64,000 nucleotides of DNA, from NCBI GenBank assembly GCA_050015375.1, contig JBEKBN010000006.1, positions 454-64,453 on the forward strand, written 5' to 3'. How positions within the stretch are numbered: position 1 is the first letter of the stretch; each line of letters opens with the position of its first letter. The translations under genes and the position numbers were made by a program. The notes below the pieces were generated by a model that saw only the letters and a list, made by a program, of their open reading frames with translations, had not been told where the DNA came from and ran no database searches. Origin of the DNA: Minisyncoccia bacterium. Lineage in GTDB: Bacteria > Patescibacteriota > Minisyncoccia > 2-02-FULL-40-12 > IGHO2-01-FULL-4-A. Shown here piece after piece: positions 1 through 64,000 of the stretch.

Positions 1-208
1 GGTCAAGGTCATTGCGCCGGCCGGAGTCAGTTTCTCGGTTGAGAAGAACGTCATCAAAGTCACGGGCATAGACAAGGAAGCCGTCGGCCATGTGGCCGCC
101 GAGATCCGGGCAGCCAAACCGACCGAACCCTACAAAGGCACGGGCATTAAATACAAAGATGAGGTCGTGATCAGAAAAGCCGGAAAGAAAGCGGTTACGG
201 GAGCATAA
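1..208 (+). CDS. rplF: 50S ribosomal protein L6, C-terminal part (partial, runs off window start)
   Basis: Frame-2 translation [61 protein letters not shown] ends at TAA 206-208. It sits directly upstream of rplR and rpsE. Confidence 0.85.
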
Positions 209-292
209 TGGCAAAAATTTTTCCCGATTTCGTTTCACGAAATCGAGGATCCTCGATTTTTCAAAGAAAAATCGGGACAATTTTCAAAAAAA

Positions 293-649
293 ATGAAACG
301 GGATAAAAATCAAAAAAGGACGAGTCGGCATAAAAGAGTGAGAGCCAAGATCTTTGGGACAAAAAATGTTCCCAGGGTTTCCGTGTTCAAAAGCAATAAA
401 AATATCTTCGTTCAATTTATTGACGACGAAAAAGGAAGGACCCTTTTGAGCGGCAAAGGGACAGTTGTTTCAAAGGACGCCGCCCAAAAAACAAAAACAG
501 AAAGATCGGCGGCCATTGGTGAGACATTGGCCAAAGAAGCCGTGAAAGCGGGAATCAAAAAGATCGTTTTTGACCGCGGCGGCTTCAAATATCAAGGTCG
601 GATAAAAGCTTTAGCCGACGGATTAAGAAAAGGCGGACTTCAGTTTTAA
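293..649 (+). CDS. rplR: 50S ribosomal protein L18
   Basis: 118-aa basic protein with L18 signatures (RVSVFKSNKNIFVQ...GFKYQGRIKALADG). Canonical position between L6 and S5. Confidence 0.9.
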   Translation: MKRDKNQKRTSRHKRVRAKIFGTKNVPRVSVFKSNKNIFVQFIDDEKGRTLLSGKGTVVSKDAAQKTKTERSAAIGETLAKEAVKAGIKKIVFDRGGFKYQGRIKALADGLRKGGLQF

Positions 650-653
650 TTTT

Positions 654-1214
654 ATGGATAATATCACACCACAACCCCAGACCCAACACAGAAATAGTTT
701 CGGCGGAAATCGCGGCGGATTTGGCGACCGCGGACCAAGACGCGACAATCGCCCGCCTCGGGAAAAATCCGAATTCGAGACGGCGGTTCTTGATATTGCC
801 CGCGTAACCCGCGTTACCAAAGGCGGTAAACGATTCAGTTTTCGGGCGACGGTGGCGCTTGGCGACGGCAAAGGCCGAGTTGGCGTCGGCGTAGCCCAGG
901 GCATCGATGTCGCCCAGTCAATGGCCAAGGCGTCTCATCAGGCCAAAAAGAACATGATCACGGTCAACATCGTCAAAGAGACCATTTCCCATGAAATAAC
1001 CTGCAAATACAACAGCGCCGTGGTCATGCTCAAACCGGCCCGTCTGGGAAATGGCGTCAAAGCCGGCGGTCCGGTCAGGGTCATTGCCAAACTTGCCGGC
1101 ATCGCCAACATCACCGCCAAATTAATTGAACGAACCGGCAACAAGATCAATATTGCCCGGGCGACGATCGAGGCCCTAAAAAATTTAAAAATCAAAAATC
1201 AAAATGCAAAATGA
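654..1214 (+). CDS. rpsE: 30S ribosomal protein S5, with a roughly 40-aa Gly/Arg-rich N-terminal extension
   Basis: Core VTKGGKRFSFRATVALGDGKGRVGVG...MLKPARLGNGVKAGGPVR is typical S5. The N-terminus carries GGNRGGFGDRGPRRDNRPPRE. Confidence 0.9.
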   Translation: MDNITPQPQTQHRNSFGGNRGGFGDRGPRRDNRPPREKSEFETAVLDIARVTRVTKGGKRFSFRATVALGDGKGRVGVGVAQGIDVAQSMAKASHQAKKNMITVNIVKETISHEITCKYNSAVVMLKPARLGNGVKAGGPVRVIAKLAGIANITAKLIERTGNKINIARATIEALKNLKIKNQNAK

Positions 1215-1237
1215 CAATGTAAAATTCAAATTCTAAT

Positions 1238-1699
1238 ATGCAAATTCATGATCTAAAGCCAACAATTAAATCGAAAAGCAGAAAAAGAGTCGGACGCGGA
1301 GGCAAGCGGGGAACTTTTTCCGGCCGTGGTTCGAAAGGCCAGAAATCGCGGGCCGGTCATCGGATCCGTCCCGGTTTTCGGGGTGGCGACAATCCGGCTT
1401 GGAAACTTTTCCCGAAACAACGCGGCGCCAGCAAAAAAGTCGGGATCAAACACGCTTTATTCCAAACCCGGAGCGTCAAACCGGCAATCTTGAATTTGGA
1501 TGTTTTGAGTGAGAATTTTAAAGACGGCGATAAAATAACCGCCAGAATTTTAGTCAAAAAAGGTTTGGTCAAGACCGCCAAAAAAGGCGTGAAGATCTTG
1601 GGCGGCGGAGTTATCAATAAAAAATTATCTTTTTCTCGCATTACCATTTCCGAACCGGCTCGGGAAAAAATATTGAAAGCCGGCGGAACGGTAGAATAA
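1238..1699 (+). CDS. rplO: 50S ribosomal protein L15
   Basis: MQIHDLKP...KRVGRGGKRGTFSGRGSKGQKSRAG is the L15 N-terminal signature. It follows rpsE directly; there is no L30 gene between them. Confidence 0.9.
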   Translation: MQIHDLKPTIKSKSRKRVGRGGKRGTFSGRGSKGQKSRAGHRIRPGFRGGDNPAWKLFPKQRGASKKVGIKHALFQTRSVKPAILNLDVLSENFKDGDKITARILVKKGLVKTAKKGVKILGGGVINKKLSFSRITISEPAREKILKAGGTVE

Positions 1700-1700
1700 T

Positions 1701-2960
1701 ATGAACCGAATCTGGAAAGTTTTCAAGATAAAAGACCTTCGCAACAAGATATTTTTCATCTTGGCGCTTTTAGTCGTCTTCCGGGTGGCGGCGGCGATCC
1801 CGATCCCGGGCGTAGACGCCGTGGCTTTGAGGAATTTTTTCCAAAACAACCAGCTTTTCGGTTTGATCTCGAGTTTCACCGGCGGCGGTTTGAATAATTT
1901 TTCGGTGGTCATGCTCGGCCTCGGTCCTTACATCACCGCATCGATCATCATGCAATTATTGACCATGATCTTTCCGTCACTGGAGCAAATGTACAAATAT
2001 GAGGGCGAAGCCGGCCGCCAGAAATTCAATCAATACTCCCGCATTTTGACTGTGCCTTTGGCGATCGTTCAAGGTTACGCTTTCATCACTCTTTTTGCCC
2101 GCCAAGGCATCATCGGCAATTTGTCCCTGACCGCCTGGGCAAGTTCGCTCATCACTATTGCCGCCGGCTCGGTGTTTTTGATGTGGCTTGGCGAACTCAT
2201 CACCGAAAAAAATATTGGCAATGGCGTTTCACTTTTGATCTTTGCCGGCATTGTCGCCCGTTTCCCGACCGAACTTGGCCAAGCGCTGGCCACCCGGACC
2301 TCGGGCGATATCATCACCGGTATTGTTTTCATTTTGATCGCCTTGGTGGTCATTGCCGGTGTCGTTTATCTGACCGAAGCTCAGCGAAATATTCCCATCA
2401 ATTACGCTCGGCGGGTCCGCGGTTCGCGGGTCTATGGCGGCGTCTCGACCTATCTGCCGATGCGGGTCAATAACGCCGGCGTCATGCCGATAATCTTCGC
2501 TTTGTCTTTGCTTTTGTTTCCAAGTATGATCGCCACTTTTTTCAGCGCATCAAGAATCGCTTTCATCGCCTCGGCCGCCAAAGCCGTGGCGGCGTTCATC
2601 CAAAACCAAACCATCTATGCCGTTCTGTATTTCATTCTGGTCGTGGCTTTCACGTATTTTTACACGGCCGTTACTTTTGACCCGAAATCAATTTCCGAAA
2701 ATGTCCAAAAACAAGGCGGCTATGTTCCGGGCATCCGGCCGGGCGAGCAGACCGCTCAATTTCTGACCCATCTTTTGAATAGAGTTACTTTGGTCGGCGC
2801 GGTTTTTCTGGGGCTCATTGCCATTCTTCCTCAAATCGTTCGTGGCGTCACCGGTGTGACGGCCTTCACCGTTGGCGGCACTTCGGTGCTGATCGTAGTG
2901 TCGGTTGTTCTTGAAGTCATCAAGGCATTGGATGCTCAATTATCCATGTATGAGTACTAG
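1701..2960 (+). CDS. secY: preprotein translocase subunit SecY
   Basis: 419-aa polytopic membrane protein with SecY motifs (GLGPYITASIIMQLL, GGVSTYLPMRVN). Canonical position after rplO. Confidence 0.92.
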   Translation: MNRIWKVFKIKDLRNKIFFILALLVVFRVAAAIPIPGVDAVALRNFFQNNQLFGLISSFTGGGLNNFSVVMLGLGPYITASIIMQLLTMIFPSLEQMYKYEGEAGRQKFNQYSRILTVPLAIVQGYAFITLFARQGIIGNLSLTAWASSLITIAAGSVFLMWLGELITEKNIGNGVSLLIFAGIVARFPTELGQALATRTSGDIITGIVFILIALVVIAGVVYLTEAQRNIPINYARRVRGSRVYGGVSTYLPMRVNNAGVMPIIFALSLLLFPSMIATFFSASRIAFIASAAKAVAAFIQNQTIYAVLYFILVVAFTYFYTAVTFDPKSISENVQKQGGYVPGIRPGEQTAQFLTHLLNRVTLVGAVFLGLIAILPQIVRGVTGVTAFTVGGTSVLIVVSVVLEVIKALDAQLSMYEY

Positions 2961-2981
2961 CTTCTAGTTAAGGGGGAGGAT

Positions 2982-3269
2982 ATGGGCAGTGTTGCGGTTT
3001 TAGCGAAAATAGCGGTAGAAATCGAGCAAACGATAAAAAGCAAAGAGTCGTTTGAACAAATTTTCGGACCTGTTTTGGGAAGCGAGGAGATGATCGTCGT
3101 TGTTGGTCGGCAGGGATTGTTTGGAAGCGAACAGCTTACAAATGAAGAGATTGCTTGCGAACTCGGTCCGGGAAGACAGAGCACGGAAGTAATTCGTATT
3201 TATTTTGGTGCTCTTGAGAAAATCAAAGCGCATATGGCGTCAACTGGGCGAGTGAGGTTGTTAGAATAA
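2982..3269 (+). CDS. small protein with a sigma-70 region-4-like helix-turn-helix
   Basis: Strong SD AGGGGGAGG precedes the ATG. The C-terminus LTNEEIACELGPGRQSTEVIRIYFGALEKIK resembles the sigma-70 region 4 HTH. The location between secY and adk is unusual. Confidence 0.45.
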   Translation: MGSVAVLAKIAVEIEQTIKSKESFEQIFGPVLGSEEMIVVVGRQGLFGSEQLTNEEIACELGPGRQSTEVIRIYFGALEKIKAHMASTGRVRLLE

Positions 3270-3360
3270 ACTGTTCTTTATCGGCGGTTCCACGGAGCCG
3301 CTTTTTCTTTTTCTCCGGGATTGGAAAAGGAAACGGCGAAATGGTATGATTTAGGCAAAT

Positions 3361-4029
3361 ATGACGAAGAAACTGGTGATTTTAATTGCCCCGCCCGGAG
3401 CCGGCAAAGGAACTCAAGCCAATCTGTTGGCCAAAAAATTTGGCTTATTTCATCTTGAAACCGCGAAAATAATAGAGGACAAATTCAAAAATGCCATACC
3501 CGAAGATCCAGTGATAAAAGCGGCTAAAGAAAAATGGCTGGACGGTGGTTTGGTCGAGCCCAAGGTCGTTGCCCAATGGTTTTTGGAAAAGATCACTAAA
3601 TTGGCCGACGAAAATAACAGCGTTATTTTGTCAGGTTCTCCCCGGACTTTGTATGAAGCCAAATTTGATATGCCGATATTAAGCCGGTTGTTCGGCAAAG
3701 AAAATATTAAAATATTCCATATCAAATTAAGCGAAACAGAATCGATAAAGAGAAATTCTGGCCGAAGAATATGCAAAGCCCATCGCCACCCAATACCGAA
3801 TTTTCCGGAATATAAAGGTCTTACCATGTGCCCCGAAGATGGCTCTGAGCTGATGAGACGCGAACTTGATAAACCTGAAGTGATCAGACAGCGTTATCTG
3901 GTCTATCTTGAAGAAACCGCGCCGATACTAAACTATTTTCACGAAAATAATTATCCGGTAACGGAGATCAACGGCGAACAACCGATAGAGAAAGTTTTTG
4001 AAGATATTCGGAAAAACTTCAATGATTAA
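3361..4029 (+). CDS. adk: adenylate kinase
   Basis: P-loop IAPPGAGKGTQA and a Cys/His lid (CKAHRH...CPEDG). Canonical secY-adk-map order. Confidence 0.9.
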   Translation: MTKKLVILIAPPGAGKGTQANLLAKKFGLFHLETAKIIEDKFKNAIPEDPVIKAAKEKWLDGGLVEPKVVAQWFLEKITKLADENNSVILSGSPRTLYEAKFDMPILSRLFGKENIKIFHIKLSETESIKRNSGRRICKAHRHPIPNFPEYKGLTMCPEDGSELMRRELDKPEVIRQRYLVYLEETAPILNYFHENNYPVTEINGEQPIEKVFEDIRKNFND

Positions 4030-4792
4030 TATCAAGTCCCCGGATGAAATTGAAATAATGGCCGAAGGCGGGAAAATCTTGGCCGAGATTTTGCAAAAAT
4101 TATCTGCCGCCGTCAAACCCGGCATCGCTACAATTGAACTTGATAAGCTCGCTCGCGAGCTTTGCTTGTCATATAAAGTCAAACCGGCGTTTTTGGGTTA
4201 CAATGATTTTCCGGCGGCGCTTTGCGTTTCGGTGAATGAGGAAGTTGTCCATGGCGTGCCCTCGGAACGGTCACTTAAGGAGGGCGACATTGTCGGACTT
4301 GATATGGGCGTTATCAATGGCGGTTTCAATACCGACAGCGCCATCACCGTGCCGGTTCTCGGAAATTTAAAATATGAAGATTGGGCGAAAAAAGATCCGA
4401 AACACGCGAAATTAATTGAGGTCACAAAACACGCACTCAATGCCGGAATAAAAAAAGCCGTTGTCGGCAATCGTATCGGCGCAATCGGTCATGAGATCCA
4501 AAAAATTGCCGAAAAGGAAAACTTTGGCGTTGTCCGAGATCTCTCCGGCCACGGCATTGGCCGGGTTTTGCACGAAGAACCGGATGTGCCTAATTTCGGC
4601 AAAACCAGCGACGGCCCTGAGCTCGCCGAGGGAATGGTCATCGCCATTGAGCCGATGATCACCACTGGTGACTGGAAAATTAAACTTGCCTCCGACCACC
4701 AGGCCTACGTCACCCAAGACGGCTCATTCTCGGCCCATTTCGAGCACACCGTGGCGGTTACTTGTAATGGTCCATGGGTATTGACAGAATAG
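4022..4792 (+). CDS. map: methionine aminopeptidase type I
   Basis: MINIKSPDEIEIM...HGIGRVLHEEP...IEPMITTG aligns with bacterial MAP. I chose the ATG at 4022; the ORF track extends to a TTG at 3998. The gene overlaps the adk stop. Confidence 0.85.
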   Translation: MINIKSPDEIEIMAEGGKILAEILQKLSAAVKPGIATIELDKLARELCLSYKVKPAFLGYNDFPAALCVSVNEEVVHGVPSERSLKEGDIVGLDMGVINGGFNTDSAITVPVLGNLKYEDWAKKDPKHAKLIEVTKHALNAGIKKAVVGNRIGAIGHEIQKIAEKENFGVVRDLSGHGIGRVLHEEPDVPNFGKTSDGPELAEGMVIAIEPMITTGDWKIKLASDHQAYVTQDGSFSAHFEHTVAVTCNGPWVLTE

Positions 4793-4872
4793 CCCAAAAA
4801 GAGTAGAAATAAAATTGTTGAAAGGGCTCACTCTCGAGCTAAAACAAGCTTTTTAACAAAGGAGAACTGACT

Positions 4873-5742
4873 ATGACTGATAATCTAGTCGGGGCGGTGC
4901 CGGATGACAATCTTGGCATCGTGGAAGATGTAGCTCGCCGTTTGCGGAAGGAGAAAGGTTTTCCAGAACGGATCAAGTTATTCTTGGCTGGAAAACTTCA
5001 GCCAGCAGAAGGTGTTAAGATCATCCCGCGTCCTTTTGCCAAACTTGATCGGATGCTCTCGCGCCGTTTCGGCGAGAGGATTTATGTGAATCCTTATCCG
5101 AAAGAATTCACGCCGGAATTTCTGGCCAATGCTGTGAAATACAATATGCGGCCGGTATTTTGGCCAGGCAAAGATATGATCCCGGACCTCCGGCTGAAAA
5201 AGTGGATTATGCCGAATGCCTGGTTTTACAACCAAGTGTTTGCCGGTAAAATCAAATCCCATGGCGATTTATCGCCAACGAAACTCCAACGCGGTTGGTA
5301 TCTCGCCGATTTCACGATTGGCGCGGACTACACCGACGGCACCCAGGTCTTTATTGACGACCCGTTCGCGCCGATAATCGCGAAACTGCGGGAGCAGAAG
5401 CTCGTTGGCAAATATGACAACACGCCGGTAGGTTCACGCTTCTCAATCGCCCGGAACGAATGGCAAGATTGCGTTTTAGCTCACATTGCCTCCGCTCTAA
5501 ATGTTACCCGATCTCAAATCCGTCTGGAGCGGGCGATTGAATTTAATGCGATTGGAAATCTCTATGATCCTAATCGTGGGAAATTCAAGATGTGGGAATG
5601 GTTTGCCGATCATTTCGGGGGCTCCGGCCGGCTTGTCGGCGGTAGCCGTGGCGTTGGCGGGCTCGCGGGTGTCTGCTGCGTTTGGTTCTGCGATTGGAAC
5701 GATGACATCGCCGCTCGTCCTCTGGTGAGTTTCGTTTCCTAG
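4873..5742 (+). CDS. hypothetical protein with a GC-rich Gly-rich C-terminal tail
   Basis: 289-aa ORF with strong SD AAAGGAGAA. No motif recognised. The last roughly 45 codons are markedly GC-rich. Confidence 0.5.
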   Translation: MTDNLVGAVPDDNLGIVEDVARRLRKEKGFPERIKLFLAGKLQPAEGVKIIPRPFAKLDRMLSRRFGERIYVNPYPKEFTPEFLANAVKYNMRPVFWPGKDMIPDLRLKKWIMPNAWFYNQVFAGKIKSHGDLSPTKLQRGWYLADFTIGADYTDGTQVFIDDPFAPIIAKLREQKLVGKYDNTPVGSRFSIARNEWQDCVLAHIASALNVTRSQIRLERAIEFNAIGNLYDPNRGKFKMWEWFADHFGGSGRLVGGSRGVGGLAGVCCVWFCDWNDDIAARPLVSFVS

Positions 5743-5778
5743 TCCCTTGGACTCTTGGTCCCTTGACCCTTGATGCCC

Positions 5779-5816
5779 CGAGGGCGTTCGCTTTGCGAAC
5801 GCCCTCGTTTTATTTT
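5779..5816 (+). terminator. Rho-independent terminator
   Basis: Perfect stem CGAGGGCGTTCGC / GCGAACGCCCTCG with loop TTTG, followed by TTTTATTTT. Confidence 0.75.
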
Positions 5817-5848
5817 GAATTTATCAGTTTTCTGATATAATAATTATT

Positions 5849-6574
5849 ATGTATTTATCCGTCATTATTCCCGCCTACAACGAAGAAAAAAGGATCGGCA
5901 AGACGCTTTTGGCGGTGGATGAATATCTATCGGGACAAAAATACGATTCTGAGATTATCGTGGTGGATAATAATTCAAAGGACAAAACGGCCGATATTGT
6001 CAATAATTTAAAATTTAAAATTTATAATTTAAAATTAATTTCCCAGCCAATTCAAGGCAAAGGCAATGCCGTAGCCAAAGGAATGCTTGAAGCATGGGGC
6101 GATTATCGGGTTTTCATGGATGCCGACAATTCCACCTCCATAGATCATATTGAAAAAATGTGGCCGTTCATTTCGACCGGTTACGATGTTGTCATAGGAT
6201 CGCTCGCGGTCAAAGGCGCAAAGATTCTCCAAGGCGGAGCCGAACCGTGGTGGCGAGTGCTTTTGGGGAAACTCGGCAACAAATGGATCCAGATCTTCGC
6301 GGTCTGGGGAATAAACGATACCCAAAGAGGTTTCAAAATGTTCACGGCCAGAGCGACGGAAAAAATATTTCCGAAATTGACAATATTTGGCTGGGGATTT
6401 GATGTCGAAGTTTTGGCTTTAGCAAAAAAATACGGATACAAAATAAAAGAAATTCCGATAATCTGGGATAACGACCCAAATTCAACGGTGAATTTCTGGG
6501 CCTATCCACAAGTTTTAATGCAAACCGTAAAAGTCAGATGGAATCTATTGATCGGGAAGTATAATAGCCATTAG
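5849..6574 (+). CDS. family 2 glycosyltransferase (dolichyl/polyprenyl-phosphate sugar transferase-like)
   Basis: N-terminus SVIIPAYNEEKRIGKTL...IVVDNNSKDKT...DADNS carries GT2 DxD-type motifs. Confidence 0.8.
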   Translation: MYLSVIIPAYNEEKRIGKTLLAVDEYLSGQKYDSEIIVVDNNSKDKTADIVNNLKFKIYNLKLISQPIQGKGNAVAKGMLEAWGDYRVFMDADNSTSIDHIEKMWPFISTGYDVVIGSLAVKGAKILQGGAEPWWRVLLGKLGNKWIQIFAVWGINDTQRGFKMFTARATEKIFPKLTIFGWGFDVEVLALAKKYGYKIKEIPIIWDNDPNSTVNFWAYPQVLMQTVKVRWNLLIGKYNSH

Positions 6575-6638
6575 TTATTAGCCATTAGTTTTTAGAAAAA
6601 TCCTAAGTTCTAATGGTTAAGTCCTAATTACTAACTTG
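6568..6638. repeat. tract of ten heptanucleotide units (CCATTAG/TTATTAG...CTAATGG/CTAATTA/CTAACTT) filling the GT2-galT intergenic region
   Basis: Strict 7-nt periodicity with TAG/TAA anchors, running from the GT2 stop to the galT TTG start. The same CTAACTTG junction occurs at ftsE. Confidence 0.6.
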
Positions 6639-7646
6639 ATAAACGAATTTAGGCAAGATCTGGTTTCGGGCGAATGGGTGCTTTTCGCGACCGGAAGAGC
6701 GAAGAGGCCGGGCGAACCAACGGCGAACGGCAACGGCATCCGCATCGGCAAAAATTTTGAGGATTGTCCTTTCGATGACCCGGAAGCGAAGGGCAATGAG
6801 GTCTTGATGACCTATAAAAACGCCGACGGCTCGGATTGGTTCGCTAAGATCATCAAAAACAAATTTCCGGCGGTTTCCGAAGGCGAAATGGCGCCCCGCC
6901 AGAAAGTTGGCCCTTTCGAGGTGACCGATGCCAAGGGTTTGCACGAAATTTTGATCTTCAAAGATCATAATAAATCTCCATATCATTTGTCGCCAAAAGA
7001 ATTTTCAGAAATTATCAGGATCTACCGCGACCGTTATTTGACTTTGGCCGGCTACAGCGGCAGCAAATATATTTTGATATTTCACAATCACGGCTTAGCC
7101 GCCGGCGCCAGCATCCCTCATCCCCATTCCCAGATAATCACCATTCCGATCTTGCCACCCGACATCAAGCGGAGCATTTTGGGTTCGGAACGCTTTTACC
7201 GCGAGAACGGAAAACGGGTCTATGACCTGATGCTTGACTGGGAAATGAACGACAAAAAGAGGATCGTGGCTGAAAATGACGATTTTGTGGCATTTTGCCC
7301 GTTCGTTTCCAAAACCCCTTATGAAGTCAGGATATTCGGCAAAGAAAGCCACGCCCATTTTGAAAGAATTCCCGACCCCAAACTTCAGACATTGGGGGAA
7401 ATTATGAGCAAAGTTATGCGGAAGGTCAGCAAGGCCTTGAATGCTCCGGATTTCAATTATTTCATCCACACCGCGCCGACCGACGGCATGAGCCAAGATG
7501 TCCATGATTTTTACGCTTGGCATATTGAAATTTTACCCAAAATGAAAATTGAAGGCGCGTTCGAACTTGGCAGTGGCGTGGAGGTGAATGTAGTTGATCC
7601 CGACGAAGCGGCGAAACTTTTACGCGAAGCTGAAGTTGAAAATTAG
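6636..7646 (+). CDS. galT: galactose-1-phosphate uridylyltransferase (HIT family)
   Basis: TTG start. N-terminus GEWVLFATGRAKRP, a CPF zinc motif and the HIT-like active site PHPHSQI. Confidence 0.8.
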   Translation: MINEFRQDLVSGEWVLFATGRAKRPGEPTANGNGIRIGKNFEDCPFDDPEAKGNEVLMTYKNADGSDWFAKIIKNKFPAVSEGEMAPRQKVGPFEVTDAKGLHEILIFKDHNKSPYHLSPKEFSEIIRIYRDRYLTLAGYSGSKYILIFHNHGLAAGASIPHPHSQIITIPILPPDIKRSILGSERFYRENGKRVYDLMLDWEMNDKKRIVAENDDFVAFCPFVSKTPYEVRIFGKESHAHFERIPDPKLQTLGEIMSKVMRKVSKALNAPDFNYFIHTAPTDGMSQDVHDFYAWHIEILPKMKIEGAFELGSGVEVNVVDPDEAAKLLREAEVEN

Positions 7647-7648
7647 AG

Positions 7649-8260
7649 ATGTCAATATTTACCGCGATCATTAACTGGGCTTTGGCGATCATCGGCGCGA
7701 CTGGATATTTGGGCTTGTTTTTGGCGATGATGTTGGAAAGCGCCGGCGTTCCGATCCCCTCAGAAGTCGTTTTGCCATTCGCCGGTTTTTTGGCGGCTTC
7801 GGGGAAATTCAGTTTGATATTGGTGATCGTAGTGGCCACTACCGCCAACTTGACCGGCGCGCTCATTTTTTTCACTATTGGATATTTTGGCGGCACGAGA
7901 TTTTTACGAAAATATGGACACTTTTTATTTATACGCGAAAAAGAAATTTCGAGAATGGAGCGTTGGCTTGACCGCCACGGCGGCAAGGTCGCTTTTTTCT
8001 CAAGGATGTTGCCCGGCGTCAGGACCTACAGCTCATTGGTGATAGGTTCGGGCAAGTCAAGATTGCGGACGTTTATCGGTTATACGCTTCTGGGCTCGGT
8101 CATCTGGAATTCCATCTGGGCCTATCTCGGATATTACACCGGAAACCGCTGGGAAATATTCGGACCCTACGTCAGAAAATTTGATTATTTAATTCTGGCA
8201 GCGATAATCATTTATATCATTGCTTTTTTTGCCAGACATTTCGGTAGAAAAAATAAATGA
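7649..8260 (+). CDS. DedA/SNARE-associated family membrane protein
   Basis: Multi-TM protein with a DedA-type motif (GLFLAMMLESAGVPIPSEVVLPFAGFLAASG). Confidence 0.75.
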   Translation: MSIFTAIINWALAIIGATGYLGLFLAMMLESAGVPIPSEVVLPFAGFLAASGKFSLILVIVVATTANLTGALIFFTIGYFGGTRFLRKYGHFLFIREKEISRMERWLDRHGGKVAFFSRMLPGVRTYSSLVIGSGKSRLRTFIGYTLLGSVIWNSIWAYLGYYTGNRWEIFGPYVRKFDYLILAAIIIYIIAFFARHFGRKNK

Positions 8261-9015
8261 AGACATTAGTAGCAAACTGGAAAATGAATCCCCAAAAATT
8301 GGCTGAAGCCGAGGAACTTTTTGAATACACCATCGCCGAATCGGCCAAATATCCGAACGTCAAAACGATAATTTGTCCGCCGTTCGTCTTTATTGAGGAA
8401 TTGTCCAAATTTCTACAAACTACAAACTACAAACTACAAACTAGCATCGGTTCCCAAAATATTTTTTGGGAATCCAAAGGAGCATATACCGGTGAGATTT
8501 CCACCGAGATGCTGAAAAATTTCGGCGTTAGCCATGTTTTGGTCGGCCATTCCGACCGGCGATATGTCATCGGCGAAACGGACGAGGAAATTAATAAAAA
8601 AATAAAAGCCGCGCTTTTGACCGATATAACCCCGGTGCTTCTAGTTGGCGAGAGAGAAGGCGAGAACCGCGAAGAAATTTTGAGGAAACAATTATCCGCT
8701 GACCTGGCCGGCGTTTCGGCGCCCCATTTGGGGAAGATCCTTTTTGCCTACGAACCGGTCTGGGCAATAAGCACAAATCCGAATGCAAAACCCGATACGC
8801 CCGAAAACACTTTGAAGGCGATCACATTTATAAATAATCTTCTTGCTATCAGCTATAAACTACCAGCCATAAGCTGTCTCTATGGCGGTTCGGTCAATGA
8901 AAAAAATATCGTTGATTTTCTCAAACATCCGGAAATCTCCGGCGCCGTCGTCGGCGGAGCCAGTTTGCGAAAAGAAGAATTTGGAAAAATGTTAAACTTA
9001 GTTTCAACAATTTAA
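8257..9015 (+). CDS. tpiA: triosephosphate isomerase
   Basis: ANWKMNP...VGHSDRRYVIGETDEEI...GGAS motifs. Overlaps the dedA stop (ATGA). Contains an in-frame heptamer-repeat insertion. Confidence 0.9.
   Translation: MKTLVANWKMNPQKLAEAEELFEYTIAESAKYPNVKTIICPPFVFIEELSKFLQTTNYKLQTSIGSQNIFWESKGAYTGEISTEMLKNFGVSHVLVGHSDRRYVIGETDEEINKKIKAALLTDITPVLLVGEREGENREEILRKQLSADLAGVSAPHLGKILFAYEPVWAISTNPNAKPDTPENTLKAITFINNLLAISYKLPAISCLYGGSVNEKNIVDFLKHPEISGAVVGGASLRKEEFGKMLNLVSTI
8413..8447. repeat. (CTACAAA)x4 heptamer tract inside tpiA, in frame, encoding LQTTNYKLQT
   Basis: Four perfect CTACAAA units plus a degenerate fifth (CTAGCAT). They map to a loop that is shorter in B. subtilis TPI. Confidence 0.7.
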
Positions 9016-9078
9016 TCCAATTTTATCATATAGATATATTTCCACGATCGTGGGAATAGGTCTATATCCAAATTTCAA

Positions 9079-10248
9079 ATGATTCGTTACATTTCCGAAT
9101 TGAATAGAGAACAGTTGAACGGCAAAAAAGTTTTATTGCGGGTTGATTTTAATGTGGCGCTATCGCAACTTCCGGCTGTCAACAACCAGCCGCCGACTTT
9201 CAAAATTGCCGAGGGTTTCAGGATAAAGTCGCACAAAGAAACAATTGATTATCTGACCGGCAATGACGCGAAAGTGATGCTGGTGGCGCACATTTCGCAG
9301 ATAAACAGTTTTTTGCCGATCGTGGAAAATATCGGAGAAATTCTCGGCCAGACGCTGACCCTAGTGCCGTTGGAGCATATTTCAGATTCTGGAAAACTTT
9401 TTAGTGCCAGTTCAGTTCTTTTACTGGACAATATCCGCCAAGATTCGGGCGAAGAAAAGAATAGCGACGAATTGGCGAATAAACTGGTTCAGGGCTTTGA
9501 CTTGTATGTCAACGACGCTTTTTCGGTCAGTCATCGCAAGCACGCTTCGGTGTCGGCGGTGGCCGGAAAACTCCCGGCTTATGGCGGATTGCTGATAAAA
9601 AAAGAGATCGAGGGATTATCAAAAGCGCTCAACGCGCCGGTTCAAGGGAAAACCGTGATTTTGGGTGGCGCCAAAATCGCCACTAAGTTGCCGGTCATTG
9701 AGAATTTTTTGGACAAAGCGGAGAAAATACTAGTCGGCGGAGCGATTGCCAACAATTTTTTCAAGGCAAATGGAATTAATGTCGGCGCGTCCTTGGTTGA
9801 CGATGGCACTTTGAGTATAAAAAACCTGGATATGAATAAAATTGTTTTGCCGGTTGACGCGTTGGTTTCCGACGATAGAACCGGAAATGGTAATGTCAGA
9901 TTTGTTGACCTGAAAAAACCCGACATCGCGGCTCAAGAATCGATACTCGACATCGGCAAAGAAAGTATAGCTAACTTCACTGAGATCATCGGCCTTTCAA
10001 AAATGGTGGTTTGGAATGGACCGATGGGTTTGAACGAGGTTGAACGATTTAAAAACGGAACCAACGCTGTGGGCGTTGCGGTTTCAAAAGTCGGCTATTC
10101 TGTCATTGGCGGCGGCGACACGGTGGCGGCGCTTTCTGAAGAGATAAGATCAAAATTCACTTTTGTTTCCACCGGCGGGGGAGCAATGCTTGATTTTCTT
10201 GCCGGCAAACCCATGCCCGGACTTGTTGCTTTGGGCTATCAGGAGTAA
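9079..10248 (+). CDS. pgk: phosphoglycerate kinase
   Basis: LLRVDFNV near the N-terminus and GGGDTVAA / STGGGA near the C-terminus. Confidence 0.9.
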   Translation: MIRYISELNREQLNGKKVLLRVDFNVALSQLPAVNNQPPTFKIAEGFRIKSHKETIDYLTGNDAKVMLVAHISQINSFLPIVENIGEILGQTLTLVPLEHISDSGKLFSASSVLLLDNIRQDSGEEKNSDELANKLVQGFDLYVNDAFSVSHRKHASVSAVAGKLPAYGGLLIKKEIEGLSKALNAPVQGKTVILGGAKIATKLPVIENFLDKAEKILVGGAIANNFFKANGINVGASLVDDGTLSIKNLDMNKIVLPVDALVSDDRTGNGNVRFVDLKKPDIAAQESILDIGKESIANFTEIIGLSKMVVWNGPMGLNEVERFKNGTNAVGVAVSKVGYSVIGGGDTVAALSEEIRSKFTFVSTGGGAMLDFLAGKPMPGLVALGYQE

Positions 10249-10259
10249 GCTGAATTACC

Positions 10260-10694
10260 ATGAAGAAACTCATTATTCATTCTGACGGCGGGTCAAGGGG
10301 AAATCCTGGAGACGCAGCGATCGGCGTGGTCATTGAAGAAATCGGCGGCACGCTCAAGAAACAATACGGCGAATATATCGGCCGGGCGACGAACAACGAA
10401 GCCGAATATCAGGCGGCGATATTCGGTTTAAAAAAATTAAAACAACTTATCGGCAAAGAAGCCATCGAAACGGCGAAAGTCGAGGTCTGGGTGGACAGCG
10501 AACTCTTAGAACGCCAGATCAACGGATTTTTCAAAATTGAAGATACCAATATCCAACCGTTATTTTTGCAATTGTGGAATCTGAGAATTGATTATGGCGA
10601 CATTAAGTTCAAACACGTTCCGCGCGAGCGAAACCGCGAAGCCGATAAGATGGTCAATGCGACACTTGACAAGGAATTAAATAAGCTGATATGA
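10260..10694 (+). CDS. rnhA: ribonuclease HI
   Basis: SDGGSRGNPG...NNEAEYQAAI...VDSELL...HVPRERNREADK are RNase H catalytic motifs. Confidence 0.8.
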   Translation: MKKLIIHSDGGSRGNPGDAAIGVVIEEIGGTLKKQYGEYIGRATNNEAEYQAAIFGLKKLKQLIGKEAIETAKVEVWVDSELLERQINGFFKIEDTNIQPLFLQLWNLRIDYGDIKFKHVPRERNREADKMVNATLDKELNKLI

Positions 10695-10739
10695 TGCGAG
10701 CGGAGTTGGATTGCGAACGTTAAAAAAAAGGAGGACCCC

Positions 10740-10994
10740 ATGAGCATTTCTGACTGGCTTGTGCTTGTCGAAATTGTTGTCTTTGTGTTGACGATCCATT
10801 TTCTTTTGTATCGAAGCAGCAAGGTTTTTAAGTATAGAGGTCGGCTGTTGGATAAGATCCTCAAAATTATTCCCGAGGATCCGGATAGAGCGCTTAGATC
10901 CGTTAAAAAATTAAACTCTACGTCCTATAGTAAAATGGTTTTCGTTTTTTGGAAACCGCTGACCAGTTTTGTGAAAGAAGAAGATTTTGTCTAG
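10740..10994 (+). CDS. small hypothetical membrane protein
   Basis: Strong SD AAGGAGGA 6 nt before the ATG. One predicted TM helix. Confidence 0.45.
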   Translation: MSISDWLVLVEIVVFVLTIHFLLYRSSKVFKYRGRLLDKILKIIPEDPDRALRSVKKLNSTSYSKMVFVFWKPLTSFVKEEDFV

Positions 10995-11102
10995 ATGGCC
11001 ATTGCGCCGTCTTTTTTTATTTCAATGAAAAAATCTTGCCGAAGTTTTTGTTTTATGCTTTCATGGCTTGAGCATCATTAACAATCTTTTATGGGGTAAA
11101 AC

Positions 11103-12254
11103 ATGAAATATCGCGATCCATTGTATGGGGAATGGGAATTACCACCGGTTATTAAAGAATTGGTCCAATCTCGAGCGATGGACAGATACCGGAAGATCAC
11201 CATGTCTTTGTTGCCAAATTCCATGGAACCGCTGGGGACAATTCCAAGCCGATTTCATCATGGAATGGGCGTCTGTTTTTTGGCCCAGGTGGTCGTTGGA
11301 AATAGCATCTCATGGCCCGAAGCAGTTTTCGATCCTTTGGTACTGTTGGTTGCTTCACTGCTTCACGATATCGGCAATCCGTCTTTTCCGCATTTGTCTG
11401 AACCATTTTTAATAGAATTTTGGGGTAAAAATGGTGAAACATTCGCCGCGGACATTATCGCCGGTACGGATATTCCGGAAATTCTCGAGAAATATGATAT
11501 TCCAATCGAAAATGTTCTTGATTTCATTGCCGGAACATTAAGGCCGTATTCAGATGTTCTGAACGGTTCGCTCGATCTCGATAATCTGGACACTCTCCGC
11601 TATGATTATTTCGCGAAATTGGGTGGAATTGACTACGACCCGGTCAAGATCGCCGGAAGTTTCCGGTTTAAAAATAACCGCTGGGTTTTGGATAAAAAAT
11701 GCCAAAGCAATGTTGCCGCATGGAAAATGAATCGGGGAATGGTCTACCGTAAGATTTACAGTTCTCAACATTTGTCTGTGGTTTCAATGGTGCATCGGGC
11801 GCTTGAACTCGCGTTTTTAAAAGGCGAGCTGAACCACGATTTTTTCTTCCTGAATGACGAAGAGGCGGTCAATTTCCTTCGAACCAAATGCAATCCAAAA
11901 ACGGCTAAACTGATGGATATGGCGACGAGATGGCAGTGGTATGATCTGGCTTACGATTATCAGACGACAAATCCCAACCAATGGTTGATTAAAGCATCAA
12001 CTGGCTGGCGAAGCAGGAGGGCCTTGGCTGATGCGATCTGTTTGGACCTGCATTTGTTGCGTGAAAACGTCTGTGTTTATATCGACCGAGGGAGAGACAC
12101 GAGAAGGATCAAAATCCCATTTAGCGACGGGAAAAACCTTGTATTCGATGATGAAGTCGAGATTCCGATTTATCGAATAAAAGTATTTATGGATCCATCC
12201 ATTGGTTACACGAGAAACGATATTAAAGAAATTATTGATGACCTCATCAACTAG
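11103..12254 (+). CDS. HD-domain phosphohydrolase-like protein
   Basis: H...LLHDIGNPSFPH...D pattern typical of the HD superfamily. Confidence 0.6.
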   Translation: MKYRDPLYGEWELPPVIKELVQSRAMDRYRKITMSLLPNSMEPLGTIPSRFHHGMGVCFLAQVVVGNSISWPEAVFDPLVLLVASLLHDIGNPSFPHLSEPFLIEFWGKNGETFAADIIAGTDIPEILEKYDIPIENVLDFIAGTLRPYSDVLNGSLDLDNLDTLRYDYFAKLGGIDYDPVKIAGSFRFKNNRWVLDKKCQSNVAAWKMNRGMVYRKIYSSQHLSVVSMVHRALELAFLKGELNHDFFFLNDEEAVNFLRTKCNPKTAKLMDMATRWQWYDLAYDYQTTNPNQWLIKASTGWRSRRALADAICLDLHLLRENVCVYIDRGRDTRRIKIPFSDGKNLVFDDEVEIPIYRIKVFMDPSIGYTRNDIKEIIDDLIN

Positions 12255-12279
12255 CGGTCTTAAACAGCCGCTTTTTTTA
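12253..12279 (+). terminator. Rho-independent terminator of the HD-domain gene
   Basis: AGCGG-TCTTAAACAG-CCGCT hairpin followed by T7. Confidence 0.6.
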
Positions 12280-12281
12280 TG

Positions 12282-12311
12282 CAAAAAATCCGCTTGAAAG
12301 CGGATTTTTTG
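12282..12311 (-). terminator. Rho-independent terminator for rnpB (minus strand)
   Basis: ATCCGC-TTGAAA-GCGGAT hairpin flanked by A6 and T6. On the minus strand it is followed by a U-run. Confidence 0.55.
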
Positions 12312-12875
12312 ATGTCTTGGCAAATCTGTAAGCCGAATTCTGTTCCCCCACTTTTTGAGTTGCCCCAAAAGTGGGGGAGGCGATCATTTATCTGGTCCCT
12401 CGGTTACCCTCGGGATCTAGCGTCTCTTCCCCCACTTTTTAAGTTGCCCTAAAAGTGGGGGACACGGACTTGCACCGGGCAGGGTTTAGCGCGCATCCAT
12501 GTCGCCATGGAGCGGTCCCGTTCGGGGCCTTTTCACCCGTGATCCGCTTGCGCGGACTCGGAATAGTTTCTGTGCCACTTTCCCTGAATTTTGATAAATA
12601 ACTTTTGTCTTAAGAACAAAAACTATCCATCTTATATTCGGTGGCCATTAGCCACTGCCCTGCTTACGCAATCACCAACTGCTAATCTCTAATCTCAAAT
12701 AAAACCATTGGCGATCTTAGTTAACAATTAATGATTGCGTAAGCGGTGTTCGGACTTTCCTCCCTAAAACATTTTGCTTTCGCAAAATGTTCGGGCGATC
12801 AATTCGCAAAGCGAATTGATTTAGCCCCAAATCCAATAAGAATTCGTAGAGTAATCACCCGATTTACCAGGACTT
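12312..12875 (-). ncRNA. rnpB: RNase P RNA (bacterial type A-like) with an extended helix and twin hairpin insertions
   Basis: Reverse complement carries GGGAGGAAAGUCCGAAC (P4 5'), CAGGGCAG, AGUGGCACAGAAAC, CGCGCAAGCGGAUCACGGGUGAAAAGG, CUAAACCCUGCCCGGUGCAAG and ACAGAAUUCGGCUUACAG (J/P4 3'). These align with E. coli M1 RNA. The 5' and 3' ends are approximate. Confidence 0.8.
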
Positions 12876-12879
12876 TACA

Positions 12880-12908
12880 ATTATACCAGTATTGTGCTAT
12901 CTTTGCAA
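12880..12908 (-). promoter_or_regulatory. sigma-70-like promoter for rnpB (TTGCAA-17 nt-TATAAT on the minus strand)
   Basis: Forward-strand ATTATA at 12880-12885 and TTGCAA at 12903-12908 with a 17-nt spacer. It lies just upstream of the RNase P RNA 5' region. Confidence 0.55.
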
Positions 12909-12947
12909 TGGTTTTTTGAAATTTGAAAAATGTAAGGAGAATTCACT

Positions 12948-13151
12948 ATGGCCACTAGGAAAACAGGAAAAGAAAGAAAGATTAGGGTAACCTTAGACCT
13001 TGGGCAGAAACATTACGAGATGCTTAACGAGTTGGAAAAGATGACAGAGGGATGCAAAGCAGACGTAGTACGAAGGGCCCTGAAAGATTATTTCATGAAA
13101 TTAGCAAGTGATAAACCAGATCTGATTTCCAGATTTCACGAGATTCTTTAG
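12948..13151 (+). CDS. ribbon-helix-helix (CopG/Arc/MetJ-like) DNA-binding protein
   Basis: KIRVTLDLGQKHYEMLNELEK...KADVVRRALKDY is an RHH beta-strand plus two helices. SD AAGGAGAA. Confidence 0.6.
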   Translation: MATRKTGKERKIRVTLDLGQKHYEMLNELEKMTEGCKADVVRRALKDYFMKLASDKPDLISRFHEIL

Positions 13152-13167
13152 TGAAACTTAAGAATCC

Positions 13168-13196
13168 GCCCGTCCCCCGCGAGGAGGGCTTTTTTC
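13168..13196 (+). terminator. putative Rho-independent terminator
   Basis: GC-rich bulged hairpin GCCCGTCCCCCGCGAGGAGGGC followed by T6. Confidence 0.5.
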
Positions 13197-13267
13197 TTGC
13201 CATTGAAATTAAATTAACCCCGGTGTATATTGTACTAGCGATATTCACTTGTTCCTTGGAGGAAAAG

Positions 13268-13465
13268 ATGGCGACAGACACAATTGAGGCAACCGAGTGT
13301 ACCTGTCCAAAAACCTGCATTTGCGAGGACCCGCCCTTGACAATTGAGGTTAATGGTAGGTTAGATTTCGTTTTTGAAGGTGGCGCGTATCAGATTGGTG
13401 ATGAGTGCCCAATTCACAATAAATCTCCACAGCCAAATCCCAAGTGTCCGGTTCACGGCGGTTAG
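13268..13465 (+). CDS. small cysteine-rich protein (65 aa; motifs CTCPKTCIC and CPIH...CPVHGG)
   Basis: SD GGAGGAAAAG before the ATG at 13268. Eight Cys/His in CxC and CxxH arrangement. A strong terminator follows. Confidence 0.5.
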   Translation: MATDTIEATECTCPKTCICEDPPLTIEVNGRLDFVFEGGAYQIGDECPIHNKSPQPNPKCPVHGG

Positions 13466-13497
13466 ATGAAAAAGTTTGCTCGTTGAATATGCGCTTT

Positions 13498-13535
13498 GCC
13501 CATCCTATCTTAAAGTGATGGGCTTTTTGTTTTTG
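13498..13535 (+). terminator. Rho-independent terminator
   Basis: GCCCATC-12 nt loop-GATGGGC followed by TTTTTGTTTTTG. Confidence 0.7.
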
Positions 13536-13589
13536 TTGAATTATATGCGGTTTTGGGGTATAGTAAACCCGACCTAAAATGACTAGATC

Positions 13590-14975
13590 ATGAAAAAATC
13601 CGAACTATTTTTCAGCGCGTTGCTTTTGCCGGTGGATTTCCTGATGCTTTTGGTGGCGGGAGTCGCGACCTATTTTTTGCGTACCCGGATACTGAACGCT
13701 TTCCGGCCGGTTTTGTTCGAGTTCAATCTGCCTTTTGAAAAATATTTTCTGTTGGTCGTTTTCGTTTCCCTGATTTTCCTAGCCGCTTACGCCCTCTCCG
13801 GCTTATACAGTTTGCAGAGCACCCGCAAAACCATTGCCGAGTTTTTCCGCGTGGTCATCGCTTCTTCGGCGGCGATAATGGTGGTCATCATTTATATCTT
13901 CTTGAGTCAATCATTGTTCAATTCCAGGTTTTTGGTTCTGGGCGCTTGGTTTTTGGCAATAGTTTTCGTGTCGTTTGGCCGTCTTGTCATGCGGTATCTT
14001 CAAAGATTTTTGGTCTCAAGATATGATTTTGGGATCCACAAGGTTATGGTCATCGGCGATGACGAACTTTCCCAAAAGATCGTTGATGACATCAGAACAA
14101 ATCCCGCCTACGGTTATCGGATCGTTAAGCATTTGGCTAACCCCGAGGTCATTGAAGTTAAATTGGCCATCGGTAATCCGGGAATTGACGAGGTCATTCT
14201 CGCCAACCCGAATTATCCCGCCGACAAAGTTACCGAGATCGTGGATTTTTGTCACGAGAATCATCTGGTTTTTAAATTTGTGCCCAATCTATTTCAAACA
14301 TTGACCGCGAATTTCGCCGTTGACACTTTTTCGGGCGCGCCGTTGATAGAATTAAAACGAACCGCTCTCGATGGCTGGGGAAGGATTATAAAAAGGATAG
14401 TTGATATCTTTGGTTCGGGTATCGGACTTGTGATATTATCACCCTTTTTTCTAATCATCGCTTTCGCCATCAAATGGGAAACCGAAGGACCGGTTTTCGT
14501 TCATCTTGAACGAATCAGCCGGAACAAGCATTTCAAATTATTGAAATTCAGATCAATGATAAAAGATGCCGAGAAATACAAAGACCAGCTCTGGCAATTC
14601 AACGAGCGAAGCGACAGTCCGCTTTTCAAAATGAAAAATGATCCGCGCATCACCGGCGTCGGCAGATTCTTGCGCCGGCTCCGGTTGGATGAATTGCCCC
14701 AGCTTTATAATGTCTGGACAGGTGATATTTCGCTCGTCGGCCCGCGACCGCATCAGCCGGACGAAATCGAAAAATATCAGAAGCATCACCGACGGCTTCT
14801 GGCCATCAAAGCCGGCGTAACCGGCATGGCCCAGATATCGGGCAGTTCCGATCTGCCGTTCGAAAAAGAAGTTGCCATTGACACGCTCTACATCGAGAAC
14901 TGGTCTTTCGGGCAGGATGTTAAAATCCTGATCCTGACAATCCTCAAACTCTTCCGAGACAAATCGGCGGTTTGA
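13590..14975 (+). CDS. polyprenyl-phosphate glycosyl-1-phosphate transferase (WbaP/bacterial sugar transferase family)
   Basis: N-terminal TM helices plus the C-terminal sugar-transferase domain (IKRIVDIFGSGIGL...KFRSM...DELPQLYNVWTGDISLVGPRP). Confidence 0.85.
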   Translation: MKKSELFFSALLLPVDFLMLLVAGVATYFLRTRILNAFRPVLFEFNLPFEKYFLLVVFVSLIFLAAYALSGLYSLQSTRKTIAEFFRVVIASSAAIMVVIIYIFLSQSLFNSRFLVLGAWFLAIVFVSFGRLVMRYLQRFLVSRYDFGIHKVMVIGDDELSQKIVDDIRTNPAYGYRIVKHLANPEVIEVKLAIGNPGIDEVILANPNYPADKVTEIVDFCHENHLVFKFVPNLFQTLTANFAVDTFSGAPLIELKRTALDGWGRIIKRIVDIFGSGIGLVILSPFFLIIAFAIKWETEGPVFVHLERISRNKHFKLLKFRSMIKDAEKYKDQLWQFNERSDSPLFKMKNDPRITGVGRFLRRLRLDELPQLYNVWTGDISLVGPRPHQPDEIEKYQKHHRRLLAIKAGVTGMAQISGSSDLPFEKEVAIDTLYIENWSFGQDVKILILTILKLFRDKSAV

Positions 14976-15036
14976 CAATGGTTTCGGGTAGTAGTAACCT
15001 CTAACTAGCAATTTCACATTTTGGGAGGGGAAAGCC

Positions 15037-15546
15037 ATGGCATGGGCAACTGTCAAATCGGTCATTAAGGGTGTTTTTCTTATGTTGTTCTTTGTCGCAA
15101 CCTTGAGCTTAGCAATATTATCGGTATGTTTGTTTGTTTTGAATCCGAAACCGGCCCTGTTTTTTAATGTCGAAATTCCTGCCGGAGAGGTTTACTTGAA
15201 CGATCCAACAATACCCGGTTTCAAAGCTGATATGGCGCTTCAGAACTTTATGAAAATGAATCCCAATTCTGCGCCAATAACTTCGATTTATGGAAAGAAC
15301 GAACCTGCCAATCCTGAAGTAATTGTTGACTATTGGCTTCGACGAGACAGCGAATCGTTTTATCATGCCAGCCAGCGATTACCGGTGAAATGGTTATTCG
15401 GATTCATCATTGACCGAGTTGACCGGAATGGCCAAGTGATCATCGCCTATCCCAAACGCGATCCCGAACTTTGTATTCTTTTCCCGGGGTTGTTTCTGAT
15501 CTGTCTGGTATGCTGGATACCTATATTATTTTATAACTATCTTTGA
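15037..15546 (+). CDS. hypothetical membrane protein
   Basis: SD GGGAGGG. N- and C-terminal TM helices. No recognised domain. Confidence 0.5.
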   Translation: MAWATVKSVIKGVFLMLFFVATLSLAILSVCLFVLNPKPALFFNVEIPAGEVYLNDPTIPGFKADMALQNFMKMNPNSAPITSIYGKNEPANPEVIVDYWLRRDSESFYHASQRLPVKWLFGFIIDRVDRNGQVIIAYPKRDPELCILFPGLFLICLVCWIPILFYNYL

Positions 15547-15551
15547 TTTAA

Positions 15552-15588
15552 AAAATACAAACCGCTACGATCAAACGCGGTTTTTTTA
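15552..15588. terminator. bidirectional Rho-independent terminator between convergent genes
   Basis: AAACCGC-loop-GCGGTTT hairpin flanked by an A-run and a T-run. Confidence 0.7.
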
Positions 15589-15591
15589 TTG

Positions 15592-16833
15592 TTATTCGTA
15601 TCGCAGCGCCTCGATCGGGCTTTTCCTTGCCGCTGTCCGGGCGGGGATGATGCCGAAGGCGAAACCGATGGCCGTTGAAACCGTCACCCCCAAGATCGCG
15701 CCGGTGTAAGAAAAAATGAACGGGAAATTGATGCCCAGAAAATTATTAACAATGAAAACGGTCGCAATATTGAAAAGCGTTCCCAAGATTATACCCACCA
15801 AACCGCCGGTGAAGGTCAGCATCACCGCCTCGATCAAAAATTGAAGAAGAATGTCGTTGTTAGTAGCGCCGACGGCTTTCCGAAGGCCGATCTCTCGCGT
15901 CCGTTCGGTCACTGAGACGAACATGATGTTCATGATGCCGACTCCGCCGACGATAAGTGAAATAGCGGCGATGGACGACAAAAGCAAAGTCAAAACGGTG
16001 GTAATCGTGCCGATAGTGTTGACCAGATCAGCTTGGGTTTGGATGTAGAAATCATCTTTAACCGGGTCGGTGATGTTGTGGTCGGCCCGAAGCACGGCCG
16101 TGGCGTCGGAGATGACATTACTGATGGTGTCGGTCGAACTGGCCTGGATCATGACCCGCTGGAAATAATTGATGCCCAAAATATATTCCTGGGCCGTGGA
16201 ATATGGCGTCAAAATGGCCTCGTCAAAATTTATAATGGATGACGAACCCTTGGGCGCGACGACACCGATGATTCGCAATGACTTGTCCTTTATTTTTATT
16301 TTCTCGCCGATGGGACTTGACAGGCCAAATAATTTTTGGGCGACGGTTTGACCGATAACGGCTACAGCATTTTTGTCGGCGACATCTTCCGCCGTGAACA
16401 TCGCTCCCTCGCCGATACTGATATTAAAAAGGGCGGCCATATTTTCATCACCGCCAAGAAGCGTTGCGCTGTAAACCTCCGGGCCGTAGCTGGCGACGCC
16501 GGGGCCGGTAACCATAGCTTCAACCATGACGGCATCGGGAACATTGCTGGTTTTTTTCAAAGCGTCGATATCCCTTTGTTTTATCGAATCGGTCAGCAAA
16601 CTTCCGGCAAAACCGGACGGGCCGCTGGGCTGGCGGCCGGGCAGAATGTAAATATTGTTCGGACCCAAGCCCTGGATCTGGCCGACGATAAGTTGCTGGG
16701 CGCTTTGGCCGATGGACATTACTAAAATTATCGAAGTGATGCCGATGACAATACCCAAAATCGTCAACGCCGAACGCGACTTGTGGCTTGAAAGCCCGAT
16801 GAAAGACATTTTGACGGTATCTCTTAGTTGCAT
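15592..16833 (-). CDS. ABC transporter permease, MacB/FtsX-type
   Basis: 413 aa with an N-terminal TM, a large periplasmic domain and a C-terminal FtsX-like 3-TM bundle. Sits in an operon with an ATPase and an HlyD adaptor. Confidence 0.85.
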   Translation of the reverse strand: MQLRDTVKMSFIGLSSHKSRSALTILGIVIGITSIILVMSIGQSAQQLIVGQIQGLGPNNIYILPGRQPSGPSGFAGSLLTDSIKQRDIDALKKTSNVPDAVMVEAMVTGPGVASYGPEVYSATLLGGDENMAALFNISIGEGAMFTAEDVADKNAVAVIGQTVAQKLFGLSSPIGEKIKIKDKSLRIIGVVAPKGSSSIINFDEAILTPYSTAQEYILGINYFQRVMIQASSTDTISNVISDATAVLRADHNITDPVKDDFYIQTQADLVNTIGTITTVLTLLLSSIAAISLIVGGVGIMNIMFVSVTERTREIGLRKAVGATNNDILLQFLIEAVMLTFTGGLVGIILGTLFNIATVFIVNNFLGINFPFIFSYTGAILGVTVSTAIGFAFGIIPARTAARKSPIEALRYE

Positions 16834-16856
16834 AATTATATTTTACGGGTCAAAGA

Positions 16857-17579
16857 TTATTTCACAAATCCGTCTTTGGAAATTATTCTTCTCTCGGTGT
16901 TTATTTCTTCTCTTTGGATGGTGCCGTCATGGATATGGATGATACGCTCGGCGCAGCCGGCGACATAAGATTCGTGAGTCACCAAAACTATGGTGTGGCC
17001 ATCGTTGTGCAATTTTTCAAAAAATTCCAGAATAACTTCGCCGGATCTTGAATCTAAACTTCCCGTCGGCTCGTCGGCGAAAATAACTTTCGGATTATTG
17101 ACCAAAGCCCGAGCGATGGCCACCCGCTGTTTCTGACCGCCGGATAATTTCGTGACTTGGAAGTCCTCGCGATCATGAAGGCCGACCAGGTCCACCAGTT
17201 TTTTGGCAATCCGAGTTCTTTCCGGCTCATCAATTCCTCCGTAGACGAGCGGAAGTTTCACGTTTTCCATGACCGATAATTTCGGCATCAAGTTGAACGA
17301 CTGAAAAACGAAGCCGATTTTTTTGTTCCTGACATCGGCCAATTCATTGTCGGAGAATTTGCTCAATTCCTTGCCGTCGAGATAATATTGGCCGCCCGAC
17401 GGCCGGTCAAGGCAACCTAAAACCTGGAGCAAAGTGGATTTGCCCGAGCCGGACGGTCCGACAATGGCCACGAATTCCCCGGAGTTTATCGTCAGGTTGG
17501 CTTTGACTATGCCGGGAGTGGCTTGGCCGTCGTCATAATATATTTTTTCGAGATTTTTGGTTTCAATTAGGATTGACAT
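16857..17579 (-). CDS. ABC transporter ATP-binding protein (MacB/LolD-like)
   Basis: Walker A GPSGSGKST, signature LSGGQKQRVAIARAL, and Walker B IFADEPT. Confidence 0.9.
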   Translation of the reverse strand: MSILIETKNLEKIYYDDGQATPGIVKANLTINSGEFVAIVGPSGSGKSTLLQVLGCLDRPSGGQYYLDGKELSKFSDNELADVRNKKIGFVFQSFNLMPKLSVMENVKLPLVYGGIDEPERTRIAKKLVDLVGLHDREDFQVTKLSGGQKQRVAIARALVNNPKVIFADEPTGSLDSRSGEVILEFFEKLHNDGHTIVLVTHESYVAGCAERIIHIHDGTIQREEINTERRIISKDGFVK

Positions 17580-19174
17580 CAGTCGGTTATTATTTTGTCG
17601 CCTTCCCGAACACCGCTAAGGATCTCCACTTTGCCATCGGAACCGTAAAGGCCGGTCTGGATCTGGACTTGAGTTGAGTGGACGCCGTCCGCCGAAAGCA
17701 ATTGGACATATTTATTCCCATTTTCACGGATGATCGTTCTTTGGGGCAAAAACAAAACATTTTGGCGGTTGTCGTTCGAGATATCAAGATTGGCGGTCAT
17801 GCCGGGTTTGATCCGGTCGTCGTTTTGGCTGAGAGTGAAAATAGTTTTGTATGTCGGCACGCCCTCGATAACCGATTCTGAAGGATAGATCTGAGAAACG
17901 ACAGCGTTCCAAGTCACATCCGGACCGTAGGCGTCGAGGGTAACCGTTGCCGGGTCGCCGACTTTGATCTTTGAAACATCAGCTTCTGGAACATTGGATT
18001 CGATCTGGTATTTGTTCATGCCGATGACAGAAACAACCGTGGCCTCGGGAGCAACAATCTCGCCGACCTGGAGATCGAAAGTAGCAATAGTGCCGGCAAT
18101 GGGCGAGCGCAAAGTATTCTTGTCGAGCTGGCTTTGGATCTGAGCCTGACTGGCTTGGGCCTGTGTCAAAGCCGCTTTGGCAATGTCGATGTCATATTGG
18201 GTCGGCGGAGCGATCTTCAAAGCCAGTTGCGACTCCAAGCTGGCGACATTATTTTGAGCGGTGATGATGGCTTGGCCTTGATCGGTAACAGCGGTGATTT
18301 GGGCTAGGACACCGGCTTTGGCCGAAACAATGACCGCTTTGTCAGCATCGGTTGCCGTGATGCCGTTTAAGCCAGTGTAGATATCATCGAGCGCGGTTTG
18401 GGTCAGGACCAAAACATTTTTTACATCCTTGATAAGCTGATTGCCATCCACCAGTGACGGATTAGTTTCATAACCGGAAATTTCAGCCACTAGCCCGCTT
18501 TGCAATACCAAGAATGCCGATGAGTTGTAGTTTCCCAAATTAGGTTTGTCATAAATAGCGAACAGAGCGTCGGCTTTATCGCCAATGATCTTTTGAAATT
18601 GGTCAAAATCAATGTTGGGATATTTTTGGGCGGAGTCGGAAACGGAAACCATTGCATTTATTGCCGTGTTCAAAGCTGTTTTTGCCACTGCCAGCGAGTC
18701 CTTGGTCAAGGTGTCGTTAAGAATGTTTTTAGCGCTGTCCAAACTTGTCTGCAAAACACTGACATCTTCCGGCCGCGGACCCTGGAGAAGCTGATCGTAT
18801 TTGGCCTGTGCCGACTGGACATTGGCCGTGGCGCCAAGAAGCTGGGCTTCCAGGTCGGACGAATCCAATTTGGCGAGAACTTGGCCGGCAGTGACTTTGT
18901 CGCCGACGGCGCCGGAGATGCTGACGACCTTTCCGCTGTGGTCGAACGACAAATTGACCTGGTCATTGGCGGAAATTTGGCCGGTCTCAGAAATAACCTG
19001 CTCAATATTTCCCTTTTGAACAGCGACGGTTTTCAGCGTTGACGGTTTAGCCCGGAACAAAAAAGCTCCGCCGGCCAAGACCAAAACGATAATTCCCGCC
19101 CAAACATATGTCCGGGGGCGTTTGAAAAAGGTCGGCTTCATAATCGGTTGATTTTCATCCATAATGTTATCCAT
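17579..19174 (-). CDS. HlyD-family periplasmic adaptor subunit (MacA-like)
   Basis: N-terminal TM, a long coiled-coil, and beta-barrel/MP domains. I placed the start at MDNIMDENQ (19174) rather than the track's 19207, which reads into the IR element. Confidence 0.75.
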   Translation of the reverse strand: MDNIMDENQPIMKPTFFKRPRTYVWAGIIVLVLAGGAFLFRAKPSTLKTVAVQKGNIEQVISETGQISANDQVNLSFDHSGKVVSISGAVGDKVTAGQVLAKLDSSDLEAQLLGATANVQSAQAKYDQLLQGPRPEDVSVLQTSLDSAKNILNDTLTKDSLAVAKTALNTAINAMVSVSDSAQKYPNIDFDQFQKIIGDKADALFAIYDKPNLGNYNSSAFLVLQSGLVAEISGYETNPSLVDGNQLIKDVKNVLVLTQTALDDIYTGLNGITATDADKAVIVSAKAGVLAQITAVTDQGQAIITAQNNVASLESQLALKIAPPTQYDIDIAKAALTQAQASQAQIQSQLDKNTLRSPIAGTIATFDLQVGEIVAPEATVVSVIGMNKYQIESNVPEADVSKIKVGDPATVTLDAYGPDVTWNAVVSQIYPSESVIEGVPTYKTIFTLSQNDDRIKPGMTANLDISNDNRQNVLFLPQRTIIRENGNKYVQLLSADGVHSTQVQIQTGLYGSDGKVEILSGVREGDKIITD

Positions 19175-19286
19175 CCCGTTAGAAGTCACTGTTGCACAGT
19201 TAATCACATAAGTTATAAAACCTGCTACAGAATGACTTTATAATTGATTCCAATTCGCGAACCCGTTAGGGTGACTTCTAACGGGA
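19174..19286. repeat. 113-bp inverted-repeat element (TCCCGTTAGAAGTCAC ... GTGACTTCTAACGGGA) abutting the macA start codon; copy A of three
   Basis: 16-bp perfect terminal IRs. The element ends exactly at the ATG of the downstream minus-strand gene. Related copies are at 52085-52197 and 58608-58685. Confidence 0.75.
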
Positions 19287-19334
19287 TCCATGATTTTGTC
19301 GTAATTCAGTAATTTTATTATAAATTATAAGAAA

Positions 19335-19766
19335 TTATCGGTCAATATTTTCGGTGATTTTTTTATTAAGAGCGGCGAACTGGGTCAGCTCGTCATCAGT
19401 TAGCGCGTCGAAAAGTTTCATCATTTTCCGCAATCCTTGTTCTTTGAACTCGTTGAACATCTTTTTCGCTTTTTCAGATAATGACAAGGCAATGACTCGG
19501 CGGTCATCGGGAGCGCCTTTGCGGATCAAATACCCGTTGTCCACTAGGCCGTCTATCAATTGTGTCGCCGCGCTACTGGAAATGTGGAGCGTTTCAGCAA
19601 TGGTCTTTACATTCGTGGAATTATTTTTAGCCACGAAAAGCAGCACAAAACCTTGAGACGGGGTAATACCCAGCTCATTTTTAGCGGTATAGCCCACCAT
19701 CAGCTTATGCTTCATGGCATGCAAATTTTGCAGGAGGTCTTCAATGATATTTTTACGATTTATCAT
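19335..19766 (-). CDS. MarR-family transcriptional regulator
   Basis: Winged-helix region GITPSQGFVLLFVAKNNSTNVKTIAETLHISSSAATQLIDGLVDNGYLIR. Confidence 0.85.
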   Translation of the reverse strand: MINRKNIIEDLLQNLHAMKHKLMVGYTAKNELGITPSQGFVLLFVAKNNSTNVKTIAETLHISSSAATQLIDGLVDNGYLIRKGAPDDRRVIALSLSEKAKKMFNEFKEQGLRKMMKLFDALTDDELTQFAALNKKITENIDR

Positions 19767-19891
19767 GAATAAACGGTTAAATTATTGAGATACTTAATAT
19801 ATTAGTACCTTACATATCCGCAGTCAATAAGCCGACAAAATATGGCCGATAAATTCTTGCTATTAATTGCTTTGATTGTTATCTTGTTAGG

Positions 19892-20983
19892 GTGAAAATC
19901 GCATTGGTTCAGGACTATCTTGTCGAATACGGCGGGGCCGAGAGGGTTCTTCAGGCGCTTTGCGAAATTTTTCCGGAGGCGCCGATCTACACTTTACTTT
20001 ATGATGAGAAAGCCAGCGGCCGGGTTTTTCGCGACCGCGAGATCCACACCTCCTTTATCCAAAAGATTCCTTTCGCCCGGCGACACCACCGATTATTCGC
20101 GGCTTTGATGCCTTTGGCCATCGAACAATTCGATCTGTCGGAATTTGATTTTGTTTTATCGAACTCGGCTTCCTTCGGCAAGGGCGTCATCACCAAACCC
20201 AAAACCACCCACATCAACTACTGCATGACCCCGACAAGATTTCTTTGGGACGACAGTCATCGTTTTATTGATGAGTTCAAATTGCCTTGGCTGATCAGAA
20301 AAATGACACCAGCCGTCATCGCTTATCTTCGGATCTGGGACAAAGAGGCCGCCTTGCGGGTGGACGAATTCGTCGCTATTTCCAACCATGTAAAAACCCG
20401 GATCGCCAAATATTATCAGCGCGACGCGAAAGTCATCACTCCGCCGATAGATGTCAGCAAATATCATATAAGCCCCGAAGTTGACGAATATTTTTTAATG
20501 GTCGGCCGCTTAGTTGCCTACAAACGCTTTGACCTGGCGATCCAGGTTTTCAACGCCATCGGCAAACCATTGAAGATCGTCGGCGATGGGCCGGAGCGAT
20601 ATCGGCTTGAAAAAATGGCCAAAAAAAATATCGAATTTCTCGGTCTTGTCTCCGATGATAAATTGCCCGGACTCTACAGCCGCGCTCAAGCGGTGATTTT
20701 CCCCCAGGAAGAGGATTTCGGTTTGGTGCCGCTGGAAGCGATGGCTTCGGGCCGGCCGGTCATCGCGTATCGCGCCGGCGGGGCGCTGGAAACGGTCATT
20801 GATGGCCGGACTGGAATATTTTTTGACGAGCAAACGGAAATCTCGATGGCTTTGGCCATCAGCAGATATTACGAAACCAAATTCAATCCCAACGTTATCC
20901 GGGCCCACGCTTTGGATTTCGACAAATCCATCTTCAAGGAGAAAATTCTCAAATTGCTTGCCCCCACACTCAATCGCGATTGA
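19892..20983 (+). CDS. family 4 (group 1) glycosyltransferase
   Basis: GTG start. GT-B fold with C-terminal motif FPQEEDFGLVPLEAMASGRPVIAYRAGG. The stop codon is supplied by a palindromic element. Confidence 0.85.
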   Translation: MKIALVQDYLVEYGGAERVLQALCEIFPEAPIYTLLYDEKASGRVFRDREIHTSFIQKIPFARRHHRLFAALMPLAIEQFDLSEFDFVLSNSASFGKGVITKPKTTHINYCMTPTRFLWDDSHRFIDEFKLPWLIRKMTPAVIAYLRIWDKEAALRVDEFVAISNHVKTRIAKYYQRDAKVITPPIDVSKYHISPEVDEYFLMVGRLVAYKRFDLAIQVFNAIGKPLKIVGDGPERYRLEKMAKKNIEFLGLVSDDKLPGLYSRAQAVIFPQEEDFGLVPLEAMASGRPVIAYRAGGALETVIDGRTGIFFDEQTEISMALAISRYYETKFNPNVIRAHALDFDKSIFKEKILKLLAPTLNRD

Positions 20984-20992
20984 GTGTGGGGG
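20961..20992. repeat. palindromic element CCCCCACACTCA-ATCGCGAT-TGAGTGTGGGGG (copy 1 of 5) at the GT4 gene 3' end
   Basis: Perfect 12-bp arms. The TGA of the right arm serves as the gene's stop codon. Family copies are at 25056, 55616, 58240 and 60021. Confidence 0.75.
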
Positions 20993-21048
20993 TTGATATG
21001 GGGATAAGCTCTTTTTTTCGCCCATCGTTTTGATGATATAATTAAAGC

Positions 21049-23559
21049 ATGCCTCCATCGCGGAATATTCTTGAGGCATTATTTGACATTCGACCGATAA
21101 CCAGATCGGGGTCTCTTGATTTTGAAAAAATCGGCAAGGTCAAAGGCCGCATTAACCTCAAGAAGAAAAAAATTGTTGAGATCGAGACAGTTTCGATCGT
21201 TAAAAAACCGCCATTAAAAAAAACATTGAGCCGCGAGGGTATTTCCAGAGAATTCGAAAGAACAATTGCCGAACCGGTGAATGTGGCCGTAGAGTTGGCC
21301 AGATTCGGCGGCAAGCTTCACGATTACGTCCGAAAAGAAAGACCGGTTGAGATCGAACCGCAGCCGGAGGAAAAGATCGTCGTCGAGAGTCGGGATCTGG
21401 AGAATTTCTGGAAAAGGGAAGACCTATTCGAACAAAGCGAAGCTGAGAGAGAAATTGAAACAGAAGCAGAACCCAAGATCGAACCCGAGATCGCTCTCGC
21501 CGTCGCCGAAAGTTACCACAGCCCAGCCGAAAGAGAGATCGAAGCCGTCCTGGATCTTTATAGAAGAAATAAAATTTCTGTCGTTTCATCGCCAAAGCCG
21601 GAAGAGGAAACTTTTCATCAAAAAAAACCGAAAACGATTCGCTACGCGATGATAGCCCTGGGATTTTTAGTGCTTTTGGGCGCGTCTTTCGCTTATCGGG
21701 GCGGAGAAGATCTGAAGAACAATGTCATGGTCAATGGCGGCAAAGCCGTCGCCAATTTGGAACAAGCCAAGGCGAATCTGGCTAATTTTAATTTTGCCAA
21801 CGCCGCCGACAATTTCGCTTCGGCCTATGACGATTTCGGCAGCGCTTCCGACAATCTCAACAGCATGGGCGCGTCGTTCTTGTCGAATTTCAGCGATCTG
21901 CCCGGACTCTCGAAGGTCAAATCAGCGAACAATTTGGTTTTGGCCGGCCAGCACATTTCCAAAGCCGGCGAGAACTTGGCTTTGGCGTTCAGCACTTTGT
22001 CGAAAACGAATTTTTTGGGCAACAACCCGCTTTCAAAATTGGTTTCCGAATTCAAACAAGTTTTGGTCAACGCCAACGCCAACATCACCGATGCTCAAAA
22101 TTTGGTCGCCGATATTGACGCCTCGGCCCTGCCGACCGACAAACAGCAGTTGTTCATTGATTTCAAAGCAAAAATTCCGGAATTTCAGCAATACATCGGC
22201 AATGCCATTGATTACTCCGATTTCCTGTCGGGCGTCATCGGGGGCGCGGGCAAGACCGAGAAAAAATATCTGATGCTTCTCCAAAACACCAGCGAGCTTC
22301 GGGCGACCGGCGGTTTTCCCGGTTCATATGCCCTGGTAACTTTTGAGAACGGTTCACTGAAAAGCGTCAGTGTTGACGATGTCTATAATATTGACGGCCA
22401 GTTAAAAGTTAATATCATTCCGCCGATCCCGCTTCAGGCGATAACGCCCAACTGGGGCATGCGGGACGCCAATTGGTTCGCTGATTTTCCGGCTTCGGCC
22501 AAAAAAGTGGAGGAATTTTACAAAATGGACACAGCCGGCGCCACCGGCACCGCCGGCGACGACGTTGATGGTGTGTTCTCCATTACGCCCCAGGTCATCG
22601 GCCAAATTCTGGATGTCATCGGCGGACTCGATATGCCCGCGTACGGAATAAAATTGGATTCAAAAAATTTCATCACCCAGATCCAGAGTCAGGTCGAATA
22701 CGGCGCCAACCGCTCCCAGCCCAAAACCATCGTCAAAGACCTTCAGCCGCTGTTATTCGCTAAACTTGCCGCCCAGGATTCCTCGAAGTGGGCCGACATT
22801 TTTAAAATTTTGGTTCAAGCCGTCGGCCAAAAACAAATTCTGGCGTATTTTAACGATGCCAAATTGGAGAACATGGCTCTTCAGAACGGTCTGGGCGGGG
22901 AGGTCAGAACAACGGCTGATGATTATTTGCAAATTGTTTTTTCGAATGTCAAAGGTTCAAAAACAGACGCCGTCATTGATAATAAATTTGATCTCAAGAC
23001 CGATTTGACGGGTGGCACGATAGCGAACACATTGACCATCACCCGGACCCACAACGGCGGCGACAGCCAGTATGGATTTTACAACAAGGTCAGTCCGACA
23101 TATGTCCGTGTCTACGCGCCGTTGGGCTCGGTTCTGGGAAGCGTGACTGGCGATTCCATCACCGATTATCGTCCTTTGATCGGCTACGCGGATTACAATT
23201 TTAAAACCGACCCGAATCTGGGCGCGGTTGAAGATACCACCATTCACCCGTTCAAAGGCGTGGATGTTTTTCAGGAATCGGGTAAAACGGTTTTTGGTTT
23301 TTGGCTGGTCTTGGATCCGAAACAAACCAAATCGGTCACTGTCAGCTACGTCTCGCCGGTTCCCGTGAATACCGGCGGTTATAGCTTGCTTTGGCAAAAA
23401 CAATCAGGCACCGGTAGTGACCCGATATCATTTCAACTGACCTTGCCCGAGGGCGAAAAGATCGCGAGCGCGTCCGACAATTCAACGATTGCCGGAAACA
23501 AATTGAATATAAATTCCGACCTCTCGGTTGACAGGGAAATAAATCTGCAAATCAAATAG
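21049..23559 (+). CDS. large membrane-anchored protein (DUF4012-like) with an acidic EPEIE-repeat N-terminal region
   Basis: 836 aa with a cytoplasmic E/P-rich repeat region, one TM (IALGFLVLLGASF) and a large extracytoplasmic domain containing the ELRATGGFPGSY motif. The family assignment is tentative. Confidence 0.6.
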   Translation: MPPSRNILEALFDIRPITRSGSLDFEKIGKVKGRINLKKKKIVEIETVSIVKKPPLKKTLSREGISREFERTIAEPVNVAVELARFGGKLHDYVRKERPVEIEPQPEEKIVVESRDLENFWKREDLFEQSEAEREIETEAEPKIEPEIALAVAESYHSPAEREIEAVLDLYRRNKISVVSSPKPEEETFHQKKPKTIRYAMIALGFLVLLGASFAYRGGEDLKNNVMVNGGKAVANLEQAKANLANFNFANAADNFASAYDDFGSASDNLNSMGASFLSNFSDLPGLSKVKSANNLVLAGQHISKAGENLALAFSTLSKTNFLGNNPLSKLVSEFKQVLVNANANITDAQNLVADIDASALPTDKQQLFIDFKAKIPEFQQYIGNAIDYSDFLSGVIGGAGKTEKKYLMLLQNTSELRATGGFPGSYALVTFENGSLKSVSVDDVYNIDGQLKVNIIPPIPLQAITPNWGMRDANWFADFPASAKKVEEFYKMDTAGATGTAGDDVDGVFSITPQVIGQILDVIGGLDMPAYGIKLDSKNFITQIQSQVEYGANRSQPKTIVKDLQPLLFAKLAAQDSSKWADIFKILVQAVGQKQILAYFNDAKLENMALQNGLGGEVRTTADDYLQIVFSNVKGSKTDAVIDNKFDLKTDLTGGTIANTLTITRTHNGGDSQYGFYNKVSPTYVRVYAPLGSVLGSVTGDSITDYRPLIGYADYNFKTDPNLGAVEDTTIHPFKGVDVFQESGKTVFGFWLVLDPKQTKSVTVSYVSPVPVNTGGYSLLWQKQSGTGSDPISFQLTLPEGEKIASASDNSTIAGNKLNINSDLSVDREINLQIK

Positions 23560-23577
23560 GCGACCCTCGGTATTTTA

Positions 23578-23603
23578 GGCGGATCTGGCAACCGCTTTTT
23601 TTA
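23578..23603 (+). terminator. putative Rho-independent terminator
   Basis: GGCGG-ATCTGGCAA-CCGC followed by T8. Confidence 0.5.
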
Positions 23604-23630
23604 TCGTTCTTATCGTGGTAGTTTTATCTC

Positions 23631-25460
23631 ATGCAAAACATCCGCAATTTTTGTATAATTGCTCACATAGACCATGGCAAAAGCACCTTAGCCGACCGGC
23701 TTTTAGAATTGACGGGCACAATTGAAAAGCGCAAAATGCACGAACAATTTCTGGACCAGATGGAATTGGAGCGTGAAAGAGGGATTACCATAAAACTCCA
23801 ACCCGTCCGCATGCAATACGGCGAATATATTTTGAATTTAATAGATACGCCGGGCCATGTGGATTTCACCTACGAAGTTTCTCGTTCGCTGGCGGCGGTG
23901 GAGGGTGCGATTTTACTTGTGGATGCCGCCAAAGGCGTTCAAGCCCAGACACTGGCCAATTTGCATTTGGCGCAAAGACAGAATTTGGTCATTATTCCGG
24001 TCATCAACAAAATTGATCTACCCAATGCCAGAGTGGCCGAAGCCGAAGAAGAAATTTCCAATTTGCTTGCCGTTGAACCGGACGAAATTATCAAGATTTC
24101 CGCCAAGACCGGTGAAGGCGTGGAGAAAGTTCTTGAAGCGGTTGTCGAAAAAATTCCCCCGCCATCTACTCACTACTCACTACCAACTACCAACTATCCT
24201 CGCGCCCTGATTTTTGATTCCGCTTTTGACGCTTACAAAGGCGTTGTCGCTTATGTCAGGATTTTTGACGGCAACTTCCGGGCCGGAGACAAAATTAAAC
24301 TTTTCGCTTCCAAAGCCGAAGCCGAGATAATCGAAGTTGGTCAGTTTAAACCCGCCTTGAGCAAAACCGATTCTATCGGCGAAGGTGAGATCGGCTATAT
24401 CGCCACCGGTTTGAAAAATCCCGGCGATGTCCGCGTTGGTGATACGGTTTTCTCTACAAACTATAAACCACAAACTACAAACTTTTCACCCCTTCCCGGC
24501 TACAAAGAACCGATGCCGGTGGTTTTCGCCAGTTTTTTTCCGGAAAAAGGGGAAGATTATGATCTGCTGAAAGACGCGCTGGGAAAACTGAAATTGACCG
24601 ATGCCTCGCTGACTTATGAACCGGAATCTTCACCAGCCCTCGGCCGGGGTTTTCGCCTTGGCTTTCTGGGTATGCTCCACACCGAGATCATCAGTGAGCG
24701 GTTGCGCCGGGAATTCAAATTGTCGCTGATAATTTCCTCGCCGTCGGTGGAATATCACATTTTGAAAAAGAACGGCCAAGAAATTCCCATCCGTTCGGCA
24801 TCAGAGATGCCCAATCCGAGTTATATTGATAAAATTTTCGAACCGACGGTTGTGCTGGAATTGTTGAGCCCATCTGAATATCTCGGTTCATTGATGAAAC
24901 TTCTTTCCGAAATGCGAAGCTCTTATCTAGCCACTGATTATTTGACCAAGGAAATCGTGATTTTAAAATACAAAGTCCCGCTGACTGAAATTGTGACCGA
25001 TTTTTATGACAAACTGAAAAGCGTCAGTTCCGGTTACGCTTCGATGAGTTATTCACCCCCACACTCATTAGATGAGTGTGGGGGCAAGCAGGATGGCTAT
25101 GAGGAATCTGATCTGGTTCGGCTGGATATTTTGGTGGCCGGGGATTTGGTTGAACCGTTTTCGAGAATGGTTCCGAGATCGCGCGTTCATGACGAAGGCA
25201 AGAGAATTGTCGAGAAGTTGAAGAAAATAATTCCGCGGCAATGGTTCGCGGTGGCGATCCAAGCGGCCATCGGCGGGAAAATAATCGCTCGGGAAACCAT
25301 CAGCGCTTTGCGAAAAGATGTTACCGGTTATCTCTACGGCGGGGATATTACCCGCAAGAAAAAATTATTGGAGAAGCAAAAGAGGGGGAAGGCGAGGATG
25401 AAAGAGGAAGGCAAGGTGAATATTCCGCAGAATGTGTTTCTGGAGATGCTGAAAAAGTAG
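23631..25460 (+). CDS. lepA: elongation factor 4 (LepA)
   Basis: IRNFCIIAHIDHGKSTLADRLL...DTPGHVDF and a C-terminus matching E. coli LepA. Contains three in-frame repeat insertions. Confidence 0.92.
   Translation: MQNIRNFCIIAHIDHGKSTLADRLLELTGTIEKRKMHEQFLDQMELERERGITIKLQPVRMQYGEYILNLIDTPGHVDFTYEVSRSLAAVEGAILLVDAAKGVQAQTLANLHLAQRQNLVIIPVINKIDLPNARVAEAEEEISNLLAVEPDEIIKISAKTGEGVEKVLEAVVEKIPPPSTHYSLPTTNYPRALIFDSAFDAYKGVVAYVRIFDGNFRAGDKIKLFASKAEAEIIEVGQFKPALSKTDSIGEGEIGYIATGLKNPGDVRVGDTVFSTNYKPQTTNFSPLPGYKEPMPVVFASFFPEKGEDYDLLKDALGKLKLTDASLTYEPESSPALGRGFRLGFLGMLHTEIISERLRREFKLSLIISSPSVEYHILKKNGQEIPIRSASEMPNPSYIDKIFEPTVVLELLSPSEYLGSLMKLLSEMRSSYLATDYLTKEIVILKYKVPLTEIVTDFYDKLKSVSSGYASMSYSPPHSLDECGGKQDGYEESDLVRLDILVAGDLVEPFSRMVPRSRVHDEGKRIVEKLKKIIPRQWFAVAIQAAIGGKIIARETISALRKDVTGYLYGGDITRKKKLLEKQKRGKARMKEEGKVNIPQNVFLEMLKK
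24166..24200. repeat. heptamer tract (CTACTCA x2, CTACCAA x2, CTATCCT) in frame inside lepA, encoding STHYSLPTTNYP
   Basis: Five 7-nt units with a CTA anchor. Absent from E. coli LepA at the equivalent PAPQGDPDAPLQ position. Confidence 0.65.
24454..24488. repeat. heptamer tract (CTACAAA/CTATAAA/CCACAAA/CTACAAA) in frame inside lepA, encoding TNYKPQTTNF
   Basis: Same unit as the tpiA tract. About 7 extra residues relative to E. coli LepA. Confidence 0.65.
25056..25084. repeat. palindromic element CCCCCACACTCA-TTAGA-TGAGTGTGGGGG (copy 2) inserted in frame in lepA, encoding SPPHSLDECGG
   Basis: Perfect 12-bp arms with a 5-nt loop. Adds about 11 residues relative to E. coli LepA between GYAS and SDLV. 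Confidence 0.75.
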
Positions 25461-25645
25461 CGAGCCCCTCACTTCCCGACCTGGGCTCACCGGATTACTT
25501 TCCGGGGACTTCGCATCGCCCAGCGAGCGATTTGCTCATCCGGTTGTCGGTTGCCGTCGCTGACTTGATCACAAGTCAGACCGTGCCGACGGCACCGACA
25601 ACGGCCCCTGAAAGCAATCCAGTTCGCAGAAAGTGAGGGGCTCGC
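25460..25645. repeat. GC-rich 186-bp element bounded by a perfect 14-bp inverted repeat (GCGAGCCCCTCACT / AGTGAGGGGCTCGC); candidate structured RNA or MITE
   Basis: Starts at the lepA stop codon. The interior has nested hairpins (CTGACTTG-ATCA-CAAGTCAG, GTGCCGACGGCAC). GC content is far above the local average. Confidence 0.5.
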
Positions 25646-25696
25646 TTCTGCTTTACATTCCGCCAATTCTTGCAGGTATTGCATAAATATGTGATT

Positions 25697-25725
25697 CGTG
25701 GTAGTATATGGAAATCGCAATGAAA
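25697..25725 (+). promoter_or_regulatory. sigma-70-like promoter (TTGCAT-17 nt-TGgTAGTAT)
   Basis: Consensus-like -35, 17-nt spacer and extended -10, located 64 nt upstream of the 25789 ORF. Confidence 0.5.
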
Positions 25726-25788
25726 GCATTCGGTTTTGAGCAATAAATGAGCCGAAAAGCTCTTTGAAAAAAGGAAGGAGAAACTCAG

Positions 25789-26322
25789 ATGGTAACATTT
25801 ATTGTCTTGGCCGTAGTTGGTGTTATGGTAGGCGTTGCTTCTCAAAAGGGCTGTGGCCGAGGAGAAAAGGTTTTATTTGGGTTTGTGGGGCTGGTGTTTG
25901 GTTTGCTACTGGCAGTGGTTACCGCTCTTAAGATTGGGGCGTTATTGCCAAATTATCACGAGACCCAAGTCATCGAAAAAACTGAGCTTGTGGCGTTAAA
26001 TAACGGAACAACTATTGAGGGAAGATTTTTTCTCGGGTCCGGCCAAATCGATTCTCAGCCTGCTTACTTTTTCTACTACAAGGTTGCTAATGGTGGAATA
26101 AAACTTGGAACCTTGTCAGCAGAAGGTGTCACAATATTTGAGGAAAAGCGAAGTGATGCCTATATGGAAAAATCGAGCGAAGAGGATTATCCTAAAATAA
26201 CCGGAATTTGGGGATATCTCACATTTCCTGGCGTAACACGTAAGTGGGAGTGCGTAAACTTTCATATCCCAGAAGGCAGTATCCAGAGAAGTTTCGACTT
26301 GGATTTGAAGAACATGAGGTGA
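25789..26322 (+). CDS. hypothetical membrane protein
   Basis: SD AAGGAAGGAG. Two N-terminal TM helices followed by a soluble domain. No known motif. Confidence 0.5.
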   Translation: MVTFIVLAVVGVMVGVASQKGCGRGEKVLFGFVGLVFGLLLAVVTALKIGALLPNYHETQVIEKTELVALNNGTTIEGRFFLGSGQIDSQPAYFFYYKVANGGIKLGTLSAEGVTIFEEKRSDAYMEKSSEEDYPKITGIWGYLTFPGVTRKWECVNFHIPEGSIQRSFDLDLKNMR

Positions 26323-26477
26323 TGTCCAACTCGGCCATCTCAAAAACCCAGCCCGGCGGGAAACCGTCAGGCTTTTTTGTTGCTGGAGTTGACGCTGTGA
26401 TGGTTGTAGTATACGATAAACGGAGTTCCTGTTGGTAGCTAACGATTTCCATTGACCCTTTTGAAAGGAGAAGCACC

Positions 26478-27107
26478 TTGAAATATCAACTGGCAATGTT
26501 TGATTTGGATGGCGTTTTGATGGAAACGAGAGATGTGGCCTATCGGGCGTGCGTCGAGATATTTGAGACATACGGCGTTCCGCCGCCTCCTCGGAATGTT
26601 TTTTTCGCGGAAGTGGACGGCGATTACATGGAGTTCTATTGGAAATACGGAATTCCCAGAACCGCCTCAAAAAAAGATCTAAACGCCATTTTCAATCGCC
26701 GATATCGGGAAGAAAAAGACAAAATTCAGGCGCGGAATGGAACCAGGTCCATGCTTTCACTTTGCCGGCTCAAAAACATGAAGACGGCTATTGTCAGCGG
26801 TTCAACTAGGTATATCTGCGATCTTTTCGCTTCGTCGGAACAATTGGATCATCAATTTGATTTCATTGCCGCCAATGCCGCCAAAGCGATCGCGATACAA
26901 GCCGTAATGGGGAAATTCAAGATTGAACCCCGTCACGCGTTTTTCGTGGATGATGCGGTCAGCGGGATCAAGGCGGCGAAATCGTGCGGAGTCTTTTCCG
27001 TCGGTATCTTCGGCGGTTTCAGCGAACGCGAAGCCATTGCCAACGCAAAGCCAAGTCTGATGATCAACGAGATGGGCGAACTCTGGCAACTCATCCGAAA
27101 GCCATAA
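26478..27107 (+). CDS. HAD-superfamily hydrolase
   Basis: Motif I FDLDGVL at the N-terminus and a C-terminal DD motif (FFVDDAVSG). Confidence 0.75.
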   Translation: MKYQLAMFDLDGVLMETRDVAYRACVEIFETYGVPPPPRNVFFAEVDGDYMEFYWKYGIPRTASKKDLNAIFNRRYREEKDKIQARNGTRSMLSLCRLKNMKTAIVSGSTRYICDLFASSEQLDHQFDFIAANAAKAIAIQAVMGKFKIEPRHAFFVDDAVSGIKAAKSCGVFSVGIFGGFSEREAIANAKPSLMINEMGELWQLIRKP

Positions 27108-27206
27108 GGTTTTGAAAACCACAAGCTCGGTTCAACCCGGGCTTTTTTGTTGCAAAAAAATCCCCCGCAAAGCGAGGGAAGTGACTGGCGATTTTGATTC
27201 GGGAAA

Positions 27207-27419
27207 TTATTGTATGCCATGGATTCGGCGGAAATGGGCGCGGTGGCTGGCTTTGCGGCGGTTGTCTCTTTCTTTTCGCCGTTGAGTCCGAGTGCGCGAT
27301 GAAGGGATTGGGCTCAGCTGGCCTTTTGTTTTTTTCAGGCCCAAGTCGGCATCATCCATATCAATGTCACCCCTTTTTCCTAAACCGAAGACTTCAATAC
27401 CTGGAAACATCGTGTTCAT
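27207..27419 (-). CDS. small hypothetical protein with an acidic N-terminus and an Arg/Lys-rich tail (70 aa)
   Basis: Strong SD AAAAAGGAGAAAT on the minus strand immediately before the ATG. A minus-strand hairpin plus U-run terminator lies downstream at about 27160-27195. Confidence 0.4.
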   Translation of the reverse strand: MNTMFPGIEVFGLGKRGDIDMDDADLGLKKTKGQLSPIPSSRTRTQRRKERDNRRKASHRAHFRRIHGIQ

Positions 27420-27448
27420 GATTTCTCCTTTTTGTGCTCGTTGAACCG

Positions 27449-27799
27449 CTAATCGCCCAAATCAATATGATGGCGTAATTTGGGCTCTGGTAAACCCAAT
27501 CTTCGGAAAATGGGCGGAACTCGTAATTGGATCTCGGTAATTTCTAAAGTTAGATCATCGTCAAAATAGTTCTCGCTGTCCAAATCTGTATTCCAGTGCA
27601 ATTCCTTTACTTCAACTCCGAAGCCAACCGACACACCACTCATAAAAATATCTCGGAAAATGACACCACCATTCTCAAGACCATCCAATTCTTCTCTGAC
27701 AGCATCAATTAATTCAACGGTTGTCTGAGGCAATTTGGAGTTGTCGATCTCGTCATTTTCAACACCAATCCACAGAACCCATCTCGCATATGTACCCAT
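27449..27799 (-). CDS. hypothetical acidic protein (116 aa)
   Basis: RBS GAGGAAAAACC before the ATG. In tandem with the 70-aa gene and divergent from the P-loop gene. Confidence 0.45.
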   Translation of the reverse strand: MGTYARWVLWIGVENDEIDNSKLPQTTVELIDAVREELDGLENGGVIFRDIFMSGVSVGFGVEVKELHWNTDLDSENYFDDDLTLEITEIQLRVPPIFRRLGLPEPKLRHHIDLGD

Positions 27800-27887
27800 G
27801 GTTTTTCCTCTTCAAGTAAGTTAAGGAACTCTTGACACATTGTATGCCATGAATTACCATATGTCAAGCACACATAGGAGGCGTGAA

Positions 27888-28820
27888 ATGCAAAAGGAAG
27901 TGGAATCTTTGACAATTAAACCGTCAGATATTGATCTATCGGTGGGTTTAGAAGGTACTTTTGGAAGTTCTGATTATGACGAAGTTGCGGAAGAGCTGGT
28001 TGAACTTGCCCAATTGCAGGGTAGTTGGAATGATTTCAGTGGAGCCAAAATACCCGAGTTTTCTCTTACCTCTCTTTATCTGGACAATGCGTTGGGGGAA
28101 AAATTTGTCATAGACAACCAAGATGGAACTTACTCATTCACTTGTGACTTCATTCGCGATTGTTACAATAAAGTCATGGAAAATAAATTTGACCGTCTAC
28201 AAAAGGAATTTCTGGATGAATTGAGTAAAACCACTCGTCTCATAACGACTTCAAAACAACCATTTGTTTTGGCTCTTATCGGCATTCCGGGTTCCGGCCG
28301 AACTACGATCGGCAGATATCTTGCTCCAAAATTGCATGCCAAATTGATTCAGGCAAATTCGGCTCGAAAAATTTTAAAAGATGCGAATTTGCCTTGGGGC
28401 GACAATGTCAGGGAGATTCTTCGGAGGGTGGGGAAAGTTGTCCTTTCCGAAGGATACAACCTTATTTTGGATGGCAACGCTCTTGAAGAAAAGGACCGGA
28501 AAAATATTGCCGAAATGGCGGGATTAAAATCCGGCGTCAAAGTTTTCTATATCCGAGTCAGAATTGGTCTGGAGAATGCCTGCCAGCGAGAGAAAGAGAA
28601 GTACAACAATCCGAAATGGATTTCGTCATTCGATGATTTTCGGGTCAGCGACGATACCGAAAAAATGGTCCAAAACGTGCGAGACAGATTTCCCGTCGAG
28701 CAAGCTCTAAAATCCGGAGACATTCCGAACTTGATCGGCGAAGTTGACAACGACGACTCGCTGGATCGGACCTACCGCCAGCTGGATGTTCTTATTTGCA
28801 AGATGAGAAATTTACGCTAG
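27888..28820 (+). CDS. P-loop NTPase/kinase-like protein (zeta-toxin/AAA_33-like) with an atypical Walker A GIPGSGRTT
   Basis: SD AGGAGG before the ATG at 27888. LALIGIPGSGRTTIGRYLA is a P-loop with Arg in place of the usual Lys. An acidic N-terminal domain of about 130 aa precedes it. Confidence 0.55.
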   Translation: MQKEVESLTIKPSDIDLSVGLEGTFGSSDYDEVAEELVELAQLQGSWNDFSGAKIPEFSLTSLYLDNALGEKFVIDNQDGTYSFTCDFIRDCYNKVMENKFDRLQKEFLDELSKTTRLITTSKQPFVLALIGIPGSGRTTIGRYLAPKLHAKLIQANSARKILKDANLPWGDNVREILRRVGKVVLSEGYNLILDGNALEEKDRKNIAEMAGLKSGVKVFYIRVRIGLENACQREKEKYNNPKWISSFDDFRVSDDTEKMVQNVRDRFPVEQALKSGDIPNLIGEVDNDDSLDRTYRQLDVLICKMRNLR

Positions 28821-28828
28821 ATGGCATC

Positions 28829-28859
28829 AGCCGAACGCTCCCGCGTCTCGGCTTTTTTC
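28829..28859 (+). terminator. Rho-independent terminator
   Basis: AGCCGAACGC-TCCC-GCGTCTCGGCT followed by T6. Confidence 0.65.
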
Positions 28860-28922
28860 TTGCAAAAATCAGCTGGCTGTGGTAAAAAAGCATATCTTTT
28901 ACAATCAGAAAAGGAGGCCGAA

Positions 28923-29399
28923 ATGGCTGAGAAAAAACGAATCGCGGAAAACATCGTGATTCCCGAGAATATTAAGTTGAGTCAGATGTGCAAAATTGAG
29001 CCGAAAAACGTGAAACTTACTGGCGTCAAAATGCCTGAAGGTGTTGCCTACTTGATTAGGGTCGGAAGGAACTCGAGATTTAATAATTATATCAATTTGG
29101 AACTGCACATCATCTCAAAAGGAAAAGTAAAAACCATTCGCATTTTAGGAATGCTTACAGTCCAGCAGTTGCCTCAAAATGTTCTCGTGCCCTTCCGATT
29201 GCTTTGCGATTTTAAGAACAGCTCATTCAGGAGCGACATGATGTCGATCGCCGCCTTTGCCATAGCCCGGACCGCCAAAATCGAATTTTGCAAACTGAAA
29301 GAACCGATTGCCTACGAAACCGAATATTACTGCAAGTTCTCGGTCGGGAGTTTCAGCTGGGCGTCTCGGATCGGTCCGTCGTATTTCCTGGAAAGATAA
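28923..29399 (+). CDS. hypothetical protein (158 aa)
   Basis: SD AAAAGGAGG before the ATG at 28923. The track's 28821 start overlaps the terminator. No recognised domain. Confidence 0.5.
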   Translation: MAEKKRIAENIVIPENIKLSQMCKIEPKNVKLTGVKMPEGVAYLIRVGRNSRFNNYINLELHIISKGKVKTIRILGMLTVQQLPQNVLVPFRLLCDFKNSSFRSDMMSIAAFAIARTAKIEFCKLKEPIAYETEYYCKFSVGSFSWASRIGPSYFLER

Positions 29400-29401
29400 C
29401 A

Positions 29402-29422
29402 GCCCCCAACGGGGCTTTTTGA
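29402..29422 (+). terminator. Rho-independent terminator
   Basis: AGCCCC-CAAC-GGGGCT followed by T5. Confidence 0.65.
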
Positions 29423-29638
29423 TTGGTGGCCTAAAATGGGCTATAATAATGAGTCAGCGAAGGAGTGGGATAAGCAAAAACATGATAGAGGAAGCTATTG
29501 TTAAAATGGCAACGGTGATGGCGATGATTCGAATGGTTTTTTTGGACATGGCGGTGAATAGCGAGTAACCAATAGCAAATAGGGAACGACCGACAGTTCA
29601 ATATTATAATATTTTGAAAACTTCGGCAATATTTTAAC

Positions 29639-30022
29639 ATGTTGAAAACTATTTTCCAATCCAAGTGGTTCACACCGGTTCTTCTGGTTTTACTTGTTGT
29701 CATCGGCGTGGGGGTATATAAAATTTTACCGACGGTCATTATTGCCCGGAAAGAAATTTCCACTCTCAACCAAAAGATCGCCGATGCCGAAAATTCCATC
29801 GCCCAACTCGAGCAAAACAAAGATTTAGCTAACACCGAATCGTATCTTGAACGCGAAGCCCGGGCGAAATTGAATTACAAAAAACCGGACGAGAAGGTTG
29901 TGTATATTTATCAAAATCAATATAATGGCGTGGCATCATCAAGCCAGCCGAGCCCGACCCCCTCAACCACGCCGAAAACCGACATCTGGGACAGGATTTT
30001 GGACTGGTTTAAAAAGGAATAA
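29639..30022 (+). CDS. septum formation initiator family protein (FtsB/DivIC-like)
   Basis: N-terminal TM, a coiled-coil, and YLEREARAKLNYKKPDEKVVYI matching the FtsB/DivIC C-terminal motif. Confidence 0.6.
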   Translation: MLKTIFQSKWFTPVLLVLLVVIGVGVYKILPTVIIARKEISTLNQKIADAENSIAQLEQNKDLANTESYLEREARAKLNYKKPDEKVVYIYQNQYNGVASSSQPSPTPSTTPKTDIWDRILDWFKKE

Positions 30023-30038
30023 AAAAATATTTAGAATT

Positions 30039-30109
30039 GCGGGATTAGTACAGTGGCAGTACAATTGCTTCCCAAGCAATGGACGCGAGTTCGATTCTCG
30101 TATCCCGCT
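30039..30109 (+). tRNA. tRNA-Gly (anticodon CCC)
   Basis: Acceptor GCGGGAT/ATCCCGC, D-arm GTACAGTGGCAGTAC, anticodon loop TTCCCAA, T-loop TTCGATT. CCA is not encoded. Confidence 0.85.
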
Positions 30110-30269
30110 CAAAAATCAAAAAATTTTTTGATTTTTGAGCGGGTAAGCGAGCAAATTTATTGCTCGCGTCAAGATGAGAACGCCGGAGCGATGTTTCGCG
30201 AGTGATTGGCGAGCGAAACCGCGAGGCGGTGGCTAGACCGAGCCGCCGGAAGGCGGCGAGAGTCGAAGC

Positions 30270-30292
30270 CGATTCTCGTATCCCGCTCAAAA
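30270..30292 (+). repeat. 23-nt direct repeat of the tRNA-Gly 3' end (CGATTCTCGTATCCCGCTCAAAA), an att-like remnant
   Basis: Identical to 30092-30114. The two copies flank a 155-bp hairpin-rich segment. Confidence 0.6.
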
Positions 30293-30300
30293 TTGACAAC

Positions 30301-30373
30301 GCCGCCTTAGCTCAGTTGGTAGAGCAGCACTTTCGTAAAGTGAAGGTCCCCAGTTCGACTCTGGGAGGCGGCT
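30301..30373 (+). tRNA. tRNA-Thr (anticodon CGT)
   Basis: Acceptor GCCGCCT/AGGCGGC, D-arm TAGCTCAGTTGGTAGAGC, anticodon loop TTCGTAA, T-arm CCCAG-TTCGACT-CTGGG. Confidence 0.8.
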
Positions 30374-30432
30374 CACAGTTTTCAATCAAGTTAAACGGTT
30401 CCGTTGCAGGTTCTTTTACAAGGAGGCGACAA

Positions 30433-30987
30433 ATGTGCGAGCGGATAAAACTTAACATTCACGAAAAGGTCGAATTGATCCGGGCCTTTTTCGAAAAGAT
30501 CGAATTGCTTCCAGTAAGAATCGTACCGGGTTCTCTTCCGGCTCAATGTAAGAATATGATCGTTGATTCCGGCTCCGAAAAAGATGTTTGTTTTAATAGC
30601 CTTTTCCTGGCCAATATTTTGATCAAAACATGGAAAAAAATTGGTCGCACAGAAACCATTAATTTAGGCCTGATCGAGCGGATTTTTTGTGATAATTTGA
30701 TGCGAGACCAAATGGGCGGAAAGTCTCCGGATCTGCTGGAAAGGTTTATTTTTTCTGATCCGAGAGAACCTGAAAGGTATAGTCGGCAATTGATTCTGGC
30801 TTTGTTTATGTTAGTTCGGAATCATTTTATCGAGATTAACGGATGCGGTAACATTAGCCGTGGTTCAAGTCCTTTTTTAGAAGCTTATGCGATATGCCTG
30901 ACGCCTCAATGTCCGCCTGACAAACTTTGGCAAGTGGACATGATGGCCGAAGAAATCGCCCGCGCTACAAGACAGGAATTATCCTAA
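30433..30987 (+). CDS. hypothetical protein (184 aa)
   Basis: SD AAGGAGG before the ATG at 30433. The track's 30202 start would run through tRNA-Thr. Confidence 0.5.
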   Translation: MCERIKLNIHEKVELIRAFFEKIELLPVRIVPGSLPAQCKNMIVDSGSEKDVCFNSLFLANILIKTWKKIGRTETINLGLIERIFCDNLMRDQMGGKSPDLLERFIFSDPREPERYSRQLILALFMLVRNHFIEINGCGNISRGSSPFLEAYAICLTPQCPPDKLWQVDMMAEEIARATRQELS

Positions 30988-31048
30988 TAAAACCAGCCAT
31001 CCCCTGCGAGATGGCTTTTTTGTTGAAATATTGATGATGACTGGTAAG

Positions 31049-31342
31049 TCAGTTCTTTATCTTCTCGATGATCTTGTTGGTTTCGAGGATCTTCGGCTGG
31101 GCCAATCGGTAAAAAACCGTGAGCCCCTGCCGGCGGGGAGCGATAATATTAGCGTGGCGCAGGAGCGACAAATGCTGGGACACATTGGCTTTCCGCAAAT
31201 TCAAACCCTTGATCAGATCGGCGACTGCCGTCTCGCCTTTTTTTAAGATATCCAAAATCTCCAGCCGTATCGGGTTGGCCAGGATCTTGTAGAGTTCGGC
31301 TTTTTGCTCGTATTTCTTTTTGTCTTCTTTCGAAACAGTCAT
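31049..31342 (-). CDS. ArsR/SmtB-family transcriptional regulator
   Basis: LANPIRLEILDILKKGETAVADLIKGLNLRKANVSQHLSLLRHANII is an ArsR HTH. Confidence 0.8.
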   Translation of the reverse strand: MTVSKEDKKKYEQKAELYKILANPIRLEILDILKKGETAVADLIKGLNLRKANVSQHLSLLRHANIIAPRRQGLTVFYRLAQPKILETNKIIEKIKN

Positions 31343-31473
31343 AATATCGGATTATTGAATGTATTTCTGAAGATCGTCTGAATACTATCTATACTATACG
31401 AAAGGTTGGTGATTTTGGTGCAACGGTTGACCGGTGATTTTTTGCTGTCGGTATAAATTACGGGGGTCTCGTC

Positions 31474-31517
31474 ATAACATGTAGATATTGACCATATGGT
31501 CAATATCTACATGTTAT
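31474..31517. promoter_or_regulatory. 44-bp perfect palindrome (ATAACATGTAGATATTGACCAT|ATGGTCAATATCTACATGTTAT), putative operator
   Basis: Perfect dyad 30 bp upstream of the PaaX-like gene, in a divergent region shared with arsR. A near-copy is at 32111-32138. Confidence 0.6.
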
Positions 31518-31546
31518 TGTTTTATAGTTTCTGTTATTATGTATTC

Positions 31547-32113
31547 ATGAAGGCGATAAGAAGAGGAACCCTAGCTTTTAAAATTTTAAAAGGCATTGGT
31601 CTAACGGGTTTGTTTTTAATAAGCATGTCGAACCCGCGTTTTGGGGTTCAGTTATTGACGGGATTTAAAGAATATAACAAAAGGGAGAAACAAAAATTCA
31701 GAGAATCGTTATATTATTTGAAAAAAAGAGGATTGGTAAAAATCATAGAAAACAGTAGCGGCGGCTTTACGGCCAAATTGTCAAAGACCGGAGAAAAAAT
31801 GTTGGAATCTATCGACATTGATTGTCTTGAATTGAAAAATAAGGAATTTGATGGAAAATGGCGCGTGGTTATCTTTGATGTTCCGGTCAGATTGAATATT
31901 AAAAGACACGCTTTTACGGAACGACTGAAAACTCTGGGTTTTATCATGGTTCAAAGAAGTGTATGGATTTGTCCGTTTAGGTGCAGAAAAGAACTGGCGA
32001 TGTTAACCCAATTTTACGAAATTGAGAAATACGTCACATATTTAGAAACATCTTTTGTGGATAACGAAGAAGCGTGGAAAAAAGAGTTTTCACTAATCAA
32101 ACTGGTGGCTTAG
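31547..32113 (+). CDS. PaaX-like regulator: N-terminal winged helix plus a C-terminal Cas2-fold domain
   Basis: SLYYLKKRGLVKIIE (wHTH), then GKWRVVIFDVPVRLNIKRHAFTERLKTLGFIMVQRSVWICPF, which resembles the Cas2/PaaX_C motif (YDV..KRR...L...G.R.Q.SV). Confidence 0.5.
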   Translation: MKAIRRGTLAFKILKGIGLTGLFLISMSNPRFGVQLLTGFKEYNKREKQKFRESLYYLKKRGLVKIIENSSGGFTAKLSKTGEKMLESIDIDCLELKNKEFDGKWRVVIFDVPVRLNIKRHAFTERLKTLGFIMVQRSVWICPFRCRKELAMLTQFYEIEKYVTYLETSFVDNEEAWKKEFSLIKLVA

Positions 32114-32138
32114 ATATTCACCATATGGTCAATATCTA
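32111..32138. promoter_or_regulatory. imperfect 28-bp palindrome (TAGATATTCACCAT|ATGGTCAATATCTA), second copy of the operator-like dyad
   Basis: One central mismatch relative to the 31474 dyad. Overlaps the stop codon of the PaaX-like gene. Confidence 0.5.
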
Positions 32139-32217
32139 CACTTGGGGGTGTTGATATTGTGAGCGGATGACATAACCATGTTTCTATAAAAAGAAACACG
32201 GTTTTATTTTCCACAAG

Positions 32218-32246
32218 TTGACGGTGAAATCCATGAACATTATAAT
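32218..32246 (+). promoter_or_regulatory. sigma-70-like promoter (TTGACG-17 nt-TATAAT) upstream of the tasA-like gene
   Basis: Near-consensus -35/-10 about 80 nt upstream of 32327. Confidence 0.5.
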
Positions 32247-32326
32247 TTCGATATAACTAAACAATTTCCGTCGGAGGCGACTTTGACTTAAAGTAAAAGC
32301 CGAGAAAAACGGGAATTTTTCACGAA

Positions 32327-33637
32327 GTGAAAAAAATAATTTTGAGTTTGGCAGTTATCGGCGCGGTTTCGGTCGGCGTCATCGGAGGGACACGCTCTTT
32401 TTTCAGCAATGTCGAAACCTCGACCGGCAATTCTTTCACCGCCGGCGGAATTGATCTGAAGGTCGGGAATGTTAGTTATTACAACGGCGTCGCTTCGGCC
32501 AGCAGTTCCTGGTCGGCCAAGGATTTGGCGGCGGGAGATTTATTTTTTAATTTTTCTAATTTAATGCCCGGCGATATCGGTGAAAATTTAGTTGACCTGA
32601 ATGTCAAAGGCAATGACGCCTATGCTTGCATGACTGTTGCCATTACCGGAACTTCCAAAAACGGCCAGACCGGCGACAACGCAGGCGAATTGCAAAATGA
32701 ATTACATTTCACTTTTTGGGCCGATAACGGCGACAATGTTCTTGAAAGCGATGAAGTGGGCAAAATTTTTGTGGATAATGAAACTCTGGCGCAAATTGCC
32801 AGCAGTCAGGCGAAGATCATCTTAGCTGATTCGACAAAAAATGTTTGGAATACTGCCATGGTTGCCGGTTCGATGACCAGCGGCCAGACATACCACATCG
32901 GCAAAGTATTTTGTTACGGATCGTTGACCCAAGCCCTGGCCGCGCCCGGCATAAACGATCCGACTAAAGTCAGCGGATTTAATTGTAACGGGACATCGGT
33001 GAGTGATGCTTCCCAAACCGACGGTGTTTTGGGAGATATCAGTTTCACGGCGATCCAGTCGAAGAACAACGGTTCCTTCCGATGCAATCCCGTGGCGACA
33101 GTGACGCCGACCCCGACCCCGATTGCAATCTGGAATGATAATTTCGGAATTGGAGATGATAGCAATATAGTTGACAGCTGGGCCAAAACAAATGGTAACA
33201 CCGCCAGTGTCAGCGCTTATGGTACCTATGCCAAAAAGCCAACCACGGGTGATAATTCGGAAAGCCCCGACAATGGGCGGTTTGCACTTATTGCCGGCAA
33301 AGAATGGATTTGCCATCAGGTTGACGCGACGGGCTTGATGGATTTAACTCTTAGTTATTATTGGCGGGGAGATATTGACGCCGGCGTTTTAGATAATGGA
33401 GTAGTTGAATATCTTATTAACGGCGCCTGTGATTCATTAACTGGCTGGACAACTTTGGCAAATCATCAGCTTATCAAAGATGATTCTGGTAAAACCTCTT
33501 GGAGTGCGCTCCAGACCTTGAACTTGCCGGGCGACTTAAATAATACCCAATTTTTGATTCGCTTTCGCAGCAACTCTTCATCTCAAACGAAAAGCTTTCG
33601 AATTGATAACGTGAGCATGACCGGAATTCCAAATTAA
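32327..33637 (+). CDS. TasA/camelysin-like secreted protein with a SipW-cognate signal peptide
   Basis: N-terminus MKKIILSLAVIGAVSVGVIGGTRSFFSNVETSTGNSFTAGGIDL is the TIGR04088-type SipW-cognate signal. SipW is encoded immediately downstream. Confidence 0.7.
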   Translation: MKKIILSLAVIGAVSVGVIGGTRSFFSNVETSTGNSFTAGGIDLKVGNVSYYNGVASASSSWSAKDLAAGDLFFNFSNLMPGDIGENLVDLNVKGNDAYACMTVAITGTSKNGQTGDNAGELQNELHFTFWADNGDNVLESDEVGKIFVDNETLAQIASSQAKIILADSTKNVWNTAMVAGSMTSGQTYHIGKVFCYGSLTQALAAPGINDPTKVSGFNCNGTSVSDASQTDGVLGDISFTAIQSKNNGSFRCNPVATVTPTPTPIAIWNDNFGIGDDSNIVDSWAKTNGNTASVSAYGTYAKKPTTGDNSESPDNGRFALIAGKEWICHQVDATGLMDLTLSYYWRGDIDAGVLDNGVVEYLINGACDSLTGWTTLANHQLIKDDSGKTSWSALQTLNLPGDLNNTQFLIRFRSNSSSQTKSFRIDNVSMTGIPN

Positions 33638-33666
33638 TTCACGGGTTAACTGATTTACCGGTTCAA

Positions 33667-34536
33667 ATGAAAATAATTTTCAGGATTCTTTATTATTTGT
33701 TTTTCACGGCGGTTATTGTCGTTGTTTTGGCGTTGCTGGTGTCATTATTTCCGATTTTCGGGGGATTGAAGTTTTTCATTGTTCGATCGGGCTCGATGGC
33801 ACCGGCGATCAAAACCGGAAGCGTAGTGATGGTCAAACCCGAAGCCGATTACAAAATCGGGGATATAATATCGTTCAGTTTGGATGAAAAAAATGAAATA
33901 CCCACGACTCACCGCATCAAGGAAATAAAAATCAAAAACGGAATTCAGAAATTTATCACTCAAGGCGACGCCAACAACGCGCCGGACATGGTTGAAATTG
34001 AAAAAGAAAATATTATCGGCAAAGTGATTCTGACCGTTCCTTTAGCCGGATATTTGGTTGCAGTCGCTCAAAAACCGAGCGGTTATCTGGCGCTGATATT
34101 GATTCCGGCGTTCGTGATAATCGGCGACGAAATCTCGAAGATCATCAGGGAAACGAGAAAAAAACGTCAAGAGAAAAGCCAATCAAGCAACAAATCAATC
34201 CCATTCTATATTTTTTGTTTGGGTCTGGGACTTGCCGAGCTTTTACTCCCATCAATTCGCGCAAATTCGTTTTTCACGGCGACTGAAACCGGTGGGTTGA
34301 TGATAGTTGCCGGTTCGTGGTCACACGCCAAGACATCGGGCATCGCTATCGTGGCTCAAGAACCGACTTCTGATTCCGAGATTGACGTTCAAATCGCGAG
34401 TGGCGCTTCGGGAATCGAGTCAAATAAGGATGAACTAGCCCCAGAGCCGGCGGCGCCTCCGGCGCCGCCGGCCCCCGAAATCCCGCCGGCCGAAACCACC
34501 GTGGCGAGTCCTTCCGCCGAAATCATTCATGATTAA
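33667..34536 (+). CDS. sipW: signal peptidase I, SipW/archaeal type (S26B), with a Pro/Ala-rich C-terminal extension
   Basis: FIVRSGSMAPAIKTGSVVMV (SGSMxP), catalytic His in PTTHRI, and a second TM. The C-terminus is PEPAAPPAPPAPEIPPAE. Confidence 0.8.
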   Translation: MKIIFRILYYLFFTAVIVVVLALLVSLFPIFGGLKFFIVRSGSMAPAIKTGSVVMVKPEADYKIGDIISFSLDEKNEIPTTHRIKEIKIKNGIQKFITQGDANNAPDMVEIEKENIIGKVILTVPLAGYLVAVAQKPSGYLALILIPAFVIIGDEISKIIRETRKKRQEKSQSSNKSIPFYIFCLGLGLAELLLPSIRANSFFTATETGGLMIVAGSWSHAKTSGIAIVAQEPTSDSEIDVQIASGASGIESNKDELAPEPAAPPAPPAPEIPPAETTVASPSAEIIHD

Positions 34537-35410
34537 AACAAAAGTAAAACCAATTTTGACGGCAATTATTCTGTTTTTCGTTTTTTCGACCATTTTTTTG
34601 TCCGTCGTCAGTGTTCAAGCCGCCGATTTTCAGGTTACCTTCCAAAATCATCCGCTTTTCAAAAACGCCAATTTCATTCCCGGCGATTCGATCACTCGTT
34701 GGATCAAGGTCGTCAACAACAGCGGCCAAAATCAAACCGTCTTGATAAAAAGCGACAATGCCAGCGACCCCAATCACATGGACGGCGCAATGAATCTGAC
34801 CATCAAACAAGGGACCGCCACGCTTTATCAGAATTCTTTCGCTGATTTTTTGAGCGGGGACTTGATCGCTCTTTCTGAACTTGATAGCGGAAAAAGCGCT
34901 CAATATAATCTGACGGTTACATTCGATTTGTCCGCTGATGATCTTTATCAAAACAAGACGCTTGGTTTTAATATTCTTGTCGGTTTTGAACCGACCGGCT
35001 ACGAACAAAGCGATACCGGCACAACTTTTCTAACTGACAATCCCGATAATAAAGTCGAGGTTGTAACAATGACGCCGACGCCTTCGATAATTTCGTCGTC
35101 GCCGACGCCGACTCCGTCGGCGTCGGCGACCCCATCTCCCCGGCTAAAACCCAGCGTGAGTCCAATTTTACTTCGATCATCGCCAGCGCCCGTAATCGTT
35201 CACAATATTTCTTCCGCTACCACGTTATCCGCCAATTCACTTGCAACCCCGAACCTCCCGCCGTCTCTGACGACCGCCAATCCCGTCCGCCAACCCCAAC
35301 TCGCCCTCATTCTCGGCGTTTCCCCGACCCGCTGGCTGATCTATATTTTCATTTCCCTATTTGTCGGTATCGTTTCTTATGTAATTTCAAAAAAGTGGTT
35401 TAAAAATTAA
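34529..35410 (+). CDS. secreted surface protein with a Pro/Thr/Ser linker and a C-terminal TM anchor
   Basis: Signal peptide, a beta-rich domain, a PTPS-rich linker and the C-terminal anchor IYIFISLFVGIVSYVISKKWFKN. The anchor-coding segment is duplicated at 36193-36262. Confidence 0.5.
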   Translation: MIKTKVKPILTAIILFFVFSTIFLSVVSVQAADFQVTFQNHPLFKNANFIPGDSITRWIKVVNNSGQNQTVLIKSDNASDPNHMDGAMNLTIKQGTATLYQNSFADFLSGDLIALSELDSGKSAQYNLTVTFDLSADDLYQNKTLGFNILVGFEPTGYEQSDTGTTFLTDNPDNKVEVVTMTPTPSIISSSPTPTPSASATPSPRLKPSVSPILLRSSPAPVIVHNISSATTLSANSLATPNLPPSLTTANPVRQPQLALILGVSPTRWLIYIFISLFVGIVSYVISKKWFKN

Positions 35411-35411
35411 A
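35343..35411 (+). repeat. direct repeat copy 1 (about 70 bp, C-terminal anchor-coding segment)
   Basis: About 92% identical to 36193-36262. Together they bracket the PEP-CTERM gene cassette. Confidence 0.7.
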
Positions 35412-35517
35412 GATCGGAAACGGCGCGCGGATTTGCTTTATTATTTATCCTATGCTAGAGTGTTCGTAAGCTCATTAAGTTTGGCATCGAACCTTCACAC
35501 GAGGAGAGGAGAAGTTT

Positions 35518-36135
35518 ATGAAAAGAATGACCGTTTTGGGTTTGTTTCTGGTGGTTTTCCTGACCGTGTTTGCCGTATCGGTGAACGCCGAGACATTGGC
35601 ATTTAACGGCTATCCGTGGGGACTGAACGACGGTTCCTTCTATGTTGGAGACGCCGCCGGCACGCTGGGGACGAATAATATTGTAATGTGGTGCGTGGAT
35701 CCACTTCACGAAATCACGTTGAGTCCCTGGGATGTTACTGTCGTGTCTCTGGCAAATCCAATCGGACTAAACGGATTGCCCTTGACTGTGGCCGACTACG
35801 AGGCAATGTTTCTCCTCGGTCAGCAGTTCACGAATACAAACCAAACGATAGATGTGGCGCTACAGCACGAGATCTGGTCGTTCGCTAACCCGTCGGCATA
35901 TCCTCTTACGGTAGCCGAGCAAGGGCAGAAAAACGACGCCATAGCAGCGATCGGCGGTTATAACTTTTTGGGCGCTGACGTTCTTGTTCCCCAGGGAGAT
36001 CCTAGCGGGTGGACAGGGCAGGTTTTCGAGACCGGCACCGCGACTATGGTCCCTGAGCCCGCGTTCATCTTACTGTTAGGCCTGGGCCTAATGGGTGTCG
36101 TTCTGGCGGCCGGAGGAAGAAAACAGAAAAACTAA
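35518..36135 (+). CDS. secreted protein with a C-terminal PEP-CTERM sorting signal
   Basis: SD GAGGAGAGGAG. Signal peptide. The C-terminus VPEPAFILLLGLGLMGVVLAAGGRKQKN is a canonical PEP motif plus TM plus basic tail. No exosortase gene is in the window. Confidence 0.65.
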   Translation: MKRMTVLGLFLVVFLTVFAVSVNAETLAFNGYPWGLNDGSFYVGDAAGTLGTNNIVMWCVDPLHEITLSPWDVTVVSLANPIGLNGLPLTVADYEAMFLLGQQFTNTNQTIDVALQHEIWSFANPSAYPLTVAEQGQKNDAIAAIGGYNFLGADVLVPQGDPSGWTGQVFETGTATMVPEPAFILLLGLGLMGVVLAAGGRKQKN

Positions 36136-36192
36136 CCACCTTTTCGTATACGGTGGCCATTCCTTGAAGGAACGGCCACCGATTTTTTTTAT

Positions 36193-36262
36193 TATATTTT
36201 TAATTTCCCTGTTTGTCGGTATCGTTTCTTATATAATTTCAAAAAAGTGGTTTAAGGATTAA
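36193..36262 (+). repeat. direct repeat copy 2 (orphan anchor-coding remnant, LFLISLFVGIVSYIISKKWFKD*)
   Basis: Noncoding copy of the 35343-35411 segment that still reads as an in-frame anchor peptide. Confidence 0.7.
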
Positions 36263-36412
36263 ATTGTCAGCAGTGGATAACCTATTGCATTGTTTCGGTA
36301 TCTGATATATAAGGTAGATAGTCACGTTTTTTTCAACTTTCTTAAATCGTCTCACCGGATGGCGCCGACTCCGAACTCTTGTTAGCCGCCAGCACTGCCC
36401 GATGGACCTGTT

Positions 36413-39400
36413 TTGTTTATGAAAATAAACAAACTTGGGGGGGGGCTTAAGTGGTCGATTTTCGCAACTCTTTTAGCAACCGCTCTAGTAGGCGGATTTT
36501 TTGTACACAATGCCAAGGCGACTGTTAGCACCTGTTCTGATATCACCCTTGGTGTGACTCAAATCACTGCTATCCAAACCTATGCCACCGCTGACAATAC
36601 TTTTGCCGACGGCTGGAAATGGGTTTTCAATGTTACCGTTCCGACTTGCCAAACACTTCTTCAAATGAGATTCGGTGACTGGGTTGGAACCGCTGGCACC
36701 ATTCCAGCCGCGACAAATATTCAATTTTATTCTAATCAATCTACAAATGCAGCCGATGAGGCGCACGCAATAATTATCAGTGCCGCTAATACATATAGTG
36801 GTTTGATGATCCTTTCTGGTGCTGATCTTGATGGGTCAACACCCGGCACCCAGATCCAAATAACAGTTGAAGCGAGAGTTCCAATTGATTCAGCTGGTGG
36901 TTCTTACTCGACAAGTTATGGCATACAATCGAATCCTGCACCGACCGTTCTATTCGTTCTCCCTATCGGTAACATCAATGTTGCTAATGGCACCGCTCTT
37001 GATGCTGTAGGTTTGCCGGCTAATGCTACCGTAGGTTTGAGCAACGGAAACACTCAATTAATGGCAGTCGTTTGGGATGGTGGTACGCCAACTTATGACG
37101 GCACAACAGCTGGCACCTATGCTTTTACAGGTGCATTGACTTTACCTGCTGGTGTTACTAATCCGGACGGCAAAACAGCCAACGTAAACGTAATTGTGGA
37201 ACCAATACCTACCCACACCATTACCTCCTCTGTTGTAGGCGCATCTGTCTTTGGTCCGAAACACGGCACGATTTCTCCTCTCGGTGCAACGACCGTGAAT
37301 GATGGCGACAGCCAGACCTACACGATTACGCCCGATACCGGCTACCAGATTCTTGAGCTTAAAGTGGACGGTGTTTCCACAACGCCGGCCGACAGTTATA
37401 CTTTCACCAATGTCACAACTGACCATACCATTGCCGTGAGCTTTGCCCCGATTACTTATACCTTAACCTATTCCGCCGGAGCCCATGGTTCCATTGTTGG
37501 AACTTCGCCCCAGGCAGTAAATTACGGCGCTGATGGAACAGCCGTGACTGCGACGCCAGCCGAGGGTTATCATTTCGTAGGTTGGAGCGATCAGTCAACA
37601 ACTAATCCGAGAACCGACAACGATGTAACCGGCAATATTGATGTCACTGCCAGTTTTGCAGTTAACCAATATACAATTACTTTTGGTTCAAATGGTGGCT
37701 CAGCCGTAGCTTCCATAACTCAGGATTATGGCTCACCGGTTACTCCACCAGACGATCCAACTCGAGCAGGTTATACCTTCGCCGGTTGGGTTCCAACAGT
37801 TCCGGCAACGATGCCATTAGGCGGAGCGAGTTTAGTTGCCCAGTGGACTGCTGTTGTTGCACCAATCACCCACACTCAAAAGGATCTGACGACTTGGGTT
37901 CCGATTCAGGGTGGAATAACTGCCGATGTAACAATTTCAACAGTAAATAATAAATTCCACGCAGACGGAGTTCCAACTGGATATACTTTGGTGTATTACC
38001 CTAATGTTGGAACTTATGATACCTACACTGGAGAAGTTTATCCTGTAGAGGGCACTAATATGGATCTTCCAATGTCAGATGATTTGAATCGCGGTAAAGA
38101 AGATTACTGCAATAATGGATTTAATCCACACGCAATTCACTGTGATGGCGCTAAGTTGTGGCTTGTTCCAACCGAAGACATATCAACAACAATTAATTCT
38201 GATGGAAGCCAGACATTGGTTGGAGATTGGAATACGATCGCTCCGAATATTTTGTTCGAGACAAATCTGATAACTTATCAAGCAACTCCGATCACTCACA
38301 CCCAAAAGGATCTGAACACCTGGGCTCCACTTCCAAATGGAATAACTGCCGATGTTACATATGACCTGACCGGAGATACTTTCCAAGCGACCGGAGTTCC
38401 ACCTGGATATACTTTGGTGTATTATCCTAAACCCGCAACTTGGACCGGATTGGTCTATTCCGTCATTGGTAATAGCATGACCCTTCCAATGCCAGGTGAT
38501 TTGAATGGTAGTCCATCATCAGATTACTGTACCGTTAGAAATAGTGAGGGGAATTTGGAAAATCCGCATGAAATAATTTGCCAAGGAGCCGCGTTGTGGC
38601 TTGTTCCAACGGGTGAATTAACAGATAACCACGATGGGACTTATACAATTAATTGGGGCACTGCTTCTGATATTTTGTTCGAGACAGACCTGATAAATTA
38701 CACAGCTCCGACTTCTACCCCAAGCGCTAATCTTATTCTCACCGCTCCAGATGCCACAACTATTAATCAATCTGCTTTAGTTCCTGAAACGAGCAACGGA
38801 ATACCCACTGGCGGAAACTCAACAGTTGATACTGCCATCAATGGCCTTAGCCCGATTGCGGTGAGGTTGCAGAATACCGGCGATGCCGCTTCTGCTAATG
38901 TTCGCATCAGCCCGATTGGCGACGCTTCTGGGCACATTCAGTTATGGGCAAAAGATACTTTAGGTAATTGGTATGACATCAATGTTACTGGCTGGGGGCC
39001 AGCCGAAGGTTTTCCAGTGCCAGCCCCATACGATGCCACTACTAATGTCTATGCGATTTCCGACGAAGTAGGATCTTATGACATGATAGCTAATTTGATT
39101 TTGGTAAGTAATTCATCACTCGTTGCGCACACAAAGGGAATAATTACCGTTGCCCCTGCCCCGACCCTTTTGTTTGATACCGGCATCACTGATGGTTCCA
39201 CTATCTTACCGGGTACACTTGCAACTCAGTTCACGATTACAACTACGGGTGTCCCGGGTACGATGCACACGCTTGGGTTAACGGGCACCACAGCAACTCC
39301 AGCTCTTGCAGATGGCAATTATGACTTTAAGCTTGTGGCAACCTCAGACGTGCAAGCCGCTTTGACTTCTTATTTTGGAGCTAAGGCAGGATGGACTTCG

Positions 39401-40051
39401 GATATGCAAATGCAAACTCAAATCAATTCTGAAATTGCTGGCAGCTCGCCATTCTTCAAACTAAACGCTGCCAGCGGCGCCTATTCCTTAGTGGATAATT
39501 TCAAACAAACACTTGGCTTGCCAGATACATCCCTGACTATTGATGATGATTATCCAACCGGCACATACGTCTATACCGGCACACTTACTGGAACAAACAG
39601 CGCGACCCTGCCGGTTACTGTAACATTGGTAGTTGAAGGACCAACTCCGCCACCAACTCCTTCTGTAACACAATTGAAAATTATTACTAATCCGCAAACT
39701 ATTCTGGTAGATACCGCTTCAGGTGTGATTAGAGTGGAATCAGAGGACGCGTTAGGGAATCCATTAAAAGTTTCAGTTGCGACAGAAGTAGATTTCACCT
39801 CCAGTCCTGGAACAGGTTTGTTTTCTTCGGCAAATTATGAAAGTAAAACGTGTAATGACGATTGGTTAAGCACGCAAAGTTTAACCATAGAGAAAGGAAC
39901 TGCACATATAAGTTTCTGTTACAAAGACAACGTGGCGGGAACGCCGACACTAACAGCTTCTTCTGATGACTTGACTCCTGGTACTCAAGTAATTACAATA
40001 ACCTCAACTGATACCAGCTCAACTGACACTAGCGACACCACGCAACAATAA
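36413..40051 (+). CDS. giant repeat-rich cell-surface protein (Listeria-Bacteroides/flg_new-type repeats, Ig-like domains)
   Basis: 1212 aa with a signal peptide, repeated modules (ITHTQKDL...GVPTGYTLVYYP twice) and GYTFAGW-type repeats. A G9 tract sits in the signal-peptide coding region. Confidence 0.75.
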   Translation: MFMKINKLGGGLKWSIFATLLATALVGGFFVHNAKATVSTCSDITLGVTQITAIQTYATADNTFADGWKWVFNVTVPTCQTLLQMRFGDWVGTAGTIPAATNIQFYSNQSTNAADEAHAIIISAANTYSGLMILSGADLDGSTPGTQIQITVEARVPIDSAGGSYSTSYGIQSNPAPTVLFVLPIGNINVANGTALDAVGLPANATVGLSNGNTQLMAVVWDGGTPTYDGTTAGTYAFTGALTLPAGVTNPDGKTANVNVIVEPIPTHTITSSVVGASVFGPKHGTISPLGATTVNDGDSQTYTITPDTGYQILELKVDGVSTTPADSYTFTNVTTDHTIAVSFAPITYTLTYSAGAHGSIVGTSPQAVNYGADGTAVTATPAEGYHFVGWSDQSTTNPRTDNDVTGNIDVTASFAVNQYTITFGSNGGSAVASITQDYGSPVTPPDDPTRAGYTFAGWVPTVPATMPLGGASLVAQWTAVVAPITHTQKDLTTWVPIQGGITADVTISTVNNKFHADGVPTGYTLVYYPNVGTYDTYTGEVYPVEGTNMDLPMSDDLNRGKEDYCNNGFNPHAIHCDGAKLWLVPTEDISTTINSDGSQTLVGDWNTIAPNILFETNLITYQATPITHTQKDLNTWAPLPNGITADVTYDLTGDTFQATGVPPGYTLVYYPKPATWTGLVYSVIGNSMTLPMPGDLNGSPSSDYCTVRNSEGNLENPHEIICQGAALWLVPTGELTDNHDGTYTINWGTASDILFETDLINYTAPTSTPSANLILTAPDATTINQSALVPETSNGIPTGGNSTVDTAINGLSPIAVRLQNTGDAASANVRISPIGDASGHIQLWAKDTLGNWYDINVTGWGPAEGFPVPAPYDATTNVYAISDEVGSYDMIANLILVSNSSLVAHTKGIITVAPAPTLLFDTGITDGSTILPGTLATQFTITTTGVPGTMHTLGLTGTTATPALADGNYDFKLVATSDVQAALTSYFGAKAGWTSDMQMQTQINSEIAGSSPFFKLNAASGAYSLVDNFKQTLGLPDTSLTIDDDYPTGTYVYTGTLTGTNSATLPVTVTLVVEGPTPPPTPSVTQLKIITNPQTILVDTASGVIRVESEDALGNPLKVSVATEVDFTSSPGTGLFSSANYESKTCNDDWLSTQSLTIEKGTAHISFCYKDNVAGTPTLTASSDDLTPGTQVITITSTDTSSTDTSDTTQQ
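36437..36445 (+). repeat. homopolymeric G9 tract within codons 9-11 of the giant surface protein gene
   Basis: AAACTTGGGGGGGGGCTTAAG. The only G/C homopolymer of 8 nt or more that I found in the window. Confidence 0.8.
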
Positions 40052-40065
40052 ACAACTAAAACCCT

Positions 40066-40749
40066 ATGAAAAAAAATATATTGATAATTTTAGTGTATGG
40101 ATTGCTGGCGGTGTCGCTGTTTGTGTTTGGTAATCGGGTGTTTGCGGACCAAGTCACCGGAACTCTGACAACAGGAATTAGCGGCAATAACGGCCAAACA
40201 ATGAATGGCGTGGTCATTGCTCCGCCGATACCTAGCCCATTGCCCGGAACCTATCCCTTAACACAGGATAACGTGGCCCTAAAAGTTGGTTTGTCTTCCG
40301 CCGGTTCGATGAGTATTCGCTATGCTACAGATGGGTCTGTACTGACATGCGCTAACGGGAATCTATACAATGCTAATGCTCTGATTCCGGTGAGTGTCAC
40401 AACGACAATTGAGGCAATCTCGTGTTATCCAAATGGAATTTCATCTGCGGTCGCTGGTTTCACTTATACAATTAATCCGGCGACTCCGACTCCAACGCCT
40501 ACCACATCTACTGGTGGCGGCGGGGGAGGCGGGGGCTCATATTATTCCTTTACCCCGACCCCAACTCCGAGTCCAGGTGTGGCCATAGTGGGCGATATAA
40601 ACGGTAATGGTAAGGTGGATATTAGTGACTTCGATATGTTGATGAACAATTGGGGGAAAACCGGAACTGGAATCCAAGGCGATTTGGACCACAACGGCGT
40701 TGTTGATATATTGGATTTTAATTTATTGATGGCTAACTGGAGTAAATAA
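40066..40749 (+). CDS. dockerin-domain secreted protein
   Basis: C-terminus GDINGNGKVDISDFDMLMNNWGK...GDLDHNGVVDILDFNLLMANWSK is two canonical dockerin type I Ca-binding repeats. Also carries a signal peptide and a Gly8 linker. Confidence 0.7.
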   Translation: MKKNILIILVYGLLAVSLFVFGNRVFADQVTGTLTTGISGNNGQTMNGVVIAPPIPSPLPGTYPLTQDNVALKVGLSSAGSMSIRYATDGSVLTCANGNLYNANALIPVSVTTTIEAISCYPNGISSAVAGFTYTINPATPTPTPTTSTGGGGGGGGSYYSFTPTPTPSPGVAIVGDINGNGKVDISDFDMLMNNWGKTGTGIQGDLDHNGVVDILDFNLLMANWSK

Positions 40750-40768
40750 TTACGACAAAATCACAAAC

Positions 40769-41518
40769 ATGAAAAAAATATTGTTCAGTTCAATACTGGT
40801 CACTGGATTCGCGGTTTTTTTTGTCGGAAATGCTCTGGCCGATTCATCAATATCGTTGTCGCCGGTTAGTATTTCTCCGAAAGCGGGAAGCACGGTCAAT
40901 GTTACCGTGACGGTCAATCCAAATAGCGTCAGTAATTCAACCGTAAAGCTTGTACTTAATTATCCCGCCGATCTTCTGCAAGCAACAGGATTCACTTTTG
41001 CCGGTAACTGGATGCCGTTGACTCAAACCGGTTACGATTCCATCGATAACACAGGAGGTACCCTGATTAAAACTGGCGGTTATCCGGGCGGATTCTCGAC
41101 AACCACGACCCTTGGCACGGTAACATTCAAAGCGAAGAGAACCGGCACCGGCGCAATCAGTATCGGAAGCGGTTCAATGGTTCTGGATTTAAGCAGTAAA
41201 AATGTTTTGACCGATATTTCTTCAACTGTGACAATTTCAATTCCGACTTTAACAGCGCCGACTCCGAAACCGTCAACAATTGTAGGCAATATTCCGGCAG
41301 TTTCGCCGGTAACTGGCGTCACTGAATCGGCGACGCCGAGCCCCATTGTCGCCGCCAATGCATTGCCAGCCAATGGCCAGCAATACGGCACTATCGCCAC
41401 GGCCCTCGGAATTCATAACGGCACGTGGTGGATTTGGCTAGTAGTTCTCTTGGTCATCATCTATCTCATCTATCGGATATTCAGGAAAAGATCCGGCCCG
41501 AGCCAGCCGACTCAATAA
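40769..41518 (+). CDS. cohesin-like domain protein with a C-terminal TM anchor
   Basis: Signal peptide and a beta-sandwich region (VKLVLNYPADLLQATGFTFAGNW...GTVTFKAKRTGTGAISIG) resembling cohesin. C-terminal anchor WWIWLVVLLVIIYLIYRIFRKR. Confidence 0.5.
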   Translation: MKKILFSSILVTGFAVFFVGNALADSSISLSPVSISPKAGSTVNVTVTVNPNSVSNSTVKLVLNYPADLLQATGFTFAGNWMPLTQTGYDSIDNTGGTLIKTGGYPGGFSTTTTLGTVTFKAKRTGTGAISIGSGSMVLDLSSKNVLTDISSTVTISIPTLTAPTPKPSTIVGNIPAVSPVTGVTESATPSPIVAANALPANGQQYGTIATALGIHNGTWWIWLVVLLVIIYLIYRIFRKRSGPSQPTQ

Positions 41519-41569
41519 GTTTCGGAGACAGTAAGCAACTCGCCTGCCCGAAGGGGTAGGAGGTGGATA

Positions 41570-41597
41570 TTGACAACAAAAACCAGCTTGATATAAT
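41570..41597 (+). promoter_or_regulatory. strong sigma-70 promoter (TTGACA-16 nt-TGaTATAAT) upstream of the panA-like gene
   Basis: Consensus -35 and an extended -10, about 110 nt upstream of 41707. Confidence 0.6.
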
Positions 41598-41706
41598 GGA
41601 GGTACTAAACGTGAAAAGCATCCTAGATGGGTGCTTTTCGGTCTATGGTGCATAACTTCATAGAGTTTGCCTGTTAAAACTGTCATAATTAATATAAAAA
41701 GAACTT

Positions 41707-42243
41707 ATGAAAATACCGCTACCAAAACTCAAGGCGATTATTAGGTATTTTGGTACCCATACTGATCCCAAATTTCTCGGCAAGGTTAAATTAATGAAAC
41801 TTTTCTACTTTCTTGATTTCATGCATGTCAAAAAATTTGGTGCACCCATAACATATGACTGTTATATCAACTTAGAACATGGTCCAATACCGTCAGCTAT
41901 TAAAAATCTAGTTGACTCGGCCGCAGATGATATTGATAATTCCGTCCTCGCTGACGCAATCAGGATTGAAAGACCGCAAAGTACCGATATGTACAGAGTG
42001 GTGCCTCTTAGGGAATTCAATAAAGCTGATGAAAATTATTTCTCTGAAACCGAGCTCGAAACATTAAAAAAAGTATGCGCAAGGTTTAGCGACAAAAATA
42101 CGAAATTCATTGAAGATGAATCTCACAAAGAAGCTCCGTGGAAAGAAACCAAGTTTTTGGATGTAATACCCTACGAACTCGCCACTAAGGACAAAGATTG
42201 TTTAATATCCGAAGAAGAAATAAAACTACTTCTTTCTATCTGA
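41707..42243 (+). CDS. Panacea-domain (DUF4065, SocA/PanA-like) antitoxin
   Basis: KVKLMKLFYFLDFMHVKKFGAPITYDCYINLEHGPIPS and ESHKEAPWKETKFLDVIPYELA match the DUF4065/Panacea consensus (KLQKLLYF..., SHxExPW). Confidence 0.75.
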   Translation: MKIPLPKLKAIIRYFGTHTDPKFLGKVKLMKLFYFLDFMHVKKFGAPITYDCYINLEHGPIPSAIKNLVDSAADDIDNSVLADAIRIERPQSTDMYRVVPLREFNKADENYFSETELETLKKVCARFSDKNTKFIEDESHKEAPWKETKFLDVIPYELATKDKDCLISEEEIKLLLSI

Positions 42244-42244
42244 A

Positions 42245-42655
42245 GTGCTTAACCTAATAAAATTTGGGGATGTTTTTGTTTATAAAGGTACTGAATGGGT
42301 TTTCTTGGCAAAAACCGAAGAACTCCTTTTCGCAGCCCAAATACTGGATAAAGAGCAAACGGCTCAAATAGATTTATTATTTAATAAGCTAGCCTCAAAG
42401 GGCAGCAAGATTGCCGACCAGATAAAAGATAAACCTCTTTATTGTTATGTTGTCCTCGAGACAGAAAAATTTAAAAGAAGAGCAGCTCATTTCAAAACAG
42501 CCATCAGCGGCAAAAGCGCAAATGATAATGAGCCTTTTTTTGATAAAATACTGGATCCTTTGATAAAAAGCGATTTGGTTAATATTAAAAAACAAATTAT
42601 AAATGGTCCGTTTAGCAAATTACTTAAGGATATAGTAAGGGATATTGATATTTAA
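42245..42655 (+). CDS. candidate PanT-type toxin of unknown family (136 aa), translationally coupled to panA
   Basis: GTG start 1 nt after the panA stop. No recognisable domain. Classified by its position in a two-gene module. Confidence 0.4.
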   Translation: MLNLIKFGDVFVYKGTEWVFLAKTEELLFAAQILDKEQTAQIDLLFNKLASKGSKIADQIKDKPLYCYVVLETEKFKRRAAHFKTAISGKSANDNEPFFDKILDPLIKSDLVNIKKQIINGPFSKLLKDIVRDIDI

Positions 42656-42667
42656 AATGAAACTACT

Positions 42668-43213
42668 ATGAACATACCGACGAAAATATTTTTTACAAAA
42701 GGGGTGGGAGCGCACAAAGACCGGCTGGCTTCTTTTGAGATGGCTTTGAGGAATGCCGGCATTGAAAAATGCAATCTGGTTTATGTCTCAAGTATTTTTC
42801 CTCCCCGGTGCAAGATCGTTACAAAAGAAGAAGGTATGAAATCGCTGGAGGCGGGCCAGATAACTTTTTGCGTCATGGCAAGGAATGAAACCAACGAACC
42901 CAACAGATTGATCTCTTCGGCGATCGGAGTCGCCGTGCCAAGAGACAATAGCACTTACGGTTATTTGTCGGAGCATCATAGTTTTGGAGAGAAAGCGGAA
43001 ATAGCCGGCGAATACGCGGAAGACCTGGCCGCCACCATGCTTGCCACCACTCTTGGAATAGAATTTGATCCGGCCACGGCCTGGGAAGAAAGAGAACAAA
43101 TTTACAAAGCAAGCGGGTACATATTTAAGACATCAAATTTTTGCCAGACGGCCGAAGGAAACAAAAACGGATTATGGACAACAGTCATCGCCGTCGCGGT
43201 AATGCTGGAATAA
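42668..43213 (+). CDS. pdaD: pyruvoyl-dependent arginine decarboxylase
   Basis: [37 protein letters not shown] matches the PdaD family, including the Ser-Ser self-cleavage site. Confidence 0.8.
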
Positions 43214-43265
43214 AACAGACCCTCCCTTTGGCATAATTGTATCAAAATGATACTATTGTGGTCAG

Positions 43266-44390
43266 ATGAAGTATAGAAATCATGAAACTGAAGTTGTTTT
43301 GTTTTTCGCCGTTTTTTTGATGGGAATTTTGGTTTTTGCGGTCGGGGCGGAAAATGCCAGGGCGAGCTATCACTTTGCCAATTATCGGGGACAACCGCCG
43401 ATCCATATTTACGGCGGGACGAGTAAAACACCCAAAGGCATGACACCGGCACAAATCAAAAAAATCTACAATTTGCCGGCAAGCGGGGGCTCGGGCACGA
43501 TCGCTATTGTCGGCGCGTACGATGACGCGACGATCGAGGCCGATCTGGCTGGTTTCGATAAACAATTCAATCTCGTGTCTTGCACGACTAAAAACGGCTG
43601 TTTTGAAAAACATAAAATGAGCTCGGCAATTTCGGCCAACAGCGGCTGGGCGTTGGAGACGACGCTTGACGTGGAATGGTCGCATGCCATTGCGCCGAAC
43701 GCCAAAATACTTCTCGTCGAAGCGACGACGCCAAGTGGAGCCAATCTTCTGAAGGCCATTGATTACGCAACGGGCCGAGCCGACGCAGTGGCAATTTCAA
43801 TGAGTTGGGGCGGAGCTGAATTTCCGGAAGAAACCACATTAGATAGTCATTTCGTCAGCAAATCAGGCGCCGTCTTTTTTGCATCCTCGGGCGATAACGG
43901 CTGGGGCGCGTCTTGGCCGGCATCGAGTCCGAATGTCATCGGCGTCGGCGGGACGACCGTTGTCATGAGCTCGAACGGAACTTTTCAAAAAGAAACTGCC
44001 TGGAGCGGCAGTGGCGGCGGTGTCAGCAAATACGAAAAACAACCCGGCTTTCAGGCGGATTATTCAATAACCAAAAGCAACGGCATGCGGGCGATCCCTG
44101 ATGTCGCTTATGATGCCGATCCGGCTTCGGGTTTCCCGATCTATCGTCTTGGCATTTGGCGAACGGTTGGGGGAACTTCCGCCGGCGCGCCTCAATGGGC
44201 AGGTATCGCCGCTTTGAACCACTCGGTTTCAAACAGCAAGATTTATCAGGACAAAGCGGCCGACAATTTCGCATCATATTTTCGCGACATCGTCAGCGGC
44301 GCGAACGGCGATTGTAAATATTATTGTCAAGCCCGAAAACATTACGACTACATCACCGGCCTGGGCAGTCCTCAGACATCATCATTCTGA
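43266..44390 (+). CDS. secreted subtilase/sedolisin-like serine peptidase (S8/S53 clan)
   Basis: Signal/TM region, then SSGDNGW and GGTSAGAPQWAGIAAL (catalytic Ser motif). The subfamily is not resolved. Confidence 0.65.
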   Translation: MKYRNHETEVVLFFAVFLMGILVFAVGAENARASYHFANYRGQPPIHIYGGTSKTPKGMTPAQIKKIYNLPASGGSGTIAIVGAYDDATIEADLAGFDKQFNLVSCTTKNGCFEKHKMSSAISANSGWALETTLDVEWSHAIAPNAKILLVEATTPSGANLLKAIDYATGRADAVAISMSWGGAEFPEETTLDSHFVSKSGAVFFASSGDNGWGASWPASSPNVIGVGGTTVVMSSNGTFQKETAWSGSGGGVSKYEKQPGFQADYSITKSNGMRAIPDVAYDADPASGFPIYRLGIWRTVGGTSAGAPQWAGIAALNHSVSNSKIYQDKAADNFASYFRDIVSGANGDCKYYCQARKHYDYITGLGSPQTSSF

Positions 44391-44431
44391 TCTTATTTGA
44401 GCCGCAGGGGATTTCAGTGTATTCTTAAACC

Positions 44432-44758
44432 GTGAAATACTCACCACAAAAAATCGGATTTTTTCAGGCGATCGGGGTCGTTTTGTATATTTGTCTTTTC
44501 GCGACGGCAGTTCAGATCGTCCAAAACTGGAGACCGAGTTTTTTCATGCAATCCGGACCGGCCAGCGGAATTATAATTTTTCTTTTGGTTTTCGTGGTTT
44601 CGGCCACGATTTGCGGGGCGATGTTTCTGGGTTATCCGGCGGTTCTGTTGTTTGAAGGCAAAAAATCCGAAGCCGTCAAAACGGTGCTTTGGTCAATTCT
44701 CTGGCTGGTCATCTTTGCTATCGTCATCGGCTCGGCTTTTCTTCTTTTGGTTTATTGA
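44432..44758 (+). CDS. hypothetical membrane protein
   Basis: Three predicted TM helices. No motif. Confidence 0.45.
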   Translation: MKYSPQKIGFFQAIGVVLYICLFATAVQIVQNWRPSFFMQSGPASGIIIFLLVFVVSATICGAMFLGYPAVLLFEGKKSEAVKTVLWSILWLVIFAIVIGSAFLLLVY

Positions 44759-44818
44759 CCGCTGGCAATTTTTCAAGCAGTTTTTTCTTCATTGACGCCA
44801 ATGATTTTTTGAGATATT

Positions 44819-45520
44819 GTGTTTTTGCGTTCTTTTAATAATCCATATCATTTTGAAAGGCGGTGGCAAGTGGAGCCAGGTGCGGTATTGACGGGCCATG
44901 CGGCCGTTCGGATCAGTGGTAGATTAAGTTTAACCGCTCAGGTAGTGAGAGTTTTGCTGGATTCAGGTTTGTTTGTCTTATTATCCGAGGACAAAAATAA
45001 GAATTGTGTTCGCAAGCTGATCTACTCTGAGATTGATGATTTGTGTTTCGTTGTCATTCAGAATTGTGTCAACGGGAATATAGTGACAATTCATGAAGCC
45101 GAACATTGCGCAGAAATTTCAACCGAGGCGATGGCGCAAGCAAAAGAACTGGTCGGGAACATAGAAATCGGGACATACTTTAATCCCGTTTTGATCCAAA
45201 ACGACCAGAAAATCAGGTTTGGAATATATTATCTGGATTCAGCTGCCAACCAAACACGAGTATTGAACATCAAAGTTACCGCGAATAAGTATCTCGGGAT
45301 TCTTGATCCTTTGGAAGCAAACGCGGAACTGGAGGATGAACTTTGCGAGATGATAAAGCGATCACTTCGTCCAAAAGATATAATTATGTCGGCATTTTTT
45401 AAAATCACTGAAAAAGATAAAGCCAGATACTTCCCAGTTAAAAACCTCCTTATCCACCTGGACTCTTTGCGAAGAAGGTCTTTGCGAAAAAAATCCTTGA
45501 CCAAAACCGCCTCTACCTAA
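44819..45520 (+). CDS. hypothetical protein
   Basis: 233-aa ORF. No motif recognised. The start is uncertain. Confidence 0.4.
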   Translation: MFLRSFNNPYHFERRWQVEPGAVLTGHAAVRISGRLSLTAQVVRVLLDSGLFVLLSEDKNKNCVRKLIYSEIDDLCFVVIQNCVNGNIVTIHEAEHCAEISTEAMAQAKELVGNIEIGTYFNPVLIQNDQKIRFGIYYLDSAANQTRVLNIKVTANKYLGILDPLEANAELEDELCEMIKRSLRPKDIIMSAFFKITEKDKARYFPVKNLLIHLDSLRRRSLRKKSLTKTAST

Positions 45521-45635
45521 GTCGGACAACATCCGGCTTTTATGTTTGACATTGTGGATAACTTCTGGTATGATGGGTAAATCAGAGTTGTTCTTTGCCA
45601 TCACGATATTTACCTAAACCTGAAAAGGAGAATCC

Positions 45636-46037
45636 GTGGAAAAAAAGAATGAATTAATTCGGTCTGCTGCTTATTTGATGATCTGCCCGACATGTCTAGT
45701 TCATGGCTGGTTCATCTCCGCTGACGGGAAAAAAAGTCGCGGATTTGCTTCAAAGGAATCCGCCAAAATCGAGCTCGAAAGAGGTTTTTCGGCCGGCGTT
45801 TATTCACTGGAGGAGAGGCAACATCTGAAGGTCGAGATTGAGTCATGTTCATTGGCTGATCTCGAGATTGAAGTTGGGTATTTCAACCATGTGCTCGATG
45901 TCTCCGAGAATTCAAGCGTGGATCTATCAGTTTTCACGCGCATACTCGCCGCCTTGTCAAACGAAGAGGTGAATCCGGCGATTTATACCGACAAAGAACT
46001 CGCCAGTTTGCCGACCGGCAGTAAGTATGCCATGTGA
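45636..46037 (+). CDS. hypothetical protein
   Basis: GTG start with SD AAAAGGAGAA. N-terminal CPTC motif. Confidence 0.45.
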   Translation: MEKKNELIRSAAYLMICPTCLVHGWFISADGKKSRGFASKESAKIELERGFSAGVYSLEERQHLKVEIESCSLADLEIEVGYFNHVLDVSENSSVDLSVFTRILAALSNEEVNPAIYTDKELASLPTGSKYAM

Positions 46038-46048
46038 AAGGAGCCGGT

Positions 46049-46264
46049 ATGAAAGATATCCTTGAATTTTATGTCGCGGTTATCTTGGTATTTTTTGCGA
46101 TTATTTTTTCGGACGATATCGCTGGTATGATTATGTATTCATTTCAGCCGTCGCGTCCGAGAATTGTCGTGAATGATCTGAAGAAGGAATTGAAAACCAT
46201 TCCATTCCTCGTACTTCCGCTATACCTTTCCAGACGCAAATCGCGCCACATCCCGCCAGAGTAA
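46049..46264 (+). CDS. small hypothetical membrane protein (71 aa)
   Basis: SD AAAGGAG before the ATG at 46049. One TM helix and a basic C-terminus. Confidence 0.4.
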   Translation: MKDILEFYVAVILVFFAIIFSDDIAGMIMYSFQPSRPRIVVNDLKKELKTIPFLVLPLYLSRRKSRHIPPE

Positions 46265-46392
46265 TCGGCGGGATTTTTTCTTTTCTTTTTTTCCAATTTT
46301 GATATAATAAAATCAATGCAAGAACTGCGAGAAATGATCGAAGAAATGCAGTTGAAAGTCCCTGTTCACCCCTCACCCAGAAAGCTAAAATT

Positions 46393-46647
46393 ATGTTCTG
46401 CGTTTATTTAATTAAAAGTTTAAAAGATGGCTCGATCTATATCGGATACACGCCTAATTTAAAAAGGAGGTTAGCAGAACATAATTCAAATCAAAGTGTG
46501 TATACAAAAAATAAAGGACCATACGAACCGATTTATTGCGAGTTTTACAAATCGAAACAGGATGCAATAAATCGAGAACAAAATTTGAAAAGATTTGCGC
46601 AAGCATATTCGCAGTTGAAAAAAAGAATTACTTTTTCTCTGGAGTAG
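46393..46647 (+). CDS. GIY-YIG nuclease-domain protein (UPF0213/Slx1-like)
   Basis: VYLIKSLKDGSIYIGYTPNLKRRLAEHN...REQNLKR is the GIY-YIG motif set. Confidence 0.7.
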   Translation: MFCVYLIKSLKDGSIYIGYTPNLKRRLAEHNSNQSVYTKNKGPYEPIYCEFYKSKQDAINREQNLKRFAQAYSQLKKRITFSLE

Positions 46648-46683
46648 CTTTCTGGGTGAGGGGCAAGTCCGGGAGTTTAACAT

Positions 46684-47758
46684 ATGACTACTTTGCGTGA
46701 AGAATTGAATAGTATGCAAGATAAGTGCCGTGCCGTGCGGCACCGTCTTTGACCTAGGCGAATCGCGAGAAAAAATCAAGCAAATTGAAACCGAAATGCA
46801 AGCGCCCGGTTTTTGGAATAACAACGAAAAAGCCGGTAAAGCGTCAAAAGAATTAAATGATCTAAAAACCGAAGTCGAATTCTGGGAAACAACGATGCTG
46901 GAACTGGACGAATTCGGAAAGATGTCCGACGAGGAAATTCAGAAAAAAGAAATCGAAATCCGAGCTTTCAAAAAGAATTTCGACAAAGAATACATAAAAA
47001 TATTTTTGTCAGGAAAATACGACAAAGGCAATGCCCTTTTGTATGTCTATTCCGGCGCCGGCGGCGTGGACGCCCAGGATTGGGCTTCAATGCTTTTGCG
47101 GATGTATCAGAAATACGCCGAGCGCGAGGGTTATGGCTGGACGCTTTTGCAACAGTCCTTTGGCGAGCAGAACGGCACCAAAAGCGCCGTCGCCGAGATC
47201 ACCGGCCGCTGGGCTTACGGAAAATTGCGGGGCGAGGCCGGTGTTCATCGTTTGGTCAGGATTTCACCCTTCTCGGCCAAGTCGTTGCGCCACACATCGT
47301 TCGCTCTCGTGGACGTGCTTCCCGAGATTGAAGATGTTAAAATTAATATTGACCCGAAAGATCTGCGAATTGATACTTTTCGGTCATCGGGACCGGGCGG
47401 ACAGAATGTCAACAAACTGGAAACGGCCGTCAGGATCACCCATATTCCGACGAATCTGACCGTTGCCGTCCAATCGGAGCGTTCTCAAGCCCAGAACAAA
47501 GCCAAAGCCATGACGCTCTTGCAATCCCGTCTGGCGCAATTGATGGAAGAGAAAAAAATTCAGGAAATTTCCGAGCTTCGGCTTGACACCAAAGACAGCG
47601 CCATTGAATGGGGTAGTCAGATCCGTTCCTATGTCATTCATCCTTACAAGATGGTCAAAGACCACCGGACCGAGGTTGAGACGACGCAGGTTGACAAGGT
47701 TCTGGAAGGGGAGTTGGATGAATTCATAGAAAAAGAGTTGGTGGTTGGTAGGTCGTAG
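46684..47758 (+). CDS. prfB: peptide chain release factor 2, with a programmed +1 frameshift: join(46684..46749,46751..47758)
   Basis: Frame 0 reads MTTLREELNSMQDKCRAVRHRL then CTT TGA C (46747-46753). The +1 frame continues DLGESREKIKQ...SGPGGQNVNK...GSQIRSYV. Confidence 0.88.
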
Positions 47759-47780
47759 TTTGTAGATTGGAACGCCAAAA

Positions 47781-47816
47781 CTACTTACTACTCACTACTT
47801 ACTACAAACTAACTTG
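47781..47816. repeat. heptamer tract (CTACTTA/CTACTCA/CTACTTA/CTACAAA/CTAACTT) abutting the ftsE TTG start
   Basis: Five 7-nt CTA-anchored units ending CTAACTTG, the same junction as at the galT TTG start. Confidence 0.6.
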
Positions 47817-48497
47817 ATCGAGTTTAAAAATCTGACAAAAATTTACGAACCAAATATCGTGGTTCTGGACAACATCAACCTTGAAATTAAAAAAGGCGAG
47901 TTTGTTTCTTTGGTCGGACTTTCCGGCGCCGGCAAATCCACGATGATGAAAATGCTGACCAAAGAAGAAAAACCGACCAAAGGCAAAGTTCTAATAGACA
48001 AAATCGATGTTGATTCGATCGAGGGTAAAGAAATTCCATATTTCCGGCGGACCATCGGCACGGTTTATCAGGATTATAAATTATTAACCGCCAAAACCGC
48101 CTACGAAAATGTCGCCTTCGCCATGGAAGTTTCCGATGCCACCAAAGACGACATCGCCAAAGACGTGCCTCAGATCTTATCTATCGTCGGTTTGGCCGAC
48201 AAGAGCGGAAATTTTCCCAGCCAGTTGTCGGGCGGCGAGAAACAGCGACTGGCCATTGCCCGGGCGCTCATCCACCGGCCGAAAATCCTTCTCGCCGACG
48301 AGCCGACCGGCAATCTGGATTTGGTCAACAGTTTTGATGTGGTAAAATTATTATTGAAGATAAACGAGCTGGGCACGACAGTCATTTTGGCCACCCATGA
48401 CACCAATATCGTCAACACCATCGGCCGGCGGGTGGTCAGCATGGACAAAGGCAAGATCGTCAAAGACCAATTAGAGAACGGAAGATACGTAATATGA
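47814..48497 (+). CDS. ftsE: cell division ATP-binding protein FtsE
   Basis: TTG start. Walker A GLSGAGKST, LSGGEKQRLAIARAL and ILLADEPTGNLD. An ftsX-like gene follows immediately. Confidence 0.88.
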   Translation: MIEFKNLTKIYEPNIVVLDNINLEIKKGEFVSLVGLSGAGKSTMMKMLTKEEKPTKGKVLIDKIDVDSIEGKEIPYFRRTIGTVYQDYKLLTAKTAYENVAFAMEVSDATKDDIAKDVPQILSIVGLADKSGNFPSQLSGGEKQRLAIARALIHRPKILLADEPTGNLDLVNSFDVVKLLLKINELGTTVILATHDTNIVNTIGRRVVSMDKGKIVKDQLENGRYVI

Positions 48498-49402
48498 TCC
48501 AAACATTCAAAAACGTTATTGGTCGCGGGTGGACGAATTTCAAGCGCAACAGATATCTTAGCTTGGCCGCCACCGGCGTGATGTCGCTTTCTTTGATATT
48601 GTTTTTGGGTCTTTTGTCTTTGCAATATGTTTCTACCGAATCCATCGCTTCTCTTGAAAACAAAGTTGATGTCAGCGTCTATTTCAAAACCGACGCTCCC
48701 GAAGACCAGATCCTCGGGGTCAAATCCGACCTCTTGGCTCAAGCCGATGTTCTGAGCGTGAATTATGTTTCCCGCGACCAGGCCTTGGCGGATTTCAAAG
48801 CCCGGCATTCCCAAGACGCCATGATCGAAGAGTCGCTGTCGCTTCTGGACGACAATCCGCTGGGCGCATCTCTGGATGTCAAAGCCAAAGAATTTTCCCA
48901 ATACGCTTCCATTGCTGATTTTTTGAATAACGATAAATACAAAAGCATCATTGAACAAGTCAACTTTGAAGAGAACAAAGGCGTCATTGACAGCATCGCC
49001 AACATTTCCAACTCCATCCGAAATTGGGGTTTGACGGCGACATTTTTGCTGGCGCTGATCGCGGTTCTGGTGACATTCAACACCGTCCGGCTGACGATCT
49101 TCAATCAAAAGCAAGAGATCGAGATCATGCGCTTGGTCGGCGCTTCCAACTGGCACATCCGCGGGCCATATCTGATGGAAGGCGGATTTTACGGACTTTT
49201 CGCGGCCATAATTTCGCTGGTCATCTTCTACCCGATCGTCTATTTGGTTTCGGGCAAGGTTTCCAACTTCGTCGAGCAGGTCAATCTCATCCAATATTTC
49301 ACCGACGGCGCCCTTGAGGTCGTTCTTCTGACCGTTTTTCTGGGCGTCGCCCTCGGCGTCATCTCCAGCTTCATCGCCATCAGGAAACATCTCAAGGTAT
49401 AA
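48494..49402 (+). CDS. ftsX: cell division permease-like protein FtsX
   Basis: N-terminal TM, a periplasmic domain and a C-terminal 3-TM FtsX bundle. Overlaps the ftsE stop. Confidence 0.8.
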   Translation: MIQTFKNVIGRGWTNFKRNRYLSLAATGVMSLSLILFLGLLSLQYVSTESIASLENKVDVSVYFKTDAPEDQILGVKSDLLAQADVLSVNYVSRDQALADFKARHSQDAMIEESLSLLDDNPLGASLDVKAKEFSQYASIADFLNNDKYKSIIEQVNFEENKGVIDSIANISNSIRNWGLTATFLLALIAVLVTFNTVRLTIFNQKQEIEIMRLVGASNWHIRGPYLMEGGFYGLFAAIISLVIFYPIVYLVSGKVSNFVEQVNLIQYFTDGALEVVLLTVFLGVALGVISSFIAIRKHLKV

Positions 49403-49443
49403 AAAGAGCTCCATAATTTGGAGCCCCCGATAACAAGTGAAAT

Positions 49444-49830
49444 TTATTTGAAGAACAAAGTGAAATTGCCGATTATATGGCTGATTTTAGAACGGTTGAT
49501 TTTTTTCAATCCTCCGTCAATGATGTTAATTTCAACTTGGGTCGTTCCATCCGCAATTACGCTGCCAATATCTCGAATCATCACTTGGCCATCGTGGCCA
49601 ACCGCAAACCCACCCGGGATATTGCACTCTGTTTTTTGCAGACGCGTGACAGTGTGATGGAAACGAAGAGCGGTCCAGCACCGATTGCCCCTGCCCTCGG
49701 CAAAGTCGAAACACAAATAACCCCCGTCATCTAGTCGGATGCCGGAAACAGTTGATGAACCGTCTGGTCCATCAATTACATCGCCTACCCGAATTTCACT
49801 TGCGCGCACAACTTCACATTTTTTGATCAT
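49444..49830 (-). CDS. hypothetical protein (128 aa)
   Basis: Last ORF of the minus-strand ABC operon. No motif. The plus-strand alternative is shorter and less plausible. Confidence 0.35.
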   Translation of the reverse strand: MIKKCEVVRASEIRVGDVIDGPDGSSTVSGIRLDDGGYLCFDFAEGRGNRCWTALRFHHTVTRLQKTECNIPGGFAVGHDGQVMIRDIGSVIADGTTQVEINIIDGGLKKINRSKISHIIGNFTLFFK

Positions 49831-49927
49831 TTCGCTCTCCTTTTCGGTTGTGACGGGACTTATTATTGTATATCAATATTATCGAATGTTGTCAATTCCT
49901 GATGGATAGCAGGGGAATATTCAGATG

Positions 49928-50674
49928 TTAAATCTGAATCTTGGAGAAGAGATAACTGCCTAGCGCCAGAAAGATGATGACGATGACCGTGAGAACGATG
50001 AGGTCTGTGGAAAGGCCGAAATTGGAAACTTGACCCGAAAGCGTCGTCCGGATGCCGTCAATGCCGTAACTTAACGGATTGAACTTGGCGATGTCGGTCA
50101 GAACGGACGGTGCGCCATTGAGAGGGAACAAAGCGCCCGACAGAAAGAACAACGGCATGACCAGGAAGTTGATGATAAGTTGAAACCCTTGCATATCGTC
50201 GAGGATAGAAGCGATAGCCGTGCCCAAGGCCGTGAAAAGCAAAGCGATAAGCAAACCGAACAGAAGCGCCAGAAGAACCAGATGAAATGCCGGAACATGC
50301 AGACCAATGAACAAAGAAATGATAAAAATGAGAACTCCTTGCATCAAAGCCACCGTCGCTCCACCCAGCGTTCGGCCGATCATTATCTCAAAACGCGAAA
50401 CTGGCGCCACCAACGTCTCTTTCAGAAAACCGAATTGTTTGTCCCAAATGATCTCAATGCCTGAGAAAACCGAAGTGAATAAAATTCCCATGGCGATGAT
50501 GCCCGGCGCCAAGAATTGGATATAATTACCACCTCCGGCTTTGGCAAAAACCGGCCCGAAGCCATAGCCCAAAGCCACCAAAAACAAGATCGGCTGGCCT
50601 AAAGAGCCGACGATTCTCGCTTTTGACCGCAGATATCTTTTTATTTGTCTCAACCAGAGAATGTAGATTACCAT
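49928..50674 (-). CDS. ABC-2 type transporter permease
   Basis: Six TM helices with the ABC-2 pattern. Adjacent to a DrrA-like ATPase. Confidence 0.75.
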   Translation of the reverse strand: MVIYILWLRQIKRYLRSKARIVGSLGQPILFLVALGYGFGPVFAKAGGGNYIQFLAPGIIAMGILFTSVFSGIEIIWDKQFGFLKETLVAPVSRFEIMIGRTLGGATVALMQGVLIFIISLFIGLHVPAFHLVLLALLFGLLIALLFTALGTAIASILDDMQGFQLIINFLVMPLFFLSGALFPLNGAPSVLTDIAKFNPLSYGIDGIRTTLSGQVSNFGLSTDLIVLTVIVIIFLALGSYLFSKIQI

Positions 50675-50730
50675 AAAAATTAAAATTTATTATCGGCGTC
50701 GCGCGAAGCGCGACGCCGATGCCAATTTTT

Positions 50731-51534
50731 TTATCGCCTCCGCCACAGACGCCCGCGCATCCGCATGTGATCCGCTGCGCCGGCTTCTTCATCGCGGATG
50801 CCATGACCCGTCAGATCAATGAAAGCGTCTTCGAGCAAGGTCTTTCCGGTCTTGGCTTTCAGTTCCTCGGCCGTTCCCTGGGCGACTATTTTTCCGTTAT
50901 CAATGACAGCCATGAGTGTCGCGTTACGGTCTGCCTCTTCCATGTAATGGGTTGTGAAAAAAACCGTCACGCCTTCTTCCTTGTTCAGATCCTTGATATA
51001 GGTCCAGATGTGATTGCGGGTTTGAGGGTCAAGGCCCTGGGTCGGCTCGTCCAAGAACAGGACTTTCGGATGATGCAAAAGCGCCCGGCCGATCTCAAGC
51101 CGGCGTTTCATGCCGCCAGAATATTTTTTGACCTGGTCGTTCCTTCTTTCCCAAAGTTCCAGCAATTTCAATAGCTGTTCAATGCGCGTTCTGCGGGTGG
51201 CTCTGGGAATGCCGTATAAAACTCCGTGAAGGTCCATATTCTCCCTTGCCGTGAGCTCGTCATCCAAACTTTGGTCTTGAAAACAGATACCAAAAGAATT
51301 TCTGACATCATTTTGCTGGCTGACCGGATCTTTGCCGTTGATGCGGATATAACCCGAAGTCGGGTGGAGAAGTGTCGTTAACATCTTGATGGTCGTGGTC
51401 TTGCCGGCGCCGTTGGGACCCAAAAAAGCAAAAACCTCGCCGTGTTTGACGTTGAACGTAATGTTATTAACGGCGGTGAAATCCTTGAATTTCTTGGTTA
51501 GATTTTTGACTTCAATGATCTGTTCGATTTCCAT
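50731..51534 (-). CDS. ABC transporter ATP-binding protein (DrrA-like)
   Basis: Walker A GPNGAGKTTTIKML, signature YSGGMKRRLEIGRAL, Walker B LFLDEPTQGLD. Confidence 0.88.
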   Translation of the reverse strand: MEIEQIIEVKNLTKKFKDFTAVNNITFNVKHGEVFAFLGPNGAGKTTTIKMLTTLLHPTSGYIRINGKDPVSQQNDVRNSFGICFQDQSLDDELTARENMDLHGVLYGIPRATRRTRIEQLLKLLELWERRNDQVKKYSGGMKRRLEIGRALLHHPKVLFLDEPTQGLDPQTRNHIWTYIKDLNKEEGVTVFFTTHYMEEADRNATLMAVIDNGKIVAQGTAEELKAKTGKTLLEDAFIDLTGHGIRDEEAGAADHMRMRGRLWRRR

Positions 51535-51569
51535 GTGTGAATATTACCTAAAACATCATGAGGTAAAAA

Positions 51570-52085
51570 TTAAGAATCCTTCGAGATCAAGCTGGCCGTG
51601 AAATATCCGACGATGATCCCGATAAGCGCGCCGCCGAGAATATCAGAAGGATAATGGACGCCGGCCATGACTCTGGCGACGCCCATCACGATACTGCCAA
51701 CAAAGAACGCCGTTCCCCAGCGTTTGTTGTAATAAAATATTATCATTGAAAGCGCGAAGAAGAAACTGGCGTGGCCGGAGGGAAAAGAATTGCCGCTCTC
51801 GGAGACGAGCTGGTGAACCTGATAAATAGCGAATGGCCGGGGATGATGGTAAAAATATCGGATGACCGTGGTCAAAATCCCGCGGGAAATGAAAACCGAA
51901 ATAATTCCGGCCCAAAAAACTTTCCAGCGAGTCGCCAAGAAAGGTTTCAACCATAAAAAGACCAAAAATAAAATTCCCAAAAGATACGCCCAGTAGATGG
52001 CGAAAAAAACCGTGAGCCAACTCAAAAAACCCGGCGAGCCGACGAGATCGTTCAAAGCAAAAAATATTTTTGTATCCAGATTCAT
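51570..52085 (-). CDS. PAP2-family phosphatase (undecaprenyl-diphosphatase-like)
   Basis: PAP2 motifs PSGHASFFFAL and GVHYPSDILGGALIG. I placed the start at MNLDTKIFF (52085), not the track's 52118, which reads into the IR element. Confidence 0.75.
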   Translation of the reverse strand: MNLDTKIFFALNDLVGSPGFLSWLTVFFAIYWAYLLGILFLVFLWLKPFLATRWKVFWAGIISVFISRGILTTVIRYFYHHPRPFAIYQVHQLVSESGNSFPSGHASFFFALSMIIFYYNKRWGTAFFVGSIVMGVARVMAGVHYPSDILGGALIGIIVGYFTASLISKDS

Positions 52086-52197
52086 CCCGTTAGAAGTCAC
52101 TGTTTCACAGCTAATCACCTAATTTATACAACTAACGACAGCTGACTTAATTAAAGTATCTATGGTTGCAAACCCGCTAGGGTGACTTCTAACGGGA
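52085..52197. repeat. 113-bp inverted-repeat element, copy B (TCCCGTTAGAAGTCAC ... GTGACTTCTAACGGGA), abutting the PAP2 start codon
   Basis: Same length and terminal 16-bp IRs as copy A. About 40 bp at each end are conserved and the centre is divergent. Confidence 0.75.
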
Positions 52198-52207
52198 TTC
52201 ATTTTAT

Positions 52208-52663
52208 TTAACGGTTTTCGGCCTTGCTGGCGTAATAGTTCTCGATCAAGCCGGTGATGATTATCGCCAGAATTATCACGCCGACCACGAGCATGAAAAT
52301 ATCAAAAGTGTCGGGAAAAGCATAAACGCATAGGCGATTCAACGTCGTGCAGTTAAGCAAAAGTCCGATCTCATCGGCGAACAAACCGATGCCGGCGCCG
52401 ATAAAAATACTGGCCACCTCCAGCGGTCGTTTGTCCCGGCTAAGCACGCCCAGCACTCCACCGACGGAAAGAAAAAGCATACCGTAGAAAAAATGGTGGA
52501 TATGAAAGCCGTGAATATATATCACGCGGGTGACATACAAGGAATATAACCTTGCTCCAACAAAAAAGATCAAGAACGAAACCAGGATAACATTCAAAAG
52601 CCGTTTTTTTTCGTCCTTAAAATTGAAGATCCATCTGAAGGACCTGATGACCAAATTGGACAT
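52208..52663 (-). CDS. hypothetical membrane protein
   Basis: Four TM helices. No motif. Confidence 0.45.
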   Translation of the reverse strand: MSNLVIRSFRWIFNFKDEKKRLLNVILVSFLIFFVGARLYSLYVTRVIYIHGFHIHHFFYGMLFLSVGGVLGVLSRDKRPLEVASIFIGAGIGLFADEIGLLLNCTTLNRLCVYAFPDTFDIFMLVVGVIILAIIITGLIENYYASKAENR

Positions 52664-52701
52664 TTCTCAATTTTACGACAAAAAATGATTCTGCGCCAGT
52701 A

Positions 52702-52965
52702 TTAATTTTTCTTGTTGACCCAATTCCAAACGGCGGCGAACAACCAGCCCACGATATACCAGGCCACGAAAGCCATGATCATCAATCCCACGAACCGCAG
52801 AATGGTCACGCCTTTGATTACGAAAGGATTGGCCAAATAATGCATCCTAAAAACCAGATCCAAGCCCCATTTTCCCAAACCGATCAAAACCACGATCGTC
52901 CACAAAAAATGAACAATGACCCCGAAAACTCCCAACGCAAGACCAGTTTTATTTTGATTTAACAT
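52702..52965 (-). CDS. small hypothetical membrane protein
   Basis: Two or three TM helices. 87 aa. Confidence 0.4.
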   Translation of the reverse strand: MLNQNKTGLALGVFGVIVHFLWTIVVLIGLGKWGLDLVFRMHYLANPFVIKGVTILRFVGLMIMAFVAWYIVGWLFAAVWNWVNKKN

Positions 52966-52996
52966 TTAACACCCCCTTTCTATATATTTATTCTGC

Positions 52997-53067
52997 TGCG
53001 GGGCCTGGACTCGAACCAGGATCTTCAGATTCAGAGTCTGACGAGACTACCAATTGCTCAACCCCGC
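52997..53067 (-). tRNA. tRNA-Gln (anticodon CTG)
   Basis: Reverse complement has acceptor GCGGGGT/GCCCCGC, anticodon stem TCAGA/TCTGA with loop CTCTGAA, and T-arm CCTGG-TTCGAGT-CCAGG. Confidence 0.8.
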
Positions 53068-53166
53068 AATATTTGCATTATGCCTTAAAATTATTATTTT
53101 TTCAAATAAAATACCCCATGTTGTGCGTGTTAAGCGACAACATGGGGTCGTCTTTTTTCGGGCGTT

Positions 53167-55140
53167 TTATGTTGTTGGAGATTCCGACTTCAGAGCCGGA
53201 ACCTGTTTGGAGAACATTCCCGTCAAGGTAGCAGCCAAGCCGTCAAGAGAACCGCCACCGCCAGCCACAAGGATCTCGGGTACGATCTTGATGCCCTTGT
53301 CGGCCAAAACAGTGGCAATGTTGACAAGCATCGTGCCGGTCTGGCCGATAGCTTCATTTTGAGCCCTGAAGCCCTCGGCCTTGGCCACGCCCTGAGCTTT
53401 AATAACAGCGGCTTGGGCAAGACCAGTTTGTTCGACATACTTGGCCTCGCCTCGCCCTTCCTGTTCCCGAGCGTCGGCATTGTTTTTCTTGATGTCAATA
53501 CCAACCGCGGACTTAGCCAGGTCCTTTTGCATGTCAGCCTTGCCCGTTGCCTGTTCGGTCTCAATTCGCTGGTCCTGGGCGGTTCTTTGCATCTTGAATG
53601 TTGCCACCTGCTGATTGGCGATCTCCCGCTCAGTCAGAACTTTTACCAGTTCTTCGGGAAGCATGACATTCTGAATGTAGACGCCCTTTGTTTCAACCAT
53701 GTACACCTCAAGTTGCCTTGAGATGTGATCAGTTGCTTCCTCCTGAACTTTCTGCCTTGTCTCGATGAAAGTGACGGCTGGCATTCCGCCGAGTTTGTCT
53801 CGGAAGAGATTACCCACGGCTGCCTGAAGAACCTCGTTGACGAGATTCAGCATACTCCCAACCATGGAAATCACATAGGGTGCTTTTGTATCCGGGACAT
53901 GGATCAAAACCTGGAGATCAATGGTGAACACAAACCCCTCACAGCTCTTGGCCACAATAGGACTGAGCTTTTCGTCAAGTTTGTGGGCACCAGTAACACC
54001 TTCCGACCAGTCAAGCTTGAGAATGGCCGTGGGAACTACCTCGGCCTGGTAGATTCGCGGGTTAATGGGATACTTGCCGGTACGAAGCGGCTCTTCCCAA
54101 ATTCCGCGATGGCCGGGCTTGACCAGCGAGCCAAACTTGAATTCGGTGCCAGAAGTGTCTTCGGTGGGCAGGCCGACGTATGCCTTAATCACCGCCACCT
54201 GACCTTGTTCCACGACGAGCATAGGAACTTTCTCGACGCGAACAAGGAACGGGTTGAGGTTGTAGGCGCCATAGAGCAGTGGATCATGCTGGAGTCCGAT
54301 TTTGCCGCCTTTATCCAGGAAGGTCTGGAAATCCTGGTAGCTATTATGCGCGACATTCTTGCTACCAAGGATCGTCTCAATTAATTTGGCGTTTGTCGCG
54401 CCGCTTGATTCGAGCCCTTTGACATCATTGAACCCATCGAGACGACTGGCAATGTCACCTTCCGAGAGTGATTCTCCTTCAAGGGCAATGACAACACCGA
54501 CCATGTCAATGACATGTCCACCTTCCGTGGCTTTTGGTTCAATCCGAGTCACATCGAGACAGTCCACGTTGTCTTTCAGTTGATCCCATGCCTTGAAGGT
54601 GAGTTCTCCGTCCTTTGCAAGACGCCGAAGCTCTTCAGAAACTGGGACGCCGAAAACTTGCAGTTTGGTAATGACCAAAAAGGCCACAGGATGGATCGGA
54701 GCCAGAGTTCCCGGAGAAAGCACTGGCCGCTGGACACCCTTCTGGCCATCTTTAGTGATGAAGATGTCCAGGTCCGTGAAATTACCGAATTCAGATTTGT
54801 AAACCGCGGACTTGACACCCATTGGCGTTGGCTTGCCAACCTGGGCGATCACCACACCGATCTGACCGGCCGGAACTTGAACCCAAGGATGTTTGGTTAC
54901 AGCGTATAGAAAACAAAGCTTGAATCGGAGACCAGGCATCAACAATTCAGCCTGATATCCTGCCTCTTTGTGAAAAGCGATCGGATTGTCACCAGGCAGT
55001 TTTTTGCCGAAACGTTTTCTCACCAATCCGACCTGCGTGGGTCCGATTGAGTAGATTGAGCAGAAAACGACTAGAAGCACAACAAGTCCAAGAAAGGCTA
55101 AAAGCCCTCCAAGAACGAAAGCATCGAGATTAGGTGCCAT
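53167..55140 (-). CDS. flotillin-family (SPFH/band 7) membrane protein
   Basis: N-terminal TM, an SPFH domain and a long Ala/Glu-rich coiled-coil (flotillin EA repeats). 657 aa. Confidence 0.8.
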   Translation of the reverse strand: MAPNLDAFVLGGLLAFLGLVVLLVVFCSIYSIGPTQVGLVRKRFGKKLPGDNPIAFHKEAGYQAELLMPGLRFKLCFLYAVTKHPWVQVPAGQIGVVIAQVGKPTPMGVKSAVYKSEFGNFTDLDIFITKDGQKGVQRPVLSPGTLAPIHPVAFLVITKLQVFGVPVSEELRRLAKDGELTFKAWDQLKDNVDCLDVTRIEPKATEGGHVIDMVGVVIALEGESLSEGDIASRLDGFNDVKGLESSGATNAKLIETILGSKNVAHNSYQDFQTFLDKGGKIGLQHDPLLYGAYNLNPFLVRVEKVPMLVVEQGQVAVIKAYVGLPTEDTSGTEFKFGSLVKPGHRGIWEEPLRTGKYPINPRIYQAEVVPTAILKLDWSEGVTGAHKLDEKLSPIVAKSCEGFVFTIDLQVLIHVPDTKAPYVISMVGSMLNLVNEVLQAAVGNLFRDKLGGMPAVTFIETRQKVQEEATDHISRQLEVYMVETKGVYIQNVMLPEELVKVLTEREIANQQVATFKMQRTAQDQRIETEQATGKADMQKDLAKSAVGIDIKKNNADAREQEGRGEAKYVEQTGLAQAAVIKAQGVAKAEGFRAQNEAIGQTGTMLVNIATVLADKGIKIVPEILVAGGGGSLDGLAATLTGMFSKQVPALKSESPTT

Positions 55141-55256
55141 AATTTTACCTCCTTTTACGTGTTTTTAAACATCAAAAAACACTAGTTAGACCATCCAACC
55201 AGTGTTCATTTATAATATACCAATAAGGTAAAGGATGTCAATAGCCACTAACTTTC

Positions 55257-56543
55257 ATGACCGTTTCTGATATAATTAAACAAATGGAGGAAAAAGAAAA
55301 TGAATTGAAATTCCCCAACGGGTTTTTGTGGGGGACGGCCACGTCAAGCTATCAGATAGAAGGTGGAATAAATAATTGCGACTGGGCCCAAGCGAATCGC
55401 GGTCCCTCGACAAGTTCAGGACATCAGATTCCTGATGCTGGGCGCGCTTGCGATAGTTACAATAAATACGAGGAGGATTTTGATATTGCCAAATCGCTTG
55501 GCCAGAACGCCCACCGTTTCTCTATAGAATGGGCGCGGATCGAGCCGGAAGAGGGAAAATTCGACGAGAAAGAAATCGAGCATTATAAAAAAGTGCTGGA
55601 CGCCTTGCGAACTCGCCCCCACACTCAAGATTTGAGTGTGGGGGGAACGGGATTGGAACCATTCGTGACCCTTTGGCATTTCACGCTTCCGGTTTGGTTC
55701 GCGAAAATGGGCGGTTTCGAAAATCCGAAATCACCGGAAATATTTTCCCGATATTGCGAATTTGTCGTTGGCAAAATGGGGGATAGAGTTCACCCTGTTA
55801 AATCCGGCGAAGCCGGTGCCGCGGAGCGGCAATTTAACAGGGTAAAATTCTGGGTAACTATAAACGAACCGATGGTTTATGCCTCGAATGGTTACCGAAA
55901 AGGTCAATGGCCGCCGTTTGAAAAAAATATTTTCAGGTTCATGAAGGTTATCAAAAATCTAATCATGTCGCACAATCTAGCATATGACAAAATCAAGAAC
56001 ATTGATCCTTCGGCTCAGATCGGCATCGCTAAAAATAATATAAATTTTGAGGCAAATTGGAACCCAATCAATCGCCTCTTGTCAAGCTTTCTGAATTTTT
56101 TCTGGAATCGCAGATTTTTGAATAAAATTTCACAGGATTTCATCGGTTTGAATTATTATTTCCACAAAAAGTTCGGGGATAGGGCGAAGTATCCGAAATC
56201 CGACATGGGTTGGGATATTTATCCGAAAGGAATTTATAATTTGCTGATGGAACTGAAAAAATATGGTAAACCGGTTTACATCACCGAAAACGGATTGGCG
56301 GACAAAGAAGACAAACAACGCGCCGATTTCATCCGTGAACATTTGAAATGGGTTTCGAGAGCGATCCGGGATGGCTCTGACTGCCGCGGATATTTTTATT
56401 GGTCGCTTCTGGATAATTTTGAGTGGGCGGAGGGTTACAAACAAAAATTCGGTTTGGTGGAAATTAATTTTGAAACAATGGAAAGAAAGATCAGGAATTC
56501 AGCGTGGGAATTTGCAAAAATTTGTAAAAATAACGAAATATGA
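55257..56543 (+). CDS. glycoside hydrolase family 1 (beta-glucosidase-like) carrying two in-frame palindromic insertions
   Basis: FLWGTATSSYQIEGG, TINEP (acid/base) and ITENGLA (nucleophile). Carries insertions RTRPHTQDLSVGG and HPVKSGEAGAAERQFNRV relative to canonical GH1. Confidence 0.88.
   Translation: MTVSDIIKQMEEKENELKFPNGFLWGTATSSYQIEGGINNCDWAQANRGPSTSSGHQIPDAGRACDSYNKYEEDFDIAKSLGQNAHRFSIEWARIEPEEGKFDEKEIEHYKKVLDALRTRPHTQDLSVGGTGLEPFVTLWHFTLPVWFAKMGGFENPKSPEIFSRYCEFVVGKMGDRVHPVKSGEAGAAERQFNRVKFWVTINEPMVYASNGYRKGQWPPFEKNIFRFMKVIKNLIMSHNLAYDKIKNIDPSAQIGIAKNNINFEANWNPINRLLSSFLNFFWNRRFLNKISQDFIGLNYYFHKKFGDRAKYPKSDMGWDIYPKGIYNLLMELKKYGKPVYITENGLADKEDKQRADFIREHLKWVSRAIRDGSDCRGYFYWSLLDNFEWAEGYKQKFGLVEINFETMERKIRNSAWEFAKICKNNEI
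55616..55644. repeat. palindromic element CCCCCACACTCA-AGATT-TGAGTGTGGGGG (copy 3), in frame in GH1
   Basis: Perfect 12-bp arms. Encodes RPHTQDLSVGG, inserted before the conserved GxEPFVTLxHxxLP block. Confidence 0.75.
55793..55842. repeat. second, distinct GC-rich palindromic insertion (CCCTGTTAAAT-28 nt-ATTTAACAGGG), in frame in GH1
   Basis: 11-bp perfect arms. The loop itself holds two hairpins (CCGGC-GAA-GCCGG and GCCGC-GGA-GCGGC). Encodes about 16 extra residues between GDRV and KFWVTINEP. Confidence 0.65.
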
Positions 56544-57427
56544 TCTGGATCCTTCTGGCAATTCTGTCCCAATTCATCTCCGCCGGCGTTTACATGGCCG
56601 ACAAGTATCTTGTTGGACCCAAAGCCATCGGCCGGCCGGTGGTTTACGCCATCTATGTCTGCTTGCTTTCGGGTTTCGTTTTGGTTTTATTGCCTTTTGG
56701 CGTGGTTTTGCCGCTGACCTGGCCGCTAATTGCGCTTTGTCTGGGGATCACGGTTGCTTTCACGACTTCCCTATTATTTCTTTATTCCGCTCTTAAAACT
56801 TCTGATGTTTCGGATGTGGCGCCGGTCATGGGCGCGATCTCGGCCGTGGCCACATTGGCTTTCGGACTGTATTTTTTGGATTCAATGCTGCCCAGATTAT
56901 TTTTCATCGGCTTTCCGCTTTTGATATTCGGGACTTTTCTGATGTCGCGTTTTCGGTTTAATAAGAAATCCTCCTTTTATGTTATCGCCGCCGGAATTCT
57001 TTTCGGACTTTCATCGATTTTAATAAAAATATTGTTCGGAGAAACCTCATTTCTTAACGCGTTTTTCTGGTCGCGGATGACGAATGTTTTCGGCGCGATA
57101 ATTTTACTTTTGTGGCCGGCGAATTTCAAAGCCGTGTTCAGCAATGTCAAAAGTTCGACCGGCGGAACGAAAATTTTGGTCGTCGGCAACAAAACGCTGG
57201 CCGGTATCGCCTATCTCTTATCGCTGGTGGCAATAAAACTCGGCAATGTTACCGTCGTCAACTCATTGGCCGGTTTTGAATTCGTTTTTATTTTGCTTCT
57301 GGCTTTTATTTTCACTTATAAATTTCCGAAATATTTTCAAGAGGCCGTTCACAACAAAAACGACCGGCTGAAAAAGATCTGGGCTTCGGGTTTGATAATA
57401 ATCGGGTTCGTGATCATGTTCCTATGA
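56540..57427 (+). CDS. hypothetical polytopic membrane protein (about 10 TM)
   Basis: 295 aa and strongly hydrophobic. No motif. Confidence 0.5.
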   Translation: MIWILLAILSQFISAGVYMADKYLVGPKAIGRPVVYAIYVCLLSGFVLVLLPFGVVLPLTWPLIALCLGITVAFTTSLLFLYSALKTSDVSDVAPVMGAISAVATLAFGLYFLDSMLPRLFFIGFPLLIFGTFLMSRFRFNKKSSFYVIAAGILFGLSSILIKILFGETSFLNAFFWSRMTNVFGAIILLLWPANFKAVFSNVKSSTGGTKILVVGNKTLAGIAYLLSLVAIKLGNVTVVNSLAGFEFVFILLLAFIFTYKFPKYFQEAVHNKNDRLKKIWASGLIIIGFVIMFL

Positions 57428-58509
57428 AGAAGCACAAAAAATATTTTTCAATTCCCATTATCCTTTTCTTGATCCTTTTGGTTTTAACCTTGGCTTGGAA
57501 TTTGCTTTCCATCAGGCCGGTTCCCGAAAAAGTAAATTACGGCGTTTCGTTCAGCGTTTTTCATTCCAACGAACTCAATCTGGATTGGAAAAAAACATAT
57601 TTGGCGATCTTAGACGATCTTAAGGTCAGGAACTTGCGGCTTACCGCTCATTGGCCGCTGACCGAGCCGGCCGACGGCAAATACGATTTCTCAGAATTGG
57701 ATTTTCAGATAAACGAAGCCGATAAACGCGGCGCGACCTATATTCTGGCCGTCGGCCGGCGCCTGCCCGGCTGGCCGGAATGCCATGTGCCGGATTGGGT
57801 TATGAATCAAGAATCACAAATCACGAATCAAGGTGAAAAAACTGATTTTGAGAACCAAAAGTTATTGGAATATATTCAGACGACCGTTGAGCGTTACAAA
57901 AATTCCCCCGGTCTGAAATATTGGCAAGTCGAGAATGAACCGTTCCTAGGATTTTTCGGCCGTTCGAGCTGCCAATTGACCGACGAGAATTTTTTCAAAC
58001 AGGAGATCGCTCTTGTCCATAAACTCGATCCGACCCATCCGGTTCTGGCGACCGACAGCGGCGAGTTCGGCTATTGGTATCAGGCCTACCGCGACGGTGA
58101 TGTTTTCGGCACCTCCTTGTATCTGTATGTTTGGTGGCGGGCGCTTGGCATCGGCCCCTTGCGTTATCCCATCGGGCCGTCGTTTTTCCGAGTGAAGCAA
58201 AATGTGGTTGATTTTATCGGTTGTGTCTTGGGCGATTCACCCTCACACTCAATTTTTGAGTGTGAGGGCAAGCCGACAATTCTCATTGAACTGGAAGCCG
58301 AGCCCTGGCTTTTAACACCGATCGTTGACGCGCCGATGGCGACTCTCCTTGACCGGATGGGGATTGATAAATTCGAAACCATGATCCAAACCGCCAAAGA
58401 AGCCGGTTTTGGCGACCAATATCTCTGGGGCGCCGAGTGGTGGTATTGGATGGAACAAAATGGCCATCCGGAATTTTGGCAGGCGGCGAAGCAACTTTTT
58501 AACCAATAA
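57424..58509 (+). CDS. glycoside hydrolase, clan GH-A (GH5/GH113-like)
   Basis: Signal/TM N-terminus, then YWQVENEPF (acid/base NEP) and LIELEAEPW (nucleophile Glu). The family is not resolved. Confidence 0.55.
   Translation: MKKHKKYFSIPIILFLILLVLTLAWNLLSIRPVPEKVNYGVSFSVFHSNELNLDWKKTYLAILDDLKVRNLRLTAHWPLTEPADGKYDFSELDFQINEADKRGATYILAVGRRLPGWPECHVPDWVMNQESQITNQGEKTDFENQKLLEYIQTTVERYKNSPGLKYWQVENEPFLGFFGRSSCQLTDENFFKQEIALVHKLDPTHPVLATDSGEFGYWYQAYRDGDVFGTSLYLYVWWRALGIGPLRYPIGPSFFRVKQNVVDFIGCVLGDSPSHSIFECEGKPTILIELEAEPWLLTPIVDAPMATLLDRMGIDKFETMIQTAKEAGFGDQYLWGAEWWYWMEQNGHPEFWQAAKQLFNQ
58240..58268. repeat. palindromic element variant CCCTCACACTCA-ATTTT-TGAGTGTGAGGG (copy 4), in frame in the GH-A hydrolase gene
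   Basis: Both arms carry a compensatory change (C to T paired with G to A), so pairing is preserved. Encodes SPSHSIFECEGKP. Confidence 0.75.
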
Positions 58510-58607
58510 TCCGTAATGTATATTAGGGGTCTTTAAACTTGCAAAAACATTTAAATATTTTCCGCTAAAGGTAGATTTGCCCGCGGCGGAAAAAATATAA
58601 ACATGAA

Positions 58608-58685
58608 TCCCGTTAGAGAGCGTGATTTAATTCAACATTTTAGACCGGTTGAATTACACGATTTTAACGGGACTCTCTAACGGGA
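58608..58685. repeat. 78-bp inverted-repeat element, copy C (TCCCGTTAGAGAG ... CTCTCTAACGGGA), abutting the htrA ATG
   Basis: 13-bp terminal IRs related to copies A and B, with an internal TTTTAACGGG half-site. Ends ...TCTAACGGG ATG. Confidence 0.7.
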
Positions 58686-59956
58686 TGAATAAAAAAGAAA
58701 TTTCCAGGTTTTTCAGAAGACATTTTATGCTGACCACGATCGTGGCTTGTCTGATCGTCTCGGCACTGGCCGGCGGAATCGTCGGCTATTACAGCGTCGA
58801 GGGCGCGCTTGGCCAGAAACCGGCTTTGCCGAATTTTGTCAAGCAACTGATCAATCCTCAAGCCGGCAATTCAACACCCGCTTTTACCAACGAACAATCT
58901 CAGGTCATCAGCGTCGTCAAAAGCGCCTCACCGGCGGTGGTCAGTATCGTGGCTTCAAAAGATCTGACCACGGTTGAGCAGAACGGCTACAATCCGTTCC
59001 AGGATTTTTGCAGCGATCCGTTCTTCAAACAATTTTTCGGCGACCAGTGCGATTCGGCAACGCCGGCGCCGAAATCCACGACCCAGAAACAACAAGTCGC
59101 GGCCGGCACCGGATTTTTGATAACTTCCGACGGTTTGATCCTGACCAACAAGCATGTCGTTGACATTTCGGGCGCCGATTTCACGGCCATCACCAGCGAC
59201 GGCAAAAGTTATCCGGCCAAGATCTTGGCCACCGATCCGGTTTTGGATGTGGCCTTGGTCAAAATTTCCGGGACTAATTTCCCAACCTTGCCTTTGGCCG
59301 ATTCGAGCCAAATTCAGATCGGTCAGACGGTCATCGCCATCGGCAACGCTTTGGGCCAATTCTCGAACACGGTTTCAAAAGGCGTAATTTCCGGCCTTTC
59401 CCGTTCGATTACCGCCGGAGACAATGCCGGTTCTTCGGAAACGCTAAACTCCGTTATCCAAACCGATGCCGCCATCAACCCGGGTAATTCCGGCGGACCG
59501 CTTTTGGATCTGAGCGGCAATGTCATTGGCATCAACACCGCCATTGCCCAAGGCGCCCAAAATATCGGTTTTGCCATTCCTATCAATCAAGCCAAAAAGG
59601 ATATCGGCCAGGTTAAAACCAGTGGCAAGATCAGCACCGCATACCTTGGCATTCGCTACATCGCCATTGACGACACGGTCAAACAGGAAAATAATCTGAC
59701 GGTGAATTACGGCGCGCTGGTAGTCAGAGGCGACACTCAGGATCAGGTGGCGGTCATGCCCGGCTCGCCGGCCGATATCGCCGGCATCAAAGAGAACGAC
59801 ATTATTCTCGAGGTTAACGGAACCAAAATAGACCAGAACAACGACCTGGCGACATTGCTTCAAAAATACAATGTCGGCCAAACGATCCAGCTGAAAGTTT
59901 TAAGCCAAGGAAAAGAAAAAACCGTTTCGGTGAAACTGGTGGAGAGACCTCAATGA
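58685..59956 (+). CDS. htrA: HtrA/DegP-family serine protease with a PDZ domain
   Basis: Trypsin-like core (TNKHVV...D...GNSGGPLLDLSGNVIGINTA) plus a C-terminal PDZ. I placed the start at the ATG at 58685, not the track's 58649, which is inside the IR element. Confidence 0.85.
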   Translation: MNKKEISRFFRRHFMLTTIVACLIVSALAGGIVGYYSVEGALGQKPALPNFVKQLINPQAGNSTPAFTNEQSQVISVVKSASPAVVSIVASKDLTTVEQNGYNPFQDFCSDPFFKQFFGDQCDSATPAPKSTTQKQQVAAGTGFLITSDGLILTNKHVVDISGADFTAITSDGKSYPAKILATDPVLDVALVKISGTNFPTLPLADSSQIQIGQTVIAIGNALGQFSNTVSKGVISGLSRSITAGDNAGSSETLNSVIQTDAAINPGNSGGPLLDLSGNVIGINTAIAQGAQNIGFAIPINQAKKDIGQVKTSGKISTAYLGIRYIAIDDTVKQENNLTVNYGALVVRGDTQDQVAVMPGSPADIAGIKENDIILEVNGTKIDQNNDLATLLQKYNVGQTIQLKVLSQGKEKTVSVKLVERPQ

Positions 59957-59963
59957 TCCATCG

Positions 59964-60001
59964 AAGAGCGGCCCGCTCGCGAGCGAGCGGGCCGCTCTTC
60001 A
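59964..60001 (+). terminator. GC-rich 17-bp perfect stem-loop after htrA (no U-tract)
   Basis: GAAGAGCGGCCCGCTCG-CGAG-CGAGCGGGCCGCTCTTC. Probably a transcript-end or processing structure. Confidence 0.4.
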
Positions 60002-60020
60002 TAACAGTATGTTGCTTTAA

Positions 60021-60049
60021 CCCCCACACTCATGCATGAGAACGGGGGC
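60021..60049. repeat. degenerate intergenic copy (copy 5) of the CCCCCACACTCA palindromic element
   Basis: CCCCCACACTCATGCATGAGAACGGGGG has a left arm identical to the family and a decayed right arm. Confidence 0.5.
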
Positions 60050-60098
60050 CAACAATTTTTTTGTTGAATAAATACTTTATTTGTTGTAGAAATGGGGA

Positions 60099-60527
60099 AT
60101 GACGGAAGGTGAGAAAAAATATTTACTGGCGCGGCTGGATGACCTGTCGGGATCGCTCGAAAAAAATATTGGCGGCGCCGATCTGAAAAATATTTTGGAA
60201 TCCGAAAAAATGGTCTTGAAAATGAAACTGGATATTTTGTCGTTGCCGGTTTCGGAAAATGTTAACATGGATTTGCTGAAAAAACCTCGAACTTCGAGTA
60301 TCGGATTTATCCACAGGTTGGGAAATAAAAAAAATCGAGAGGAGATCGAAAAAAAGATTTTGGATCTGATCGGCGATAGGTTAGAAGTTGATAGCCAAGA
60401 AATTTACGCTTTCCTTCCCGAAATTAACAAACGAAACGTCCGGAGAGTGCTAAGCCAGCTTGTCGCGTCAGGAAGGATCAGAAGAGCGGTAAAGGGTAAT
60501 TTGGCGTTCATCAGCCGAATTGAATAA
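60099..60527 (+). CDS. hypothetical protein (142 aa)
   Basis: Charged coiled-coil-like protein. No motif. Confidence 0.45.
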   Translation: MTEGEKKYLLARLDDLSGSLEKNIGGADLKNILESEKMVLKMKLDILSLPVSENVNMDLLKKPRTSSIGFIHRLGNKKNREEIEKKILDLIGDRLEVDSQEIYAFLPEINKRNVRRVLSQLVASGRIRRAVKGNLAFISRIE

Positions 60528-61278
60528 AAGTGAGGAAAATCAGTTGTGCCGCCTCGGTTGCCGCCTCTAGGTTTAGAGGCAAAAAACGGGGGCTGGCCGT
60601 CTTCCCGGCCCGGCCGAGAAGATGGCCAGCCGACCCGCCGGCAGACCTTATCCACAGCCATTTGCTTGTGGACGGCGCGCGCGGGTTCTACAATGTATTC
60701 ATAACCGTTTAATTATCCACACTTTCGGGCTTGTATGATGTGTGGCTGATAGCATAAAATAAGGTAACGGTTAGTTTCGATGACGATGGTTGACGCAGGG
60801 AAAGGGTTTTGCTAGTATTGAGTGCGAGCCGCAAACAGACGGAGTTCATTGTTTGTTGACGGATATAAACAAGGAAAATCAATGCTTTTAAGAGATCGGA
60901 AAACTGCTGTCAGAAAGTAACCGTTTTGGTTGTTTTTTGCGTTATGCGGATCAATGTCAGTGCGAACTCTAATTACTAATGGCTATTCTTCGCTCCGACA
61001 TTGGTCTACATGGAATGGACATTGAAAACCGAATATATTGTTGCTCTTGATTGAAATTCTATGTAAGTTTTCTATTGATATTGTTGAGTCTTAAATCGGT
61101 CGAGCAAACGTGTTGGCGATAAGGGTCCGTGGTCGAACCCGGATCCGAAATAGCCAGACATGGTAAATCAAGACTCTAGTTTAAGACAAGGAATTATTTC
61201 TCTATTGTTCCCGGGTCAATTGACAAGGGAGCGATAAAGATATGACCGAATAAAAAAGGTCAAAAAATAAAATTAATT

Positions 61279-64000
61279 ATGAGTATTAACTTATCCAACC
61301 GCGGTTCCTTGAAAAAGGTTCTTCCGGTTGTAGTCATTGCGGCAGCGATGCTGGCAGTGGCGGGGTATGTCTGCTTCTCGGCGATTCAAGCCAGCGCAGC
61401 CACGCCTGCACAATACGGATTAAAGGAAGGCATGACCATCAGCGCGGTCGGTTCCAACGATCCGGATGTCTATATCATCAATGACGCGGGTTACAAGAGA
61501 TTGTTCATCAACCCGATCATTTTCAATATGTATGGTCAGTTGGGTGGATTCGCTGACGTACATTCCGTCTCGGCGGCAGTCCGGGACGCTTTCCCGACAT
61601 CGGGATTGTTCCGAAACTGCGAAGCCAACACCCAAGCAGTTTACGGCCTTGAAGTTACCGGCGAAGACACCGGTGTCCTTCACTGGGTGAATGTTACCGG
61701 CGATCAGGCGGTAGCCCAGGACCCGAACTTCTTCCAGAAAGTTTTCTGCATCAACAACAATGAGTTTAATTGGTACACGAATAATGGAACGAATTTCGGA
61801 GCCAATTATTCCTCAATCAGCCAGATCCCGAATTATTCCAGAACACCGGGAGTAACTCCGACATACACTCCAATTCCCAGCGGCCCGATTTCAGTAAGCT
61901 TAGCTTACGACAATCCGCCGTCTGGCACATTAGTCAAATCACAGGCAGCCGCTGATCTCGCCCATTTCCAATTCACCGGAAATAGCGTGGTCACCAATAT
62001 CCAATTTAACAGAATTGGCATCTCGGCTGACACCGACTTGGCTAATGTCTATCTGTACGATGGCGTGAAGCGTTTGACCGATGCCGCGAGCGTCACAAAT
62101 GGCCAGATCACTTTCAACGACACAAGCCCAACCGGCTTATTCACGGTCAATGGCTCACGGGTCATTTCCGTGCGTTCAGACCTGTCATCGAGCACCGGAG
62201 AAACTGTTGGAATTCAGCTCGTCCGCGTTAATGGCAATGCCGTTAACATTTCGGGCAACTTATTTACTGTTGCCAATGCTACATTGGCTACGGTTGTCCT
62301 TTCCAATGGAACAACTCCGGCCGCGAATGATTCTCTTGATCCGGCGAGCGATGTCGTGGTTTGGCAGGATACTGCCACTATCGGCACCCGTTATGTTTGG
62401 ATGAAGAGCTTGCAGATTCGAGTTATCGGTTCTGTCTATGTCGGCGACCTTCAGAACTTCCGTCTCTTAGTTGACGGCGTTCAACAGGGCCAGGCAATTT
62501 CGCAGTCCGATGCCAACGGTTATGTCGTGTTTGATTTGTCCGGTGCTCCGGTAAAACTTGAAACCGGCGGACGCGTCTTGAAAGTTTTGGCTGATGTCAT
62601 CAATGGCTCCAGCAGGAATTTCACGGCGTCATTGCGTCAAGCTCCAGACATATTCGTAGTTGATAACCAGTATGGTCAGAATGTGTTAGCCACGGTCCTT
62701 ACCGGTTCGTTCCCGGACAGCGCCGGCGAACAGACCATCAGCTCCGGCACTTTGACCTTCACCAGAACGCAAGATTCTCCATCGGGAGATGTAGTTAAAG
62801 GCGCCTCTGGCGTGACCTTGGCCAGGTTTGAATTAAAGGCCAATGGTGAAAAGATGAAAGCCGAAAGCTTACGGGCCAATGTTACTTATGCTCCGTTAGG
62901 AGTTACCGGCGCGAAAGCCGCATTTACCCTTCGTAACGGCGCACTGTTCGTCTATGATGAAGCGGCTGGAGTTTCTACGGCTACCCAGATCGGCAGTACC
63001 GCCGCTCTCTGCGGTTCCGGCAATCACACTTGCTCGGGCTATTCAGCTGCCGCCTCGCTTTCCTACACATCATACAGCCTGGGTTCTTCTTTGATCGTTG
63101 AACCGGGCCATCCGAAGATCATTGAAATTCGTGCTGACGCGTATGATGACGGCGATGCTACCGCGTTAACTTCAACCGATACCCTTGTTGCCAACTTTGC
63201 TATCGGCTCGACCAATGTTCAGAGCTTAACCTCTCTGGCATACACAAATGGTCCTACGGCCGCTAAAGCAGGCAATATATTGACCGTAAAAACCGGTTCA
63301 TTCTCCGTTGCAAAATACACGGGTTATGCCAACCAATCAGCGGTAACGCCGTCAAATGGCGTTAAGATCGGACACTTCACATTAATCGATACATCTACCG
63401 AAGATATCAACGTCAATACGATTACCTTCGATGTTGATCAATCCGGCAATATCGGTGCTACTTCGATTACAGACGCTTATATCAAGGTCTATAATGATAC
63501 CGGCTCTGTGATTTACACTTCGCCTTCTAAGGCCAGCATTTCAGTTTCTGCGTCAAACAGCTATTCGGTAAACTTTGTCATACCGAAGAATAAGACCTAT
63601 CAGGTTGAAGTTTGGGGTAATATCGCCGCCGGCCTTACAGCTACGACTGATTACTTCGACTTGAACTTAGACGCTTCTGGAATAACCACAAGTTCTTCCA
63701 CTACCGCGACGGCCACGCAGGCCACCGGACAGGTTATTACAATCCGGTCAGGTTCGTTGAATACCGCTAATGGTGCGGTTCCAGCAGCTCGATTGATCAA
63801 CGGAGGCCAGAGAGCGAATGTCTATAGCTTCACCATTACGCCGACTTATGACGACTACACGCTTGATGAAGTTTATGTGGATATCGCAAGCGGAACCGTT
63901 GCTTCAAACAGCGGTGCGGTTGCCAACTTGTACTTAACGGACGGTTCAACAACCTTGGGTACGGCCACATTAAACAGTTTGACTGGTTCGGCCTCATTCA
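61279..64000 (+). CDS. giant repeat-rich surface (S-layer/adhesin-like) protein, 5' part (partial, runs off window end)
   Basis: ATG at 61279. Signal peptide VLPVVVIAAAMLAVAGYVCFSAIQASAA, then more than 900 codons of open frame rich in T/S/N/G beta-repeat sequence to the window end. Not listed in the ORF track because it is open-ended. Confidence 0.7.
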   Translation, partial: MSINLSNRGSLKKVLPVVVIAAAMLAVAGYVCFSAIQASAATPAQYGLKEGMTISAVGSNDPDVYIINDAGYKRLFINPIIFNMYGQLGGFADVHSVSAAVRDAFPTSGLFRNCEANTQAVYGLEVTGEDTGVLHWVNVTGDQAVAQDPNFFQKVFCINNNEFNWYTNNGTNFGANYSSISQIPNYSRTPGVTPTYTPIPSGPISVSLAYDNPPSGTLVKSQAAADLAHFQFTGNSVVTNIQFNRIGISADTDLANVYLYDGVKRLTDAASVTNGQITFNDTSPTGLFTVNGSRVISVRSDLSSSTGETVGIQLVRVNGNAVNISGNLFTVANATLATVVLSNGTTPAANDSLDPASDVVVWQDTATIGTRYVWMKSLQIRVIGSVYVGDLQNFRLLVDGVQQGQAISQSDANGYVVFDLSGAPVKLETGGRVLKVLADVINGSSRNFTASLRQAPDIFVVDNQYGQNVLATVLTGSFPDSAGEQTISSGTLTFTRTQDSPSGDVVKGASGVTLARFELKANGEKMKAESLRANVTYAPLGVTGAKAAFTLRNGALFVYDEAAGVSTATQIGSTAALCGSGNHTCSGYSAAASLSYTSYSLGSSLIVEPGHPKIIEIRADAYDDGDATALTSTDTLVANFAIGSTNVQSLTSLAYTNGPTAAKAGNILTVKTGSFSVAKYTGYANQSAVTPSNGVKIGHFTLIDTSTEDINVNTITFDVDQSGNIGATSITDAYIKVYNDTGSVIYTSPSKASISVSASNSYSVNFVIPKNKTYQVEVWGNIAAGLTATTDYFDLNLDASGITTSSSTTATATQATGQVITIRSGSLNTANGAVPAARLINGGQRANVYSFTITPTYDDYTLDEVYVDIASGTVASNSGAVANLYLTDGSTTLGTATLNSLTGSASF

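Follow-up and report, generated by a model that had tools for sequence, protein, structure and literature searches.

The window analysed here, a stretch of 64,000 nucleotides from a Minisyncoccia bacterium, contains three short repeats, each of which abuts the start of a gene. Copy A (19174-19286, minus strand; 113 bp including its terminal T...A pair) is picked out by a pattern of paired terminal inverted repeats (TIRs). It lies in front of a gene for a HlyD-family adaptor (17579-19174, minus strand; 531 aa when counted from the rebuilt ATG described below), which is followed by genes for an ABC ATPase (16857-17579) and a MacB-like permease (15592-16833). Copy B (52085-52197, minus strand; 113 bp) belongs to the same subfamily as copy A, and the gene behind it encodes a PAP2 protein (51570-52085). 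Copy C (58608-58685, plus strand; 78 bp) represents a shorter subfamily and precedes the gene for an HtrA-like protease (58685-59956). Pfam bears out the identities (HlyD-like adaptor, PAP2 and HtrA) that a first-pass annotation of this DNA had assigned to the genes behind the copies. The coordinates given there for the three copies proved correct when the sequence was re-read.

The copies share terminal inverted repeats, as had been claimed; these are 13-17 bp long in the three copies of the window. Copies A and B are 84-91% identical across their aligned ends. On the gene (minus) strand copy A reads distal arm, CCTAACGGG half-site, variable core and proximal arm. The internal half-site (CCCGTTAGGG, 19262-19271) could pair with the adjacent arm as a local hairpin of 8 bp, and copy B has an internal half-site (CCCGCTAGGG) at 52173-52182. 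Unlike those of A and B, the extra half-site of copy C (complement CCCGTTAAAA, 58662-58671) is located beside the gene-proximal arm. The TIR-pair pattern has exactly three matches in the window and none in 100 dinucleotide-preserving shuffles; a looser pattern, which combines a 4-bp direct repeat with YCCCG...CGGGR, recovers the same three only, with 0-1 match per shuffle. A degenerate fourth candidate at 38531-38613 (83 nt) was rejected as a chance match; it is inside an intact ORF of 1212 aa and has no duplication.

All three copies are bracketed by 4-bp direct repeats, which the first-pass annotation had overlooked. The repeat is TCCA for copy A (19170-19173 on the gene side, 19287-19290 on the far side; register fixed on the 132 listed copies of the family described below), TTCA for copy B (52081-52084 and 52198-52201, respectively) and TGAA for copy C (58686-58689 on the gene side, 58604-58607 on the far side). 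A direct repeat of this kind on both flanks is a hallmark of transposon insertion. It also corrects the position of the element relative to the gene. The element had been described as stopping just before the start codon; the two do adjoin, but the boundary is not exact, since the element itself contributes the A of the proximal ATG as its terminal base (19174 in copy A and 52085 in copy B, both read on the minus strand, and 58685 in copy C, read on the plus strand). The working ATG of the HlyD-like gene is thus the complement of 19172-19174, composed of the target-site duplication (TSD) and element base 19174; this is also the ATG chosen by the gene caller in the public assembly. The ATG of the PAP2 gene is built in the same manner (complement of 52083-52085, with element base 52085), as is that of the HtrA-like gene (58685-58687, with element base 58685).

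The duplication leaves a second, decoy ATG beyond the far end of each copy. In copy A this old ATG is the complement of 19289-19291, i.e. the far TSD plus the native base 19291; it starts a 17-codon ORF that enters the element and ends 66 nt short of the proximal ATG. In copy B the decoy ATG (complement of 52200-52202) is only 5 nt past the stop codon (52208-52210) of an upstream gene of 151 aa, which indicates that the insertion divided a tightly packed gene pair. That of copy C (58603-58605) opens a 26-codon ORF, whose stop is a TAA in the proximal arm; the first base of this stop lies 7 nt before the working ATG, so that 4 nt separate stop and start. A predicted native promoter of the sigma-70 type (19317-19345, minus strand; TTGACC, 17 nt, TATAAT; consensus match only) precedes the decoy ATG of copy A, and transcripts from it would need to traverse the element. 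No promoter-like or terminator-like site was detected within copy A, and the promoter scan found none inside any of the three copies.

Next we analysed the distribution of the repeat. The first-pass annotation had proposed that further copies be sought in related genomes, and a scan of species-representative genomes returned at least 120 stretches. All family statistics given here refer to 132 non-redundant copies among the matches listed. These matches are mostly from Patescibacteria, with others from Planctomycetota, Omnitrophota and Deltaproteobacteria. The family follows the formula Y-CCCGTTAGA-NNN...NNN-TCTAACGGG-R and has a size of 75-135 bp, with cores of 75-134 bp; the interior is variable, stop-rich and non-coding, and often contains one subterminal stem-loop. 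The lengths cover all three classes modulo 3. The TIR has 13 bp, and 128 of the 132 listed copies have complementary bases at its outermost Y:R pair (T:A in 64, C:G in 64). Core positions 1-9 were set by the search pattern, whereas positions 10-12 were free to mismatch; the latter nonetheless pair, via six variants, in 69-72 of the 72 copies that lie on start codons. The copy number is considerable, with three copies in the 64 kb of the window and several per MAG. A second TIR family (CCCGCYCTTTCT) is plentiful in metagenomes and heterogeneous; only its T:A-ended members resemble the window family in behaviour. The family is not described in Rfam or in the literature searched: no copy matched an Rfam model at gathering score in a scan of the whole window, and copy A had no match at E values up to 10. 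Plasmid and phage collections contained no related sequence.

A perfect 4-bp duplication flanks 95 of the 132 listed copies, and other registers give far fewer matches. The spectrum of these 95 duplications comprises TGAA (38), TAAA (16), TGGA (15), TGAG (6), TTGA (6) and TATG (5). In 72 of the 132 listed copies an ATG or GTG made up of the terminal purine and the duplicated TG starts an ORF of 60 aa or more; the ORF is on the right in 36 cases, on the left in 35 and on both sides in one. The remaining 60 are not on a start codon. Copies with C:G ends convert ATG to GTG, while those with T:A ends convert GTG to ATG; this means that the element provides the initial base of the working codon. 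Models with a 6-bp or 5-bp duplication (ATNNAT) were rejected because position L-1 is invariably Y and R+1 invariably R, in contrast to the variable native bases further out. Copies of the ATGAAC...GTGAAT type also rule out a longer TSD and fit only a 4-bp duplication with an element-borne Y:R pair.

The subfamilies with T...A ends, which include all three copies of the window, have A|TGRR as their insertion site. The bias towards start codons exceeds what is predicted from the 5-mer preference combined with loss of insertions in coding sequence: of the 57 T:A-ended listed copies from CPR genomes, 48 are on start codons, compared with about 31% expected from the ATGRR sites in the window. The bias may stem from the choice of target or from the survival of such insertions only. 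Sequence logos of the regions upstream of the targeted start codons revealed no extra specificity. Targeting of leaderless transcription starts was likewise considered and dropped, as 30% of the targets and 18-22% of control genes have a -10 hexamer 5-8 nt ahead of the ATG, which is not a clear enrichment. It is conceivable, and we put it forward tentatively, that the insertion machinery homes actively to translation start codons beyond the mere ATGRR pentamer, and that the terminal purine evolved so that every insertion regenerates an ATG or GTG.

Direct evidence for mobility comes from the start of lysS in related genomes, of which two have an element there and four an intact empty site. One locus (L087) carries the element with the TSD TGAG. 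A locus with 88% identity (L132) carries, at the same base, an element of another TIR family. The site is empty in L131, L133, L134/L135 and L136, where a single ATGAGCGA follows the native sequence; the upstream -10 region aligns among L087, L131 and L132. The LysRS homologues are of equal length and cover 100% of the query from the proximal ATG. The TSDs and the empty orthologous sites together identify the copies as insertions. The LysRS alignment is also informative for the GTG/TTG-extended ORFs (VTSNGM etc.) in the ORF list. The first-pass annotation had dismissed these seemingly conserved N-termini as an artefact, and they are indeed most likely over-extensions, because the LysRS orthologues align from the proximal ATG. 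For the three copies of the window itself no empty allele was found in public assemblies, nor for copy B in JGI metagenomes, which gave no match; every assembly of the window organism contains the copies. HlyD orthologues without the element (55% identity) were not accepted as a precise empty site, as their upstream context differs.

The family is thus non-coding and shorter than about 300 bp, with TIRs, a TSD of fixed length, many unrelated sites of insertion and a filled/empty polymorphism at lysS, though not at the window copies. We conclude that the three repeats are probably copies of a miniature, non-coding, MITE-like transposable element that favours start codons and regenerates them. 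This conclusion builds on properties that the data demonstrate directly, namely the anatomy of the family, the duplication of the target, mobility as seen in filled versus empty orthologous sites, the association with start codons and the lack of a functional theme in the genes hit. One of the two readings offered in the first-pass annotation, a MITE that supplies a start site, was essentially right in view of the TSDs, the filled and empty sites and the start codon made from terminal purine and TG.

The proposed mechanism is as follows. Insertion duplicates a 4-bp target, with the T...A-ended subfamilies landing at A|TGRR start codons; the duplicated TG and the terminal purine then restore an ATG (a GTG in C...G-ended copies) in front of an unaltered ORF. 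The former ATG persists beyond the element, where it acts as a decoy and starts a short ORF. The host gene presumably keeps its own promoter, with transcripts that run through the element and are translated from the restored start codon. Since Shine-Dalgarno sequences are scarcely used in these organisms, such translation is feasible; in the window organism similar motifs precede only 9 of 61 genes, against a background of 9%. Ribosomes which load at the decoy ATG may melt the 13-17 bp stem that otherwise holds the first two bases of the working ATG. An autonomous element with matching ends and duplication was not found in 1.16 Mb of fetched loci, plasmids, phages and a few viral contigs.

A related explanation is that the MITE has been exapted, i.e. 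that copies on start codons are retained for their use, either at the level of translation via the decoy ORF and the stem or as a hairpin for RNA processing or stability. It is compatible with the MITE-like reading and adds selection for function. We consider this addition unlikely, but it has several observations on its side. The arm with the CCTA extension is gene-proximal in 23 copies and distal in 4, and an internal CGGG motif is in sense orientation in 20 and antisense in 3. In one subfamily 5 of the 7 pairs of the subterminal hairpin have changed in a compensatory manner. Essential genes continue to harbour elements, the enrichment at start codons is above the simple expectation, and a start-codon copy in a deltaproteobacterium that uses Shine-Dalgarno sequences is in frame and free of stops. 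Against exaptation, close relatives do without the element at the same gene and the interiors are highly variable; furthermore, directional insertion into an asymmetric target could also yield the polarity. A purely neutral parasite acting as double-stranded DNA would not obviously show polarity or compensatory changes in a hairpin.

The decoy ORF bears on the same question. It typically begins with M-N/D-P-V-R... and enters the element. Decoy ORFs remain open up to the stop codons of the TIR in 20 of 60 copies, compared with 7.8 +/- 2.5 in shuffled sequences, as would be favourable for exaptation; the antisense strand shows nearly as large an excess (16 of 60), and the sense excess is therefore no evidence of translation. 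In-frame read-through into the gene occurs in only 2 of 60 copies. Twelve of the 72 start-codon copies have no start codon left at the decoy position, as expected if the decoy is dispensable. Translational coupling via the decoy ORF was rejected on the basis of the similar antisense excess and of the fact that the arm itself closes the other two frames. The idea of an outward promoter in the arm that generates a leaderless mRNA was also abandoned, as the constant arm has no -10-like hexamer at the right distance; good -10 hexamers occur in 50 of 72 copies in antisense and in 45 of 72 in sense.

Mobility of another type, in which a single-strand hairpin element of the REP/REPIN or IS200/IS605 (PATE) kind is moved by an enzyme of the HUH/RAYT type instead of a DDE transposase, is improbable. 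It would agree with the folding of the entire element into a hairpin, with a subterminal stem-loop that is retained by compensatory change rather than by sequence, with the insertion polarity and with the lack of a DDE partner in the 1.16 Mb of fetched loci. However, REP/REPIN and IS200/IS605 families duplicate no target and are without true TIRs, whereas the present family has a TSD in 95 of the 132 copies and a 13-bp TIR whose terminal Y:R pair is fixed in 128 of them.

The other reading in the first-pass annotation was a regulon-wide riboswitch or attenuator, in which two mutually exclusive hairpins govern the initiation of translation in envelope genes. This is very improbable. The genes behind the element include those for DnaA, topoisomerase I, ClpP, UvrD, two aminoacyl-tRNA synthetases (one of them LysRS), ATP synthase, SecG, L1 and pyrophosphatase, among others. 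A Pfam scan of the 72 genes behind start-codon copies gave matches to 103 families, none of which was matched by more than two of the genes. This diversity of unrelated housekeeping targets means that there is no envelope regulon; together with the 60 copies off start codons and the lack of an Rfam family it largely refutes a cis-regulatory RNA for envelope genes. The TSDs and empty orthologous sites, which mark the copies as insertions, point in the same direction.

Folding of the element leads to a similar result. The arm-to-arm stem of 16-17 bp is the minimum-free-energy fold on both strands, and the long-range stem is retained in both the minimum-free-energy and the centroid folds (copy C: z = -7.2). 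A riboswitch could draw on the fact that the A and U of the working AUG are within this stem, on the non-random orientation of the copies relative to the gene and on the presence of the element in the mRNA, provided that transcription starts at the promoter predicted upstream of copy A. The competing half-site described earlier for copies A and B does exist. A balanced switch does not follow from it, as the local hairpin has 8 pairs compared with 16-17 in the long-range stem, which dominates on both strands and folds equally well in antisense; the half-site occurs in only about 20 of the 72 start-codon copies and is at the other end in copy C. Covariation gave a mixed answer. Pairing is retained through the variants at core positions 10-12, but the complementarity of the arms ends sharply after 12-13 nt and is at chance level beyond; the interiors are unconserved and not alignable across the family, and only the subfamily-specific hairpin covaries.

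Least probable of all is a site for a site-specific recombinase, attC-like as in integrons or Xer-like, with the arms as binding sites and the shared 4-mer as crossover: the imperfect palindrome of 75-135 bp, the arm motifs GTTAGAA / TTCTAAC, which are near the attC core consensus GTTRRRY / RYYYAAC, and the position of copy B at the junction of two consecutive genes are outweighed by a reversed order of the core-like motifs (GTTRRR first, YYYTAAC last), by copies that are single and scattered instead of in cassette arrays, and by flanking 4-mers that differ from site to site as in transposition; nor was an integrase seen near the copies. An attC site carries R'' (RYYYAAC) on its 5' side and R' (GTTRRRY) on its 3' side, and such sites occur in cassette arrays beside intI.

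The MITE-like element resembles several known systems in part. Bacterial MITEs such as Correia/NEMIS of Neisseria and RUP of Streptococcus pneumoniae are, like the present family, short, non-coding and multi-copy, with TIRs and short TSDs; they also form a hairpin when transcribed, lie beside genes and are co-transcribed with them. Correia elements are substrates of RNase III and can alter the expression of neighbouring genes. Both families duplicate TA and have different and longer TIRs (26 bp in Correia). In contrast, the family described here duplicates 4 bp (TGAA, among others) and has YCCCGTTAGA as its TIR, which sets it apart from Correia/NEMIS; it further differs from Correia and RUP by its occurrence in several phyla, by nearly invariant termini of 9-12 nt and by the lack of a parent IS in our searches. 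To our knowledge neither Correia nor RUP is found on start codons or rebuilds them. Rickettsia palindromic elements (RPE) are likewise small, palindromic and mobile, and reduced genomes tolerate them within essential genes or at their margins. RPEs insert in frame and become a translated part of the protein; here, with in-frame read-through so rare and all three length classes present, the ORF is saved by regeneration of the start codon instead.

DDE transposons of the piggyBac / IS1380 type are characterised by CCC...GGG ends, a 13-bp TIR, asymmetric subterminal repeats and a 4-bp TSD (4-5 bp in IS1380), with TTAA as target. The present family shares the ends, the TIR length, the asymmetric subterminal repeats and a 4-bp TSD with T first and A last. 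However, its targets are TGRR, TAAA and TTGA, TTAA is absent among the 95 perfect duplications and an extra Y:R pair is present outside the CCC; we regard the resemblance as a lead only. The mobile 'byp' elements of translational bypass (T4 gene 60; mitochondria of Magnusiomyces) are also short hairpin inserts with duplicated matching codons in a gene that is still expressed. They lie inside ORFs and require ribosome hopping; since the insert described here is at the very start of the gene, ordinary initiation at the rebuilt codon would suffice. Riboswitches and attenuators share with it a 5' structure that covers part of the start codon and, in some copies, two exclusive pairings, but the element has no conserved ligand-binding core, no coherent set of genes and no balanced alternatives, and its copies are demonstrably insertions.

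The result removes the more exciting reading of the locus, a new riboswitch for envelope stress. If confirmed, the MITE-like element would show how a selfish element can survive in genomes with almost no spare DNA; its landing spot would be the sole position in a gene at which a 4-bp duplication and one base of its own restore the gene exactly. That Patescibacteria, Planctomycetota, Omnitrophota and Deltaproteobacteria have almost the same 13-bp ends implies either a widespread transposase or exchange between these groups. Active homing to start codons, if true, would be a new kind of safe-haven targeting, by a transposase common to distant phyla. It would let the element occupy even essential genes of streamlined, Shine-Dalgarno-poor genomes, and with each insertion a gene would acquire a decoy start codon together with a hairpin and a short upstream ORF. 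For annotation, gene callers and ORF lists stretch genes into the element or may choose the decoy ATG. In CPR bacteria, essential genes such as dnaA, lysS, clpP and rplA must initiate behind a constant and structured sequence without a Shine-Dalgarno motif, which makes the element a natural probe of translation initiation in these organisms.

The three copies of the inverted-repeat element in the window lie exactly where the first-pass annotation had placed them. Copy A (19174-19286) precedes genes for an HlyD-family adaptor, an ABC ATPase and a MacB-type permease, copy B (52085-52197) a PAP2 phosphatase gene and copy C (58608-58685) a gene for an HtrA-type protease. They are the sole matches in the window to a pattern of two 12-nt arms, i.e. 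the terminal inverted repeats; 100 dinucleotide-preserving shuffles of the window gave no match. Copies A and B form one subfamily, with 84-91% identity over their aligned ends; copy C is shorter. A chance look-alike of the arms occurs at 38531-38613 within a 1212-aa ORF (36413-40051, plus strand), which contains tandem repeats around 37862-38700 (spacing about 426 nt, 80-84% identical). The window sequence matches metagenome assemblies of an uncultured organism, and those homologues of the HlyD-like protein that have a source name come from Patescibacteria/Parcubacteria.

Short direct repeats that contain the start codon, overlooked in the first-pass annotation, flank every window copy: ATCCAT at 19169-19174 and 19286-19291 (copy A), ATTCAT at 52080-52085 and 52197-52202 (copy B) and ATGAAT at 58603-58608 and 58685-58690 (copy C). 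Each element is consequently accompanied by two ATGs, the working ATG on the ORF side and a decoy ATG on the far side. The far ATG of copy B lies 5 nt past the stop codon of the upstream gene; hence this gene pair was tightly packed before the insertion. No empty allele of copies A, B or C was found. The HlyD orthologues (55% identity) have no element, and their upstream regions are too diverged to define a precise empty site.

Searching species-representative genomes for the arm pattern gave at least 120 stretches. The carriers among the matches listed are mostly Patescibacteria (Saccharibacteria, Kaiser-, Nealson-, Lloyd-, Kerfeld- and Jorgensenbacteria and others), together with Planctomycetota, Omnitrophota, Deltaproteobacteria, KSB1 and Stahlbacteria. 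Viral contigs carry the element very rarely (3 stretches), and it does not occur in the plasmid and phage collections. We analyzed 132 non-redundant copies among the matches listed. Immediately beyond CCCG...CGGG, one end invariably carries a Y and the opposite end an R; these form a complementary pair in 128 copies (64 T:A, 64 C:G). The four bases beyond this pair are identical direct repeats in 95 of the 132 copies; alternative registers or lengths gave far fewer matches. On account of this complementary pair and these flanking repeats, the element is Y-CCCGTTAGA-NNN...NNN-TCTAACGGG-R with a 4-bp target-site duplication. The core is 75 to 134 nt long, with every class modulo 3 represented. 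Core positions 10-12, where the pattern allowed a mismatch, are occupied by six different triplets and pair in 69-72 of 72 copies; arm-to-arm complementarity ends abruptly past position 12, and the interiors cannot be aligned across the family. Two composite arrangements were seen: a 30-bp minimal element consisting of two arms only, nested within a 143-bp element (L096:2089-2231), and two tandem 78-bp copies with 6 bp between them in common (L028:2943-3104).

The lysS locus, where the gene behind one copy (L087) encodes a lysyl-tRNA synthetase, allows filled and empty sites to be compared. LysRS homologues are of equal length and, starting at the proximal ATG, align over 100% of the query. 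An element lies exactly at ATGAG| in L087 and in L132 (88% identity); in L131 (87%), L133 (90%), L134/L135 (75%) and L136 (77%), the native upstream sequence leads into a single ATGAGCGA. The upstream -10 region (TATAGT or TATACT, then GGC) can be aligned between the filled loci and the empty L131, and the sole extra DNA at the filled site is the element plus four bases. This comparison serves as proof of insertion. The L132 element shares its T...A termini and duplication with that in L087 and has different arms (CCCGCCCTTTCT / AGAAAGAGCGGG), so that this start codon has been occupied by two arm families.

In 72 of the 132 copies the terminal purine and the first two bases of the duplication form an ATG or GTG opening an ORF of at least 60 codons that reads away from the element. 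The ORF is on the right in 36 copies, on the left in 35 and on both sides in one. The commonest of the 95 perfect duplications are TGAA (38), TGGA (15) and TGAG (6); in a small class, TATG (5), the ATG lies two bases further out. A C:G-ended element at an ATG leaves ATGAAC on the far side and GTGAA... beside the ORF, and a T:A-ended element at a GTG makes the reverse switch. Because the two kinds of insertion swap ATG and GTG in this way, the initial base of the working start codon comes from the element; the same swap rules out duplication models of 5 or 6 bp. The decoy position lacks any start codon in 12 of the 72 copies, as expected if the decoy start is dispensable. C:G-ended copies favour two sites, G|TAAA|C and G|TTGA|C, and the second of these is often part of a -35-like TTGACA or TTGACG (L027:7369-7461, L120:3954-4052, L064:2075-2150 and L055:5657-5784, mostly C:G-ended), with a -10-like hexamer following after about 17 nt in the first three; insertion at TTGA leaves the -35 box beside the element intact.

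To obtain a baseline for the start-codon bias, the three elements were excised computationally from the window and ATGRR sites were counted: 379 are coding, 52 intergenic and 23 at annotated starts. If coding insertions were lost, about 31% of the survivors would be expected at starts. The T:A-ended copies of CPR genomes exceed this greatly, with 48 of 57 on a start codon and 9 not (binomial p about 1e-16). For C:G ends the counts on and off start codons are 11 and 25 in CPR genomes and 4 and 21 in non-CPR genomes. No further sequence preference is visible upstream of the targets, and leaderless-type promoters are not clearly enriched (30% of targets vs 18-22% of control genes). Either the enzyme senses another trait of start regions, or nearly all other intergenic positions are under selection in these compact genomes. 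The element also has a polarity: the CCTA-extended arm faces the gene in 23 copies and away from it in 4 (p = 3e-4), and the internal CGGG motif reads in the sense direction in 20 copies and antisense in 3. One subfamily carries a subterminal stem-loop (ACGG-stem-loop-stem-CCTA) with compensatory changes at 5 of 7 pairs among 27 sequences; since these preserve the pairing, they suggest that the hairpin acts in single-stranded form, as DNA or RNA.

A second arm family, AC-CCCGCYCTTTCT...AGAAAGRGCGGG-GT, mostly 91-97 bp long, is very abundant in the JGI metagenome contigs (L137-L256; e.g. L149, L154, L156, L172 and L248). Its T:A-ended members are the only ones that combine a start-codon position with a clean duplication (5 of 11). 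The C:G-ended majority (93 of 111) is mostly without duplications; one flank often ends in ...AC (e.g. TTGAGCAC), and the opposite flank starts with GTAAAGG or similar in about one third of copies. This family lies amid other palindromic repeats, e.g. CCCAGCCCTTTCT...AGAAAGGGCTGGG, and a few matches (L158, L161, L181, L247) seem to be a stem within a conserved structured RNA.

Other repeats occur in the window. A bacterial RNase P RNA match at 12313-12810 (minus strand) spans 498 nt for a model of 367 positions and contains two 40-nt GC-rich hairpin repeats (TCCCCCACTTTTT...AAAAGTGGGGGA; 12339-12378 and 12423-12462, 93% identical), possibly an inserted or expanded segment of a CPR RNase P RNA. 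Hairpins of the type CCCCCACACTCA-loop-TGAGTGTGGGGG at 25053-25087, 55613-55647 and 58237-58271 (at least 83% identity) look terminator-like and unrelated to the element. A near-perfect palindrome of 28-30 bp (TAGATATTGACCATATGGTCAATATCTA), present at 31480-31509 and 32111-32140, flanks a 205-aa ORF (31496-32113); the two copies may serve as operators or mark the two ends of a small cassette.

The first-pass annotation had proposed, as one possibility, that the element is a regulatory RNA of envelope genes that switches between mutually exclusive hairpins. The 72 genes behind start-codon copies are functionally scattered over 103 Pfam families, each matched by at most two genes; they include DnaA, topoisomerase I, ClpP, UvrD, two aminoacyl-tRNA synthetases, ATP synthase subunits, SecG, ribosomal protein L1, pyrophosphatase, BipA, FtsK and CorA. 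Given this diversity, the envelope theme of the three window genes is a coincidence, and as many of the genes are essential, the element cannot abolish expression. When the window copies were folded with their flanks, an arm-to-arm stem of 16-17 bp was both the minimum-free-energy and the centroid structure on both strands (z of -4.3 to -7.2); the alternative, a local hairpin of 8 pairs between the far arm and a half-site, appears in neither. The internal CGGG half-site is present in only 23 of the 72 gene-oriented copies, and in copy C it is at the opposite end from A and B. Rfam gave no family at the gathering score and none around copy A at E up to 10. Fold, half-site rarity, Rfam and gene diversity thus speak against a riboswitch or a regulon.

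Copy A has a predicted near-consensus promoter (TTGACC, 17 nt, TATAAT) upstream of its decoy ATG (minus strand, 19345-19317), and no promoter- or terminator-like site was found inside copies A, B or C. Transcription most likely reads through the element. A Shine-Dalgarno-like 4-mer stands 3-12 nt before the start in 9 of 61 predicted window genes, vs a background of 9%; such pairing appears to contribute little to translation initiation in this organism. In targeted and control genes alike, -10-like hexamers peak exactly 6 nt upstream of ATGs, often as TGGTATAAT (extended -10), in carrier genomes (L003-L122) and lysS comparison loci (e.g. L013, L054, L058, L101, L112, L116, L133 and L136), which suggests frequent use of leaderless mRNAs by these Patescibacteria. 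In such SD-poor or leaderless organisms, the rebuilt AUG could plausibly still start translation in its new context. The decoy AUG would keep the native initiation context and open a short ORF (M-N/D-P-V-R...), and ribosomes on it could open the stem in which the A and U of the working AUG are otherwise paired. In 20 of 60 copies this ORF stays open as far as the stop codons of the proximal arm, vs 7.8 +/- 2.5 in shuffles; the antisense strand gives 16 of 60, and the remaining two frames are closed by the arm itself. These comparisons gave no sequence evidence for selected coupling. A start-codon copy in a deltaproteobacterial MAG (L104:5240-5332) is in frame and stop-free over 93+6 nt, and a clear GGAGGA Shine-Dalgarno sequence precedes the old ATG. 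This element would be translated from the old signals as a 33-residue N-terminal insertion rather than bypassed.

By every testable criterion save an identified parent IS, the family is a MITE. The duplications and the filled and empty lysS sites support this second proposal of the first-pass annotation, to which we add that TG(RR) is duplicated upon insertion and that the start codon takes its first base from the element. It behaves most like Correia/NEMIS and RUP, which are hairpin-forming, co-transcribed MITEs adjoining genes, and resembles Rickettsia palindromic elements in its tolerance within essential genes of reduced genomes; however, it differs from all of these in its target and its ends, and in that it restores a start codon rather than being translated. 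Its CCC...GGG ends, 13-bp TIR, asymmetric subterminal repeats and 4-bp T...A duplication recall piggyBac/IS1380-type elements and offer no more than a lead; TTAA is not among the perfect duplications. No long element with matching ends and a duplication was found in 1.16 Mb of fetched DNA. The full-text literature searched and Rfam contain no prior description of the element, which is not proof of novelty. The interest of the family lies mainly in its missing transposase, in ends that are conserved across phyla and in its specificity for start codons.

Follow-up and report, generated by a model that had tools for sequence, protein, structure and literature searches.

REP sequences and REPINs are dispersed palindromes of 20–40 bp with hairpin potential, a side effect of which is the stabilization of the upstream mRNA, and in Neisseria and Haemophilus a repeated 10–12-mer (DUS/USS) occurs in inverted pairs that serve as terminator stems. 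Known bacterial MITEs measure roughly 100 bp and up. Examples are to be found in PMC10969869, where these elements (Correia, ERIC, Chunjie, QMITE) are described as non-coding, present in many copies and bounded by terminal inverted repeats (TIRs) and short flanking repeats; they lie mostly between genes, often just 3' of them, are occasionally fused in frame to a gene, and form families of size variants. Rickettsia palindromic elements (RPEs) are palindromic units inserted in frame in unrelated housekeeping genes, where they add a peptide and leave the protein intact, and they also occur in intergenic regions (PMC10969869).

The palindrome studied here (E1) closes a glycosyltransferase gene of the GT4 family in a Patescibacteria genome. 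It is one of five copies (E1–E5) of a family with consensus C5ACACTCA-loop-TGAGTGTG5 in the window, by which we mean the whole 64-kb stretch of DNA that was analysed. The features at the gene end are as follows.

19892–20983, + strand: GT4-family glycosyltransferase gene, 363 amino acids (Pfam, orthologues, AlphaFold model).
20961–20992, unstranded: E1, perfect 32-bp palindrome, the family copy closing the GT4 gene; absent from loci L064, L066, L067 and L068.
20981–20983, + strand: TGA, the GT4 stop codon, with which the right arm of E1 begins.
20993–21003, + strand: TTGATATGGGG, a degenerate third stretch resembling an arm (compare TTGAGTGTGGGG), immediately 3' of E1, read from the sequence.
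21005–21007, + strand: in-frame TAA followed by GCTC, as in L066; probably the ancestral GT4 stop, displaced 33 nt downstream.
21034–21042, + strand: TGaTATAAT, putative extended −10 box of the next gene (DUF4012, ATG at 21049), after the sigma-70 consensus.

From 20961 to 20992 the window reads CCCCCACACTCA-ATCGCGAT-TGAGTGTGGGGG, that is left arm, centre and right arm. The arms are perfect 12-mers and, since the centre is itself self-complementary, the palindrome extends as 16+16 over all 32 bp. An earlier note on this DNA had described perfect 12-bp arms around a loop at this place, a description borne out both by the sequence and by a shuffle test, in which the site was the sole match in the window with three mismatches allowed and none was found in 100 shuffles. 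The same note took E1 for a copy of a repeated element, and rightly so: with up to one mismatch the window contains 10 matches to the 11-mer arm, where 0.5 are expected, and 9 of the 10 belong to palindromic pairs.

The identity of the gene is clear from three Pfam domains, all above their cut-offs: Glycos_transf_1 (PF00534, 98.8 bits), Glyco_trans_1_4 (PF13692, 90.2 bits) and Glyco_transf_4 (PF13439, 28.9 bits). Its reading frame ends at 20981–20983, which confirms the claim that the TGA opening the right arm is the GT4 stop. Recoding of TGA as in Gracilibacteria and Absconditabacteria (genetic code 25) was considered and rejected, because 15 of 54 long ORFs of this genome end in TGA, and SecY, LepA and similar conserved proteins are full length under table 11 with no internal TGA; TGA is a genuine stop in this genome. 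The last residues of the protein, A-P-T-L-N-R-D (A357–D363), are read from E1, the G of the alanine codon (20960) being the only tail base outside the palindrome. In the AlphaFold model (mean pLDDT 91) the last helix spans residues 345–356 and ends at L356, while the element-encoded tail A357–D363 takes a coil conformation in which residues 361–363 have a pLDDT below 50; judging from this model, the new tail probably runs off the last helix, outside the fold, and is neutral.

Comparison with orthologous genes addresses the origin of this tail. The earlier note held that orthologues sharing the C-terminus without a palindrome in their DNA would speak against an origin in the element; the APTLNRD tail was found in 0 of 119 GT4 orthologues, and no palindrome is present at the gene end in the DNA of the four orthologous loci, the closest of which shares 89% amino acid identity. 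At these four loci the GT4 genes end in ...LFST(L/S)(K/Q)* and the next gene follows after 25–35 nt; relative to them the window carries 33 extra nt. The −10 box of the next gene is conserved in L064 and L066–L068 (GTATAATTA), and E1 leaves it untouched. Because the tail is absent from the 119 orthologues and the palindrome from the four loci, the alignments support a lineage-specific insertion as the source of the GT4 stop codon and tail. A complication is that the orthologue tail DNA TTTTCCACACTTAAATAA, which encodes ..FSTLK*, matches the arm core CCACACTCAA at 9 of 10 positions, a resemblance expected by chance at about 3e-5 per site and not predicted by random insertion. For this reason the residues 'TL' may already have belonged to the ancestral tail, and it is ambiguous where exactly the insertion begins on its left side. 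The claim that APTLNRD and the terminus derive from the element thus agrees with the orthologues as regards the tail as a whole, but may not extend to its 'TL'.

The other copies in the window are the following.

25056–25084, unstranded: E2, loop TTAGA, in frame in lepA, adding 11 amino acids (SPPHSLDECGG..).
55616–55644, unstranded: E3, loop AGATT, in frame in the GH1 beta-glucosidase gene, adding 11 amino acids (PHTQDLSVGGT).
58240–58268, unstranded: E4, symmetric arm variant CCCTCACACTCA / TGAGTGTGAGGG, loop ATTTT, in the GH42-like hydrolase gene.
60021–60048, unstranded: E5, decaying intergenic copy with a TGCA centre and three mismatches in the right arm, downstream of the HtrA-like protease gene.

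E2, E3 and E4 are 33-nt in-frame insertions. Of the 120 LepA orthologues listed, 117 could be read at the E2 site, and all of these lack the insert; E3 corresponds to an 11-residue gap relative to PDB entries 1vff and 6z1h; and precisely the 11 residues added by E4 are missing from all 44 orthologues displayed, out of 58 aligned. Since the nearest orthologues at E2 and E4 are just 67–72% identical, these empty sites cannot be reconstructed at the nucleotide level. Beyond the window, additional sequence of the same genome (L185, L187, L188) contains no further short copies and one 110-bp relative. The RNase P RNA gene contains two copies of a related palindrome, as C5AC..GTG5 hairpins at 12344–12378 and 12428–12462, and RNA genes may therefore also be targets; an Rfam scan of the window at gathering thresholds returned RNase P and tRNAs only.

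In a genome scan the family was found at 63 loci, 55 of them with titles of Patescibacteria lineages (Yanofsky-, Saccharibacteria, Falkow-, Azam-, Lloyd- and Nomurabacteria), and a metagenome scan yielded at least 115 further loci. About 150 further copies were seen outside the window, nearly all from Patescibacteria; a viral origin was rejected, with a single match in the IMG/VR viral contigs. The arm sequence is conserved across distant lineages, a conservation that is partly an artefact of sampling the copies by exact-arm search. The centre varies from 0 to 12 nt, most often TGCA, while the arms are retained. The outermost arm pair covaries between C:G and T:A and is complementary in 132 of 146 copies, and arm variants are mostly symmetric (16 symmetric and 8 asymmetric positions). 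In 64 of 146 copies the 12-bp arms lie between perfect direct repeats of 4 bp (null mean 8.6, maximum 19 in 1000 permutations), with z = 5.6–8.2 for the flank match at the four positions; a 6-bp target duplication was discarded, as matches are much less frequent at the outer two positions than at the inner four. These repeats are of the type YNAR (TAAA, TCAA, CAAG, TGAA and others, at least eight different sequences). They occur in none of 12 curated intragenic copies vs 64 of 134 other copies (p = 0.001), and E1 itself has no clean repeat, its flanks CTTG and TTGA having only TTG in common. Seven copies in four different genes, E2 and E4 included, have common TTCA..CAAG flanks, which simple target duplication does not explain. 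Several contigs break off close to a copy.

Four longer elements of 110–145 bp, one of them from the window's own species, are non-coding and carry the same C5ACAC..GTGTG5 termini, two of the four with 4-bp repeats (TTCA, CTCA). Among about 190 loci there was neither an autonomous IS with the same termini and a transposase nor any arm pair 0.06–3.5 kb apart that encloses an ORF. A partner gene (transposase or RAYT) beside the copies was likewise rejected, as an all-against-all BLAST of the flanking ORFs returned housekeeping families only, and no gene family was found to recur within 2.5 kb of the copies; since no gene recurs next to the copies, the element is taken to be non-autonomous. Lone arms are almost absent, which rules against pairs of DNA uptake sequences. 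No description of the arm sequence, or of such palindromes in Patescibacteria/CPR, was found in the full-text literature, and the family is apparently undescribed.

The effect of a copy on a gene depends on its frame. Two frames of the arms are open (PPHS..ECGG and PHTQ..SVGG) and are used by in-frame copies in the genes for LepA, GH1, the GH42-like hydrolase, KsgA, FolD, TypA, Tgt, GT2 and HolA; the third contains TGA and is thus tolerated only at the extreme 3' end of a gene, the case represented by E1. With a 5-nt centre the length becomes 29+4 = 33 nt, and 8 of 23 copies with such a centre are intragenic, vs 4 of 98 with a 4-nt centre (Fisher p = 1.6e-4). Five ORFs of 150 codons or more terminate within a copy, so that the supply of a stop codon is a recurrent outcome. 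The peptides predicted to carry the E1 tail and the inserts read ...ILKLLAPTLNRD, SPPHSLDECGGK, PHTQDLSVGGTGLEPF and SPSHSIFECEGKP.

The family can now be set against the systems described above. It resembles RPEs in the in-frame insertion of its copies into protein-coding genes and in its hosts, which are host-dependent bacteria with reduced genomes, but RPEs are about 100–150 bp long with a conserved peptide, while the present unit spans 28–32 bp plus 4 bp, shows no sequence similarity to them and belongs to the phylum Patescibacteria, not to Rickettsia. To our knowledge, 4-bp flanking repeats have not been described as a feature of RPEs. With bacterial MITEs it shares terminal inverted repeats (in E1 perfect 12-bp arms), short direct repeats at 64 of 146 copies (E1 not among them), a large number of non-coding copies that lie mostly between genes and often just 3' of one, occasional in-frame fusions and size variants of 110–145 bp, and also presence or absence between species, E1 being missing at the four orthologous loci, E2 and E4 in every orthologue examined. 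However, the 28-bp unit is several-fold shorter than a MITE, consisting almost only of two terminal repeats, the intragenic copies have no direct repeat and no parent IS was found. Like REPs the palindrome is dispersed and capable of forming a hairpin; unlike REPs and REPINs, which are extragenic, have a GTAG-type head, commonly form inverted doublets and flank a RAYT gene, it occurs in frame in nine named genes, from LepA to HolA, and is flanked by variable YNAR 4-mers, with no RAYT-type family recurring within 2.5 kb. As for IS200/IS605 elements, one subfamily has fixed TTCA..CAAG flanks, whereas 44% of the copies have identical 4-mers of several kinds on both sides. E1 shares with intrinsic terminators a G+C-rich perfect stem near a gene end, but has no U-tract, and family copies also lie within genes and in divergent intergenic regions. 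Finally, in contrast to uptake sequences, single arms almost never stand alone.

On this evidence we consider it likely that E1 represents a 'TIR-only' mini-MITE, a short mobile palindrome that is non-autonomous and widespread in Patescibacteria, with transposition as the mechanism that we infer. The mobile unit would consist of two inverted 12-bp arms (C5ACACTCA and its complement) around a centre of 0–12 nt, and its integration would usually duplicate 4 bp of a YNAR target. After the split from the closest sampled relative, a copy would have reached fixation at the very 3' terminus of the GT4 gene. With the left arm in the GT4 frame giving P-T-L and the right arm opening with TGA, the native ..LFST(L/S)(K/Q) would thus have become ..LLAPTLNRD, and the old TAA would now lie in frame 33 nt further on. 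A unit of 28 bp may not move as such, because it is too short for its ends to synapse by looping, and the copies could be what is left of longer MITEs after collapse; the putative parent would have the terminal repeat CCCCCACACTCATGCAT. That the 28-bp palindrome, two 12-bp termini around a 4-bp self-complementary centre, is itself mobile is possible but doubtful; an enzyme shared across Patescibacteria would then have moved it into housekeeping proteins (LepA, KsgA, FolD, TypA, Tgt, HolA) and, in a related form, into peripheral helices of RNase P RNA. We know of no smaller transposable element.

Other readings are conceivable. One contests the mechanism and not the fact of insertion: the palindrome would move as a single-strand hairpin through an HUH/Y1 transposase (REP-RAYT or IS200/IS605-like 'peel and paste'), with insertion 3' of a tetranucleotide in the target and a second tetranucleotide, the element's own, at its opposite end. 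The unit is indeed one perfect hairpin; retained arms around a variable centre are easier to reconcile with recognition of a folded stem than with that of two half-sites at a distance; the covariation of the outermost pair and the prevalence of symmetric arm variants point the same way; and the TTCA|hairpin+CAAG subfamily resembles a fixed target with a fixed element end, a reading of the codons that yields the 33-nt in-frame insertions of E2, E3 and E4. Yet identical flanking tetranucleotides of at least eight sequences indicate a staggered DDE cut, not a guide-directed Y1; the symmetric variants (..CACCTA, ..CACTTA, ..CACCCA) equal the terminal repeats of distinct longer elements, so that hairpin selection is not needed; a conserved GTAG-type head is absent, no RAYT/TnpA gene recurs near the copies, and doublet (REPIN) arrangements are rare. 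We regard this alternative as unlikely. Less probable still is that E1 was copied, together with donor flanks, onto the pre-existing arm-like sequence TCCACACTTAA by gene conversion or template switching. Such an event would account for the resemblance of the orthologue tail DNA to the element (11/14 positions between TTTTCCACACTTAA and CTTGCCCCCACACTCAA, and 9/10 in the core), for the G5-CAAG(C) flank common to E1 (as reverse complement), E2, E4, KsgA and TypA, for the 4-bp repeat never being seen at intragenic copies, and for the degenerate third arm directly after E1. Nevertheless, homology-guided insertion found no general backing, as there is no excess of arm-like sequence beside copies (best 12-mer match 6.82 adjacent vs 6.78 at control distance; means, n = 130), copying of the loops from neighbouring host DNA was not significant (p = 0.08), and the resemblance was spotted after the fact at the one empty site close enough to judge.

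E1 could also have been kept, and its position selected, for a function as terminator, 3'-end stabilizer or binding site of a Patescibacteria protein. The earlier note proposed a stem-loop at the transcript end, and a strong stem is predicted for the RNA (core −27 kcal/mol; fold of 20930–21050 −45.3 kcal/mol, z = −5.4, whose outer pairs end next to a U7 run). Family-wide, 64 ORFs of 150 codons or more end no further than 60 nt upstream of a copy, seven stop codons fall in the flanking 4-mer, the arms are conserved across distant lineages, and in three diverged lineages the KsgA copy differs in its centre but keeps its arms perfect. But a terminator scan did not call E1, no T-run occurs within 2 nt of the stem (the nearest is 20 nt downstream), and the four orthologous loci are hairpin-free with their genes so closely spaced. 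With no U-tract behind the stem, a function as terminator finds no support; the stem-loop proposed for the transcript end is, on the predicted fold, a physical possibility only. The orientation of neighbouring genes is not distinctive either (convergent/co-directional/divergent 15/50/11 in intergenic regions hosting a copy vs 111/663/117 in copy-free ones, p = 0.16); copies lie also in divergent, promoter-side regions, and a dozen are intragenic, where termination would be harmful. That copies lie near stop codons is explained by the YNAR target (TAAA, TGAA) and by short intergenic regions, and arm conservation is in part an effect of the search. Selection for a function is, overall, as improbable as conversion. 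As to a chance palindrome or an assembly artefact, the derivation of the sequence from a metagenome assembly is the one point in its favour, whereas the shuffles gave no match, the identical E1 sequence is present in independent assemblies and samples (L065, L185, L186), and the roughly 150 related copies come from unrelated projects; its probability is negligible.

For the GT4 protein, the insertion means that the annotated C-terminus is real yet derived from the element, and probably irrelevant for function. The case also suggests a simple rule, with two frames of the element open and the stop-bearing frame confined to gene ends. The genomes of Patescibacteria are among the smallest and most streamlined of all bacteria, and mobile DNA is usually held to be scarce in them. 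A short palindrome common to several of their lineages would make a useful marker for recent changes in the genome; assemblies break at it, gene ends are rewritten by it, and conserved enzymes receive 11-residue loops. It is also a source of annotation errors and a handle for finding the enzyme that mobilizes it. If the 28-bp unit were itself mobile, these minimal genomes would regularly acquire new peptide loops, C-termini and RNA hairpins from it.

The element E1 (window 20961-20992) reads CCCCCACACTCA ATCGCGAT TGAGTGTGGGGG as left arm, centre and right arm; the arms are perfect 12-mers and, because the 8-nt centre is itself self-complementary, all 32 bp form a perfect palindrome. With up to 3 mismatches allowed, the pattern has this single site in the window and none in 100 dinucleotide-preserving shuffles. 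The glycosyltransferase (GT4) ORF that ends in it, 19892..20983 (+), encodes 363 amino acids, with Pfam domains Glycos_transf_1, Glyco_trans_1_4 and Glyco_transf_4 and the C-terminal residues ...KILKLL-APTLNRD; as the earlier note had read, the right arm opens with its stop codon (TGA, 20981-20983). This genome does use TGA for termination: 15 of 54 long ORFs close with it, and conserved proteins are full-length under table 11. A one-off assembly artefact is ruled out by identical DNA in independent records (ENA ERZ27250144, Logan SRR7028199). In the AlphaFold model of the protein (50 orthologues, mean pLDDT 91) the final helix stops at L356, while A357-D363 are coil, the final three with pLDDT below 50. 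This places the new tail outside the fold, and it is probably neutral.

Comparison with orthologues bears out the derivation of tail and stop codon from the element. The ending APTLNRD is absent from all 119 other GT4 orthologues, and a tail shared without the palindrome was not found. Conservation runs to ...FDKxIFKEKIxxL, followed by 2-15 variable residues; in the nearest clade (89-72% identity) the C-termini are ...LFSTSQ, ...LFSTLK or ...LFSTIK. At the four orthologous loci whose gene-end DNA was compared (L064, L066, L067, L068) there is no palindrome; the gene ends as TTG TTT TCC AC(A/T) nnn (A/C)A(A/G) TAA (...ACA CTT AAA TAA in L066), and 25-35 nt with a conserved GTATAATTA box separate the stop from the ATG of the same DUF4012 gene. 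The interval from AAATTG to ATAAGCTC is 33 nt longer in the window, where the GT4 frame, read on past the E1 stop (TGA GTG TGG GGG TTG ATA TGG GGA TAA), still meets a TAA at 21005-21007 that GCTC follows, as it does in L066. With the tail missing from the orthologues, the palindrome from the four loci, and this interval 33 nt longer in the window, stop codon and tail are a lineage-specific gain; quite probably a member of a mobile family was inserted in this lineage to give E1.

That E1 is one copy of a repeated element, also proposed earlier, agrees with a count of the arm 11-mer: with one mismatch allowed, the window has 10 occurrences where 0.5 are expected, and almost all of them form inverted pairs. 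The family has the form C5ACACTCA-loop-TGAGTGTG5.

Copies of the palindrome family in the window
E1, 20961-20992, centre ATCGCGAT, 3' end of the GT4 gene
E2, 25056-25084, centre TTAGA, within lepA
E3, 55616-55644, centre AGATT, within the GH1 gene
E4, 58240-58268, centre ATTTT, within a GH42-like gene, same change in both arms (CCCTC../..GAGGG)
E5, 60021-60048, centre TGCA, intergenic, right arm decayed

E2, E3 and E4 are in frame and stop-free within long ORFs. At the E2 site all 117 readable LepA orthologues (120 listed) have GYASMSY-EPxGY, and the window protein has GYASMSY-SPPHSLDECGGKQD-GY, 11 residues more; at the E4 site all 44 GH42-like orthologues displayed (58 aligned) have G-(D/K/E)-KP, and the window protein GD-SPSHSIFECEG-KP, exactly 11 more. 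Against PDB 1vff and 6z1h, an 11-residue gap faces the E3-encoded PHTQDLSVGGT, directly before the conserved G(I/L)xPxVTL strand of GH1. One LepA orthologue, P0127, carries a long unrelated insertion (PASEIDSSLRKQRQVPEETLPK...) at the exact loop that holds E2, which suggests a loop generally permissive for insertions.

Other palindromes occur in the window. A second in-frame extra segment of GH1 relative to PDB homologues (55786-55846, 15-18 residues, RVHPVKSGEAGAAERQFN) coincides with a different palindrome, found once in the window, with arms TTCACCCTGTTAAAT / ATTTAACAGGGTAAA and an inner CCGGC-GAA-GCCGG hairpin. A lone arm-like ACCCACACTCA at 37867-37880, read as ..ITHTQKDL.. in a 1212-aa surface-repeat protein gene, could be an intragenic copy that has decayed, or could match by chance. 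A perfect G+C-rich inverted repeat (59963-60000, 18-bp arms, GAAGAGCGGCCCGCTCGC..GCGAGCGGGCCGCTCTTC), directly 3' of an HtrA-like protease gene and 20 nt before E5, may be that gene's actual terminator. A PaaX-like regulator gene (31496..32113) has a perfect 44-bp palindrome centred on its start codon (31474-31517, ATAACATGTAGATATTGACCAT|ATGGTCAATATCTACATGTTAT) and a 28-bp version of it at the stop codon (32111-32138); the two are probably operator sites of the regulator. The RNase P RNA gene (12313-12810, (-); Rfam RF00010, 126 bits) has 498 nt against a 367-position model, with a 132-nt insertion near model position 90 and two near-identical palindromes (12344-12378 and 12428-12462, TCCCCCACTTTTT(G/A)AGTTGCCC(C/T)AAAAGTGGGGGA) at P16/P17-like and P19-like positions; their C5AC..GTG5 termini resemble those of the family, so a related element may have inserted into this structural RNA.

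With exact arms and a gap of 0-12 nt, 63 loci were collected from one genome per species, where fewer than one chance match is expected (an estimate that takes in the size of the collection, the length of the pattern and its 13 possible gaps). Patescibacteria-lineage titles account for 55 (Yanofsky-, Falkow-, Azam-, Lloyd- and Nomurabacteria, Saccharibacteria, Parcubacteria/Paceibacteria); the other 8 look like ordinary terminator stems. Metagenomes yielded at least 115 further loci and a viral collection one match. Several contigs break off at most a few dozen bases from a copy, which is typical of repeats. After removal of duplicates about 150 distinct copies were left. The centre has 4 nt in 98 of 152 (TGCA in 65) and 5 nt in 22; since centres are mostly self-complementary (TGCA, TATA, CGCG, AATT, GGATCC, and that of E1), the unit is usually a perfect palindrome throughout. 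The twelfth base pair is C:G or T:A, complementary in 132 of 146 copies. L040:2360-2442 holds a tandem pair, 15 nt apart and with the same 12-nt centre, and a 311-codon ORF terminates inside one of the two copies.

Immediately outside the 12-bp arms, 64 of 146 copies have a perfect 4-bp direct repeat (mean 8.6, maximum 19 with right flanks shuffled among copies), with per-position z-scores of 5.6-8.2 and far less matching at the next positions outward. Such repeats are the signature of staggered-cut integration. Their set is limited (TAAA/TTTA, TCAA/TTGA, CAAG/CTTG, TGAA/TTCA, CGAG, TTAA; roughly YNAR), and TAAA and TGAA include stop codons; in seven cases the flanking 4-mer holds the stop codon of the gene upstream. 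This accounts in part for the 64 long ORFs whose ends are no more than 60 nt from a copy. Longer relatives of 110-145 bp were also found.

Longer non-coding relatives
L021:1644-1787, C5ACAC...GTGTG5 termini
L087:4043-4171, C5ACAC...GTGTG5 termini, repeat TTCA
L149:2750-2887, C5ACAC...GTGTG5 termini, repeat CTCA
L188:3097-3206, 110 bp, C5ACAC...GTGTG5 termini, between rpsH and rplF

The first three measure 129-145 bp; the fourth, from the window's own species and about 0.4 kb upstream of the window start, has terminal inverted repeats of about 25 bp (CCCCCACACCTATCGG...). The symmetric arm variants of the short copies (..CACCTA, ..CACTTA, ..CACCCA) recur as variants of the terminal repeats in the longer elements, so that arm symmetry needs no hairpin selection. 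No recurrent protein family was found among the genes neighbouring the copies.

An insertion adds 24 + centre + 4 nt, that is 32 nt in the common form and 33 nt with a 5-nt centre, and the share of convincing intragenic copies is 8/23 for 5-nt centres vs 4/98 for 4-nt centres (Fisher p = 1.6e-4). Further hosts are KsgA, with the same site in three diverged lineages, FolD, TypA, Tgt, a GT2 and HolA (in a HolA-like gene of L174, two in-frame copies at 11638-11664 and 12100-12125 are 460 nt apart). The arm frames read PPHS..ECGG, PHTQ..SVGG and PTL.. followed by TGA. Intragenic copies use the first two; a copy in the third frame can survive only where loss of the downstream codons does no harm, as at E1. 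Such endings recur: five ORFs of at least 150 codons terminate inside a copy.

As for mechanism, we give about even chances to DDE-type transposition with 4-bp duplication. Fitting it less well, E1 has no clean 4-bp repeat (flanks CTTG/TTGA), and the repeat is present in 0/12 intragenic copies vs 64/134 others (p = 0.001). Seven copies (E2, E4, KsgA at three loci, TypA, L157) share the flanks TTCA..CAAG(C), and E1 on the opposite strand has TCAA..CAAGC. By our codon reading, on the assumption of a C in the third position of the Asp/Tyr codon that precedes the insert, E2 and E4 each consist of TTCA + a 29-nt hairpin directly 5' of CAAG; such an arrangement would fit an IS200/IS605-like enzyme for which both the target and the element end are fixed. 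There are also hints that E1 was copied onto a pre-existing arm-like site at the gene end: TTTTCCACACTTAA, the tail DNA of the orthologues, has 9/10 positions in common with the arm core (chance about 3e-5 per site), and a degenerate third arm TTGATATGGGG (20993-21003) lies directly 3' of E1. However, copies have no general excess of arm-like sequence beside them, and their centres do not derive from the flanks. The 28-bp unit may itself be mobile, or each copy may be what is left of a longer element after collapse at a self-complementary microhomology, for example ATGCAT.

The stem-loop that the earlier note considered possible at the transcript end is strong as predicted RNA (core -27 kcal/mol; 20930-21050 -45.3 kcal/mol, z = -5.4), but no T-run lies closer than 20 nt, and a terminator scan made no call at E1. 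No hairpin is present at the orthologous loci, where the spacer before the next gene is very short; in the window the downstream gene retains its own TGaTATAAT box (21034-21042). Across the family, intergenic regions with and without copies do not differ significantly in their mix of orientations (p = 0.16), and divergent regions are among the hosts. E1 thus probably does not act as an intrinsic terminator; a role in 3'-end protection is possible.

In behaviour the closest known elements are the Rickettsia palindromic elements, which likewise sit in frame within the housekeeping genes of a reduced genome (PMC10969869). In anatomy the closest are MITEs, with similar terminal inverted repeats, short direct repeats and size-variant relatives, although the mini-palindrome is several-fold shorter than the MITEs familiar to us. 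We know of no parent IS. The family lacks the defining features of REP/RAYT elements (extragenic position, GTAG head, partner gene) and those of intrinsic terminators. No published description was found in open-access full text, and this mini-palindrome family, spread across Patescibacteria and following a simple frame rule, is apparently undescribed.

Follow-up and report, generated by a model that had tools for sequence, protein, structure and literature searches.

REPs lie outside genes, are imperfect, and have a conserved tetranucleotide foot; neither they nor HUH transposition produces a target duplication. The Rickettsia palindromic elements (RPEs; Ogata et al. 2000, 2002) are about 150 bp long, occur in Alphaproteobacteria, and comprise ten families with one conserved peptide per family (PMC10969869). 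Prokaryotic MITEs (Correia, ERIC, QMITE, and Chunjie) are noncoding, multicopy elements with terminal inverted repeats and target duplications, including size variants with common termini and occasional in-frame fusions to host open reading frames (ORFs), and the shortest mentioned in a review of them is a 39-bp decayed copy (PMC10969869). Members of the piggyBac superfamily duplicate a 4-bp target, have 12- to 19-bp terminal repeats that usually start CCC...GGG, and excise precisely (PMC5381638); IS1380 is the prokaryotic outgroup in PMC10813416.

The window studied here, meaning the whole 64,000-nucleotide stretch of DNA from a Minisyncoccia (Patescibacteria) MAG, contains five copies of a palindrome of the form CCCCCACACTCA-loop-TGAGTGTGGGGG, in the places where the original prediction had put a five-member family. 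The copies and the genes that host them are as follows.

19892-20983, + strand: GT4-type glycosyltransferase, in which the final 7 codons (APTLNRD) and the stop derive from the element
20961-20992, no strand: GT4 copy, loop ATCGCGAT, which makes a perfect palindrome with 16-bp arms
23631-25460, + strand: lepA (elongation factor 4), 609 amino acids, host of the 25056 copy
25056-25084, no strand: LepA copy, perfect 12-bp arms CCCCCACACTCA/TGAGTGTGGGGG, loop TTAGA
55257-56543, + strand: glycoside hydrolase family 1 (GH1), host of the 55616 copy
55616-55644, no strand: GH1 copy, perfect arms, loop AGATT
57424-58509, + strand: GH-A-type hydrolase (GH-42-like; weak Glyco_hydro_42 match), host of the 58240 copy
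58240-58268, no strand: hydrolase copy, a variant, CCCTCACACTCA-ATTTT-TGAGTGTGAGGG, with C>T in one arm and G>A at the pairing position
60021-60049, no strand: decayed intergenic copy, canonical loop TGCA, three adjacent substitutions in the right arm (TGAGAACGGGGG), flanks TTAA/CCAA

As with RPEs, in-frame palindromes lie in unrelated housekeeping genes (here LepA, GH1, the hydrolase, and, outside the window, KsgA, with 11 added residues), the added peptide sits at fold-compatible positions, and the bacterium has a reduced genome and a host-dependent lifestyle. Unlike RPEs, the element is 28 to 29 bp long (4 to 5 times shorter), is mostly intergenic, is read in a frame that varies by gene, and is flanked by a 4-bp target duplication; its hosts are Patescibacteria, and it has neither the RPE length, nor a family-specific peptide, nor the Rickettsia lineage. 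The resemblance to RPEs proposed originally is therefore apt as an analogy, for in-frame insertion into housekeeping genes, and fails as membership; we would expect no sequence relationship. The MITE comparison extends to terminal inverted repeats, target duplications, noncoding character, high copy number, size variants with common termini, and occasional in-frame fusion. Unlike MITEs, the element has essentially no internal sequence, is shorter than the range discussed for them (28 bp falls below the 39-bp copy of the review), and has no known parent insertion sequence.

Within the window, the CCCCCACACTCA-type arm has 10 matches at ≤2 mismatches, compared with 2.85 ± 1.68 in shuffled sequence, and 0 of 100 shuffles reached 10; a lone arm match at 37867 is an unpaired half-site, probably due to chance. 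Folded as single-stranded DNA, the four intact copies reach −14.7 to −16.5 kcal/mol (z of −7.5 to −8.4) and the decayed 60021 copy −6.8 kcal/mol. This last copy lies between genes, as predicted, with an HtrA-like gene ending 65 nt before it and the next ORF starting 50 nt after it.

The three in-frame copies in LepA, GH1, and the hydrolase each add exactly 33 bp, or 11 residues, relative to orthologues, in agreement with the original prediction. Rather than sharing the peptide without the palindrome, the outcome named there as contrary to the idea, the closest orthologues do not have the insert, and the sole exception among the compared orthologues of the three proteins is a LepA (L041) with a decayed copy at the same site. 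The window LepA is 100% identical to [quoted passage not shown], and the identical protein, insert included, is recorded on 4 contigs, the two shown being ENA and Logan assemblies. Across the insert, LepA reads ...SMSY-SPPHSLDECGG-KQDGY... (insert-junction peptide, ...SMSYSPPHSLDECGGK), and the inserted block (about 25053-25085) consists of TCA, the 29 bp, and C. At the empty site of orthologue L040, TAT is directly followed by GAA CAA, compared with TAT[33 bp]AAG CAG in the window; the DNA-level LepA comparison used P0004 in place of the closest orthologue, P0002. Alignment of Thermus EF4 (5imq) with the window LepA leaves a gap of 11 residues.

GH1 reads ...ALRTR-PHTQDLSVGGT-GLEP..., its 33-bp block encoding PHTQDLSVGGT; these 11 residues are absent in 44 of the 44 aligned orthologues displayed, and the peptide signature occurs in 0 of 119 other homologues listed. 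The hydrolase reads ...LG-DSPSHSIFECE-GKPT..., with a 33-bp block that encodes approximately DSPSHSIFECE, absent in all 39 homologues shown. Both proteins modeled place the insert in a loop of low predicted confidence, as had been anticipated: in the LepA AlphaFold model it forms a coil linking strands 471-474 and 490-493 (pLDDT of <50 at 479-487), and in the GH1 model it joins helix 95-110 to strand 125-129 (pLDDT of <50 at 113-120). Two different open frames and one stop frame of the element are in use, so the single peptide motif first suggested holds for LepA and the hydrolase (PPHS..ECGG frame) and breaks down in GH1, which is read in another frame (PHTQ..SVG). The third frame (PTL..stop) is that of GT4. 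Because the right arm opens with TGA in one of three frames, a copy near a gene end gives a new stop codon, and the GT4 stop is indeed the TGA at 20981-20983 that opens the right arm, whereas the syntenic orthologue in L006, which has no element, ends ...FEFVSELT*.

Beyond the window, we found the exact element in 37 genome stretches, of which 35 are labeled as Patescibacteria lineages (Saccharibacteria, Yanofsky-, Falkow-, and Azambacteria, and Parcubacteria), and in 87 metagenome stretches, across dozens of studies and habitats. The remaining two matches, in Jeotgalibacillus (L027) and a Gammaproteobacteria MAG (L031), resemble terminator hairpins that arose by chance. Lineages that differ in class- or phylum-level label contain the same 24 arm bases; copies were gathered by exact arms, and this conservation partly reflects the collection method. 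Canonically, the element is a perfect palindrome of 28 bp made up of CCCCCACACTCATG followed by CATGAGTGTGGGGG, with the loop TGCA, and is mostly intergenic, often lying no more than about 30 nt from a stop codon; its inverted arms are perfect over 12 to 14 bp. Copies occur at a density of about 1 per 13 kb, up to a maximum of 5 on one 13.7-kb contig (L099), and second copies within the same loci are mostly variants. The element is multicopy and noncoding, and it has length variants of 27 to 63 bp and of about 130 to 150 bp with shared termini. The longer relatives have the terminal CCCCCACAC in common with the element; one (L084, 2748-2889) has a clear 4-bp duplication, CTCA/CTCA, and shared termini are also seen in L012 (1642-1789) and L124 (8019-8151). 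Neither the copies nor the conserved hairpins in which copies sit matched an Rfam family. A literature search returned the element sequence in no relevant context and no account of MITEs, REPs, or RAYTs in Patescibacteria.

Insertion left a distinct trace in the flanks. Identical 4-nt direct repeats border 48 of 102 nonredundant copies, compared with 5.4 in shuffles (maximum of 15 in 5,000), whereas control registers shifted by one base or extended to 5 nt gave only 2 to 3 matches each, fixing the duplication length at 4 bp. Seventeen different tetramers are duplicated. One clean empty/filled pair was recovered, in which L112 reads ...CCCTCG CTTG CCTCC... and L091, L061, L083, and L081 read CTTG[28 bp]CTTG. 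Flank composition is strongly patterned (position −4, Y in 94%; −1, R in 97%; +1, Y in 91%; +4, R in 89%), and these data show that the targets are 4-bp Y-N-N-R sites that are duplicated on insertion. TTAA itself accounts for 2 of the 48 duplications, CAAG, CTTG, and CTCG together for 12, and TTAA or a tetramer one mismatch from it for 28. Not all copies follow the plain duplication model: an identical duplication is absent in 9 of 13 intragenic copies, and the nonidentical pair TTCA...CAAG, which the model does not predict, recurs in at least 5 unrelated genes. For these copies we rejected a 2-bp duplication (TT-CA-[element]-CA-AG), which predicts a gain of 30 or 31 bp, whereas LepA, the hydrolase, and KsgA all gained 33.

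Depending on the gene-calling rule, 13 to 21 of the 102 copies lie inside ORFs. The sum of element length and 4 is divisible by three in 10 of 13 intragenic copies, compared with 16 of 89 others (Fisher P = 4e-5), and removing the element plus 4 bases restores a long ORF in 2 of about 89 nonintragenic copies, both marginal. Within genes, copies were thus shown to persist almost exclusively where the full gain is divisible by three (33 bp, or 11 residues); being in frame reflects filtering by the overall length gained and is not inherent in the element. Since the canonical insertion of 28 + 4 = 32 bp would break the frame, selection would keep only 33-bp variants, which may arise through a loop of 5 nt or, as in KsgA, through a single additional base in the flank. 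The KsgA insertion also adds 11 residues, and in three genomes the element plus 4 to 6 flank bases is 100% identical amid coding DNA of about 67 to 70% identity, at loci that had been chosen for perfect arms. From sequence motifs, and for the DNA polymerase III delta subunit also from Pfam, further host genes look like those for BipA, DNA polymerase I, DNA polymerase III delta, and endonuclease IV. We rejected removal of the hairpin at the RNA level, as ORFs remain open across the element and practically no intragenic copy is out of frame. The Patescibacteria-wide spread, the mainly intergenic 28-bp canonical form, the 4-bp duplication, and the length filter all go beyond what was originally predicted.

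We consider it probable that the element is a minimal nonautonomous transposable element, noncoding and consisting of two 12- to 14-bp terminal inverted repeats placed back to back. Given the 4-bp signature of a staggered cut and the symmetric target consensus, a DDE-type transposase (cut-and-paste or copy-and-paste) would be expected to act in trans. Families with 4-bp duplications that offer possible leads are IS1380/piggyBac, IS5, and IS701. The element shares with piggyBac and IS1380 a duplication of 4 bp and termini of the CC(C)...GG(G) type, with repeats in the 12- to 19-bp range, and precise excision would explain its patchy presence in orthologues. Unlike piggyBac, its targets are not TTAA specific, with CAAG, CTTG, and CTCG common, and no transposase was found; we treat the resemblance as a lead and not as a test.

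Searches for the enzyme covered the window, the element-bearing loci, and viral contigs. Pfam scans of 50 window ORFs returned no transposase. Pairs of CCCCACAC ends 60 to 4,000 bp apart, across all loci, were only mini-copies, the relatives of about 130 to 150 bp, and one housekeeping segment (signal peptidase, HisRS-like, and HIT genes) lying between two copies in L076, and a generic scan for terminal repeats with duplications found nothing bearing the element's ends. No autonomous parent with matching ends was found in the 64-kb window, the roughly 1 Mb of flanking loci, or the viral contigs. The viral contigs contained one match to the full element and 71 single and 0 paired matches to the 14-mer CCCCCACACTCATG, consistent with chance by a rough estimate. 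An all-against-all BLAST of 607 locus ORFs identified one recurrent mobile-type family, Y1 transposases, which belong to other palindromes.

Changes in one arm are often mirrored in the other. The paired C>T and G>A of the 58240 copy, noted in the original prediction, was confirmed and also occurs in L074 and L118 on a different arm background; across the wider family, changes on both sides were seen at 5 of 12 stem pairs, in 12 cells compared with 3.1 in shuffles, a value that 0 of 500 shuffles reached. The stem may be kept by a need for the two ends to fit a single enzyme, or the hairpin itself may be corrected or selected. Mirrored arm changes are not automatic for ordinary terminal repeats and count against the transposon model.

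Such changes would fit recognition of the hairpin, as in a REP-like element moved in single-stranded form by a RAYT-type (Y1/HUH) tyrosine transposase. The element does resemble REP/REPIN sequences in being a short, GC-rich, dispersed hairpin, and RAYT-like genes with their own palindromes occur in the same community: Y1_Tnp genes lie on element-bearing contigs at L061/L073 (9165-9863), L077 (8955-9812), and L115 (6397-7083), and those of L061/L073 and L115 are flanked by, and contain, short perfect palindromes of the same build, with 10- to 14-bp arms and a 1-nt center (TGTTGAAGTCnGACTTCAACA; CCATGTCAAGGCGnCGCCTTGACATGG). However, our element flanks none of these three genes, the surroundings of about 100 copies yielded no additional Y1 gene, and three in about 1 Mb would be no obvious enrichment. 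The exact 4-bp duplication seen in the empty/filled pair and the intragenic copies also set the element apart from REPs, the flanks of the RAYT palindromes are inverted rather than direct, and a conserved GTAG-type foot is absent from the element. We judge this route unlikely.

It also seems improbable that the hairpin is primarily a host-functional site under selection, with insertion merely its mode of spread. The hairpin could be envisaged as a transcription terminator, as a stabilizer of mRNA, or as the site bound by a recombinase or nucleoid protein (the 11-6-11 layout is like dif/Xer). Of 73 distances to the closest gene 3′ end, about 30 place the copy ≤35 nt from the stop codon, recalling SPRITE and other terminator-like mobile hairpins, which are GC rich and often just past stop codons. 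Stem covariation, the shared 24 arm bases, and the KsgA identity point the same way, the last at loci preselected for perfect arms. Against a terminator, and unlike SPRITE-type hairpins, most copies lack the T tract (only 22 of 88 nonintragenic copies have a T-rich tail, defined as ≥5 T among the 8 nt that follow the stem, or A among those that precede it), many lie within coding sequence, and none of the window copies was called as a terminator (two were scored). Host function would also leave the copies in LepA, GH1, and KsgA loops unexplained, and it fits poorly with the decayed L041 and 60021 copies and the variant second copies.

Competence and pilus genes are widely reported in Patescibacteria, and Neisseria uptake-sequence pairs form terminator-like hairpins, which would suit inverted pairs of a DNA uptake signal (as in Neisseria and Haemophilus) enriched through dependence on DNA uptake. 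We regard this as very improbable, as single arms are almost never alone (a handful in about 970 kb), copies number about 1 per 13 kb rather than about 1 per kb, and the copies are separate insertions, marked by target duplications and by empty sites, not motifs accreted by point mutation. Chance hairpins, which the L027 and L031 matches resemble, or an assembly or sequencing artifact are practically untenable given exact 24-base pairs in numbers that 0 of 100 shuffles reached, the same LepA insert in independent ENA and Logan assemblies, preserved frames, and the many studies and habitats.

The general view is that the very small genomes of Patescibacteria are poor in mobile elements. A minimal transposon of the kind we favor would mean that a tiny element active across Patescibacteria writes 11-residue loops into translation factors, an rRNA methylase, and replication proteins, and would set a lower bound for a transposable unit of about 12 bp per end. 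A bolder proposal, tentative and as a whole rather unlikely, is that this is the smallest mobile DNA element yet recognized: a 28-bp transposon of two ends only, common to the Patescibacteria radiation and moved by a presumed enzyme. It would repeatedly reshape, in a reversible manner, surface loops in core proteins (LepA, BipA, KsgA, Pol I, and the clamp-loader delta subunit), its stem kept by selection or self-templated repair. In favor of this proposal are the Y..R flanks on both sides with recurrent mixed pairs such as TTCA...CAAG, the net gain of element plus 4, and the patchy, apparently precisely reversible presence in orthologues, which together would fit piggyBac-like or coupling-sequence chemistry with 4 donor bases carried along by the element. 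The element may help explain fragmented assemblies, because about a tenth of copies lie <100 bp from a contig end. Indels confined to one lineage in markers such as LepA may reflect insertion of the element and not slow divergence, and the in-frame copies offer a natural experiment that reveals insertion-tolerant protein loops. The mobilizing enzyme, once found, could yield a compact DNA insertion system.

We ran the arm query CCCCCACACTCA over the window with ≤2 mismatches and obtained 10 arm matches, compared with 2.85 ± 1.68 in 100 shuffles, none of which reached 10. The multi-copy palindrome family of the original prediction was recovered as four tight inverted pairs and one decayed pair, and copies were assigned to host genes from the ORF listing of the window; an unpaired half-site at 37867 is likely a chance match.

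Element copies in the window and their host genes
20961-20992: tight inverted arm pair; GT4 glycosyltransferase ORF 19892-20983, provides the final seven codons together with the TGA stop
25056-25084: tight inverted arm pair; in LepA ORF 23631-25460, encodes SPPHSLDECGG
55616-55644: tight inverted arm pair; in GH1 ORF 55257-56543, encodes PHTQDLSVGG
58240-58268: variant copy, tight inverted pair, arm position 4 changed C>T and its pairing partner G>A; in GH-42-like hydrolase ORF 57424-58509, encodes SPSHSIFECEG
60021-60049: decayed copy, decayed arm pair

Single-stranded DNA folding gave -14.7 to -16.5 kcal/mol (z of about -8) for the four intact copies and -6.8 for the decayed one; none of the window copies was called as a terminator. 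A perfect hairpin with 18-bp arms (GAAGAGCGGCCCGCTCGC..GCGAGCGGGCCGCTCTTC) at 59963-60000, directly 3' of an HtrA-like gene, adjoins the decayed copy. Elsewhere in the window, near-identical 21- to 22-bp palindromic sites (TGTAGATATTGACCATATGGT) at 31474-31517 and 32111-32138 bracket a gene (31496-32113) with a PaaX/Cas2-like domain and look like operators for that regulator. The RNase P RNA (12313-12810, minus strand) probably carries insertions, because its match extends over 498 nt, whereas the model has 367 positions.

Orthologue alignments of LepA, GH1, and the hydrolase bore out the proposal that three copies are in-frame insertions of about 11 residues. The window LepA and a deposited “Minisyncoccia bacterium” EF4 share 100% identity; records of this protein exist for four contigs (ENA and Logan assemblies for the two displayed), and among the 120 best homologues only window-identical LepA has the intact peptide signature. 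Aligned with the best 40, the window has SMSY-SPPHSLDECGG-KQD-GY in place of the ancestral SMSY-E(P/Q)x-(G/D)Y (+11 residues), and in the DNA, TAT GAA CAA GCG of an orthologue corresponds to TAT [TCA + 29 bp + C] AAG CAG, exactly +33 bp; HMMER alignment with Thermus EF4 (5imq) left an 11-residue gap at this site. Presence is patchy, with the insert in homologues P0001 and P0023 and absent from the 38 other aligned orthologues. A 70%-identical LepA orthologue on locus L041 has a copy at the same site with decayed arms and an expanded loop. Other short inserts occupy this loop (equivalent to site ∼25053) in P0008, P0009, P0015, P0034, and P0003, namely ARSAGSGQAG, APSTGSGRA, SPPAGGA, and SIANG; they may belong to different palindromic families or be remnants, and SPP..GG could be a collapsed copy.

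PHTQDLSVGGT was absent from all 44 GH1 orthologues displayed in the alignment, as were the 11 hydrolase residues from all 39 homologues shown, and the syntenic GT4 orthologue in locus L006 ends without the element, in line with the suggestion that a copy supplied the window gene's stop codon. Predicted structures agreed with the proposed loop positions in LepA (coil between strands 471-474 and 490-493 in the AlphaFold model, pLDDT below 50) and GH1 (helix-to-strand loop of the barrel). Because the reading frame differs between copies, the encoded peptide is a by-product of the DNA. The GH1 gene has a second, unrelated in-frame structured insert (55789-55846, encoding HPVKSGEAGAAERQFNRV) with a Y-shaped three-way fold (-23.5 kcal/mol, z -7.3), modeled with low confidence in another helix-to-strand loop. 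Orthologues P0126 and P0141 have a similar peptide there and at least seven others have unrelated insertions; this site is an insertion hot spot.

A search of species-representative genomes for the exact element (loop of 3 to 10) returned 37 stretches, seven from one genome. Thirty-five are labeled Patescibacteria (Saccharibacteria, Yanofsky-, Falkow-, and Azambacteria, Parcubacteria, Paceibacterota), and the other two look like chance terminator hairpins. Metagenomes yielded 87 stretches and viral contigs one. Flank and frame counts were based on a deduplicated set of 102 copies, 13 of them intragenic by a crude ORF test (copy well inside a long ORF); a perfect 28-bp palindrome centered on TGCA was the commonest form (46 of the 89 others). 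Longer relatives of 130 to 150 bp share the terminal CCCCCACAC, including L084 2748-2889, with a clear CTCA/CTCA duplication, L012 1642-1789, and L124 8019-8151.

About a tenth of copies lie ≤100 bp from a contig end (e.g., L007, L008, L023, L065, L087, L101, and L076), and L007 and L008 overlap across a copy by exactly the assembler's k (99), suggesting that assemblies break because of insertion polymorphism or because of the hairpin itself. In some genomes, the element sits at the tip of two long, conserved hairpins between genes (e.g., CCGAAATAACAGGTAACCC...CGACCTATTATTTCGG), found at L091 ∼1350-1560, L061, L083, L081, L112 8500-8700, and L018 5050-5250 and also in L058, L074, L118, and L047; these hairpins match no Rfam family and may represent either undescribed RNAs or a larger kind of palindromic element.

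Identical tetranucleotides flank 48/102 copies, compared with 5.4 when partners were shuffled (maximum of 15 in 5000), and shifted registers or 5-nt repeats gave only 2 to 3 matches. Seventeen different tetramers occur, and both flanks read Y-N-N-R (Y at -4, 94%; R at -1, 97%; Y at +1, 91%; R at +4, 89%). Such a symmetric target consensus is typical of dimeric cut-and-paste enzymes. At one conserved intergenic region, L112 reads CCCTCG CTTG CCTCC where four other contigs have CTTG[28 bp]CTTG. On sequence evidence, the element is mobile, and its insertion duplicates 4 bp of target. Copies with a TTGA duplication are often followed by CA, abutting a TTGACA (-35-like) hexamer (L009, L030, L056, L114, L026, and L085), and in L085 one arm is repeated together with a flank of this kind.

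LepA, the hydrolase, KsgA, a BipA-like gene, and one other locus (L090) share a flank pair whose two halves differ, TTCA...CAAG, and KsgA has the element in 3/8 closest orthologues. Speculatively, both the flank pair and the patchiness would be accounted for if four donor bases were carried over and excision were precise, by analogy with piggyBac or Tn916-type coupling sequences.

Element length plus 4 is a multiple of three in 10/13 intragenic and 16/89 other copies (Fisher p = 4e-5), the 10 having loops of 5, 8, 17, or 23 nt. The KsgA copy is 28 bp, yet the net gain is 33 bp; therefore one extra base can rescue the frame from the flank as well as from the loop. Removing the element plus 4 in silico restored a long ORF in only two marginal cases, and frame-breaking insertions in genes are essentially absent. 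Judging by motifs, further apparent in-frame hosts resemble BipA, DNA polymerase I, and endonuclease IV, and a DNA polymerase III delta-like gene (Pfam match) on the 13.7-kb contig L099 has three in-frame copies. L099 has five copies in all (184-1041 and 11400-12560), one of which lies in an endonuclease IV-like gene, immediately ahead of an apparent conserved CxDTCH motif. Non-intragenic copies often lie 0 to 35 nt from a stop codon, with a T-rich tail in only 22/88.

The paired C>T/G>A change reported for the 58240 copy is present, and mirrored arm changes recur across the family. Arm variants are common among second copies from the loci and window, often mirrored in both arms: CCTA/TAGG (five copies), CTTA/TAAG, CCCA/TGGG, and CCCT.../...AGGG, the last being the 58240 change, seen on two different arm backgrounds. 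Among 14 distinct arm types, with ≥10/12 paired positions required, changes fell on both sides at 5/12 pairs (12 cells versus 3.1 shuffled; 0/500 shuffles reached 12). In KsgA, at loci selected for perfect arms, three genomes have the same sequence across the element and its TTCA/CAAG flanks, against only ∼67 to 70% identity in the coding DNA around them.

The element works like a MITE, but without the parent element that would complete the assignment: we found no recognizable transposase in the 64-kb window and no protein-encoding element with these ends in ∼1 Mb of loci. Its 4-bp duplication, CCCCC...GGGGG termini, and 12- to 14-bp repeats resemble piggyBac/IS1380-type ends (PMC5381638), although its target is not TTAA specific. 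The comparison with RPEs in the original prediction holds for in-frame palindromes in core genes, whereas size, lineage, and frame use rule out membership; the element also fell outside REP/RAYT in the tests made. Among the papers searched, none gave its sequence in a relevant context or a description of such elements in Patescibacteria.

The only recurrent mobile-type proteins in the loci were three Y1 (IS200/RAYT-like) transposases, two of them flanked by, and containing, other short perfect palindromes, with flanks inverted rather than direct. These data do not link the element to Y1, and the element duplicates a 4-bp target; HUH enzymes, to our knowledge, make no target duplication. The RAYT-like genes at L061 9154-9899 (also L073) and L115 6355-7126 have their own 21- to 29-bp perfect palindromes (TGTTGAAGTCnGACTTCAACA; CCATGTCAAGGCGnCGCCTTGACATGG) and, with copies in frame within the transposase gene itself, resemble Patescibacteria versions of REP/RAYT-type systems; several systems of short palindromes thus exist in these bacteria.
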